From the NCBI GenBank assembly GCA_041567215.1, contig JBFGRR010000001.1, positions 1-32,755 of the forward strand: a DNA stretch of 32,755 nt. The letters are read 5' to 3'. Positions within the stretch are counted from its first letter, which is position 1, and each line of letters opens with the position of its first letter. Below are positions 1 through 32,755 of this stretch, in pieces. The notes beneath the pieces were generated by a model. That model ran no database searches. It was not told the origin of the DNA and was given only the letters and a program-made list of their open reading frames with translations. The position numbers and the translations under genes were made by a program. The DNA is from Acidimicrobiia bacterium. GTDB lineage: Bacteria; Actinomycetota; Acidimicrobiia; Spongiisociales; ZC4RG35.

Positions 1-606
1 GCCGCCCAGATGTGCCGTCGCGCCGGAGAGATCCGGACCGAAGGAGGCTCCACCGTATGGCCCCGCCGAGTGGCAGGCGTAACAAGCGGGTCCTCCGTTG
101 GCCAGACTCACGGATCCCATGAACAGAGCCTCGCCGGCGGCAGGATCTCCGGCGGTCGGAGCGGATGGAGCCGCCGTCGTCGTGGTAGAGGCATCGGGGC
201 CGACTGCCGAGCCGAGACTCTGCAAGTACTCGACCAGGTGATCGATGTCGTCTTCCGACAGCTGCGGAAACGCCGGCATGTTGCCGTTGTAGGTCTGCCC
301 GAGAACGACGATCTCGCCTTGGAGGCCTTCGGTGACCACCTGCACGAAGTACTCAACGTCCTCGATCGACGGATTGCCGGCGAGCGGAGGGAATACACCC
401 GGCAGACCCGTGGCGCCGGCCTGGTGACACGCCTGGCACAGCTGCTCGTAGGTGGCCTTGCCATCCGCGACGTCGGCGAGAGCTCCGCTCTGAGGGAGCA
501 GGACGATTGTTACGAGGGCGACCGCAACAACCCAGAGGCCTCGCAGGCCGAGCTGACGGGTGTGTCGGCGAGACGTGCCACCAGGGCGTCGCGCGCCGGC
601 TGCCAC
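1..606 (-). CDS. c-type cytochrome with two CxxCH heme-binding motifs (partial; 3' end runs off the left edge; not in the supplied ORF track)
   Basis: I hand-translated the minus frame whose codons sit at 1-3, 4-6 and so on. There is no stop from about 642 down to 1. It reads ..LRGLWVVAVALVTIVLLPQSGALADVADGKATYEQLCQACHQAGATGLPGVFPPLAGNPSIEDVEYFVQVVTEGLQGEIVVLGQTYNGNMPAFPQLSEDDIDHLVEYLQSL, then a Thr/Ala/Pro linker, then GEALFMGSVSLANGGPACYACHSAGPYGG... CQACH lies at 438..424, CYACH at 84..70, and there is an NGNMPAF axial-Met motif. An N-terminal hydrophobic anchor is present. The start is uncertain: in-frame GTG at 606 or ATG at 642. Either one overlaps the 3' end of the Rrf2 gene. Confidence 0.8.
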   Translation of the reverse strand, partial: MAAGARRPGGTSRRHTRQLGLRGLWVVAVALVTIVLLPQSGALADVADGKATYEQLCQACHQAGATGLPGVFPPLAGNPSIEDVEYFVQVVTEGLQGEIVVLGQTYNGNMPAFPQLSEDDIDHLVEYLQSLGSAVGPDASTTTTAAPSAPTAGDPAAGEALFMGSVSLANGGPACYACHSAGPYGGASFGPDLSGATAHLGG

Positions 607-932
607 GCATCGTGAAGGGCGCAGTTCTGATCGGCCGGGCATGGCCCTGCTCTCAGCACACACTTCCCATTCACCGTGGGTCCTTCGATGGCCTCGATCA
701 CCTCCAGCATCGACAGCTTCGAGACGTCCACCACGAGTCTGTATCCGCCGGTTGGACCAGGTTCCGAGTCGACCCAGCCCTGCTGCACCAGCGGCGCCAG
801 CACCTGGGCCATGAAGGCCTGACTCGTCCCTGCCCACTTCGCCAGCTGCGACCCCTTCACGCGCTCCTGCTCGGACAGCGAGCAGAGCGCTCTCACCGCC
901 AGATCTGTCTTGCGAGTGATTTCGAGCCGCAT
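510..932 (-). CDS. Rrf2/BadM-family transcriptional regulator with a C-x6-C-x5-C cluster-ligand motif (NsrR/IscR-like)
   Basis: 140 aa. The N-terminus MRLEITRKTDLAVRALCSL...SQLAKWAGTSQAFMAQVLAPLVQQGWV is a typical Rrf2 winged HTH. GKCVLRAGPCPADQNCALHDAW supplies three Cys. ATG at 932 is preceded by AGGAGAA. The gene starts 21 nt downstream of the narK stop. Confidence 0.85.
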   Translation of the reverse strand: MRLEITRKTDLAVRALCSLSEQERVKGSQLAKWAGTSQAFMAQVLAPLVQQGWVDSEPGPTGGYRLVVDVSKLSMLEVIEAIEGPTVNGKCVLRAGPCPADQNCALHDAWQPARDALVARLADTPVSSACEASGLLRSPS

Positions 933-953
933 GCCAGTTCTCCTGTCTGTCGC

Positions 954-2294
954 TCAGCACGGCTTTTCCGCTCCCTTCCGGGCGTAGAACCACCAGTTGA
1001 TGACGATGTTGATGGCGTAGAAGACCGCAACTCCGATGAAGAAACCCACCGGCGACCCTGTTGCACCGAGCACCGCGCCGATCGCGGCCGCAAAGATGAA
1101 TGGGCCATAGGCGGCGATGGCGGCTGTCCATCCGAGCACACCCGAGGCCTGCCTCGGCGGGAAGATCATCGGCATCTGCTTGTAGGTCGAGGCGTTCCCG
1201 ATGCCCGAGAAGAGGAATATCGACAGCATGAACACCACGAAGAGCGGGAACTGGTCGAGGCTCGTGGGTTCCAGATAGAACAGGACCGCGATCGCCGAGG
1301 CGAGCAGACCGATACCCGAGACCATCGTCACCCTGGCACCGCCGAACTTGTCGGAGGCGGGGCCGGCGAGGATACGCGCCGCCGAGCCGACCAGTGGCCC
1401 GAGGAACGCGAAGGAGAGCGGGTCGGGAGCCGACTCGAATCCGCCGTACACCTCACGGATCAACAGCGGGAACGCGGCCGAGAACCCGGCGAACGAGCCG
1501 AAGGTCATCACGTAGAGCGAGGTCATCAGCCAGGTGTGCTTCTCCTTGAAGATGTCCGTCTGCTGCCGGAAGTCCGCCCGAACCGGCACGCTGCGCAGCA
1601 TGAACCAGGCGGCGATCGAGAACACGACCACGAAGGGAATCCACACGAACAGCGAGTTCTGGAGCCAGATGTCACTGGCGACTCCGTCCTTGGTATACGT
1701 CTGTGAGGCGCCGGCCAGTGACCCGAATGCCGCGAAGCCGATGATCCACGGCGTGACGAACTGAACCAGGCTGACACCGAAGTTGCCGATGCCGGCCTGC
1801 ACACCGAGGGCCGTTCCCTGCAGCCGCTTGGGGAAGAACAGACTGGTGCTAGGCATGAATGACGAGAAGTTGCCCCCACCCAGGCCGGCCGCAAACGCGA
1901 GGAGCATCATCAGCCAGTAAGGGGTGGTCGGATCCTGAACGGCGATGAAGAGGCCGACCAGAGGAACCAGCAACAGGGCACTCGATGCGCTGATCACCTT
2001 GCGGGTGCCCAGGATGGGTATCAGGAAGGTGTGGACGACCCGCAAGGTCCCGCCTGCCAGACCTGGCATCGCCGCCAGCCAGAAGAGCTGCGATGTGGTG
2101 AAGCCAAATCCGATGTTGGGGAGCCTCACGACGAGCGCCGAGACCACGAACCACACCGCGAAGGCCATGGTCAGGTTGGCGGTGGTTATCCAGAGGGTCC
2201 GCCAGGCGATCCGCTTCCCCTTGTCTTCCCAGAAGCCCTCGTCCTCCGGGGTCCACTGGTCGTAGAAGTCTCCGGTGGTGGTCAGCGAAGTCAC
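954..2294 (-). CDS. narK: NarK-type nitrate/nitrite transporter (MFS, NNP family)
   Basis: 446 aa and polytopic. The N-terminus WEDKGKRIAWRTLWITTANLTMAFAVWFVVS is typical of NarK antiporters. An NNP signature is present (GVQAGIGNFGVS). GTG start at 2294 forms a GTGA overlap with the upstream transporter's stop. Confidence 0.85.
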   Translation of the reverse strand: MTSLTTTGDFYDQWTPEDEGFWEDKGKRIAWRTLWITTANLTMAFAVWFVVSALVVRLPNIGFGFTTSQLFWLAAMPGLAGGTLRVVHTFLIPILGTRKVISASSALLLVPLVGLFIAVQDPTTPYWLMMLLAFAAGLGGGNFSSFMPSTSLFFPKRLQGTALGVQAGIGNFGVSLVQFVTPWIIGFAAFGSLAGASQTYTKDGVASDIWLQNSLFVWIPFVVVFSIAAWFMLRSVPVRADFRQQTDIFKEKHTWLMTSLYVMTFGSFAGFSAAFPLLIREVYGGFESAPDPLSFAFLGPLVGSAARILAGPASDKFGGARVTMVSGIGLLASAIAVLFYLEPTSLDQFPLFVVFMLSIFLFSGIGNASTYKQMPMIFPPRQASGVLGWTAAIAAYGPFIFAAAIGAVLGATGSPVGFFIGVAVFYAINIVINWWFYARKGAEKPC

Positions 2295-3793
2295 TCGACA
2301 CTCCCTTCACGAGACAGGAGTTCTTCGGAGTACATCTCATCGGCGAAGGCGTCCTCGGGTTCCTTCAGGAAGATGGCCACGTAGAGCAGGCTGAACGCGG
2401 CACCCGAAGCAAGGATGTAGAAGAACGTGCTCGAATCCACGAACGAGAACACCACCAGGTAGACGACGGCGCCGACATTGCCGAAAGCACCCGCCATTCC
2501 GGCGACCTGGCCGGTCATCCGCTTGTTGATGAGCGGGATGATCGCAAACGTGGCACCCTCGGCGCCCTGGACGAACATCGAGCAGACCACGGTGATGGCG
2601 ACCGCTGCCCAGATCGGCCACGCCGAGTCGATGAACCCCATGCCGAGGAATCCAAGGGAAATCCCGGCCATGTAGCCGAGCATCACCAGCTTGCGGTTGG
2701 TGAGCTTGTCCGAGAGAAGACCGCCCAGCGGGCGAGCAAACAGGTTGACGAATGCGAATGAGGCAGCGATGACCCCGGCCGCCTCGGCGCCCAACGAGAA
2801 CGTGGCTTCGAAGAAGGCCGGAAGCATCGACACCACCGCGAGTTCGGCTCCGAAGTTGGCGATGTACGTGGTGTTGAGTGCAGCCACGCTGTTGAAGGAG
2901 TACTTCTCGGATTCGGGGACGCCCGCACGCAGATGCGGCAGATTCACCTGCAGCGACTTCAGGACATGAGCCAGATAGGCGACGCCCAGGCCTGCGTAGA
3001 TCAGCCAGAGCATCCTCTCGGAGATGAGCGCTGCGCCGTCGATCTGGATACGGGCAATCCGCCAGGCCAGGAGCCCGAGAGCCCCGAAGATCGGGAAGGA
3101 CCAAACCAGGTACTGAACGAGGTCACCGTGGCTGCTCACCAGCATCGGCTGAGCCTTCTTGACGCCCACGAAAGGAACGCCTTCGGGTGTGTCCGTGACT
3201 TTCGCGTAGTAGATGAATCCGTAGACCAGGGCGACCAGACCGTTGACGAAAAGCGACCAGCGCCAGCCGTCTTCGATCCCCAGCCAGTTCTCGAAGAGGG
3301 TGATGGCGATCCACGGGAGGGTGATCGCCGCCCAGGCCGACCCGAAGTTCCCCCAGCCGGCGTAGAAGCCCTCGGCTCTGCCGATCATCTTGGGTGGGAA
3401 CCACTGGGCGACCATCCGGATCCCGATGACGAAGCTGGCGCCGACCGTGCTCAGGACCAACCGGGAGACCAGCAGTTGCGTAAGGCTGTCGCCGAACGCG
3501 AAGAAGAAGGTCGGGATCGACATCGTGATGAGCAGGCCCGAAAAGACCAGCCGGGGTCCGTACTTGTCTATGAGGGCACCAACGAGGATCCGGGCAGGAA
3601 TGGTGAGGGCCACGTTGACTATCGCCAGGACCTTGATGTGCTCCTCGGTCAGCCAGCCGATGTCACGCAGCATCGTGGTGGCCAGTGGCGCCATGTTGAA
3701 CCAGATGTAGAACGAGATGAAGAAGGCGATCCAGGTGTAATGGAGAACCCTGATGCGCTCCTGCTGGAAGTCGATGAGCTCTGGCCTCTTCAC
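2291..3793 (-). CDS. NNP-family nitrate/nitrite transporter (NarK1/NasA-like, MFS)
   Basis: 500 aa and polytopic. Both NNP signature motifs are present (GFYAGWGNFGSAW and GMAGAFGNVGAVV). GTG start at 3793 is preceded by GGGAGGG 5 nt upstream. Confidence 0.85.
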   Translation of the reverse strand: MKRPELIDFQQERIRVLHYTWIAFFISFYIWFNMAPLATTMLRDIGWLTEEHIKVLAIVNVALTIPARILVGALIDKYGPRLVFSGLLITMSIPTFFFAFGDSLTQLLVSRLVLSTVGASFVIGIRMVAQWFPPKMIGRAEGFYAGWGNFGSAWAAITLPWIAITLFENWLGIEDGWRWSLFVNGLVALVYGFIYYAKVTDTPEGVPFVGVKKAQPMLVSSHGDLVQYLVWSFPIFGALGLLAWRIARIQIDGAALISERMLWLIYAGLGVAYLAHVLKSLQVNLPHLRAGVPESEKYSFNSVAALNTTYIANFGAELAVVSMLPAFFEATFSLGAEAAGVIAASFAFVNLFARPLGGLLSDKLTNRKLVMLGYMAGISLGFLGMGFIDSAWPIWAAVAITVVCSMFVQGAEGATFAIIPLINKRMTGQVAGMAGAFGNVGAVVYLVVFSFVDSSTFFYILASGAAFSLLYVAIFLKEPEDAFADEMYSEELLSREGSVE

Positions 3794-3820
3794 CTATCCC
3801 TCCCACCTGAGTTCGAATCT

Positions 3821-3866
3821 ATCCTAAAGTATCAGAATCATAAACTCAAAGACTCAATAGGGTCAA
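3821..3866 (-). promoter_or_regulatory. candidate sigma70-type promoter(s) for the narK1-narK2-rrf2-cytochrome unit
   Basis: This is the only AT-rich island in the window. Two candidate promoters read on the minus strand: TTGACC (3866..3861), 18-nt spacer, TATGAT (3842..3837); and TTGAGT (3849..3844), 17-nt spacer, TAGGAT (3826..3821). Three TTGA(C/G)(C/T) hexamers are spaced 8-9 bp apart. Confidence 0.35.
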
Positions 3867-3990
3867 AAGGCCCAAATGGGAGACGAATCATTCGCGAACG
3901 GGTGGTGGGTGCGCCTCAAACGCCCGCTCGGCGGTCGGGTCAGGTCTCGAAGATGATCCCGTCGAAGAGCCCCGGACGGCGGGTCCCCCT

Positions 3991-4767
3991 TCAGGGCGCC
4001 GCGAACGCCAATCCTGCGAGAAGAACGACCCCGAGGCCGAGCACGACCTGTTGCGCCCCGATGATCGCCGTGCGCGGCACGGCGATCCGCGAGAACCAGG
4101 CCTGGATTCCCGCCAGCACGGCGATCGCCGCCACCGCCGGCCATGGCGCCCAACCGAGCAAGGCCACCGCGACCACCAGCATCAGGGCGGCGAGCTGCGA
4201 CGCATCCGACGTGGCCACACGATGGGGTTGGGACTTCGCTCGCTTCAGCTGCAAACGGACGAACGGGATCGTGGCGATGGCACGGGCGGCGACCACAGAC
4301 CACACGCCCGCTGCGACGGAGCCGCTCTCGCCTCCGGCGAGCACGATCGCCGCAGCCACCGAACCGACCCCGATCGTTCCCGCCATCTCGGCAAGCAGAC
4401 GCCGTGAACGGCTGCGGATGTCGAACCAGGCCTCCACCGCGATCAGGGGGGCCGCGATGGCGAGCGGTTGCCAGAAAGCGAAGTCGGTGAGCAAGAAGGC
4501 CGTGACCAGCAGCGCCATGAGGAGCACGAGGTAACCGGCAGCGGCGGCCTCGGCCAGCGCTGAGCGCTCGAGCCGGCGCTTTCGCCACCTGTCCCCCAGG
4601 GCCAGCTTGAGAGGCGTTCGTGCCAGGAACGCCAGCAGCGCGCAGCCACCCAGGGCGAGTCCGGCACCGCCCGGAGCGACCATCAGTCCCAGCAGCACCG
4701 GCTCCAACGTCAAGCTCCAGCCGCCGTGCTCGGTGGGGACCGCGACCGCGCTCAAACGGGTTGCCAC
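3991..4767 (-). CDS. YwiC-like family integral membrane protein
   Basis: 258 aa with about 8 hydrophobic segments. The N-terminal VPTEHGGWSLTLEPVLLGL resembles the KQHGAWxML..P motif of the YwiC family, recalled from memory. GTG start at 4767. Confidence 0.55.
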   Translation of the reverse strand: MATRLSAVAVPTEHGGWSLTLEPVLLGLMVAPGGAGLALGGCALLAFLARTPLKLALGDRWRKRRLERSALAEAAAAGYLVLLMALLVTAFLLTDFAFWQPLAIAAPLIAVEAWFDIRSRSRRLLAEMAGTIGVGSVAAAIVLAGGESGSVAAGVWSVVAARAIATIPFVRLQLKRAKSQPHRVATSDASQLAALMLVVAVALLGWAPWPAVAAIAVLAGIQAWFSRIAVPRTAIIGAQQVVLGLGVVLLAGLAFAAP

Positions 4768-4804
4768 GGCCGCACCCTATCAATCCCGGCCCGGTCGAAC
4801 CGGG

Positions 4805-5260
4805 TCAGGCCTCGACGAGTTCCCGGGTCGGTCGGGTGACGATGAAAGCGACGCCCACCACTCCAAGGCCGGCGACCAGAGCTCGCAACCACAACCTGTC
4901 GAGGCCGATGGTGACGGAGAGGGTGACAACGACGACGACCGAGGTCACTGCGATGATCTTGATCTTGCGGGGAATCCCGAGACCGGCCCGGTAGTCCGCG
5001 AGCGTCGGGCCGAACCAGCGGTTGGTGAGCATCCACCGGTAGAGCCTCGCATTCGACATCGAGAACGCCCAGGCTGCCACCAACAGGAAGGGGGTTCCTG
5101 GAAGCCCCGGAACGACGAATCCGGCTATTCCAAGACCGAGAGCCACCAGGCCAAGCACGACCAGTCCGGCACGGATCAGGGGATTGCGCAGCTGCGGGCG
5201 GTCCTCCATCTGCGGAAAGGTACCGGGTGGTTTCCCGACCGCCAGTCGATTTTCATCCAT
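4805..5260 (-). CDS. YbaN/DUF454-family inner membrane protein
   Basis: 151 aa. GFVVPGLPGTPFLLVAAWAFSMSNARLYRWMLTNRWFGPTLADY matches the DUF454 core (LPTTPFLLLAA..F..SS.R...WL....FG). ATG at 5260 overlaps the hrpA stop by 8 nt. Confidence 0.75.
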   Translation of the reverse strand: MDENRLAVGKPPGTFPQMEDRPQLRNPLIRAGLVVLGLVALGLGIAGFVVPGLPGTPFLLVAAWAFSMSNARLYRWMLTNRWFGPTLADYRAGLGIPRKIKIIAVTSVVVVVTLSVTIGLDRLWLRALVAGLGVVGVAFIVTRPTRELVEA

Positions 5261-8200
5261 GGATCGCCAGCTCTTGCAGCGCCCGCCGGACCCGCTTCTC
5301 GCTGACCGCCTCTCGGGTGCCCAGCACCTGGGCGAAGAGGCTCACCCTCAGCTCCTGCAGCTGCCAACCGATCGCGGCAAGGCGGTCGGACATCGGCAAT
5401 GTGCCGAGAAGATGCTCATAGCGCTCTTCCAAGACCAGTACCCGCTCCATCCTCTCTTTGTCCCGAACCGGGTTTTCGGGCAGCTTTTCGAGCCGGTAGT
5501 GCGCTGCGTCCAGATACCGGAGCACGTCCATGAGACGCGATGAACCGAGCGACGAGATGAAGCCGGGGAAGATGAGCATGTTGAGCTGTGTCGCCACGTC
5601 GGACACTGCATAGCTGAAGCGCTCGGGCAGACGAGCGGCAGCGAGTTCGACCCGGTGCAGGGCCTCGAACACCTCGAGTGAGGCCTTGCCTGCACTGGTG
5701 ACCTTCTCATCGAGTTCGTCCTTGGCGCGGGCCACCAGCCGGTCGAAGGCGACCCCGTCGAAGGGCAGGCCGGCCGCCAGCAATCCGTTGGTGGCCGCCC
5801 GCAGGCAATCGTCGGCCCACTCGCCCACACCCTCGTACGGACCCGACCTGAGCGAGTCCCTGGCCGGATCGGTGAGCAGCCTCCGCAACAGCTTTCCCGG
5901 CGACGGGAGGACCAGGAGCAGCAGTCGCCGGACCCCGTCCCAATGGGCGTCCATCTGCTCGCGCTCGGTCGCCACGACACGAATCGAGACGGCCTCGCCG
6001 TCGTCCACGAGCGCCGGGTAGGCGAGAATCGTGCTCACCGGACCCTCGATCTCGACGCTGCGCGGCAGCTCGCCGAAGTCCCAAGATGTGATGCCGGACC
6101 TCTCGATGCGGTGCTGTGTTTCCTGCACAACGAGGCGGGATTCACGGGCCAGCTCCTCCTTGAGGACGGCCAGATCGCTCCCCTCGGCCAACACGACGCC
6201 CTCGTCGTCGACCACCCGGAACGCCGGCCGGAGGTGCGGAGGCAGCCTCGCCGGATCGAACGCCGTGAGAGGGATCTCCACCCCGCTCACGCGACTCACC
6301 TCCCTCCGGAGCGAAGGAAGGAGGCCGCCCTGCGCCGGGTCGAGCCCCTCGATCACCTGCCGGGCCGTCTCGGCAACCGGTACGAGGTGTTTTCGAATGC
6401 TCTTGGGAAGGGTCCTGATCAACTCGGTGATCAACTCTTCGCGCATGCCGGGGACATGCCAGTCGAACAGGGTCGGATCGACACGGTCGAGGCTCTGCAG
6501 CGGCACCTCGACAGTCAGACCGTCTGCATCACTGCGCGGGTCGAACCGGTAGTCGAGTGGCATGGCCACGTCACCGTGATGCCAGACGGGGGGAAAGGAC
6601 TCGGTGTCGGGAGGTGGAGCGGTCCGGTCGATCACATCCTCGAGGGCGAGGTCGAGCTGATGTGGATCTACCTCCTTCGCATCCCGCCACCATCGATCGA
6701 AGTGCCTGGTGGTGGTGATCTCGGCAGGGATACGGGCATCGAAGAAGTCGTAGAGATTCTCGTCAGCGACGAGCAGATCGGACCTTCGCTCCCGCTCCTC
6801 GATGGCGAGCACCTCGGCGATCTTCCGCCGGTTGTGCTCCAGAAAGGCGTGATGACCGTCCCATTCATCGGCGACCAGGGCATGGCGGATGAAGAGCGAC
6901 CGGGAGGCAGCCGGGTCGATCCGCCCGTACTGGATCGTCCTCGAAGGCACCAGCGTCAGCCCGTAGATGGTGACGGTCTCGGTTGCCACCGCCGACCCGC
7001 GCTCACCGTCCCACCACGGATCCGAGTACGACCGTCTCAACAGGTGGGAACCGACGTCCTCGACCCATTCCGGACGAATACCCGCAGCGGCATGTGCCCA
7101 GAGCCGGGTGGTCTCGACGAGTTCGGCCGCCATCAGGTGCTCCGGGGATCTCTTGAAGAGCACGGAAGCCGGGCTGAGCGAGAAACGCGATCCGTGCGCA
7201 CCCCGATACTCGTGGGAGTCCGGGTCCTTGACGCCGAGATGGGAGAGCAGTCCGGACAGAATCGATCTGTGGATCGTGTCGGGGTCGGAGCCGCGACCGC
7301 CCGACCCGAGGTTCAACTCGTCGGCCGCGTCCCGCAGCTGCGCATGCACGTCCTGCCACTCCCGGACCCGCCTGTAGTTGAGGAACTCGTCCCGGCACAG
7401 GCGCCGGAACTGACTGGACGTCCTCGCCCGTCTCTCGTCGCCCAGGTATGACCAGAGTTGGAGCCACCCGAGGAAATCGGAGTCCGCCACCCGGAATCGG
7501 GCATGTAGCTGGTCAGCCTGCTGCTCCTTGCCGGTGGGCCGCTCACGCGGATCCTGGATCGCCAGCGCCGCCACGATCACCAGCACGTCACCAAGACATC
7601 CGTTCTTGCCGGCCTCGACCACCATCCGGGCCAACCGGGGATCGAGCGGTAGCCGGGCGAGCGTGCGGCCCATCGGTGTCAACCAGCGCCCACTCCCCTC
7701 ACGCTCCGGATCCACCGCCCCCAACTCGACGAGGAGGGCGACGCCGTCACGAATCGCCTTGGTGTCGGGAGGATCGAGAAAAGGGAACGACTCGATCTCG
7801 CCGAGACCCAATGCGGCCATCTGGAGGATGACGGATGCGAGGCTGGTCCGTTGTATCTCGGGCTCTGTGTATTCGTCCCTCCCCTCGAAGTCGTCCTCCG
7901 AGTAGAGCCTGATGCAGATACCCGGGCCGACCCTCCCGCACCGACCGGCTCTCTGCTCGGCAGAGGCCTTCGAGATGGGCTCGATCGGGAGCCGCTGGAC
8001 CTTGGTTCGCCGGTTGTAACGGGAGATCCTGGCCGTGCCGGGATCGATGACGGCGCGTATGCCGGGAACGGTCAGCGAAGTCTCAGCCACATTCGTCGCA
8101 AGCACGATGCGCCGCCCGGTATGCCCTTCGAAGACCCGGTGCTGTTCGGCGGCCGAGAGCCGGCCGTAGAGCGGAAGGACCTCGGTGAGCCGGAGGTCGA

Positions 8201-9113
8201 GTTCTCCAATCGCGTCGGCAGCGTCGCGGATCTCCCTCTCACCCGAGCAGAAGACGAGGATGTCGTCTCGGGGAGGCAGTTCGAGTATCGCGTCGCAGAT
8301 CGCCTGGGGTTGGTCGCGAACCTCCCCGTCCGAGCCATCGAGCGGCCGATAGCGGATCTCGACCGGATGATTCCGACCGGACACCTCGACGACCGGCGCG
8401 CCATCGAAGTGCTCTGAGAAACGCTCTGTGTCGATCGTGGCCGACGTGACGATGAGCTTGAGATCCTGTCTGCGAGGAAGGAGCGTCTTCAGGTACCCGA
8501 GCAGGAAGTCGACGTTGAGGCTGCGCTCGTGGGCCTCGTCCACGATGATCGTGTCGTAGCGCCGCAATAGCCGGTCGCGCTGGATCTCGGCGAGGAGGAT
8601 GCCGTCGGTCATCACCTTGACGAGGGTGTCCTCACCGACCCGGTCCGTGAAACGCACGGTGTAACCGATCAGATCGCCCACCGACGACCCGAGTTCCTCG
8701 GCGATCCTCTCTGAGATCGAGCGGGCCGCGATGCGCCTGGGTTGGGTGTGGCCGATCAGGCCGGCGGTCCCCCTACCCAGTTCGAGGCAGAGCTTGGGTA
8801 TCTGGGTGCTCTTGCCAGATCCGGTCTCGCCGGCGACGATCACCACCTGGTTGTCCTGGATCGCGGCGAGGAGTTCGGCGCGCCAGGCGGTGATCGGAAG
8901 GTCTTCGGAATACCGGATCGCGAGTTGATCGATCCGGCGACGATGCATCTCAGTCTTCTCGAGGTCCCCGAGGATGGCGCTCAGCGCCCGTGCGCGGCGG
9001 GCAGGGTCGGCGATTCGGTCGAGACCACCGAGCCGCCGTCGGAAAGACCTGCGCTGAGCTGGGGAGAGCGCATCGACGCGGTTGCGGAGTTCGGAGTCCA
9101 CGATCGGCCCCAT
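5253..9113 (-). CDS. hrpA: ATP-dependent RNA helicase HrpA (DEAH-box)
   Basis: About 1286 aa. Contains GETGSGKSTQIPK (Walker A), DEAHERS (motif II), TSATID and QRAGRCGR, plus a long HrpA C-terminal region. The track start is TTG at 9122. I prefer ATG at 9113, which has GAGGG 10 nt upstream. Confidence 0.95.
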   Translation of the reverse strand: MGPIVDSELRNRVDALSPAQRRSFRRRLGGLDRIADPARRARALSAILGDLEKTEMHRRRIDQLAIRYSEDLPITAWRAELLAAIQDNQVVIVAGETGSGKSTQIPKLCLELGRGTAGLIGHTQPRRIAARSISERIAEELGSSVGDLIGYTVRFTDRVGEDTLVKVMTDGILLAEIQRDRLLRRYDTIIVDEAHERSLNVDFLLGYLKTLLPRRQDLKLIVTSATIDTERFSEHFDGAPVVEVSGRNHPVEIRYRPLDGSDGEVRDQPQAICDAILELPPRDDILVFCSGEREIRDAADAIGELDLRLTEVLPLYGRLSAAEQHRVFEGHTGRRIVLATNVAETSLTVPGIRAVIDPGTARISRYNRRTKVQRLPIEPISKASAEQRAGRCGRVGPGICIRLYSEDDFEGRDEYTEPEIQRTSLASVILQMAALGLGEIESFPFLDPPDTKAIRDGVALLVELGAVDPEREGSGRWLTPMGRTLARLPLDPRLARMVVEAGKNGCLGDVLVIVAALAIQDPRERPTGKEQQADQLHARFRVADSDFLGWLQLWSYLGDERRARTSSQFRRLCRDEFLNYRRVREWQDVHAQLRDAADELNLGSGGRGSDPDTIHRSILSGLLSHLGVKDPDSHEYRGAHGSRFSLSPASVLFKRSPEHLMAAELVETTRLWAHAAAGIRPEWVEDVGSHLLRRSYSDPWWDGERGSAVATETVTIYGLTLVPSRTIQYGRIDPAASRSLFIRHALVADEWDGHHAFLEHNRRKIAEVLAIEERERRSDLLVADENLYDFFDARIPAEITTTRHFDRWWRDAKEVDPHQLDLALEDVIDRTAPPPDTESFPPVWHHGDVAMPLDYRFDPRSDADGLTVEVPLQSLDRVDPTLFDWHVPGMREELITELIRTLPKSIRKHLVPVAETARQVIEGLDPAQGGLLPSLRREVSRVSGVEIPLTAFDPARLPPHLRPAFRVVDDEGVVLAEGSDLAVLKEELARESRLVVQETQHRIERSGITSWDFGELPRSVEIEGPVSTILAYPALVDDGEAVSIRVVATEREQMDAHWDGVRRLLLLVLPSPGKLLRRLLTDPARDSLRSGPYEGVGEWADDCLRAATNGLLAAGLPFDGVAFDRLVARAKDELDEKVTSAGKASLEVFEALHRVELAAARLPERFSYAVSDVATQLNMLIFPGFISSLGSSRLMDVLRYLDAAHYRLEKLPENPVRDKERMERVLVLEERYEHLLGTLPMSDRLAAIGWQLQELRVSLFAQVLGTREAVSEKRVRRALQELAIHG

Positions 9114-9149
9114 GATGGTCAAACCCTCGGAAGACCGCCCACCGACAGG

Positions 9150-10313
9150 TCAGGAGGGAGCGACGGCGTGTCGCCCTGCCGGTATCAGCGGGATCGCGAC
9201 AAGCAGGGCTGCGGCAGCAACGATGTAGGGCAGCGGAATGGCGATCGCGTAGAGGAATCCACCCAGAACCGGCCCTGCCACCCGGCCGAGACCGCTCGCC
9301 GACTGCTGCAGCCCAAGCACCGCCCCCGCCCTGGAGTTGGGCACGAATCCCGACACGAAGGAGGAGAGGACCGGGGTCAGTAACCCTTGTCCGACAGCCA
9401 AGAGGGAAACACTCCAAAGGAGCATCCAGATCCCTGACGTGGCCGACAGCATCAGGAACCCCACGAGGTTGAGAGCGAGGCCGAGGCGGATCGCCCCTGC
9501 CTCGCCAACGCGCCGTGTCGCGGGCGCCACGAGGCCGGCCTGTGTGGCGACGAGAACCACGCCGATCGCCGAGAAGAAGAGAGCGACACTGGAGTCGGTC
9601 AAGGAGAGTCTGTCGCTGGCGAGGAGAGCGAACGTCGTTTCGAAAGCGCTGAACACCACGATTCCCGCGAAGGTCAGCGCCACGAGTCTCAGCACCGCCG
9701 ACGGGAGCGGAGCGCGCTCGTGTTCGAATTCCCGCCTTGGAGGCTCCGGCTTCGCTGTTTCCGGGAGCCGTACCGCGCTGGCAATGAGATTCAGGATGGA
9801 AATCCCAGCCGCCACCAGGAACGGGAAGGCGGGGTTCACCAGGGCTGCGCCGGCCCCTATGGCCGGACCGATCACGAATCCGACACCGAACGCCGCTCCA
9901 AGCAGTCCCATCAGCGCCGGCCTCTCGGCAGGCGAAGCCACATCGGCCACGGCCGCCTTCGCCACCGCGACGCTCGCACCGGATACCCCGTCGAGGATCC
10001 GACCCACGAAGAGGATGGGAAGCGAGGCGGCGAGCCCGAGCGTCAAGCTACCGATCGCCGATCCCGCGATGGTCACCAGGAGCACGGGCTTGCGGCCCAC
10101 TCGGTCCGAGATCTTCCCCCACAGCGGCGAGAACACGAACTGCGCCAGGGAGTACGAGGCGAAGAGCAACCCGATGGTGCGGGGTCCAGCACCGAATCGT
10201 TCGGCGTAGAGAGGGAGCAGAGGGATGATGATCCCGAAGCCGAGAAGGTCGACTGCAACAGCAGTCCATACTGCCCAGAACCCCCGAGGCCTCTTGGTCC
10301 GCCGTTCGCTCAT
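9150..10313 (-). CDS. MFS transporter, DHA1 / tetracycline-efflux-like
   Basis: 387 aa with 12 predicted TM segments. Contains GKISDRVGRKPVLL (MFS motif A) and LDGVSGASVAVAKAAVAD. ATG at 10313 forms an ATGA overlap with the hemY stop. Confidence 0.85.
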   Translation of the reverse strand: MSERRTKRPRGFWAVWTAVAVDLLGFGIIIPLLPLYAERFGAGPRTIGLLFASYSLAQFVFSPLWGKISDRVGRKPVLLVTIAGSAIGSLTLGLAASLPILFVGRILDGVSGASVAVAKAAVADVASPAERPALMGLLGAAFGVGFVIGPAIGAGAALVNPAFPFLVAAGISILNLIASAVRLPETAKPEPPRREFEHERAPLPSAVLRLVALTFAGIVVFSAFETTFALLASDRLSLTDSSVALFFSAIGVVLVATQAGLVAPATRRVGEAGAIRLGLALNLVGFLMLSATSGIWMLLWSVSLLAVGQGLLTPVLSSFVSGFVPNSRAGAVLGLQQSASGLGRVAGPVLGGFLYAIAIPLPYIVAAAALLVAIPLIPAGRHAVAPS

Positions 10314-11635
10314 CGCCCGCCTGCGATCCGGGCTGCCACCTGCATTGCGTCACCGGCAAGGCGGGAGACACCCACACCGCGATAGCCCCAGCCAGTCAGG
10401 TGGAGGTTGGGAAGCGTGGCCAGACACCGGTCGAGTTCGTCCAACCACCGCAGATGTCCCACCTCATACTGAGGCACTCCGACCGGATGCCGGACGATCT
10501 CGGCGAACGGAACATCGACTTCACGCCCGAGAACTCGAGCGAGGTCGCGCTCGATCTCGGAGAGGATCGTGGCATCATCCCAGTCCACCACGTCCGGTCG
10601 GCGAGCCCCCCCGGCGATGATCTTGGCCAGGGAGTGGCCGTTCGGTGCGCGCTCCGGGACGTGGGATGACTCGAACAGGATTCCCAGGGCTGTCGTACCG
10701 GCGTCGGGACCCATCAGGGCACCGAATCCCGGCGGCAATTCGAATCCGGCGCTAGGTCCTCCCATTCCGACGACGACGGCCGGGGCAGTCACCGACTGGG
10801 CCAAGAGGCCCGCGATGTCGCCTCCCAGGAGGCGCGCAGCCAGCTGGGGGCGAAGCGCCAGCACCACGTGGTCGGCCGCGAACCTCTCTTCGCCGTCCAC
10901 CAGCCACCGGGCACCATCCCGGCGAACCGCCGCCACCGTCACACCACCTCGAAACCGCCCACCGAGATGGGCCGCAGCAGCATCGGCGAGAGCGCTCATC
11001 CCGCCGACCGCATAGTGGCCCCCGGCGCGCACCGAGCCCTTCGGGCGACTCTTGAGCCTTCGGATTCCGCCCCGAATCACCGAGCCGGCATCGTCCTCTA
11101 GAAGTGGGAAGGTCGGAAAGGCTGCTCGGGCGGAGAGCCTGGCTGCATCCCCGGCGTACACGCCTGAAGCAGCCACATGGGAGATCAATCCACCCATGCG
11201 GCGCCCGAAGCGGCGCTGCATGAATGCTGCGAACGACTCGTCCTGCGTCTCGGCCTTGGTCTTGATGAACGGTTCGGCCGCCGCCCGTATCTTGGCCGAG
11301 AACGGAGCGACCGGAGCGAACAGTGCCGCAGGCGTCGGAGGAATCGCCACCAGTCTCCCGCGGGTGTAGACATACCGCAGTTCGGCGGACGGATCAGCGG
11401 GCGCGATGGCGGCGCCAAAGCGCTCGAGCACGGGGCTCAGGCTGGGGTGCGGAAGCATCAGGGTCCCGGCGCCCGGCTCGAGGGAATAACCGTCCCGCTT
11501 CACGGTCCGGGCGACGCCGCCCGGGGAGTGCGATTGCTCGAGCACCACAACGCCGTCCACGCCCGCAGCCACGAGTTCCGACGCGGCAAAGAGGCCAGAG
11601 AGGCCGCCGCCGATCACAACAACACGTACAGACAC
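10310..11635 (-). CDS. hemY: FAD-dependent protoporphyrinogen/coproporphyrinogen III oxidase (HemY family)
   Basis: 441 aa from GTG at 11635, preceded by GGAG. VRVVVIGGGLSGLFAASEL..LEQSHSPGG is a dinucleotide-binding fold followed by a HemY-like body. The track ORF start at 11899 is an 88-aa Arg-rich over-extension that overlaps hemN. Confidence 0.85.
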   Translation of the reverse strand: MSVRVVVIGGGLSGLFAASELVAAGVDGVVVLEQSHSPGGVARTVKRDGYSLEPGAGTLMLPHPSLSPVLERFGAAIAPADPSAELRYVYTRGRLVAIPPTPAALFAPVAPFSAKIRAAAEPFIKTKAETQDESFAAFMQRRFGRRMGGLISHVAASGVYAGDAARLSARAAFPTFPLLEDDAGSVIRGGIRRLKSRPKGSVRAGGHYAVGGMSALADAAAAHLGGRFRGGVTVAAVRRDGARWLVDGEERFAADHVVLALRPQLAARLLGGDIAGLLAQSVTAPAVVVGMGGPSAGFELPPGFGALMGPDAGTTALGILFESSHVPERAPNGHSLAKIIAGGARRPDVVDWDDATILSEIERDLARVLGREVDVPFAEIVRHPVGVPQYEVGHLRWLDELDRCLATLPNLHLTGWGYRGVGVSRLAGDAMQVAARIAGGR

Positions 11636-11646
11636 ATCCGCTCCGT

Positions 11647-13032
11647 TCAAACCGTCTTCGAGAACACTGGGCCCGACCCATCGCGCCGACCGGTGTAGGC
11701 ATCGAAGACGGCGGCCACCCGACGGACGAACAACGCGCCGAGTTCCGTCGTCTTCACGACAAGACCGTCGATGTTGACCATGCCCTCGTCCGCCAGGCCG
11801 CCGGGCCCGGAGAGCGCCGATACCTCTGCGGCGAAGTAGGAGCCTCCGTCGACGCCGAACACCGAGCAGGCCTCGGCGAGATCGACCACACCGTTGCACA
11901 TCAGCTCGGTGATCACGTGCCTGCGAAGGCGGTCATCCCGATCGAGACGGTAACCGCGCTCGACCGGCAACTCGCCGCCATCGACCGACTGGTAGTACGA
12001 CGCCAGGCGCCGGTGATTCTGGGCATAGGCTCCATCGACATCGGAGATTCCCGACGTGCCGAGCGCCACCATCTCGGTGTCCCTCTTGGTCGTGTAACCC
12101 ATGAAGTTGCGGGTCAACGACCCTTGCCTAGCCGCCAGCACCAACTCGTCTCCGGGAAGGGCGAAGTGGTCCATCCCGATCTGGGCGTATCCGGCCGCTG
12201 TCAATGTGGACACCACCTGGGCCAACAGAGCGAATTTCGCCTCGGTGTCCGGCAGCATCGACTCCTCCATGCGCCGCTGATGGGGCCGCATCCAGGGAAC
12301 GTAGGCGAACGAGTAGACGGCGAGCCGGTCCGGACGCATCTCGACAACCGCGTCGAGAGTGGCGCCGAGCGTCCCCTCGTTCTGACCTGGGAGCCCGTAG
12401 ATGAGGTCCAGGTTGATCGAAGCGAACCCGAGCCGGCGGGCGTCCCAGAACAGAGCCTCGGTCTCGTCCCGGGCCTGGTTCCTGCCGATGAGACGCTGAA
12501 CTTCGGGATCCAGATCCTGCACGCCCAATGAGATCCGGTTGAAGCCGGCAGCGGCGAGCGCCTCGAGATGGGCCGTCGAGGTCACTCTGGGGTCGACCTC
12601 GACCGCTATCTCGGCGGCGGGATCCAGCTCGAAGCGGGCAAGCAGAGCGCTATGGAGCTCTTCGAGCACCTCCGGCGAGTAGTGCGTGGGGGTGCCGCCT
12701 CCCCAGTGGTATTGGACGACGCGGCGGCGTTCTCCGAGCCTGTCCGCGAGAAGGCTCGCTTCAGCGACCACCCGGCCGAGGTACGCGTCTGCCACCTCAG
12801 GCCTCTTGGCCACGACGACGTGGCAGGCACAGAACGAACACCGGGCCTCGCAGAACGGGAGGTGCACATAGAGGGATAGGGGGTCGTCGGCTCGCTGGGC
12901 GGCAAGGGCGAGGCGCTCTCCGTAGTCAACCGCCCCAAACGCGGTGTTGAACTCGACGGCAGTCGGATACGAGGTATATCGAGGCCCGGGACGATCGTGG
13001 CGCTTCAACAGATCCGCGTTCACGCCGATCAC
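11647..13032 (-). CDS. hemN: oxygen-independent coproporphyrinogen III oxidase (radical SAM, HemN proper)
   Basis: 461 aa. GPRYTSYPTAVEF N-terminal motif and radical-SAM motif CEARCSFCAC (CxxxCxxCxC). GTG at 13032 forms a GTGA overlap with the hemE stop. The track start at 13236 is an over-extension. Confidence 0.9.
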   Translation of the reverse strand: MIGVNADLLKRHDRPGPRYTSYPTAVEFNTAFGAVDYGERLALAAQRADDPLSLYVHLPFCEARCSFCACHVVVAKRPEVADAYLGRVVAEASLLADRLGERRRVVQYHWGGGTPTHYSPEVLEELHSALLARFELDPAAEIAVEVDPRVTSTAHLEALAAAGFNRISLGVQDLDPEVQRLIGRNQARDETEALFWDARRLGFASINLDLIYGLPGQNEGTLGATLDAVVEMRPDRLAVYSFAYVPWMRPHQRRMEESMLPDTEAKFALLAQVVSTLTAAGYAQIGMDHFALPGDELVLAARQGSLTRNFMGYTTKRDTEMVALGTSGISDVDGAYAQNHRRLASYYQSVDGGELPVERGYRLDRDDRLRRHVITELMCNGVVDLAEACSVFGVDGGSYFAAEVSALSGPGGLADEGMVNIDGLVVKTTELGALFVRRVAAVFDAYTGRRDGSGPVFSKTV

Positions 13033-14018
13033 GATCTCACCGCCTCCACGAACGCGGCCAGGTGCTCGGGCGGAGTGCTCCGGTCGATTCCATGGCCGAG
13101 GTTGGCGACATACCCCGGCCGTCCACCGGCACTCTCGAGCATGCTCGCCACCGCGCCACGAATGGCGCCCGGGTCTGAAAGAAGGACGGCGGGGTCGAGA
13201 TTCCCTTGGATCGCGACGTCGCCCAACCTGCCCCACGCCTCATCGAGGGGCAGCCTCCAATCGACTCCGAATGCCGAGGCGCGCACCACGTTCTGGAGAT
13301 CAAGCGTGTGCGACGCGCCGGGAGCGAAGTAGATGGTCGGGGTGGCCAACCCCGCGATGGCACGGGCGGCGTTGGGAACGACCAGCGTTTCGTAGGTCGC
13401 CCTGTCCGCGAGGCCGGCCCAGCTGTCGAAGAGCTGGACGACATGCGCACCCGCCTCGACCTGGAAGCCGAGGTATGTGTTCATCGCCCTGGCCAGCACG
13501 CCCAACGCCTCCGCGGCGGCGGTCGGATCACGGCGCAGCTCGCCGCGAAACCTGATGAAGTCCTTGGAACCGCCGCCCTGGACGAGATACGCGAGAAGTG
13601 TCAGAGGTGCGCCGGCAAAGCCGATGATCGCGGTCTCCGCGGGGATCTCTTCACCAACACGGCGAATCGTCTCGCCAACGAAAGACACCTGATCAACGTC
13701 GAGAGGAGGGAGCGCCGCGACTTCCGCCAGCGTGTGCGGGCGCAGACGGGGACCGGGGTCGAAGGTCATCTCGACGCCCATCGCTTCGAGGGGGGTCATG
13801 ATGTCGGCGAAGATCACCGCGCCGTCCATTCCGAACCTGCGTATCGGCTGGAGCGTGATCTCGGCGGCCACCGTGGGAGTGGAGACTGCTTCCTGGAACG
13901 AGTGCCTCTCCCTCAACTCCCGGTACTCCGGCAGGTAGCGACCGGCCTGACGCATCACCCAGACCGGCGGACGTTCGAGCGGCCGCCGGTTCAGAGCCTC
14001 GATGAGCGGGCGGGTCAC
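13029..14018 (-). CDS. hemE: uroporphyrinogen decarboxylase
   Basis: 329 aa. PPVWVMRQAGRYLPEYRELR is the HemE signature. GTG at 14018 forms a GTGA overlap with the hemL stop. Confidence 0.95.
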   Translation of the reverse strand: MTRPLIEALNRRPLERPPVWVMRQAGRYLPEYRELRERHSFQEAVSTPTVAAEITLQPIRRFGMDGAVIFADIMTPLEAMGVEMTFDPGPRLRPHTLAEVAALPPLDVDQVSFVGETIRRVGEEIPAETAIIGFAGAPLTLLAYLVQGGGSKDFIRFRGELRRDPTAAAEALGVLARAMNTYLGFQVEAGAHVVQLFDSWAGLADRATYETLVVPNAARAIAGLATPTIYFAPGASHTLDLQNVVRASAFGVDWRLPLDEAWGRLGDVAIQGNLDPAVLLSDPGAIRGAVASMLESAGGRPGYVANLGHGIDRSTPPEHLAAFVEAVRS

Positions 14019-15286
14019 GACGTCGCTCCGATGGCAGCGGTGAGAACGTCGATGGCTTCATCGACCGCACCCGCGTGGTCTTCCATCAGGAACATCGCCT
14101 CGAACTGCGACGGCGGCAAGAGCACCCCGCCCGCATAGGCAGATTGGAAGAACCTGGCGAACGCGTCGCGATCTGCGGTGGCGGCATCTTCCCAGGAGCG
14201 GACCCTTGTGGGCCCGAAGAAGAGCGTGAGCATGCCTCCAACACGCTGAACACACCCGGAGATCCCGTTCTGGTCGAGGGCCGCCGTGAGCGCATCCTCC
14301 ATTCGCCCTCCCATGGTCTCGAGGTCCTCGTACAACTGTGGTGTCTCGATCAGGTACTCGAGACAAGCGATACCGGCCGCAGTGGCCAGCGGGTTACCGG
14401 CCAGCGTTCCCGCTTGATAGACCGGTCCGTCAGGGGCGACGCGCCTCATCAGATCGGCACGGCCACCGTAGAGCGCGGCGGGGGCGCCACCCGCCACGAT
14501 CTTCCCGAGGCAGGTGAGGTCGGGCGTGACGCCGTACCGCTCCTGGGCACCTCCGCGGGCCACTCGAAAGCCGGTCATGACCTCGTCGAGAATGAGAAGC
14601 GCGCCATTCCGATCACAGACGCTTCGCAGGCCTGGCAGGAAGTCCGGCTCGGGCGGTACCACTCCCATGTTCCCCGCCACCGGTTCCACGATCACGCACG
14701 CGACGTCCCCGGCCGAGAATGCCCTCTCGACCGATTCCACGTCATTGAAACGAGCGATGTGGGTGTCGGCGACGGTGGATGACGGAACTCCGGGACTGTC
14801 CGGCTCGCCAAACGTGGCTGCACCACTCCCGGCCTTCACCAGGAAGGGATCGGCATGACCGTGGTAACAGCCTTCGAACTTGACGATGCCGGCCTTGCCG
14901 GTGGCGGCCCTGGCGACGCGGACTGCCGAAGCCGTGGCCTCCGTGCCGGAGTTGACCATCCGCATCACCTCGATCGAGGGCACCAGCGAGCCGACCAATT
15001 CGGCAAGTTGTACTTCGGCGGTCGTCGGAACGCCGAACGAGGTGCCCTTTCTCGCTGCCGACTCGATCGCCGAAACGATCTCGGTGCGGGCATGGCCGAG
15101 GATCAACGCTCCCCACGATGCAACGAAGTCGATCAGTTCCACACCATCCACGGTGGTCAGGCGCGGGCCACTCGCCGAGGCGACGAACGGCGGTATGCCG
15201 CCGACGGCCTTGAAGGCTCTGACCGGCGAATTCACTCCGCCGGGCATCACCGACCGCGCTCGCTGGTACCAGGCTTCGGAGTTCAT
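14015..15286 (-). CDS. hemL: glutamate-1-semialdehyde 2,1-aminomutase
   Basis: 423 aa from ATG at 15286 (MNSEAWYQRARSVMPGGVNSPVRAFKAVGG), with a class-III aminotransferase body. ATGA overlap with the hemB stop. The track start at 15400 is an over-extension. Confidence 0.95.
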   Translation of the reverse strand: MNSEAWYQRARSVMPGGVNSPVRAFKAVGGIPPFVASASGPRLTTVDGVELIDFVASWGALILGHARTEIVSAIESAARKGTSFGVPTTAEVQLAELVGSLVPSIEVMRMVNSGTEATASAVRVARAATGKAGIVKFEGCYHGHADPFLVKAGSGAATFGEPDSPGVPSSTVADTHIARFNDVESVERAFSAGDVACVIVEPVAGNMGVVPPEPDFLPGLRSVCDRNGALLILDEVMTGFRVARGGAQERYGVTPDLTCLGKIVAGGAPAALYGGRADLMRRVAPDGPVYQAGTLAGNPLATAAGIACLEYLIETPQLYEDLETMGGRMEDALTAALDQNGISGCVQRVGGMLTLFFGPTRVRSWEDAATADRDAFARFFQSAYAGGVLLPPSQFEAMFLMEDHAGAVDEAIDVLTAAIGATS

Positions 15287-16263
15287 GACTCCCTCAACAT
15301 GCGGGCTGCCCGCGTTGCGAAGTAGGTGAGGATGATTCCGGCACCGGCTCGAGCAATCCCGGTCAGGGACTCGATCATCGCCCGGTCCCCGTCGACCCAA
15401 CCGTTGGCTGCGGCAGCCTCGATCATCGAGAACTCGCCCGAGACCTGGTAGGCAGCGACAGGAACGCCGACGAGACCGCGAACCGAGGCGATCACATCGA
15501 GGTAGGGGCCGGCGGGTTTCACCATCACCATGTCGGCGCCCTCCGCGAGATCCTGGGCCACCTCGATCAGTGCCTCTCTGGCGTTCGGCGGATCCATTTG
15601 GTGCGACCTGCGGTCGCCGAAGGCGGGCGCCGACCCCGCTGCCTGTCGGAACGGTCCGTAAAAGGCACTCGAGTACTTGGCCGAGTAGGAGCAGATCGCC
15701 AACTCTTGGTGGCCTGCAGCATCGAGGGCCTCCCGGATGACACCCACCCTCCCGTCCATCATGTCGGATGGGGCTATGACGTCCGCACCCGCGTCCGCGT
15801 AGGCGACAGCTGCCCTGGCGAGAAGAGGCAGGGTGGCGTCGTTGTCGATCTCATCGCCAGAGAGGGCCCCGCAGTGACCATGACTCGTGTACTCGCACAT
15901 GCACACGTCCGCCCACACCACCACGTCGATGCCTTCCTGGCGGATGGCCTCGATGGCAGAAGGAACCGGTCCGGTCCGATCCCACGCGCCCGAGCCTTCC
16001 TCGTCCTTGGTGTCGGGAACGCCGAAGAGGATCACTCCTCCCACCCCGACCTCAGCGGCCTCTCTGACCACGGGCAGCAATCTGTCCACGGACAGTTGAG
16101 CGTGGCCGGGCATCGACGGAATGGAATGGGTCCGCTCCGTTCCGGGCACCACGAACAGGGGGAGAACGAACATCGAAGGATGGAGACGGGTCTCGGCCAC
16201 GGCCCTCCGCAGCCCGGGGGATCGGCGTAGCCTCCGCGACCGCACTGTCGGGAATTCGCTCAA
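15283..16263 (-). CDS. hemB: porphobilinogen synthase (5-aminolevulinate dehydratase)
   Basis: 326 aa. Contains RRLRRSPGLRRAVAETRL, MCEYTSHGHCG and DMVMVKPAGPYLD. The start codon at 16263 is TTG and forms a TTGA overlap with the hemD stop. Confidence 0.95.
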   Translation of the reverse strand: MSEFPTVRSRRLRRSPGLRRAVAETRLHPSMFVLPLFVVPGTERTHSIPSMPGHAQLSVDRLLPVVREAAEVGVGGVILFGVPDTKDEEGSGAWDRTGPVPSAIEAIRQEGIDVVVWADVCMCEYTSHGHCGALSGDEIDNDATLPLLARAAVAYADAGADVIAPSDMMDGRVGVIREALDAAGHQELAICSYSAKYSSAFYGPFRQAAGSAPAFGDRRSHQMDPPNAREALIEVAQDLAEGADMVMVKPAGPYLDVIASVRGLVGVPVAAYQVSGEFSMIEAAAANGWVDGDRAMIESLTGIARAGAGIILTYFATRAARMLRES

Positions 16264-16964
16264 GTCAGGCTCCTGTGTTCGTTCAGGTAGGTGGCCAGGG
16301 AGGCCACCAATTCGTCAAAGCGAGGGGTGGCGGGAACTACATGCGGCAGATGTCCGACAGCCTCGAGAGAGGCGGCGGTGGTCCGGCCGATCGCGGCGGT
16401 GACGAGGCCGTCGAGACTCCTGGACGACAGCCAACCGTCCACCGCCGACGGCGAGCCGAATACGACGGCGTCGACCTCGTCATGGGACGGAGCAATCGGC
16501 AGGGTTTCGTACACCCAACCGCTGGATAGTCGGGCGCCGGACCCGAGGAGAGCGGCGAGTGTCGATGGGTCGGCCATCCGGGCATGCGGGTACACGACGG
16601 ACGCGCCCTGGATGACCTCCGTGAGGCGATCCACGAGACCCGACGCGCCGCCGCCTCCCACCAAAGCCACCGAGCCGCCGGCCTGGCTCGCAGCCGCCGC
16701 CGTCCGGGAACCTACTGCTGCGACGCGAGGGCGCCCCGGCATACGCCCGCTAGGCCAGAGGACGTCGACGACCCGGCTGGATGTGAGAACGATCCAGTCA
16801 CACCGCTCGGCCTCGCCGCGGAGATGGGAGATCGTGTCAGCCTCTCCGGGAGACACCTCTATGCATGGAAGAAACACGGGGTCGAGGCCCGCGGCGGCTA
16901 GATCAGCGCCGATGCGTGCCGCCGGGACCGGTCTCGTCGTTGTGACTGCTACTCGAGGGCTCAC
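16260..16964 (-). CDS. hemD: uroporphyrinogen-III synthase
   Basis: 234 aa from GTG at 16964 (GTGA overlap with the hemC stop). VAVTTTRP...DWIVLTSSRVVDVL...VAAVGSRTAAA is HemD-like, and the position between hemC and hemB fits. The upstream 180 aa of the track ORF are an Arg-rich shadow. Confidence 0.75.
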   Translation of the reverse strand: MSPRVAVTTTRPVPAARIGADLAAAGLDPVFLPCIEVSPGEADTISHLRGEAERCDWIVLTSSRVVDVLWPSGRMPGRPRVAAVGSRTAAAASQAGGSVALVGGGGASGLVDRLTEVIQGASVVYPHARMADPSTLAALLGSGARLSSGWVYETLPIAPSHDEVDAVVFGSPSAVDGWLSSRSLDGLVTAAIGRTTAASLEAVGHLPHVVPATPRFDELVASLATYLNEHRSLT

Positions 16965-17818
16965 AAGGCCAGCTCCGCGACGAGTCTCCGGGCCGCTTCG
17001 TCGGGTGTCGCGCCGCGGGCAGATCCACGCCGTGGGCCTGCACCATCGTGCACGAACCCCCGGAGGTGAATGTCTCGACCGACGATCTCGCCGACCACGC
17101 CCAACGCAGCTCGGCAGCCTGCGCCGGTGAGCGAGAGCACGGAACGCTCGGCCTCGACGACGAGCCTCGTCTTCGGCTCGTCGATCGCAGCCACGAGCGA
17201 GGCCGCGTGGCCCCCGGGCGCCACCTCGACAGCTATGGCAGCCTGGGCGGGTGCAGGCACCATCTCGTCGATGGTGAAGCGGTGGGTGATCGCGCCCTCG
17301 AGGCCGAGCCGGCGCAGACCCGCCTCGGCGAGGACGACGGCCCGGTACTCCCCGGATGCGACCTTCGCCAAGCGCGTCTCCACGTTTCCTCGGATGTCTT
17401 CGACGATCAGATCCGGACGCAAGGCGGCAAGTTGCGCAGCCCGCCGGGGACTCCCGGTACCGACCTTGGCGCCGGAGGGCAACTCGCTCAGGCCACCCCC
17501 ACACAGCACGTCCCAGGGCGCCGCCCTCTCCGGATAGAAGACTTCGAGCCCGCCGGGGCCCTCAACCGGCAGGTCCTTACATGAGTGAACCGCGACATCC
17601 GCCTCACCACTCAAGACCGCCTCCTGGACGGCGCGCACGAAGGCGCCCAACTCGGTGAGGGATGTGACTGGTGAGCGCCGGTCACGGTCACCCGATGTCA
17701 CGATCTCGACGAAATCTATCGATAGCCCCGGGTGAACGACCGCGAGCCTCTCGGCGATCCGTCGGGATTGCGCCAGAGCCAGGTTCGATCTCCGAGTGCC
17801 GATCCTCAGGTCAGCCAT
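16961..17818 (-). CDS. hemC: hydroxymethylbilane synthase (porphobilinogen deaminase)
   Basis: 285 aa from ATG at 17818 (MADLRIGTRRSNLALAQS). Contains HSCKDLP, GTGSPRRAAQL, RGNVETRL and the cofactor Cys in TGAGCRAALG. 8-nt overlap with the hemA stop. Confidence 0.9.
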   Translation of the reverse strand: MADLRIGTRRSNLALAQSRRIAERLAVVHPGLSIDFVEIVTSGDRDRRSPVTSLTELGAFVRAVQEAVLSGEADVAVHSCKDLPVEGPGGLEVFYPERAAPWDVLCGGGLSELPSGAKVGTGSPRRAAQLAALRPDLIVEDIRGNVETRLAKVASGEYRAVVLAEAGLRRLGLEGAITHRFTIDEMVPAPAQAAIAVEVAPGGHAASLVAAIDEPKTRLVVEAERSVLSLTGAGCRAALGVVGEIVGRDIHLRGFVHDGAGPRRGSARGATPDEAARRLVAELAL

Positions 17819-18962
17819 CCACGATCCCGAACGCAGCTGCCAGGACTTCCGTAGCCTGCTCGGGCCCGCCTCCGGAACGTAGATAGGAAACCGGGTTGGC
17901 GAGGAGCGATCGAGCGACCGTGTGTGCTGCCTGACGGAGAACTGCATGATCTTCGCCATTCCCCAGCTTGGTCGCGAACCGATCGACCGCCCTCTCGACG
18001 AGATCATCTGCAGCTCGCATCATCTCGGCAATCACCGGGCCGACCGCGGCATGTTCGGTCATACGACGGTGTGCATCCGCAGCGTGGGCGGCAACGAAGT
18101 CATCTGCCTCATGGGGACGAGGTCGGCGGGCGGCGAGACGAGCCAGGTCATCGATGCTCACATACTTCACCGCGGCGTGGGGTGGAACATCGAAATCGGG
18201 TGGCATCGCCATGTCGACCAGCGTGAGGGGGGTGGTCCGCCGGCTGAACACACTGTCGAGCGTCGTGCCATCGATCAAACGCCGCTTCGCCGAGGTCGCA
18301 GATACCACCGCGCCGAAACGCTCGATGGCCTCGATGGCGCGGTCGAAGCCCCACACCTCCATTCCGGCGATGGCGACCTTCTCGGGAGAACGCGCGACAA
18401 CGGTCACCCGCGGCGGGGCGGGCAAGCTCAGCAGCCCCATGATCACGGAGTTCGCCATGATCCCGGAACCGAATACGGCGACCTCCTCTGCCGTGCCGAC
18501 GACCTGGGCCGTGACGGCGGCAAGCGAGCTGTGAGGCGAACCGGGCAACATCTCCCTTGCCTGCCTTCCGACCGACACTGCCGTTTCGAGGAGCTTCGAG
18601 AAGAGGCCGCCCACGTCACCACGGGCCTCGGACACTTTCAGTGCGTGCCGGAATTGGGTCAGGATCTCCATCTCGCCCAGCACGGGCGATTCGAGACCCG
18701 CGGCCACGCGAAAGAGGTGTGATACCGCGTCCAGGTCCTGGCGAACCGCGGCGGCTCCAAGCACCGACGCGTCTCCGAAAATGGCCGACACAGCACGCGA
18801 CAGGTGGTCTGCTCCCCCCTCGACCGCCACCTCGATCCGAAGGCAAGTAGACAGCACGAACGATCCTGGAACCGACTTGGGTCTTCCCAGCTGCTCACTC
18901 AGACGGGCTCGAACGGTCTCGTCACAGTTCGGATATGCGAAGCTGGCCGCCGCGATCCTCAC
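17811..18962 (-). CDS. hemA: glutamyl-tRNA reductase
   Basis: 383 aa. Contains STCLRIEV (active-site Cys), AAGLESPVLGEMEILTQ and the NADPH-binding VAVFGSGIMANSV. GTG start at 18962 is preceded by GAGGAGGGAG. Confidence 0.9.
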   Translation of the reverse strand: MRIAAASFAYPNCDETVRARLSEQLGRPKSVPGSFVLSTCLRIEVAVEGGADHLSRAVSAIFGDASVLGAAAVRQDLDAVSHLFRVAAGLESPVLGEMEILTQFRHALKVSEARGDVGGLFSKLLETAVSVGRQAREMLPGSPHSSLAAVTAQVVGTAEEVAVFGSGIMANSVIMGLLSLPAPPRVTVVARSPEKVAIAGMEVWGFDRAIEAIERFGAVVSATSAKRRLIDGTTLDSVFSRRTTPLTLVDMAMPPDFDVPPHAAVKYVSIDDLARLAARRPRPHEADDFVAAHAADAHRRMTEHAAVGPVIAEMMRAADDLVERAVDRFATKLGNGEDHAVLRQAAHTVARSLLANPVSYLRSGGGPEQATEVLAAAFGIVDG

Positions 18963-19035
18963 GCCTTCGCTCCCTCCTCGTTGCTGAAAAAAAGCTACCC
19001 AACGGGTGTTTCAACGGCGAGTCGGAAAGTGGCCG

Positions 19036-19920
19036 TCAGGCCCAGTCCACAGGAGCCGCCAGCAACAAGCCCTGCGTCGCCGACTCCTGACTATCCGACT
19101 CGGGCTCGAAGGAATCGTCCCAACGGGCTCGCGGCGGCAACGACGCCAGAATCGATTCGGTCCGCCCCCCTGTCTCGAGGCCAAAGCGCGTGCCCCGGTC
19201 CCAGATGAGATTGAACTCGACGTATCTGCCCCGGCGCAGCTCCTGCCAATGTCGCTGGCGAGCACCGTGTTCCAGGACGATTCGACGTTCCAGGATGGGG
19301 CCGTAGGCGGCAAACAGGCTGTTCCCGAGGTCCTTTTGGAACGCCCAGACTTCGGCGAGTCTGTCGTCGAGGTGGTCGAAGAAGATCCCGCCGACACCGC
19401 GTGCCTCGCCGCGATGCGGAAGATAGAAGTACTGGTCACAGGCCTGCTTCCACGCCCCGTGGTCGGCAACTGCGTGGCGGTCACACACCTCCTTGAGCTT
19501 CTCGTGAAAACCTCGGGCATCTTCTTCGAAGAAGTAGCACGGTGTGAGATCGGCACCACCGCCAAACCAGGCCGCCGTGCCGCCATCCGCCTCGAAGTAA
19601 CGCAGATTGGCGTGGAAGGTGGGCGCGAACGGGTTGCGGGGATGGACGATTATCGAGACGCCCGACGCATAGAAATGGTCGCCGGCCGCGGCGAGACGGT
19701 CCGACAGCATGGTCGGGGTGCTGCCCCAGACTGCCGAAAAGTTGACGGCGGCCTTCTCGATGTGGCGCCCCTCGGTGAGGATACGAGTATCCCCGCCCCC
19801 TCCGCCGGGCCGCGCCCAGACCTCGGAGACGAACCCCGTCGACCCGTCGACAGCCTCGATCGCGATGCAGAACCTCTCCTGCAGCCCCCGGTACCACGCC
19901 TCGATGTCGGACTTCTTCAC
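19036..19920 (-). CDS. hemF: oxygen-dependent coproporphyrinogen III oxidase
   Basis: 294 aa. Contains IEKAAVNFS, VHPRNPFAPTFHANLRYFE, WFGGGADLTP, YLPHRGEARGVGGIFFD and GRYVEFNL. GTG at 19920 forms a GTGA overlap with the hemH stop. Confidence 0.9.
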   Translation of the reverse strand: MKKSDIEAWYRGLQERFCIAIEAVDGSTGFVSEVWARPGGGGGDTRILTEGRHIEKAAVNFSAVWGSTPTMLSDRLAAAGDHFYASGVSIIVHPRNPFAPTFHANLRYFEADGGTAAWFGGGADLTPCYFFEEDARGFHEKLKEVCDRHAVADHGAWKQACDQYFYLPHRGEARGVGGIFFDHLDDRLAEVWAFQKDLGNSLFAAYGPILERRIVLEHGARQRHWQELRRGRYVEFNLIWDRGTRFGLETGGRTESILASLPPRARWDDSFEPESDSQESATQGLLLAAPVDWA

Positions 19921-20945
19921 CCTGTTGCCTGAACCATCTCTGCAACGGCTCCAACCCAGGTCGGAGTGGCGTTGACGCAGGGAACCAAGAGCATCTCCTC
20001 ACCACCGAGACCTTCCCATTGGGCGCGGCCGCGGATGCCGATCTCCTCCAGGGTTTCGAGGCAGTCCGCAGTGAAGGAGGGTGTGAGCACCGCGATCCGA
20101 CGCACTCCCCTCTCATACAAAGCAGGCAAGACCCTGTCGGTGTATGGCTCGATCCACTTCTGCCCCGCCAGCCTCGACTGGAACGAGGTGGAGTGAGCAC
20201 CATCCTCGAGATCCAGCTCCGCCGCGAGACCCCGAGTGGTCGCGTAGCACTGAGCCCGGTAACAGAAACGGTTGTCGCCGACGATCCCATCACAACAGGC
20301 ATCCGTCGCCAGGCACCACCCCTTGGAGGTGTCACCCCGCCTGACCTGTTTCTCGGGAAGACCGTGGTAGCTGAACAGGGTGTGGTCGGGCCGGAAACTG
20401 CTGAGGAGTGGCCTGGCCACCGCAGCGGCGGCCTTCAGGAAACCCGGGTGGTCGTAGAACGCACCCAGGACGCGGATCTCGGGTATGTTCCAGCCACCTG
20501 CCAGCAATCCCAGCGTCTTCTCCACCGCCGATCCGCCGGCTGCCGATGCGTACTGCGGGAAGAGTGGGAGCACGATGATTCGCCGGCATCCAACCAAGGC
20601 ATCCAGAGCCTCTTCTATCGAGGGATTCCTGTAGCGCATGGCGTACACGACGCGGTACGTGTCGCCGACGACACTCTGAACCCCGGCCGAGAGAGCCGCC
20701 GTGTGGAGAGTCAACGGAGACCCATCTTCGGTCCAGATCTTCTCGTAGGCCTCGGCTGAGCGTCGAGGCCGGAAGGGGAGTATCACGGCATTGAGCAGGA
20801 GGGCCCGGGCCGGAGCGGGCATGTCGAGCACTCGAGGGTCGGAGAGGAACTCGCGCAAGTACCTACGCACATCCGGCACGGATGGAGAATCGGGAGTCCC
20901 CAATTGCAGCAGGAGTACGCCGGTCAAGTCACGTGATGATGACAT
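19917..20945 (-). CDS. hemH: ferrochelatase with an internal Cys-rich insertion
   Basis: 342 aa from ATG at 20945 (MSSSRDLTGVLLLQLGTPDSP). An alternative ATG at 20987 would add 14 aa. Contains FSYHGLPEK, FQSRLAGQKWIEPYTD and FTADCLETLEEI. Confidence 0.9.
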   Translation of the reverse strand: MSSSRDLTGVLLLQLGTPDSPSVPDVRRYLREFLSDPRVLDMPAPARALLLNAVILPFRPRRSAEAYEKIWTEDGSPLTLHTAALSAGVQSVVGDTYRVVYAMRYRNPSIEEALDALVGCRRIIVLPLFPQYASAAGGSAVEKTLGLLAGGWNIPEIRVLGAFYDHPGFLKAAAAVARPLLSSFRPDHTLFSYHGLPEKQVRRGDTSKGWCLATDACCDGIVGDNRFCYRAQCYATTRGLAAELDLEDGAHSTSFQSRLAGQKWIEPYTDRVLPALYERGVRRIAVLTPSFTADCLETLEEIGIRGRAQWEGLGGEEMLLVPCVNATPTWVGAVAEMVQATG

Positions 20946-21065
20946 GAGGGGGCAACCTATCCCGTGGAGGCGCCAAACGGAAGTCATCCCCGCCGCGGCA
21001 GACCCGCACCGTCATCGGCAACGCAGATCGTCCACGGCTGCCGGCACGCCCTAACCTCCCCCGCC

Positions 21066-21347
21066 ATGGCTATCAAGAAGATGCTCGGTGTGCTGCTGAT
21101 AGCGATCACGCTGTCGGCGTGCGCCCCCGGGACCGACTCATACAGCTCGGACGACCGCGCCGGGTTCTTCAGCGGTGTCTGGCATGGCTGGATCGCCCCG
21201 GTGACGCTGGTGTGGCAGATCTTCGACGACGAAGTCCGCGTCTACGAACCCGACAACACCGGTTGGTTCTACGACTTCGGCTTCTACATCGCAGTGATCA
21301 GCGGCTTCGGCTCCATCCGGCTGTTCAGGCGCGACAAGAAGGACTGA
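21066..21347 (+). CDS. small putative lipoprotein, unknown function
   Basis: 93 aa from ATG at 21066. MAIKKMLGVLLIAITLSAC is a signal peptide with an LSAC lipobox. A second hydrophobic stretch lies near the C-terminus. No clear SD. The track start at 20964 (GTG) adds an implausible 34-aa leader. Confidence 0.55.
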   Translation: MAIKKMLGVLLIAITLSACAPGTDSYSSDDRAGFFSGVWHGWIAPVTLVWQIFDDEVRVYEPDNTGWFYDFGFYIAVISGFGSIRLFRRDKKD

Positions 21348-21350
21348 GGC

Positions 21351-22370
21351 CTAGGCCGGGTCCTGTGCCTTCTCCGCGTCGCGGTGCTCTACGCGTCCGT
21401 CGGCATGCAGTGCGAACCTCCCGGAATCCCGATCGTGCACGGGACTGCGCGTGGACCATGGCCATCCGCCAAACCCCGTTCGCCTGTAGTCGAAGATCGC
21501 CGTCTGGATCTCATCGGCAGTATTCATCACGAAGGGGCCGACCTGCAGGACTGGCGCCCCGATGGGACGGCCCTGCAGCAGCAGGAACTCGGCGGGCCCG
21601 CCGTGATTGACGATCTGGGCGGGTGCATCCGACTCGAGATGCGCTCCGATACCGCTCGCCAGCCTCGATCCGTCGATGCCGACGTCATCCCCGGCGAAAC
21701 AGTGCAACATGCGGTTGAGGCCTGGAGTGGCGGGGGGTAGGACCCAGGAGGCGCCAGGAGCCAGCCGGATCAGCCAGATCGCCATCTCGGATCCGGGTTG
21801 AGACGCCCACGAGTCGGGCGGGGCCGCAGGCGCCGATACGCCGTCCAGTGTTCCTGCGATGACGTCGATGAACACACCGTCGCCCGCCACGACCGTGGGG
21901 ATTTCCTCGGACCAGAGCATCGAGAAATGAGCGGGCACGAGTTTGCTCTGGGGAGGGAGGTTCAGCCAGATCTGGAACAGCTCGAGCGGATTCTCCTCGT
22001 CCTGACGCAGGAGCGGGAACATCTCGGAATGCACCACGCCCGAACCGGTGGTCAACCACTGGACGTCTCCCTCGCCGTACCTGGCAGTCGCACCCAGGGA
22101 GTCCGAGTGGTCGACGTAGCCGCGCCTCACCACGGTCACCGTCTCGAAGCCGCGGTGTGGATGTTGAGGAAAGCCCGGGACGACGTCGCCGTGATACATG
22201 CTCCACCCGTCCCGGTAGCTGAAGTCCATGCCCAGGCTGCGGCCGGTCAGCGGCACCGCCGGGCCGAGAACGTCATTTCCGGGCGGATAGTGATCGACGT
22301 GATGGACGGTGAATATGAAGGGGTCGAGACCCACCCACGGAAACCCCAGTTCGACCAGTTCCTTGACCAT
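21351..22370 (-). CDS. pirin-family bicupin protein
   Basis: 339 aa. GFPQHPHRGFETVTVV is the pirin metal-binding motif. ATG at 22370 is preceded by GAGGAG. Confidence 0.9.
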   Translation of the reverse strand: MVKELVELGFPWVGLDPFIFTVHHVDHYPPGNDVLGPAVPLTGRSLGMDFSYRDGWSMYHGDVVPGFPQHPHRGFETVTVVRRGYVDHSDSLGATARYGEGDVQWLTTGSGVVHSEMFPLLRQDEENPLELFQIWLNLPPQSKLVPAHFSMLWSEEIPTVVAGDGVFIDVIAGTLDGVSAPAAPPDSWASQPGSEMAIWLIRLAPGASWVLPPATPGLNRMLHCFAGDDVGIDGSRLASGIGAHLESDAPAQIVNHGGPAEFLLLQGRPIGAPVLQVGPFVMNTADEIQTAIFDYRRTGFGGWPWSTRSPVHDRDSGRFALHADGRVEHRDAEKAQDPA

Positions 22371-22429
22371 CGCTTACTCCTCGGCGCCTGACCCGACGCT
22401 AGTTCGGCGCCCTTGCTACCGGTAGGCGG

Positions 22430-22966
22430 TCACTCCTCTTCGAGCATCTGCAGCAGCCGGTCGCGCACCGACTCACCAGGTTGGCGCGCCGGGGTGTCGG
22501 AGATGCGCCAGCCCTTGCGCGACGAATAGGTCAGTGCGGGCTCCTTCAGGCGCCCCTCGCCGACTTCCACGACCTCGCCGAACAGCAGCTGGTGATCTCT
22601 GATCGGAAGACGGTCGGAGACGACGACCCGCATCCATCCGACGCAGTCCCTCACCACCGGATTGCCACCGATGACCTCGATGTAGTCGCCAATGTGCTTG
22701 AACCGCCGGCCCGGATAGCTGAAGTACTGCGCCGGTTCGATCTGGTCACCCGCCAGCAGCGAGACGGTGAACCAGCCTTCCCGCTCGATGAGGGGGAAGG
22801 TGTCGTGCTTGGGGCTGATGCTGATCCCGACGATCGGATCTTCGAAGCTCAGCTGGTAGGTCCAAGTGGAGGTGTAGGCGCGGGTCACCCCGTCGCTCGT
22901 GCAGGCAACAACGTTCACGCCATATGTGAACTGCCCGATCACCCTCTTCAGGCCTGCCTCGATCAT
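22430..22966 (-). CDS. flavin reductase-like (FMN-binding split-barrel) domain protein
   Basis: 178 aa from ATG at 22966. VIGQFTYGVNVVACTSDG..AYTSTW...SISPKHDTFPLIEREGWFTVSLL resembles the flavin reductase domain. The track start at 23104 would run through the upstream terminator. Confidence 0.75.
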   Translation of the reverse strand: MIEAGLKRVIGQFTYGVNVVACTSDGVTRAYTSTWTYQLSFEDPIVGISISPKHDTFPLIEREGWFTVSLLAGDQIEPAQYFSYPGRRFKHIGDYIEVIGGNPVVRDCVGWMRVVVSDRLPIRDHQLLFGEVVEVGEGRLKEPALTYSSRKGWRISDTPARQPGESVRDRLLQMLEEE

Positions 22967-23019
22967 CTGCTCATCTTCGCCGGGAACCGGCGCGTTGCCC
23001 AAATATCCTGGGCGCGCGA

Positions 23020-23046
23020 AAAGGGGCCGGCAATACCGGCCCCTTT
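23020..23046 (-). terminator. intrinsic terminator hairpin after the repeat-protein gene
   Basis: Perfect 11-bp inverted repeat AAAGGGGCCGG / CCGGCCCCTTT with a 5-nt loop, 21 nt after the stop at 23067. On the minus strand the stem runs into TTTT. Confidence 0.6.
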
Positions 23047-23066
23047 CCTCGACTGTGAATCTCGAC

Positions 23067-23888
23067 TCAGGTGTCCTGCTCGCCCTTGATGACGGCCTTG
23101 ACACCGCCGACGCCCGAGGCGGCTACGTCGCGCACCGCGTGGACAGCCTTCTCGCCGATCGACTCGGCTGCCTCGAAGGCACCCGACGCCGCTGCAGAAG
23201 CGGCATCCTCGAGAGAGAGGCCGACCTCTTTGGCACCGGCGATCGCTCCGGCGATCGCCCCGCTGGTCACGCCGATGACGTCGACACCCAGGTCGCCGGC
23301 ACCCTTGACGAGCCCGCGAGCGGTGTTGCGGATGGCGCTGAGCGCATCGCCACCGATCTCGGCGGTCCCCCGGACGGCCCCGGTCACGGTTGCGGTGGCA
23401 GTTCCGATCATGTCGGCGCCGAGGTCCTTGGCTCCACCGATGACCGAGCTGCCCAGCGTGAAGGCGCCGTCTGCAAGGCTGACGCCGGTGGACTTGGTGG
23501 CGTTGATCAGGCCCTCGGCGATCCCGCCGACGGTCTGCGTCACGTCGCCACCGATGGCTCCGGTCCCCTTGAGAGCTGCACGCACGACGTCGGAGAGAAC
23601 CCCGACCGTGACCGTGGCTACTTCGCCGACACCCTGGAGTACGCCGATCACGACACCCTTGGCGGTGCGGACCACTCCGGTCCCGACCTCGCCAACCGCG
23701 GTGAACGCACCGGTCACGACATCGCTGACCGTGGAGCTGATCGTCGTTGCGACGTCGCCCACACCCTTCACCGCGGTCACGACCGCATCACGGGCAACAT
23801 CCGCTGCACCGGTGACGATCGATCCCGTGCCCTTGAGCAGACCTGTGATGCTCTGCCGCACCCGTCCGCCAGCACTTCCTTCTGTCAT
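23067..23888 (-). CDS. hendecad-repeat protein (23 x 11 aa), unknown function
   Basis: 273 aa from ATG at 23888, with GGAAGGAG 6 nt upstream. The third codon position is predominantly G/C in this frame. The gene has its own terminator. The track ORF (to 24350) adds 154 Arg/Pro-rich residues antisense to the LuxR gene, and I reject that extension. Confidence 0.75.
   Translation of the reverse strand: MTEGSAGGRVRQSITGLLKGTGSIVTGAADVARDAVVTAVKGVGDVATTISSTVSDVVTGAFTAVGEVGTGVVRTAKGVVIGVLQGVGEVATVTVGVLSDVVRAALKGTGAIGGDVTQTVGGIAEGLINATKSTGVSLADGAFTLGSSVIGGAKDLGADMIGTATATVTGAVRGTAEIGGDALSAIRNTARGLVKGAGDLGVDVIGVTSGAIAGAIAGAKEVGLSLEDAASAAASGAFEAAESIGEKAVHAVRDVAASGVGGVKAVIKGEQDT
23088..23846 (-). repeat. 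33-bp periodic coding array (23 units), diverged at the DNA level
   Basis: The translation parses without gaps into 11-mers: TGLLKGTGSIV / TGAADVARDAV / VTAVKGVGDVA / TTISSTVSDVV / TGAFTAVGEVG / TGVVRTAKGVV / IGVLQGVGEVA ... ASGVGGVKAVI. Hydrophobic or small residues recur at positions 3, 4, 7, 10 and 11. Confidence 0.8.
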
Positions 23889-23935
23889 CTCGCACTCCTT
23901 CCGTCTCGGCCGATCTGGCCTCCTGGGACCACCAT

Positions 23936-24028
23936 CGCACGGCAGGTGCGGTCCGTCCATGACCACCAGCGAGGTTCGCCCGACAGGATTCGGGCAGGAA
24001 TCTGCCAGGCGCTTGGCAGGCGGCTGCC
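23936..24028. promoter_or_regulatory. cluster of palindromes in the divergent intergenic region (candidate operators)
   Basis: GGCAG-gaat-CTGCC lies at 23993..24006 and GGCAG-gcgg-CTGCC at 24015..24028, exactly 22 bp apart. A third GGCAG (23941..23945) sits at the centre of CGCAC/GTGCG (23936..23950). CCCGA-N6-TCGGG lies at 23979..23994. Confidence 0.35.
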
Positions 24029-24053
24029 GGATCCGGCGCGGTAGCCTCGCCCC

Positions 24054-24665
24054 ATGCGAAGGCGTATCGGGGTCAGCGGCGGCAGCACAACCTGGCGGCG
24101 CGGCATGATGGCGATCCTCGAGGACGCGGGCTTCACCGCGGTCGACGTCCCGGAACTCGACGAGTTCCAGCCGGGACGAGATGGGGTGGCGGTGGTGCTC
24201 AGGTCGGACTCGACCGATCTGGGGGAACCGCTGGAGCACGTTCGAGACGAGTATCCGGCCATCCCGATCATCGTGTCTGCACCCGAACTCGACCTCGGCG
24301 CGTTCGCATCGATGATCCGGGCAGGGGCGGCCATGGCCATCGACGACCACACCGACGTCGACTACTACGGGGTCATCGTCGATGCAGCGCTCAAAGACCG
24401 AGCCTCGGTCCCCAGGGAACTCCTCGCAGCGCTAGCCGCCCGGATACCGGCGACCCCCGAATCGTCGGCCTGGGTCACCGACACCGAAGCGGGTTGGTTG
24501 GTCGCCCTGGCCGAAGGGACCACCGTCGCCGATCTCGCCAACCGGGACGGCTATTCGGAGCGAGAGATGTTCCGCCTGCTCGGAAACACCTACAAGCGGA
24601 TCGGCGTGGAGAACCGCACGGAGGCGATCATCTGGGCCACCCGCCACGGCCTGCTCGACGGCTGA
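24054..24665 (+). CDS. LuxR/GerE-family regulator with an atypical (degenerate) receiver-like N-terminal domain
   Basis: 203 aa. The C-terminal GTTVADLANRDGYSEREMFRLLGNTYKRIGVENRTEAIIWATRHGLL is a GerE-type HTH. The N-terminal roughly 120 aa have beta-alpha periodicity like a receiver but lack the usual acidic pair (VSGGS). There is no SD before ATG 24054, so the mRNA may be leaderless. Confidence 0.8.
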   Translation: MRRRIGVSGGSTTWRRGMMAILEDAGFTAVDVPELDEFQPGRDGVAVVLRSDSTDLGEPLEHVRDEYPAIPIIVSAPELDLGAFASMIRAGAAMAIDDHTDVDYYGVIVDAALKDRASVPRELLAALAARIPATPESSAWVTDTEAGWLVALAEGTTVADLANRDGYSEREMFRLLGNTYKRIGVENRTEAIIWATRHGLLDG

Positions 24666-24681
24666 AGGGTTCGATCGCGCC

Positions 24682-27051
24682 CTAGACCACCACGCTCACG
24701 GAGGCGGTCCCAAACACCCCACGAGCCTCCAGCTCCAGCGCCCCGGTGGCATATGCCCAGTCCCCCCGATCCACGTCCCACCATCTGAGTTGGTCGAGGG
24801 CGACCTCGATGTCCAGAGCTGTGCTTTCACCGGGGTCGAGGTGGCGCTTCTGAAAGGCCACCAGCCGTCGATTCACTCCGCCCAGGTCTCTCGCATACAC
24901 CTGGACCACCTCGGCGCCGTGGCGATCACCGGTGTTCGCGAGGTTCGCCGTCAACTTCACCGCACCGTGACCCGAGGCGGCTGCGAGGTCCGACAGCTCG
25001 AAGGAGGTGTAGGACATCCCGTGGCCGAATCGGAACAGCGGCTCGAGACCGGCGCGATCGAATGCCCGGTAGCCGACGTGGATCGAGTCGTCGTAGTGGA
25101 TCTGGCCGTCTTTGCCGGGCCACCCGGCCAAGGACGGATGCTGGGTCGAGTCGACCGGGAAGGTCACCGGCAGCCGGCCACCAGGATCGGAGCGGCCCAA
25201 GAGCACGTCGGCGATCGCCGCGCCAGCCTCCTGGCCGCCGTACCAGACGTGCAGAACGGCCCTGACGTCGTTCAGCCAGGGCATCTCGAGCGCCGACCCA
25301 CCGGTCAGGACGACAACCGTGTTGGGCTGGGCAGCGGCGACCTCGGCTATCAGCCGGTCCTGATCGCCGGGCAGTCGCAGATCGGGCCGGTCGAAACCCT
25401 CGCTCTCCCACTCTCCGTTGAGGCCGGCCACCACGATGGCAACGTCGGCCTCGGATGCCGCTGCCACGGCCTCCGCGATGGGATCGTCCGTCCCGGGTAC
25501 CAGGCACCCGACTCCCAGCCAGCGCCAGCGCTCGCCAGGGACTGACGCGTACTCGACGGTCAACGCGACGGCCTCACCCTCGGACATCTCCAGCTGCCAG
25601 GCGTGGGGACCGACACCACTCCCCTCCCATTCGTCGACGACCTGAGATTCGCCGGCCCAGACCCGCAGTCTCCCCGCTCCAGAGGCGACGAAGGTGTGGA
25701 CACCCGCGGCGTCGGCCCGGTATTCGCCCGACATGCGCACCGAGAAGTCGTCGTGATCGACCCATTCGTCGCCATCGCCGAAGAAGGCGAGGTAGGTCTT
25801 GGGTGTGGCCAGCACTCGCACCGGCTCGTCGCCCGGCGACCGCCCGCGAAAGTACTCCACGAGGAAACCGGAGGCACCATCGCCGTGGCTCAACCGCGAT
25901 GCGTCCAACTGCGGAGGGTTGCGATGACTGGCGCAGCCAAAGGACCAGGTGACCGTGGTGCCTGCGGGGACGCTGGAGCGGATTCCGTCCAGTATCGAGA
26001 CCACCCTGTGAGCGTTGACAGCCGAGCTTCCCCCGCCCTGGTGGGGTGTGTTCTTCGCTCCCTCGCCGATGACCGCAATCGTTCTCTCGGCCGCAAGCGG
26101 GAGCGCGCCGCGGTTGGTCAGCATGACGATCGACTCCGCGGCGACCTTGCGGGAGAGGGCCCGGTCGCCGTCCCGCTCGTCCGCCCGCTCGGCATCGGCT
26201 CGCGGCTGGGTCCGCTCGATCAACTCGAGGATCCTGGCCACCTTGCGGTCGATGTCGGCCTCCTCCACCGCGCCCGACTCCAGCCCGGCCCGGATGTTCT
26301 CTTCGGACATCCAGCGAGCGGGACCGGGCATCTCCAGGTCCAGACCCGAACTCACCACGCCCGGCCCGTAGGTTCCGAACCAATCGCTGATCACGGCACC
26401 GTCGAATCCGAAGTCGTCGCGGAGAACATCATCCAGCAGCGGGTTCTCGGACGCGGTCACGCCGTTGATCGTGTTGTAGGCCGACATGGCGGCCCAGGGT
26501 TTCGACTCCTCGACAGCGATTCGAAACGGTTCCAGATATACCTCTCGAAGGGCCGCTTCGTCGACGCGAGCGTCGATGGTGAACCTGTCGGTTTCCTGGT
26601 CGTTGCAAACGAAGTGTTTGATGCAGGCCCCGACGCCCTCGGACTGGATGCCCCGGATGTATCCGGCCGCGATGCGACCCGAGAGATACGGATCCTCGGA
26701 GAAGCACTCGAAGTTGCGCCCTGCATTGGGCACCCTGGGGATGTTGACAGTGGGGCCGAGGAGCACCGAAGCCCCCTTCGCCCGGGTCTCGTGAGCGAGC
26801 GCTCGCCCCACGGACTCGATGAGGTCTGGGTCGAAGGTGGCGCCCATCGCCGCCCCGACGGGGAAACTGGTCGATGTGGGACCGTGGTTTCCGTCGGCGC
26901 CTCTGGCGCCGTTCGGTCCGTCGGTCACCTTCAGTGCCGGGATGCCAAGCCGCTCCACGGCACGGGTCTCCCACAAGTTGCTTCCCGAGAGAAGACCCAT
27001 CTTCTCTTCCATCGTCAACGCTCCGAGCATCTCTGCAACCCAGTCACTCAT
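24682..27051 (-). CDS. glycoside hydrolase family 3 beta-glucosidase with a PA14-like insertion, cytoplasmic
   Basis: 789 aa from ATG at 27051 (MSDWVAEMLGALTMEEKMGLLSG). Contains KVTDGPNGARG, KHFVCNDQE and GFDGAVISDW (nucleophile Asp motif). An insert of about 125 aa lies between the two GH3 domains. No signal peptide. 8-nt overlap with the upstream stop. The track start at 27213 is an over-extension. Confidence 0.9.
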   Translation of the reverse strand: MSDWVAEMLGALTMEEKMGLLSGSNLWETRAVERLGIPALKVTDGPNGARGADGNHGPTSTSFPVGAAMGATFDPDLIESVGRALAHETRAKGASVLLGPTVNIPRVPNAGRNFECFSEDPYLSGRIAAGYIRGIQSEGVGACIKHFVCNDQETDRFTIDARVDEAALREVYLEPFRIAVEESKPWAAMSAYNTINGVTASENPLLDDVLRDDFGFDGAVISDWFGTYGPGVVSSGLDLEMPGPARWMSEENIRAGLESGAVEEADIDRKVARILELIERTQPRADAERADERDGDRALSRKVAAESIVMLTNRGALPLAAERTIAVIGEGAKNTPHQGGGSSAVNAHRVVSILDGIRSSVPAGTTVTWSFGCASHRNPPQLDASRLSHGDGASGFLVEYFRGRSPGDEPVRVLATPKTYLAFFGDGDEWVDHDDFSVRMSGEYRADAAGVHTFVASGAGRLRVWAGESQVVDEWEGSGVGPHAWQLEMSEGEAVALTVEYASVPGERWRWLGVGCLVPGTDDPIAEAVAAASEADVAIVVAGLNGEWESEGFDRPDLRLPGDQDRLIAEVAAAQPNTVVVLTGGSALEMPWLNDVRAVLHVWYGGQEAGAAIADVLLGRSDPGGRLPVTFPVDSTQHPSLAGWPGKDGQIHYDDSIHVGYRAFDRAGLEPLFRFGHGMSYTSFELSDLAAASGHGAVKLTANLANTGDRHGAEVVQVYARDLGGVNRRLVAFQKRHLDPGESTALDIEVALDQLRWWDVDRGDWAYATGALELEARGVFGTASVSVVV

Positions 27052-30000
27052 CCGCTTCCTCCTGTGAGAACTCGACGGTGAAGACGACCTTCGAGATCGA
27101 CCCATCGGACGCGAAGATCGATGCAGATGATCCCTCGTCGAGGACAGCACCCGTCCGGTGCTTGGCGCGGCCATCGGCGTACAGGACCTCCACCGACGAC
27201 TGCGACCCTGCATGTAGCTCGACAGGAACCCGGCAGACGGTGAGTCTCGCAGGCGTCGTGCCCATCAGTTCCTCGGCCGGAAGCAGCCCGGGCTCGACGG
27301 CAATACGACCGGCGATCACCCGGAGGCCGATCTCCCCCATACGGGTGAGGATCTCCTCCTTCACCTGACCGGTCATGCCCGGTTGCTGGGCGCCTGCGTG
27401 CGCCGGTGTGTGCGAGTAGCAGTCGGTGGGTATGGCGCCGTAACTCTCAGGGTCCTTTCCGAACCCGAGGCCCGATCTGACCTGCCGATACAGCACAGCG
27501 AGCCGGGCGCCGGCGTCCGAGGCCCCGGCTGCGACCGAGTCGCGGTACACCTCCTGCACGGCCAGCAGGAGCTTGGCCACCATGTGCCAGTAGACGGAAC
27601 CGATGCCTTCGTACCCGTACATCGCGCCGGAACGACCGGTGAAGGAGTGGTGGCGAAAGACCTGCTCGTATACATCGGAGACGAGATCGCGAACGCGCCC
27701 GTCACATCCGGACGCGTCGAGGGCCGCCTCGAGGGCAGGGCGGTTGATGAGCCCCTTGGCGAAGTGCAGCCCGCCGCCAGAGTCCCGCGTCAGCACGGAG
27801 CCGATCAGCGGCTCCAATACCGGATGGGCGTCGAGTAGCCCCTGGGGAAGTTCGTTGCGATCGAGGAACGACGGGAGGCGGCGCGCTGGATAGAGCATGA
27901 ACGAGTGCTGATCGGGGCGATACATCTCCGAGGCGTAGAGGGCATCGATGACATCGGCGCACACGGCAGGGTCGAGCGCTCGCGACGAGAGAGCGGCGAC
28001 CTGGCCTTCGAGCATCGGACCCAAGCGGTCGACCGAGGCTGAGAGGTCATCCGGGAATCCCACCAGGTTGTACGAGTCGAACAACCCGTCAGGCCTGCGA
28101 GCAGAGGCAATCGAGGCCCGCAGATGTCGAAGGGCCGTGTCACAGAACCGCTCGATCGAGGCGGAAGTCACCGCGACCATCGGTCTGGAGAACTCGCTCG
28201 GCACAGCGGTCCGGTAAGCGGAGCCGACCGCCCCGAGAGCATCCATCATCTCCCGCCTCTTGGCGTCGTCGACGTTGCCATCGAGCGTCGATCCTTCGAA
28301 GCCCTCCAGAACGGCGGTCAGATCGGACAACCAGCGAGCCACCGGTACGGACATCATCAGCGGCTCTCCCGCGGGAAGACCCTTGATGTAACGCAGATAG
28401 CGGTGCAGGTAGAAAAGGGTCACCATCGAGAGCCCGTATCCGGCCAGAGCGTTGTTGGCATCGTTCCATTCCGGCCTCTGCGTGTTCATCCAGATGCCGC
28501 CGTGCGGAACGAACGCTGTGATCTTCGCGAGGGCAGGAACGAGGAGCTTCTCCATGAGTCCCACCCTCACCAGGCGGCCATCGGCACCGAACGTGAGCCG
28601 CCCATCCGTGCCGATCGCGTCCACCCGGCGTTCGATTTCACCCTGGCGTTCGTAGTCGAAGGAGATCGTGTTGCGGGGGTTGCTCACCATGGTCTCGTGG
28701 CCGGCGAGCACGTAGGGAACGTCGGCGTAGGTGAAGACCGGACGGCTGAGCCATGGATGGATACCACCGGGGTCGAACGCCTCCCACCCCTCGAGAAGCC
28801 GCAGCAGGTAGACGATCTGATGGTCTCCCCAGTAACCGATGTTGCTCCACGGATCGTCGGGTTCGGGGATCTCCCAATCGATTCCGTTTCTGGTGATCCG
28901 GTACGGGTTGTGGCCGTCCGCGGTCGACGCGTTCACGAACTTGGCCACGACGTTCGCGAAGTACCCGGGATACGAGTGGAGGAGCGCCTCCCAGTTCTGG
29001 AAGATGTCCCTCCAGTTGCCCTCGTAAAAGAGCAATTCGCTGCCGTCTGCGGCTTGCGTCATGATCGAGAAACGATTCCATGGGCGGCTCGGGTCGCCGT
29101 GTCGCCTAGAGAAGGTGAGGGGCAGATACTCGAGCACCATGCGGATCAGGTCCGGATCACCGCTCGAAAGCGCGAGCGATCGGAGCACCTCCAGATCGAC
29201 CCACTCCCCGAGGCCGCGGATCTCGTCGCCATGAGAGGCGAAGACGGCCCGATTCCGGGTGCCGATGAAATCGAGAAGATCGGCGACCGGCAGCCGGTAG
29301 ACATGGGGAAACACGCCACCCCGCATGCAGTTGAAGAGGACGTTGGAGAGATGGTGGGCATCAGCCACCCGGTCGCCCGTCGACTGAAATGCGTCCGCAC
29401 CGGCGAGGAGGATCCTCAGACGGTCGTTGCCCGAAGCGATGTCACCGCGGACCCGGACGACGGCGTCAGGGGTGGCCGCGAAGCGGACCCGGTCTCGGAG
29501 CGTCGCATGGCCGAGTCCGGTGTCGGCGACGATCGTCCACGAAACCGCATCGCCCGGCTCGACCTGGACGGCACCGCGAAGCAGGTAAGAGCCGCGGCGT
29601 CCAGTGAGTAGGTCGGTGGGAGGGTGGCCCCGTCCGTGGAGCATCGCCGCGATCACACGTTCGTCGAGGTGGATCTCGGCGTCCCATCCTGCCGACCACA
29701 CGAGCGTCGAAGCCAGGGCTTCTGCCGGCTCGGCGCGGTCGCTGACGAGCGACTCGAGAGAAAAGACACCGGCCGACCCCCACCGGCCCGTCTCGGATCG
29801 CTTGTAGGCGTCGACGAGATTGGATGAGACCTGTTCCATACCTGCGTCCACCCCGGCGGGCATCACATCGAGAAGACCATCGAGCACCTCGAGAGTGGCG
29901 CCCCCGGAGTCGATGTTCACGATCTCGGAGGTCCGCACCCAGCCGTTGTCGCGAGATGGCTCCCACGTCATCCGGAACTGGAGACCCCAGACCGCGTTCG

Positions 30001-30388
30001 TCTCTTCGAACACGATCCTGTTGCCGAGCACGCTCTTCGACACGGCCCTGGTGCACCCTTCGCCCACAACGGGCCCGAGCGGTCGCCAGAGCAGGCGAGA
30101 CCCATCCACGACGCGGGCCACCACCGTGACCGGTCCGGTGATTCCCGCCGCCCGGTGAATCCGGTCGTCGGTCTCATAGGGGAAGAGGGCGTTGTCGCGG
30201 TCGATGCGGCCGGCGGTCAGGGCGGTGGTGCTCGAGACGAACATCCACAGGTCACAGTCCGACACGACGCTCATCAAGAACGGCTCCATGTTCTCGAGCC
30301 CTTCGATGCGGTAGTGCTCGATGCCGTCGACGGTTGTCAAGCCGCCGGCGACGGGAGTACGCCCGGTGCTACGCGTCTCCAGATCCAT
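27044..30388 (-). CDS. large uncharacterised protein (1114 aa), possibly an (alpha/alpha)6-barrel glycoside phosphorylase/hydrolase-like enzyme
   Basis: One continuous ORF. ATG at 30388 forms TGATG with the upstream GH3 stop, and GGAGG lies 11 nt upstream. The GTG at 30400 used by the track has no spacing to the SD. No signal peptide, TM segment or P-loop seen. Motifs GNWRDIFQNWE (about 28988-29017) and RPEWNDANNALAG (about 28451-28474). Confidence 0.8.
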   Translation of the reverse strand: MDLETRSTGRTPVAGGLTTVDGIEHYRIEGLENMEPFLMSVVSDCDLWMFVSSTTALTAGRIDRDNALFPYETDDRIHRAAGITGPVTVVARVVDGSRLLWRPLGPVVGEGCTRAVSKSVLGNRIVFEETNAVWGLQFRMTWEPSRDNGWVRTSEIVNIDSGGATLEVLDGLLDVMPAGVDAGMEQVSSNLVDAYKRSETGRWGSAGVFSLESLVSDRAEPAEALASTLVWSAGWDAEIHLDERVIAAMLHGRGHPPTDLLTGRRGSYLLRGAVQVEPGDAVSWTIVADTGLGHATLRDRVRFAATPDAVVRVRGDIASGNDRLRILLAGADAFQSTGDRVADAHHLSNVLFNCMRGGVFPHVYRLPVADLLDFIGTRNRAVFASHGDEIRGLGEWVDLEVLRSLALSSGDPDLIRMVLEYLPLTFSRRHGDPSRPWNRFSIMTQAADGSELLFYEGNWRDIFQNWEALLHSYPGYFANVVAKFVNASTADGHNPYRITRNGIDWEIPEPDDPWSNIGYWGDHQIVYLLRLLEGWEAFDPGGIHPWLSRPVFTYADVPYVLAGHETMVSNPRNTISFDYERQGEIERRVDAIGTDGRLTFGADGRLVRVGLMEKLLVPALAKITAFVPHGGIWMNTQRPEWNDANNALAGYGLSMVTLFYLHRYLRYIKGLPAGEPLMMSVPVARWLSDLTAVLEGFEGSTLDGNVDDAKRREMMDALGAVGSAYRTAVPSEFSRPMVAVTSASIERFCDTALRHLRASIASARRPDGLFDSYNLVGFPDDLSASVDRLGPMLEGQVAALSSRALDPAVCADVIDALYASEMYRPDQHSFMLYPARRLPSFLDRNELPQGLLDAHPVLEPLIGSVLTRDSGGGLHFAKGLINRPALEAALDASGCDGRVRDLVSDVYEQVFRHHSFTGRSGAMYGYEGIGSVYWHMVAKLLLAVQEVYRDSVAAGASDAGARLAVLYRQVRSGLGFGKDPESYGAIPTDCYSHTPAHAGAQQPGMTGQVKEEILTRMGEIGLRVIAGRIAVEPGLLPAEELMGTTPARLTVCRVPVELHAGSQSSVEVLYADGRAKHRTGAVLDEGSSASIFASDGSISKVVFTVEFSQEEADE

Positions 30389-32385
30389 CAGGAGTCGCAC
30401 CTCCCCACCGTGCCGAGCGGCTCACCATCAGTCGAAAGGCCATAGCCGAAGGGGTATCTGGCGCCATCACACGAACCCATCTGGAGGCTCCCCAGGGCTT
30501 CGATGGAGGAGGGCCACGTGTATGGGAGCACGCCTGCGAAAGCCTCTTCACCTGTCAGCACATCGACGATCCCAGCACCCTCCGAACCGGGCAGCCAGGC
30601 AACCACCAGGGCATCGGCGCTGTCAAACTCGGGCCCCAGCACCAGCGGACGCCCGGTGATGAGGACCACCACCAGCTTGTCCACCTTTGGCCGCATCCGG
30701 CGGATGACCTCCACCTCCGAGCCCGGCAGCATCAGCGACTCGCTGTCGCCTCTCCCCTCGGCGTAGGGCCGCTCACCGACGACGGCGATTCCCAGCGGAG
30801 CGACATCCGTACGGTTGTCGAACTTCCCGAAGCGGTCGTACTCGATAGTGGACGACACGGCGGTGAGGGCGTCGAAGATGCTCGTGCCACCGGCGACGTC
30901 GCCCGAGTCGCCCTGCCAGCTGATGGTCCATCCGCCCGACTGGATACCAACGTCATGTGCGGCTGCACCACCGAGAAGGACCGTGCCTCCGTCTGTGTCG
31001 ATCGGCAGTGTTTCGCCATCGGTCTCGAGAAGGACCATCGATCGGGCCACCGCTCGGCGGGCAAGCGCCCTGTGCTCATCGGAACCGACAGATGCGAGTA
31101 GATCGGACGTCGGCATCGGCGACTCGAAGAGGCCCATCGCGAACTTCACCCGGAGGATCCTCCGCACCGCCTCGTCGATGCGCTCCTCGATGACGTCCCC
31201 CTGGGTCACGGCCCCGCGCAGCGCCCTGATGAAGAGCTCATACTCGGAGGGCACCATCACCATGTCGATCCCGGCATTGACGGACTGGACGATCGAGCCG
31301 TACAGATCGCCCGGTTTGACCTGATCGACTGCGGCCCAGTCGGAAACCACGAATCCGTCGAACCCGAGCTCTCCACGGAGCATGTCGGTGAGCAGATAGC
31401 GGTCGCCGTGGACCTTGCCGTTCTCCCAGCTGGAGTAGGACGCCATGACCGTCACCGCGCCGGTTTCGAATGCGGCCAAGTACGGGTATACGTGGACAGA
31501 GCGGAGCTCGTCCTCGCCCGCCAGTGTCACACCCTGGTCGATCCGGTACACCGTCGAGGTGCCCCAACCCGTGCCGCCGTCTCCCACGAAATGCTTGGGT
31601 GTGGCGACCACGGCCGTGTCTTCGGCGAGATCTGCACCCTGAAGGCCGCGGACGACAGCCGCTCCAAGCAGGGACACGAGCTCCGGATCCTCGCCAAAAG
31701 CCTCATAGGTCCGACCCCAGCGGACGTCCTGCGGGACGGCGAGGACCGGTGAGTAGTTCCAGCGAATCCCGGTGGCGGCCGTCTCTTCGGCCGTCGCCCT
31801 GGCAATCTCCTCTACGAGAACGGGATCCCTCGTGGCTCCCAGCCCCACGTTGTGCGGAAAGATCGTGGCTCCGCGCAGATTGTTGTGGCCGTGAACGGCA
31901 TCCACCCCGTAGATGACCGGGATTCCCAGCCGGGTGGCGAGGGCGGCGTCCTGAAAGGCCCCGACCATCTCGCGCCAGGCTTCGGGGTTGTTGGGGCGGG
32001 GCGTGCCTCCGCCCCCGCTGAGCAGCGCACCGATCGCGTACTCACGCACCTCTTCCGGGCTGATGGACCCTTTCTCGACGAGGGTCATCTGCCCGAGCTT
32101 CTCGTCCAGCGTCATCCGGCCGAGCAGGTCCTCGACGCGCTCGTCGACCGGAACCGACGGGTCCAGGTAGGCGGGATCGGCGGCGGTGGCAGCGGTGGTT
32201 GCCGGGACTTCGACCGTGGTAGTGGTGGTGGACTCGCTACCCGACCCACAGGCAGCCAAGGCGACCAACGCCGTGAGCGCTCCGGCCACCACTCCGGAGC
32301 GAACACGGCGACGGTCGGACCCGGACCGGGACTCGAGTGGCCCGTCCGGGTCATCCCCGGGAGGAATCGGGGAGGTATTGGTCAT
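30388..32385 (-). CDS. glycoside hydrolase family 3 (exo-beta-glucosidase/glucan beta-glucosidase type), predicted lipoprotein
   Basis: 665 aa. SDRRRVRSGVVAGALTALVALAAC is a signal peptide with an LAAC lipobox and an RRR stretch. Contains LDEKLGQMT, YGVDAVHGHNN, IFPHNVGLGATRD and GFDGFVVSDW. ATG at 32385 forms an ATGA overlap with the upstream stop. Confidence 0.9.
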   Translation of the reverse strand: MTNTSPIPPGDDPDGPLESRSGSDRRRVRSGVVAGALTALVALAACGSGSESTTTTTVEVPATTAATAADPAYLDPSVPVDERVEDLLGRMTLDEKLGQMTLVEKGSISPEEVREYAIGALLSGGGGTPRPNNPEAWREMVGAFQDAALATRLGIPVIYGVDAVHGHNNLRGATIFPHNVGLGATRDPVLVEEIARATAEETAATGIRWNYSPVLAVPQDVRWGRTYEAFGEDPELVSLLGAAVVRGLQGADLAEDTAVVATPKHFVGDGGTGWGTSTVYRIDQGVTLAGEDELRSVHVYPYLAAFETGAVTVMASYSSWENGKVHGDRYLLTDMLRGELGFDGFVVSDWAAVDQVKPGDLYGSIVQSVNAGIDMVMVPSEYELFIRALRGAVTQGDVIEERIDEAVRRILRVKFAMGLFESPMPTSDLLASVGSDEHRALARRAVARSMVLLETDGETLPIDTDGGTVLLGGAAAHDVGIQSGGWTISWQGDSGDVAGGTSIFDALTAVSSTIEYDRFGKFDNRTDVAPLGIAVVGERPYAEGRGDSESLMLPGSEVEVIRRMRPKVDKLVVVLITGRPLVLGPEFDSADALVVAWLPGSEGAGIVDVLTGEEAFAGVLPYTWPSSIEALGSLQMGSCDGARYPFGYGLSTDGEPLGTVGRCDS

Positions 32386-32755
32386 GGGGCAGGAGGTTCA
32401 TACTCGAATGCGCCCACATCGCATCTCGATCCCTGAGGGCGAGCAATCCCACGCTGGTCGGTAGCCGGGCAGGCGTCTGCGCCCGCGGTGTCGATCGCCA
32501 GGCTGCCGGCGAGCAATGCGTGCGTCGCCGTTGGCCCACCGTTGTCGGCCAGCGGTCCTATCAGGGCATCCCAGACGATCTGGTCGCTGGAGACGCGATT
32601 GCAGCTGTCATCCTGGACGACGTTGTGTCCTGCCGACACGACATTGCCCACGGTGCCCGAGTCGAACCTCTCGCAGGCGTACCTCTGGTTCCCGGTGATG
32701 ATCGTGTCTCTCAGGGTGAGCGTCGGAACGAAGCCGCCACCAAACTGGCCGATGA
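32382..32755 (-). CDS. C-terminal part of a beta-helix / choice-of-anchor-Q-like domain protein (5' end beyond the window)
   Basis: The frame is open from the right edge, by hand translation: ..[51 protein letters not shown]... It ends [60 protein letters not shown]. The [18 protein letters not shown]......C..DQRG..RP....CD.GAFE pattern is the choice-of-anchor Q motif, recalled from memory. Confidence 0.65.

Follow-up and report, generated by a model that had tools for sequence, protein, structure and literature searches.

A protein of 22-residue amphipathic helical repeats from Acidimicrobiia and its unnamed bacterial family

The gene at positions 23067-23888 of the window (the whole stretch of 32,755 nucleotides analysed here) truly encodes a protein, is under purifying selection and has a Shine-Dalgarno sequence of its own; the true sequence repeat of its 273-residue product is a 22-residue helix-turn unit made of two hendecads. 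On sequence comparison, the family to which the protein belongs is unnamed and lacks a Pfam or NCBIfam model. We believe that the best reading, to which we assign a probability of about 0.4, is that of a cytoplasmic, membrane-proximal amphipathic solenoid controlled by a regulator, which would be the free-standing kin of a module found fused to BrkB or receiver domains.

The gene and its repeat unit

Nine Acidimicrobiia orthologues are colinear without internal indels, and the minus-strand frame is the only one without stops in all of them. In this frame, 59% of the differences among orthologues fall at codon position 3, and the dN/dS values range from 0.05 to 0.32. An AGGAG-type Shine-Dalgarno sequence is present at the equivalent site in the nine loci, where the start codon is also conserved, and this bears out the strong ribosome-binding site claimed in the first-pass annotation (GGAAGGAG in the window; Table 1). 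That annotation had also named expression of the plus-strand ORFs as an outcome that would refute it; the periodic protein would then be an antisense artefact of GC-rich DNA. In fact, two such frames (22899-24044 and 23071-24108) are open across the region in the window. However, each of them is broken by stops in most of eight orthologues, and the predominance of third-position differences and the dN/dS values in the minus-strand frame, the conservation of its Shine-Dalgarno sequence and start codon, and the existence of 346 homologous clusters for its protein all speak against an artefact, the probability of which is practically nil; the comparative data refute it.

The stem-loop past the stop codon is probably a terminator, to judge from its sequence. 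It folds with a dG of -30.6 kcal/mol (z -3.15), a value not equalled by any of 200 shuffles, and hairpins of 11-16 bp, differing in sequence each time, follow the stop codon in all nine orthologues. The hairpin part of the earlier claim of a dedicated terminator therefore stands, although a strict promoter and terminator pattern scan called nothing, this hairpin included, because its U-run is short and lies partly within the stem. The genes downstream in the window encode a flavin reductase and a pirin, and no membrane-related partner gene was seen in the window.

Table 1. Coordinates of the gene, the divergent regulator and the signals around them
Feature	Position	Strand	Remarks
CDS, 273-aa 22-mer (2 x 11) amphipathic helical-repeat protein	23067..23888	-	ATG start; TGA stop inside range
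Shine-Dalgarno GGAAGGAG	23895..23902	-	6 nt upstream of ATG
GC-rich stem-loop, probable intrinsic terminator	23018..23048	-	GGGGCCGG stem, then UUUU run; 18 nt past stop
Intergenic motif GTCATGGAC (gene's strand)	23955..23963	.	By eye in 8/9 orthologous upstream regions
Palindrome TGGCAG-N4-CTGCCA, two adjacent copies	23992-24007 and 24014-24029 (span 23992..24029)	.	
TAGCCT, TANNNT -10-like hexamer	24042..24047	+	6 nt before regulator ATG
NarL/FixJ-type response regulator (receiver and LuxR/GerE helix-turn-helix)	24054..24665	+	Ortholog profile, full length

The protein (25.7 kDa, acidic, pI 4.9, GRAVY +0.53) could be parsed, as had been proposed, into a 14-residue head and 23 units of 11 residues without indels, followed by a 6-residue tail. 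Its composition is dominated by Gly (51), Ala (46), Val (42) and Thr (28), and Pro, Cys, Trp and Tyr are all absent, for which the probability of chance is about 5e-14 when the expectation is taken from 12 other genes of the window (Pro, 5.7%). Charged residues make up 17%, Gly 19%, beta-branched residues 32% and aromatic residues 1.1%. Hendecad positions 3, 4, 7, 10 and 11 are hydrophobic or small, an 11/3 amphipathic pattern already described in the first pass and coherent over about 250 residues, and the Fourier spectrum of hydrophobicity presented a single peak, with a period of 3.67 residues and a power of 374 (z about 48; 2000 shuffles gave a mean of 7.9, a standard deviation of 7.7 and a maximum of 53). 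The absence of a signal peptide or TM segment was likewise confirmed, since neither these nor a hydrophobic N-terminal segment were found in the 273 residues. At the DNA level, arrays of 33 or 66 nt were not detected by TRF, and the direct repeats that are present are short and weak, in keeping with the diverged units noted before.

What did not hold was the equivalence of the 23 hendecads. Residue-identity autocorrelation was strong at lags 22 (z 5.4) and 44 (z 6.5) and weak at lag 11 (z 2.4), and therefore the repeat is a 22-mer. Its consensus, G-x-[G/K]-[D/E]-[IVL]-G-x-D-...-G-A-V-K, is made of a Gly-rich turn (G-x-G-D-V-G) plus a helix. Since each 22-mer comprises two hendecads, the Ala/Val/Ile/Leu stripe is the same on all helices, whose phase is maintained by the Gly-rich turns. 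The most conserved residues are the Gly at positions 1, 6 and 19 of the 22-mer, and 31 of the 51 Gly are invariant in the nine species. Any strictly kept 22-residue repeat of helix and turn will show a hydrophobic period of 3.67 as a matter of course, and this period is not by itself proof of a continuous 3-11 surface helix.

Family, domain fusions and gene neighbourhoods

An exhaustive HMMER scan yielded at least 346 related clusters (E <= 1e-3; clusters at 50% identity), distributed among Acidimicrobiia, Nitrospirota, Verrucomicrobiota, Desulfobacterota/Binatia and Chloroflexota. The matches came mainly from soil, sediment and sand-filter metagenomes, and all contigs and genomes recovered here for the family are metagenomic. 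The 11-residue phasing is kept in the homologues: hydrophobicity peaks at 3.62-3.72 residues in 151 of 159, the length classes differ by -44, -22, +88 and +110 residues, all multiples of 22, and the anchor-to-anchor distances (113, 135, 157, 245 and 267) are all 3 modulo 11, with steps that are multiples of 22. The median GRAVY of the family is +0.08. With regard to a match to a well-characterised family, which the first-pass annotation had left to be searched for, neither the repeat nor the protein is accounted for by any model in Pfam or NCBIfam. PADLOC gave no match to any defence system, a literature search found no description of the family, and in a cluster look-up its members were named just "hypothetical protein". 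Most of the known amphipathic repeat proteins built of hendecads or 22-mers (apolipoproteins, perilipins, synucleins, LEA) are eukaryotic; a sizeable bacterial family with such 22-mer repeats is defined here.

A C-terminal Virul_fac_BrkB domain was found in five of 60 scanned relatives (P0031, P0046, P0088, P0114 and P0080). In these YihY/BrkB proteins (PF03631), the N-terminal extension is truly homologous to the window protein, the repeat domain standing in front of the BrkB domain; P0031 is colinear with residues 3-259 at about 30% identity (E 2.3e-12). The linker of P0031 ahead of its first TM helix is Arg-rich, and the positive-inside rule predicts on this basis a cytoplasmic repeat domain. 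In contrast, the window protein is free-standing, with neither a TM segment nor a BrkB match, and there is no BrkB gene in the window. YhjD, a paralogue of YihY/BrkB, has been connected with the export of lipid A precursors in E. coli, and the fusions represent a testable lead on the function of a widespread and uncharacterised membrane-protein family. In a Deltaproteobacteria/Binatia locus (L018), a separate BrkB gene is convergent with the repeat gene and lies 133 nt downstream of it, and in five or six loci related to this one a BrkB gene likewise adjoins the repeat gene; being convergent, these BrkB neighbours are not co-transcribed with the repeat gene.

Receiver domains are fused N-terminally in P0001 and C-terminally in P0052 and P0054, and a receiver gene lies 174 nt past one of the repeat-BrkB fusions. 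Stand-alone receiver genes also clustered in eight loci, most of them 1.5-6 kb away, probably by chance since receiver genes are abundant. In the P0001 locus, the repeat gene begins 1 nt past the end of a gene for a KaiC-like ATPase, and a patatin-like lipase gene lies beside the repeat gene. The neighbours in other lineages include an OsmY-like 3xBON protein, MscS and MlaC-OmpA. No universal partner emerged when the neighbours in about 110 loci, a good part of these on short contigs, were clustered, and PHA synthase, wax-ester synthase and lipid-body genes were absent from every neighbourhood. Gas-vesicle, encapsulin and microcompartment cargo readings were dropped because no such genes occurred in any neighbourhood, and a type I antifreeze reading because Thr is spread beyond one hendecad position.

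Predicted fold, likenesses and possible function

The isolated chain is predicted by AlphaFold2 (AF2) to fold as a two-layer alpha-solenoid with DHR-like geometry, formed by 12 short helices of about 19 residues each (pLDDT 89.5, pTM 0.82). The five models spanned pLDDT values from 67 to 89.5, and a shallower alignment gave 75; AF2 tends to idealise repetitive helical sequences. A helical and periodic model, as anticipated in the first pass, was thus obtained, but as a regular solenoid and not as one long surface helix. In Foldseek searches, the close PDB matches were de novo designed helical repeats only (8cws and 8cwy, TMq 0.74-0.76, rmsd 3.5 A over about 280 columns; DHR4, 5cwb, TMt 0.66), with a best TM below 0.3 for natural structures, and a BFVD fold search yielded nothing at E <= 0.001. 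The likeness to DHR4 and to the DHR arms of 8cws and 8cwy, that is, helix-loop-helix-loop units in a regular two-layer solenoid, holds for the predicted model alone. Designed repeats were also the top matches in the PDB sequence-profile search, where only they and a tape-measure protein appeared, and these matches are therefore compositional. Being artificial, the designed repeats bear no evolutionary relation to the window protein (12-18% identity), and their helices are rich in Leu, Glu, Lys and Arg. Neither sequence profile nor Foldseek yielded PDB coiled-coil matches. Should the predicted fold be confirmed, a geometry matched in the PDB only by man-made helical repeats would also be natural.

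Treated as one 3-11 helix, residues 15-267 gave a hydrophobic moment (muH) of 0.319, as compared with 0.077 at 100 degrees per residue. The alpha-synuclein control run here gave 0.297 (published, 0.30), and the values published for Plin4, Plin3 and apoA-I are 0.257, 0.35 and 0.39, respectively (PMC5889406). The moment of the window protein (0.32) matches those of alpha-synuclein and perilipins, and homology to them is absent. Plin4 is rich in Thr, Gly and Val, has 0.6% of aromatic residues and is built of 33-mers without indels (PMC5889406). Similarly, the window protein has indel-free repeats in multiples of 11, is enriched in Gly, Thr, Val and Ala and nearly devoid of aromatic residues, and has a charged fraction of 0.17 (0.15 in Plin4) and a weak, very long coherent 3-11 moment (0.32 versus 0.257). 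It differs in its unit of 22 instead of 33 residues, in the conserved Gly-rich turn of each unit, in a negative net charge (positive in Plin4) and in a higher hydrophobicity, and a folded solenoid is predicted for it whereas Plin4 is unfolded in solution. Moreover, it is bacterial, has just 273 residues, lacks a PAT domain or 4-helix bundle and shows no detectable sequence homology to Plin4. The Perilipin model (PF03036) did not match it and matched one of 60 relatives at E 0.003, which is not significant because 60 proteins and about 25,000 models were tested.

The exchangeable apolipoproteins (apoA-I, A-IV and E, and apolipophorin-III) also carry tandem 22-residue (2 x 11) amphipathic helices with helix-breaking residues between them, a periodicity reflected here in the autocorrelation at lags 22 and 44, and their closed helical stack in solution, which opens on lipid, is by analogy the model that we propose for the window protein. 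However, the punctuation consists here of Gly-rich turns and not of Pro, of which there is none, and the residues are small (Ala, Val, Gly, Thr) in comparison with the Leu/Glu/Lys/Arg-rich class A helices. The window protein also differs in having neither a signal peptide nor a hydrophobic N-terminus, and is therefore cytoplasmic and not secreted. The Pfam apolipoprotein models gave no match in the 60 family members that were scanned. As for alpha-synuclein, the 11-residue periodicity, the Gly/Val/Thr/Ala-rich core and the moment (0.30 versus 0.32 here) are similar, but the KTKEGV motif is missing, there are 23 hendecads and not about seven, and the window protein is predicted to be folded and is acidic throughout, in contrast to the basic repeats and acidic tail of synuclein. 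Since hhalign gave a probability of 0.8% when the family profile was aligned with human alpha-synuclein, and the Synuclein model (PF01387) did not match the protein, the resemblance to the Gly/Val/Thr-rich synuclein core suggested before is compositional only. Phasin_2 (PF09361), which shares with the protein the Ala-rich amphipathic helices, matched residues 228-267 with 22.3 bits (E 1.6e-4), below the gathering threshold of 24.9 and over 40 residues of a 100-position model; two other relatives matched it weakly (P0003, 17.1 bits). Phasins are not known to have a strict 22-residue array.

The reading that we prefer is that the protein would be the free-standing form of the cytoplasmic module that is fused elsewhere to the YihY/BrkB N-terminus or to receiver domains, and for this reason most likely acts at the cytoplasmic membrane face, where its function probably lies. 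It may work as a reversible amphipathic scaffold or coat, forming when soluble a closed helical stack like that of exchangeable apolipoproteins and apolipophorin-III, and applying to lipid surfaces a hydrophobic stripe with coherent 3-11 periodicity. In Acidimicrobiia, its expression would probably be set by the divergent atypical NarL-type regulator via the TGGCAG-N4-CTGCCA palindromes. An action at a membrane or lipid surface is plausible, and the YihY/BrkB fusions would support it indirectly. Against it, the family as a whole lacks a conserved gene neighbourhood, no membrane-related partner is seen in the window, the BrkB neighbours stem from closely related loci and are convergent, and a negative net charge (pI 4.9) does not favour binding to anionic bacterial membranes. 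Moreover, the envelope-related neighbours come from about 110 loci, many on short contigs, and could reflect a selective reading, and the confident AF2 solenoid would be equally compatible with a purely soluble scaffold. In a more far-reaching version, which we consider unlikely, the gene would stand for switchable amphipathic solenoids as a new class in bacteria and as the natural equivalent of the de novo designed helical repeat fold, a sort of cytoplasmic apolipoprotein packed by Gly, Ala and Val that would open a 38-nm 3-11 stripe on the inner membrane, together with YihY/BrkB and under receiver control. If the switchable solenoid were true, it would offer a first way into the function of the enigmatic YihY/BrkB proteins.

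It is possible, if somewhat unlikely, that the protein is instead a purely soluble alpha-solenoid adaptor, a rigid platform for protein-protein contacts comparable to ARM, HEAT or DHR proteins that makes no lipid contact and serves signalling partners such as receiver domains or KaiC-like ATPases. The confident AF2 solenoid with its clear DHR-like geometry, the conserved Gly (22-mer positions 1, 6 and 19) and AxxxA/GxxxG-like spacing typical of tight helix-helix packing, the receiver domains fused at either end and the KaiC-like ATPase gene ending 1 nt before the repeat gene in the P0001 locus are all consistent with such an adaptor. Nevertheless, the protein is unusually hydrophobic and poor in charges for a soluble scaffold (GRAVY +0.53, with 17% charged, 19% Gly and 32% beta-branched residues), and fusions to a polytopic membrane domain recur. 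A plain soluble scaffold would represent a tidy new repeat family and little beyond. We hold as doubtful that the protein coats neutral-lipid or polyester inclusions, playing the part of perilipin-4, phasins or chlorosome envelope proteins; its long, weakly hydrophobic and aromatic-poor 3-11 helix, rich in Gly, Thr, Val and Ala, would then cover triacylglycerol, wax-ester or PHA bodies. The parallel with Plin4 in composition and indel-free repeats (1.1% aromatic, 17% charged, muH 0.32) and the patatin-like lipase gene beside P0001 would fit this, as would the family matches to Phasin_2, Perilipin, Senescence, Chlorosome_CsmC and Synuclein in Pfam, but the latter are all below threshold, that to Phasin_2 spans just 40 residues, and the neighbourhoods lack PHA synthase, wax-ester synthase or lipid-body genes. 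Furthermore, Gly-rich turns each 22 residues and the AF2 fold oppose a single continuous helix, and the membrane-domain fusions indicate the cytoplasmic membrane over inclusions.

The desiccation role entertained in the first-pass annotation would correspond to a protectant like the group 3 LEA proteins or hydrophilins, disordered in the hydrated state, which forms amphipathic helices on drying or freezing and shields membranes and proteins. Although the 11-residue periodicity, the high Gly content, the osmotic-stress flavour of neighbours in some lineages (OsmY-like 3xBON protein, MscS) and the origin of the family mainly in soil, sediment and sand-filter metagenomes would suit it, we regard it as very improbable: hydrophilins are strongly hydrophilic and the GRAVY here is +0.53 (family median, +0.08), none of the 60 scanned members matched LEA_4, and AF2 gives a well-packed fold. 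Even less credible is that the protein forms a long fibre, either as a right-handed hendecad coiled coil like tetrabrachion or in the manner of intermediate filaments. The hydrophobic core pattern of such a fibre (positions 3, 4, 7, 10 and 11) is indeed coherent over about 250 residues, but conserved Gly clusters interrupt it each 22 residues, AF2 predicts 12 separate helices, each of about 19 residues, and not long uninterrupted ones, the core residues are small (Ala, Val, Gly), and PDB coiled-coil matches are absent.

The divergent regulator and the intergenic signals

The regulator transcribed divergently from the repeat gene is conserved in eight of the nine Acidimicrobiia loci, and the LuxR-type neighbour pointed out in the first pass is thus real, but its conservation is not family-wide. 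Its acidic pocket is degenerate, with IGVSGG replacing DD. The ortholog profile matched ChrA (4yn8; E 2.5e-13, full length), DevR and VraR, and GerE was matched weakly in one ortholog (L010).

Three elements of the intergenic region deserve mention. The GTCATGGAC motif, about 70-75 nt upstream of the ATG of the repeat gene in the window, is possibly a promoter element. The divergent regulator has a candidate operator in the palindrome TGGCAG-N4-CTGCCA, of which two copies with one mismatch each lie 22 bp apart in the window; it is exact in six of eight orthologous intergenic regions, and was found nowhere else in 43 loci. Finally, TACGCT or TAGCCT occupies in the orthologues the same position as the TAGCCT hexamer of the window, a placement that, in the light of what is known of actinobacterial promoters, suggests a leaderless transcript for the regulator.

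The repeat gene and its divergent regulator

Comparison of orthologous loci shows that the repeat ORF is a real gene in its minus-strand frame. Eight orthologues in Acidimicrobiia (58-86% identity), every one from a MAG, were recovered when GTDB species representatives were scanned, and the nine proteins (273-274 aa) aligned with no internal gaps. Only the repeat-protein frame, out of six, was stop-free in all nine sequences, with 59% of the nucleotide differences falling at codon position 3 and dN/dS values of 0.05-0.32. That one of the two plus-strand ORFs open in the window is the true product is unlikely, since both are broken in most orthologues. Contigs from 90 blocks of the public collection encode the identical protein; the four of those places examined were all NCBI MAG assemblies (GCA_0416...), and they share one gene order. 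The strong Shine-Dalgarno sequence described in the first-pass annotation stands, and both it and the start codon are kept across orthologous loci. A strict pattern scan for terminators did not call the hairpin 3' of the gene because its U-run is short; however, each of the nine loci has a hairpin, of its own sequence, after the stop codon, and this suggests that a terminator or stabiliser has been conserved.

Coordinates of the repeat gene, its flanking signals and other features of the window
Feature	Position	Strand	Remarks
CDS of the 273-aa repeat protein	23067-23888	minus	ATG start
Shine-Dalgarno GGAAGGAG	23895-23902	minus	6 nt 5' of ATG
Hairpin 3' of repeat gene	23018-23048		dG -30.6 kcal/mol, z -3.15
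Conserved GTCATGGAC motif	23955-23963		intergenic
TGGCAG-N4-CTGCCA palindrome, two copies	23992-24007, 24014-24029		22 bp apart, beside regulator start
TANNNT hexamer			intergenic, 6 nt before regulator ATG
NarL/FixJ-type regulator	24054-24665	plus	head-to-head with repeat gene
Haem-biosynthesis cluster	10310-20987	minus	nearly complete pathway
Small ORF	20964-21347	plus	between pirin and ferrochelatase genes, opposite strand to both
GH3 beta-glucosidase genes	24682-27213, 30388-32385		flank the large ORF
Large ORF	27044-30400	minus	about 1114-1118 aa

The divergent LuxR-type gene was supported as a conserved neighbour in the Acidimicrobiia clade (8 of 9 loci) but in that clade only, and no universal neighbour was found among the loci compared. 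Its ortholog profile gave full-length matches to NarL/FixJ response regulators (ChrA 4yn8, E 2.5e-13, then DevR and VraR). The acidic pocket is degenerate, the sequence IGVSGG (RIGVSGG) carrying GG in place of the usual receiver DD also in orthologues, which points to a probably atypical, phosphorylation-independent pseudo-receiver. The exact palindrome was present in six of eight orthologous intergenic regions (L009-L015 among the loci) and in no other of 43 loci compared, and the position of the TANNNT hexamer suggests a leaderless mRNA.

A family of 22-residue repeats

The repeat protein (25.7 kDa, pI 4.9, GRAVY +0.53) contains 51 Gly, 46 Ala, 42 Val and 28 Thr, and the reported absence of Pro, Cys, Trp and Tyr is borne out, with a chance of about 5e-14 over 273 residues if composition followed that of twelve other window genes (Pro 5.7%). 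As previously proposed, the sequence parses without indels into 14 + 23 x 11 + 6 residues, with small or hydrophobic residues at hendecad positions 3, 4, 7, 10 and 11, and its Kyte-Doolittle Fourier spectrum displayed a single sharp peak at 3.67 residues (11/3; power 374, whereas 2000 shuffles averaged 7.9, sd 7.7, and never exceeded 53). However, residue-identity autocorrelation was strong at lags 22 (z 5.4) and 44 (z 6.5) and reached only z 2.4 at lag 11, so that the true repeat is not the 11-mer but a 22-mer, with the register unit G-x-[G/K]-[D/E]-[IVL]-G-x-D-h-h-x-x-A-x-x-V-V-x-G-A-V-K. Among the nine orthologues, conservation was highest at the glycines of positions 1, 6 and 19, and 31 of the 51 Gly residues were invariant. 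TRF found no 33- or 66-nt array in the DNA of the gene, only short and weak direct repeats; it is thus in the protein that the periodicity is kept, in agreement with the earlier claim.

The repeat has no model in Pfam or NCBIfam, and the only match of the window protein was to Phasin_2, below threshold (22.3 bits versus a cut-off of 24.9, residues 228-267). Sixty members compared with both collections gave scattered sub-threshold matches to Phasin_2, Senescence, Chlorosome_CsmC, Perilipin, Synuclein, DUF883 and BMFP, all of them amphipathic-helix families. PADLOC gave no match, and "hypothetical protein" was the sole source name among the members looked up. An exhaustive HMMER search of 1.84 billion representatives yielded 346 clusters at E <= 1e-3, of which 50 reached E <= 1e-10. 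Relatives were present in MAGs of Nitrospirota, Verrucomicrobiia, Deltaproteobacteria/Thermodesulfobacteriota, Binatia and Dehalococcoidia, and many soil and sediment metagenomes contained them too; in the metagenome scan, at least 213 relatives were confirmed (213 of the first 600 matched stretches). The 3.67-residue periodicity is a feature of the family, the hydrophobicity maximum lying at 3.62-3.72 residues in 151 of 159 sequences. In 113 distinct members, the distance from the N-terminal motif xxKGTGDI to the C-terminal motif GVKVVLK was 157 (65 members), 245 (10, Acidimicrobiia), 113, 135 or 267 residues, all congruent to 3 mod 11 and offset by multiples of 22 (-44, -22, +88, +110). Phasing is therefore conserved among homologues, and the window protein falls in a bacterial family, as yet unnamed, whose amphipathic helix-turn repeats are 22 residues long.

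A single large exception to the multiple-of-11 rule was a length class of about 296 aa (L017-L032; Deltaproteobacteria, Binatia and Nitrospirae MAGs), in which an internal duplication accounts for the additional 117 residues (110 + 7, a heptad-like stutter). The C-terminal motif, in full G-V-K-V-V-L-K-E-P-F-K and holding the only proline, is strongly kept family-wide (e.g. L018 8001-8918, P0016 and P0020); the window protein carries it as GGVKAVIKGEQDT, and its possible roles include capping, sorting or interaction.

Some of the 60 scanned members carry genuine additional domains. In five, the repeat lies N-terminal to a polytopic YihY/BrkB membrane domain; one of these fusions (P0031) is colinear with residues 3-259 of the window protein and has an Arg-rich linker ahead of the first TM helix, which by the positive-inside rule would place its repeat domain in the cytoplasm. 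A receiver domain occurs in three relatives, at the N-terminus of P0001 and at the C-terminus of P0052 and of P0054. In L001 (6476-9329; MAG GCA_007118565.1 and related contigs), the gene of a KaiC-like double-domain ATPase ends 1 nt before that of P0001 (48% identity to the window protein), with a convergent patatin-like lipase gene downstream; the ATPase and P0001 may form a phospho-signalling module with the repeat domain as output.

Amphipathicity, predicted fold and possible function

If residues 15-267 are treated as a single unbroken 3-11 helix, their hydrophobic moment is 0.319 versus 0.077 at 100 degrees per residue; the calculation returned 0.297 for alpha-synuclein 1-89 (published 0.30), and values of 0.257, 0.35 and 0.39 are reported for Plin4, Plin3 and apoA-I (PMC5889406). 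Plin4 is similar in its indel-free 11n repeats, its richness in Thr, Gly and Val and its lack of aromatic residues, but homology is absent and the Perilipin model gave no significant match; alpha-synuclein is not homologous either (hhalign probability 0.8%). The window protein resembles apolipoproteins, perilipins and synucleins in physical design but is a member of none of these families.

With a 40-sequence alignment, AF2 gave pLDDT 75 and pTM 0.70, and with 60 full-length-covering sequences 89.5 and 0.82 (67 to 89.5 across five models). In the model with pLDDT 89.5 the chain forms twelve helices, 14-26 residues long (17-19 in ten of them), with loops mostly of 3-4 residues. Being helical and periodic, it leaves the repeat finding unrefuted, although it predicts a stack of helix-turn units instead of one long helix. 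Foldseek against the PDB matched de novo designed helical repeat (DHR) proteins (8cws/8cwy, TMq 0.74-0.76, about 280 columns at rmsd 3.5 A; DHR4 5cwb, TMt 0.66), which the PDB sequence profile also recovers; the best natural proteins, importin-alpha and catenins, stayed at TM < 0.3, and a BFVD fold search returned nothing. A DHR-like solenoid is thus the predicted fold, from a method that favours idealised repeat folds and for a chain whose 19% Gly and 32% beta-branched residues are unusual in a stable soluble helical protein.

The first-pass observation itself is confirmed and sharpened; the function is entirely inferred. Its most likely role, put forward tentatively (probability about 0.4), is that of an amphipathic scaffold or coat that sits in the cytoplasm close to the membrane and is related to the N-terminal domain of some YihY/BrkB proteins. 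A purely soluble interaction scaffold is somewhat less likely but plausible, a coat of inclusions is clearly less likely than either, and both a LEA-like protein and a coiled-coil fibre are unlikely. The membrane-proximal scaffold or coat may be a switch, closed as a stack and open when bound to lipid, by analogy with exchangeable apolipoproteins.

Neighbouring genes

Neighbours are lineage-specific: a convergent BrkB gene in five or six related loci of Deltaproteobacteria/Binatia, an OsmY-like 3xBON protein and a small TM protein in Verrucomicrobiia, as well as MscS and an MlaC-OmpA fusion, which hints faintly at an envelope or lipid flavour. A receiver gene lies 174 nt after one repeat-BrkB fusion; stand-alone receiver genes in eight loci, mostly 1.5-6 kb distant, are probably there by chance. 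Downstream on the same strand, the window has flavin reductase, pirin and then a nearly complete haem-biosynthesis cluster, whereas other Acidimicrobiia have a RimK-like ATP-grasp gene downstream instead; the repeat gene therefore has no conserved operon partner.

The haem cluster comprises a HemY-like amine oxidase (PPO), a radical-SAM HemN/HemW-like protein, HemE, HemL, HemB, HemD, HemC, HemA, HemF and ferrochelatase, and so holds both the oxygen-dependent (HemF) and the radical-SAM type of coproporphyrinogen enzyme. The small ORF beside it (127 aa in the ORF listing, 93 aa in the MAG gene calls) has a high GC3 (0.84) and no Pfam match. The large ORF, with no Pfam match at E <= 0.001, has gene ends overlapping those of the two GH3 genes, so that the three are probably one operon, and its product may be an uncharacterised large glycan-related protein.

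Follow-up and report, generated by a model that had tools for sequence, protein, structure and literature searches.

A probable GH149 beta-1,3-glucan phosphorylase in a translationally coupled GH16-GH3-GH149-GH3 operon of an Acidimicrobiia-type bacterium

The 1114-residue protein encoded between two GH3 genes of the window (the whole stretch of 32,755 nucleotides that was analysed) belongs, as an ordinary member, to the known family GH149. It is very probably a cytoplasmic beta-1,3-glucan phosphorylase (laminaridextrin phosphorylase, clan GH-Q). The reaction predicted for it is the phosphate-dependent cleavage of beta-1,3-gluco-oligosaccharides to alpha-Glc1P (EC 2.4.1.97-type), and this prediction is supported indirectly by the GH16 laminarinase and the ExoI-like GH3 enzyme encoded by co-transcribed genes. 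The GH149 gene appears to be the third of four translationally coupled laminarin-degradation genes. The features of the locus are listed in Table 1.

Table 1. Positions in the window of the genes, gene junctions and active-site codons of the GH149 locus.
Feature	Position	Strand	Basis
GH16 gene fragment: last 124 codons (123 aa + stop), runs off the right edge of the window	32382..32755	-	
ATGA, GH16/upstream GH3 stop/start overlap	32382..32385	-	
Upstream GH3 gene: predicted lipoprotein of 665 aa, an ExoI-like beta-D-glucan exohydrolase with two domains	30388..32385	-	Pfam, PDB, lipobox
TGATG, upstream GH3 (665 aa)/GH149 stop/start overlap, 1 nt shared	30386..30390	-	
GH149 beta-1,3-glucan (laminaridextrin) phosphorylase gene, product predicted cytoplasmic	27044..30388	-	NF058639.1, PDB 6HQ6, AlphaFold model
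R460-D461 codons, RD motif recognising sugar 1-phosphate (Pro_7066 R470-D471)	29006..29011	-	6HQ6 alignment
W641-N642-D643 codons, catalytic WND loop with D643, which corresponds to Pro_7066 D653, as predicted general acid	28460..28468	-	
E927 to H935 codons (YGYEG...YWHMV), matching Pro_7066 E951 and H959	27584..27610	-	alignment
ATGAGTGA, GH149/downstream GH3 (789 aa) overlap, 8 nt	27044..27051	-	
Downstream GH3 gene: predicted cytoplasmic beta-glucosidase of 789 aa that carries a PA14 insert and an Fn3-like domain	24682..27051	-	Pfam, PDB 3ABZ

The following observations establish the family of the protein. The NCBIfam equivalog NF058639.1 (GH149_beta_1_3, "1,3-beta-D-glucan phosphorylase, GH149 family") matches residues 13-1105 with 1238.8 bits against a cutoff of 1150, and the match spans positions 5-1133 of the 1134 in the profile. 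Among characterised enzymes the bacterial Pro_7066 (PDB 6HQ6) is the nearest, and residues 15-1105 align with it collinearly from end to end (E 1.5e-260) at about 41% identity over 1083 aligned positions. GH149 was established in 2018, and its two characterised enzymes, EgP1 of Euglena gracilis and Pro_7066, are 45% identical and have their activity in common (PMC5827456). Phosphorolysis of beta-1,3-glucans is the only activity that PMC5827456, PMC6771811 and PMC6484121 describe for the family. EgP1, which was compared through the family HMM, shares with the present protein the family and the predicted reaction, but it is eukaryotic, has a targeting peptide, uses the storage glucan paramylon as its substrate and prefers short acceptors (PMC5827456). 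The initial annotation had called the protein uncharacterised. This description holds for Pfam-A, where no family, GH94 models included, matches at E <= 0.01, but not for the NCBIfam equivalog and 6HQ6, which both identify it as GH149.

In the active site of Pro_7066, R470-D471 recognise the sugar 1-phosphate, D653 of the WND motif (W651, N652, D653) is the general acid, E951 contacts the donor hydroxyls, and H959 recognises the phosphate (PMC6771811). The corresponding residues R460, D461, W641, N642, D643, E927 and H935 are all present here, and each of them is invariant in 80 of the 80 homologues of a diverse set that covers 39-99% identity and many phyla. Two motifs about 180 residues apart had already been noticed in the initial annotation. 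These are GNWRDIFQNWE (residues 457-467) and RPEWNDANN (residues 638-646), with 183 residues from R460 to D643, and they turn out to be the RD motif of the family and its catalytic WND loop. The surface oligosaccharide-binding residues E990, Y993 and E994 of Pro_7066 are not conserved, their places being taken by V965, R968 and Q969. These columns vary across the same 80 homologues, and the site is variable among bacterial GH149 sequences (PMC6771811) and does not define the family.

The AlphaFold model of the protein (mean pLDDT 80, pTM 0.80) has its best fold matches in the Pro_7066 structures 6HQ8 and 6HQ6 (TM 0.82-0.84 over 1135 columns, 39% identity), and superposes on 6HQ8 with a TMq of 0.84 and a TMt of 0.82. 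It contains the beta-sandwich, the helical linker, the C-terminal jelly roll and the (alpha/alpha)6 barrel of GH149, the last being the element that had been proposed as a check on a predicted structure. It also contains Dom1 and Dom2, two inserts that GH94 enzymes lack (PMC6771811). The Dom1-equivalent has 59 residues, equal to the family median, and the Dom2-equivalent has 86, about 10 fewer than the family median of 96 and about 10 fewer than in Pro_7066. The model is least confident, with a pLDDT below 50, in the most conserved active-site segments (427-447, 449-462, 915-929 and 992-1006), and the active-site geometry therefore rests on the sequence alignment rather than on the model.

The next fold matches are GH161 (TM 0.59) and the GH94 laminaribiose phosphorylase PsLBP (6GGY; TM 0.53), at 13-15% identity. 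The GH161 enzymes (PapP; 9GY9, 9QQK) and PsLBP resemble the present protein in clan, fold class, beta-1,3 linkage, the catalytic Asp, RD and His logic and the presence of co-located beta-glucosidase genes. Membership in GH161 was rejected, as the sequence matches are weak and local (9QQK, E 4.7e-7) and the TMq is clearly below that of GH149. The PDB sequence comparison found no similarity to PsLBP. GH161 enzymes phosphorolyse only chains with a degree of polymerisation of 3 or more, and the GH94 laminaribiose phosphorylase acts on the disaccharide only (PMC6484121).

The gene lies between two GH3 genes with a TGATG junction on one side and an 8-nt overlap on the other, exactly as first annotated; the strand, left unstated at that time, is the minus strand. 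An AGGAGGA site is found 5 nt upstream of the ATG of the downstream GH3 gene. The upstream GH3 enzyme has the Pfam domains Glyco_hydro_3 and Glyco_hydro_3_C, and its best matches in the PDB are beta-glucan exohydrolases: 5M6G (9.4e-172), barley ExoI (1e-147) and the exo-1,3/1,4-beta-glucanase 3USZ (1.9e-133). Its N-terminus proceeds from a basic RRRVR through a hydrophobic stretch to the lipobox LAAC (residues 43-46) and thus fits the secreted lipoprotein originally proposed. The downstream GH3 enzyme matches 3ABZ, annotated 'Beta-glucosidase I' (3e-156), and has a Fn3-like domain and a PA14 insert (26.6 bits against the Pfam cutoff of 24). Neither a lipobox nor a hydrophobic stretch above KD 1.5 occurs in it, and its first 80 residues carry no visible hydrophobic leader, in line with the cytoplasmic, PA14-containing GH3 of the first reading. 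The GH149 protein had been described as devoid of a signal peptide, transmembrane segment and nucleotide-binding loop, and a search of it for a hydrophobic 19-mer above KD 1.5, a lipobox, a P-loop and GxGxxG found none of these.

The GH16 fragment at the right edge of the window shares 52% identity with the C-terminal end of the GH16 protein that adjoins GH149 in the relative L082. The complete gene could be read from two contigs (L085 and L088) that are 99.3-99.4% identical to the window. It encodes 1428 residues, comprising a signal peptide, CBM11, Calx-beta and GH16 domains and a terminal choice-of-anchor Q domain (NF041518 choice_anch_Q, 94.9 bits). The GH16 domain has its best matches in the laminarinases 3ATG, 2HYK and 3AZX (E 2.5e-67), and its E-values are about 1e-67 for beta-1,3-glucanases versus about 1e-7 for lichenases. 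The protein is a predicted secreted endo-beta-1,3-glucanase (laminarinase). A second GH16 gene follows beyond it, and the gene order in contigs 99.3-99.5% identical to the window is GH16, GH16, GH3, GH149, GH3. The two GH16 genes take up the 5.2 kb past the right edge, the place where an ABC transporter had been suspected; neither an ABC transporter nor a regulator is found within the operon or in these 5.2 kb. From this extension, the operon reads GH16, GH3 (ExoI-like lipoprotein), GH149, GH3 (cytoplasmic, PA14).

In laminarin loci, bacterial GH149 genes are accompanied by genes of the families GH16, GH17 and GH3 (PMC5827456, PMC10811738), and transporter genes are reported among their neighbours as well. 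The same association with beta-1,3-glucan utilisation genes is observed here, without a transporter. In relatives 57-60% identical (L003, L082 and L084), the neighbours are LacI, ABC transporter, GH16 and GH3 genes. Pro_7066 likewise has no signal peptide and is encoded among beta-1,3-glucan-degrading genes (PMC5827456, PMC6771811), but its source is Flavobacteria-like, whereas the present DNA, with about 65% G+C, is apparently from an Actinomycetota (Acidimicrobiia-like) organism. The compact coupled operon also differs from a SusC/D polysaccharide utilisation locus and from an ABC-transporter 'type I' cluster.

By homology to Pro_7066, EgP1 and the GH94 enzymes, it is possible to propose how the enzyme works. 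The -1 subsite (R460, D461, E927) would hold the non-reducing-end glucose, and inorganic phosphate, positioned with the help of H935, would attack its C1. The leaving O3 would be protonated by D643 of the WND loop. The products would then be alpha-D-glucose 1-phosphate, in the inverted configuration, and a beta-1,3-oligoglucan that has lost one unit. In the pathway as a whole, the polymer would first be cut by the secreted 1428-residue CBM11/GH16 endo-laminarinase and then trimmed by the surface-anchored ExoI-like GH3 lipoprotein. Oligosaccharides would be imported by a transporter encoded outside the locus and shortened by GH149 without ATP cost. The remainder (e.g. disaccharides and branch stubs) would be hydrolysed by the cytoplasmic PA14-containing GH3 beta-glucosidase.

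A GH149 phosphorylase with a specificity unlike that of the two characterised members seems improbable. Such an enzyme could, for example, have another minimum chain length, tolerate beta-1,6 branches or mixed beta-1,3/1,4 linkages, or prefer another beta-1,3-linked sugar. The low identity (about 41%) of the present protein to Pro_7066, the altered surface-binding triad and the shorter Dom2 would be in keeping with this, as would the resemblance of the co-encoded GH3 to exo-1,3/1,4-beta-glucanases; EgP1 and Pro_7066 themselves already differ in chain-length kinetics (PMC5827456). The protein also falls in a cluster of its own, 57-60% identical and drawn mostly from metagenome-assembled genomes of Acidimicrobiia and other Actinomycetota, with all other sampled sequences at 48% identity or less. 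Against this, the equivalog cutoff is exceeded, the named donor-site and catalytic residues are all invariant, the adjoining GH16 is of the beta-1,3-glucanase rather than the lichenase type, and the papers cited above describe one activity only for the family. That this clade, which lacks the surface-binding triad of Pro_7066 and has a shorter Dom2, differs in acceptor or chain-length specificity or tolerates branches, and that the locus is a compact Gram-positive-type laminarin operon, is conceivable but unlikely. In an operon of this type, translational coupling would link secreted, lipid-anchored and cytoplasmic enzymes, with no transporter dedicated to them.

The initial annotation had favoured a phosphorylase of the GH94 type, for example one that acts on 1,2-beta-oligoglucans (sophoro-oligosaccharides) and has GH3 partners. 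Its call of a phosphorylase stands, and the clan is GH-Q, but the family is GH149 and the linkage beta-1,3, not beta-1,2. A GH94 enzyme looked plausible from the size (about 1100 residues), the GH3 genes on either side and the RD and WND motifs, which the clan has in common, and a weak local match to 9H8V ('cellobiose phosphorylase', E 5.7e-7, 151 residues) points the same way. The systems of L. innocua (Lin1839/Lin1840) and L. phytofermentans also pair a large cytoplasmic phosphorylase with a GH3 beta-glucosidase, and have the same metabolic logic of phosphorolysis followed by hydrolysis of the leftover disaccharide. However, the Pfam GH94 models are silent, GH94 structures reach a TMq of 0.35-0.53 at 8-14% identity, and the structures of 1,2-beta-oligoglucan phosphorylase, 5H3Z and 5H42, come at places 38-39 of the fold search (TM 0.35-0.36, 8% identity; the L. 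phytofermentans enzyme is 38th, at TM 0.35), which GH149 leads. The upstream GH3 matches Lin1840 at 3.9e-59 versus 1e-147 to 9e-172 for ExoI-like enzymes, and the partners here are beta-1,3-specific GH16 laminarinases. Membership in GH94 is effectively refuted and has almost no probability left. Even though Pfam-A names no family and most of the at least 8000 homologues in the protein collection are labelled 'hypothetical protein', a founder of a new CAZyme family, which had been the other suggestion, or a non-catalytic or non-CAZyme protein is refuted by the matches of curated equivalog model, solved structure and predicted fold to GH149, and that number of homologues and the intact catalytic residues also speak against it.

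The assignment to GH149 is unsurprising to a specialist, and its main value is one of annotation. Pipelines that rely on Pfam give this abundant family no name, so that the capacity of Actinomycetota-like metagenome-assembled genomes to degrade laminarin can be overlooked. The first descriptions of GH149 came mostly from Gram-negative bacteria and euglenids. Clear GH149 members in Acidimicrobiia-type genomes, within a GH16-GH3-GH149-GH3 operon, are a small addition to the list of organisms that consume beta-1,3-glucans. The family is also of interest for the synthesis of beta-1,3-glucans from glucose 1-phosphate, for which this sequence, 41% identical to the characterised enzyme, is a reasonable further candidate.

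The reading frame of the GH149 gene runs from an ATG at 30388 to a stop codon at 27046-27044. A start at the GTG at 30400 would lengthen the frame by 4 codons, but this GTG immediately abuts a Shine-Dalgarno-like run (GGGGAGG), and the ATG is therefore preferred. The GC content at codon positions 1/2/3 is 0.67/0.47/0.81, and both GH3 neighbours behave likewise. An ORF on the plus strand inside the gene (28124-29611) has 0.80/0.46/0.65 instead, unlike these three genes, and is therefore read as an antisense shadow.

By sequence and predicted structure, the 1114-residue protein encoded between the two GH3 genes is a member of family GH149 in clan GH-Q. All of the defining features that can be tested are present in it, and its enzymatic activity is predicted. 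A Pfam-A search of the protein returns no match, which is why it looked uncharacterised; this silence reflects a missing model and not novelty, as NCBIfam and the PDB both identify the protein. The NCBIfam equivalog NF058639.1 ("1,3-beta-D-glucan phosphorylase, GH149 family") matches it end to end with 1238.8 bits (curated cutoff 1150), and the PDB sequence search finds Pro_7066, the bacterial GH149 beta-1,3-oligosaccharide phosphorylase whose crystal structure is known (6HQ6, 6HQ8), over residues 15-1105 with an E-value of 1.5e-260. The identity to Pro_7066, counted over 1083 aligned positions, is about 41%. The two characterised GH149 enzymes, Pro_7066 and EgP1 from Euglena gracilis, are 45% identical and have their activity in common (PMC5827456). 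The next-best PDB sequence matches, to GH161 chains and to a single chain labelled 'cellobiose phosphorylase', have E-values of about 5e-7 over 150 residues.

The catalytic WND loop of Pro_7066 consists of W651, N652 and D653, of which D653 is the predicted catalytic residue. R470 and D471 of the RD motif recognise the sugar 1-phosphate, H959 serves in phosphate recognition, and E951 contacts a ligand mimicking the donor hydroxyls (PMC6771811). When the 19-residue tag offset of the PDB sequence is allowed for, these residues align with W641/N642/D643, R460/D461, H935 and E927, respectively. The W-R-D and E-W-N-D motifs (GNWRDIFQNWE, residues 457-467, and RPEWNDANN, residues 638-646), which the initial annotation had likened to those of glycoside phosphorylases, are therefore the two signature motifs of GH149, RD and WND. 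Their separation, estimated earlier at about 180 residues, is 183 residues from R460 to D643. None of the seven active-site residues varies among 80 aligned GH149 homologues, and 132 positions in total are invariant in this set. The homologues share 39-99% identity with the window protein and were taken from genome contigs of Acidimicrobiia, Bacteroidota, Vibrio, Bacillota, Gemmatimonadota, Planctomycetota and further groups.

An AlphaFold2 model computed from a 40-sequence alignment (mean pLDDT 80, pTM 0.80) begins with a beta-sandwich, passes through a helical linker into a large helical catalytic region, and ends in a beta domain at the C-terminus. In a Foldseek search of the PDB, 6HQ8 and 6HQ6 are at the top (E about 6e-91, TM 0.82-0.84, 1135 columns), followed by GH161 (TM 0.59) and the GH94 laminaribiose phosphorylase (0.53); the cellobiose, chitobiose and cellodextrin phosphorylases have TM values of about 0.4. 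Both GH149-specific inserts, Dom1 and Dom2, are present, Dom2 being about 10 residues below the family median. The stretches of lowest confidence (pLDDT <50; residues 427-447, 449-462, 915-929 and 992-1006) fall on the active-site blocks of highest conservation, RRHGDPSRPWN...GNWRD, GRS..YGYEG and QQPGMTGQ, and the model thus supports the overall fold, not the geometry of the active site. By analogy with Pro_7066, which is a homodimer, these loops may become ordered only in the dimer or in the ligand-bound state.

Two assignments had been proposed. The first, a divergent beta-glucan or oligosaccharide phosphorylase by analogy with the GH94 1,2-beta-oligoglucan phosphorylases, holds in that the protein belongs with the phosphorylases of clan GH-Q, and fails at the level of the family: there is no Pfam-A match to GH94, and 1,2-beta-oligoglucan phosphorylase ranks 38th in the Foldseek search (TM 0.35, 8% identity). 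The second, a new CAZyme family, is ruled out by the above-cutoff NCBIfam score and by Pro_7066 heading both the PDB sequence and the Foldseek matches.

The GH149 reading frame is a real gene on the minus strand. Its GC content by codon position, 0.67/0.47/0.81, follows the pattern of both flanking GH3 genes. A plus-strand ORF inside it (28124-29611, 495 aa) is read as an antisense shadow because its codon-position GC is 0.80/0.46/0.65. A GTG at 30400 was rejected as the start, the ATG being preferred on the spacing of the ribosome-binding site and on the TGATG coupling. The junctions with both GH3 genes are those first described, and an AGGAGGA site precedes the ATG of the downstream GH3. A scan of all 1114 residues found no hydrophobic segment of membrane-spanning strength, lipobox, P-loop or Rossmann motif, in agreement with the earlier statement that a signal peptide, a transmembrane segment and a nucleotide-binding loop are absent.

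Coordinates of the GH149 operon and of the genes next to it
Feature	Position	Strand	Remark
GH149 gene	ATG 30388, stop 27046-27044	-	1114 aa
TGATG stop/start link, upstream GH3 to GH149	30390-30386	-	
ATGAGTGA link, GH149 to downstream GH3	27051-27044	-	
GH16 gene, C-terminal fragment	32382-32755	-	cut by window right edge
ATGA overlap, GH16-gene TGA / upstream GH3 ATG	GH16-gene stop 32384-32382	-	
Gene convergent with the operon	24054-24665	+	203 aa from first ATG; called 186 aa in sister contigs
ORF	23067-24350	-	427 aa in long version; 273 aa as called in sister contigs (L085:12463-13284)

The neighbours also correspond to their initial description. The upstream GH3 (665 aa) carries a basic and hydrophobic leader that ends in a lipobox, LAAC, at residues 43-46. 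The two-domain exohydrolases of beta-glucan are its best PDB matches: 5M6G (9.4e-172), ExoI of barley (about 1e-147) and the exo-1,3/1,4-beta-glucanase 3USZ (1.9e-133). The downstream GH3 (789 aa) has a PA14 insert and an Fn3-like domain, is without a leader, and is best matched by 3ABZ ('Beta-glucosidase I', 3e-156). The right edge of the window lies 370 bases upstream of the upstream GH3, and these bases code for the last 123 residues of a minus-strand GH16 gene. The genes form a compact operon linked by translational coupling, with no transporter among them.

Searching for the exact sequence of the GH149 protein gave no match, and contigs extending the locus were reached via a 99% identical representative, P0001, and the members of its cluster. 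Four sister contigs (L085, L086, L087 and L088), 99.3-99.5% identical to the window, reach up to 5.2 kb past its right edge. The assemblies of this organism, among them the metagenome-assembled genomes GCA_041575535.1 and GCA_041601075.1, are in fragments. The whole GH16 gene (L088:1294-5580, L085:1-3969) encodes a 1428-residue protein with a Sec-type signal peptide, three CBM11 stretches, a Calx-beta domain, the GH16 domain and a C-terminal choice-of-anchor Q domain. Its GH16 domain best matches endo-beta-1,3-glucanases/laminarinases (3ATG, 2.5e-67; 2HYK; 3AZX), while lichenases match it at only about 1e-7. Further upstream is another GH16 gene (L088:1-1242), whose product has an Exop_C-like domain. 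An ABC transporter had been hoped for beyond the right edge; none is found in these 5.2 kb, and the two GH16 genes are there instead.

The GH16 fragment in the window is 52% identical to the C-terminus of a 1689-residue CBM11/Calx-beta/GH16 protein encoded directly upstream of GH149 in the homologous locus L082, and the same type of module lies beside GH149 in L002, L003 and L004. A GH3 of the upstream type adjoins GH149 in 7 of the 83 other loci compared (L003, L004, L029, L084, L006, L007 and L022); the loci include one, L081, from the same species. L003 has the full set: GH16, an ABC transporter (binding protein and two permeases), LacI, GH3, GH149 and a 1631-residue CBM11/GH16 protein. In L082 and L083 (59-60% identity), genes for GH65-family proteins (alpha-glucoside phosphorylase/hydrolase type) and universal stress proteins (Usp) are found within a few kb of GH149, and GH149 of L083 has no adjacent GH3 or GH16. 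The neighbourhood thus varies across the clade.

By combining the family membership, residues, fold and gene context found here with what is known of the characterised GH149 enzymes, it is possible to propose a reaction and a pathway. The -1 subsite (R460, D461 and E927) would hold the non-reducing-end glucose of a beta-1,3-oligoglucan. Phosphate, placed with H935, would attack C1, D643 would protonate the leaving oxygen, and the products would be alpha-glucose 1-phosphate (Glc1P) and a chain shorter by one unit. With the characterised enzymes, phosphorolysis proceeds as far as the disaccharide, and glucose can serve as acceptor when the reaction runs backwards (PMC6484121, PMC5827456). In the cell, a laminarin-type glucan would be cut by the secreted GH16 protein and trimmed at the cell surface by the lipoprotein GH3, after which the oligosaccharides would be imported by a putative transporter. 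GH149 would then turn most of the glucosyl units into Glc1P with no ATP spent, and the residual disaccharides or branch stubs would be hydrolysed by the cytoplasmic GH3.

The protein and its locus are variations on a known theme. GH149 was established in 2018 (PMC5827456) and solved structurally in 2019 (PMC6771811). Its early members came for the most part from Gram-negative bacteria and euglenids (PMC6484121), and marine metagenomic studies now routinely take the family as a marker for the use of laminarin (PMC10811738). The window protein belongs to a cluster of sequences 57-60% identical to it, mostly from metagenome-assembled genomes of Acidimicrobiia and other Actinomycetota; the other GH149 sequences sampled are at most 48% identical to it. 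The closest relatives of the GH149 and GH3 proteins suggest that the source organism is Acidimicrobiia-like, within the Actinomycetota. The surface binding triad of Pro_7066, E990/Y993/E994, is replaced by V965/R968/Q969. This triad is variable within GH149 (PMC6771811), and we consider a difference in specificity peculiar to the clade improbable.

The only marker for the 3' end of the operon is the convergent gene, which ends 17 bases from the stop of the downstream GH3; a scan of 24000-24900 found no promoter or terminator consensus downstream of the operon. The convergent gene has a coding GC of 0.69/0.50/0.83 and a LuxR/GerE-like C-terminus (...YKRIGVENRTEAIIWATRHGLLDG). It has no Pfam match and only sub-threshold NCBIfam matches (CsgD, E 3.8e-4; MadR, E 1.5e-3), and may encode a degenerate response-regulator-like transcription factor. 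The sole match of the ORF at 23067-24350 is Phasin_2, sub-threshold (E 1.6e-4 to 2.2e-3). Its long version has an ambiguous GC content by codon position, and translation probably begins at an internal start, which would yield the shorter protein.

The minus strand also encodes an HrpA-type DEAH helicase (1289 aa, DUF3418) together with three MFS transporters, at 5253-9122, 954-3793 and 9150-10313. The MFS protein at 9150-10313 also matches Sugar_tr; its gene is 14 kb from the glucan operon and adjoins a haem biosynthesis cluster that occupies 10310-20987 on the minus strand. The cluster contains genes for glutamyl-tRNA reductase, porphobilinogen deaminase, HemD, ALA dehydratase, a class-III aminotransferase (HemL-like), uroporphyrinogen decarboxylase, a radical-SAM protein (HemN/HemW-like), a flavin amine-oxidase-type protein (HemY-like), an oxygen-dependent coproporphyrinogen oxidase (HemF-type) and ferrochelatase. 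Because Actinomycetota usually take the coproporphyrin-dependent haem route, the HemF-type oxidase beside a HemY-like gene is of note if the organism is an actinomycete.
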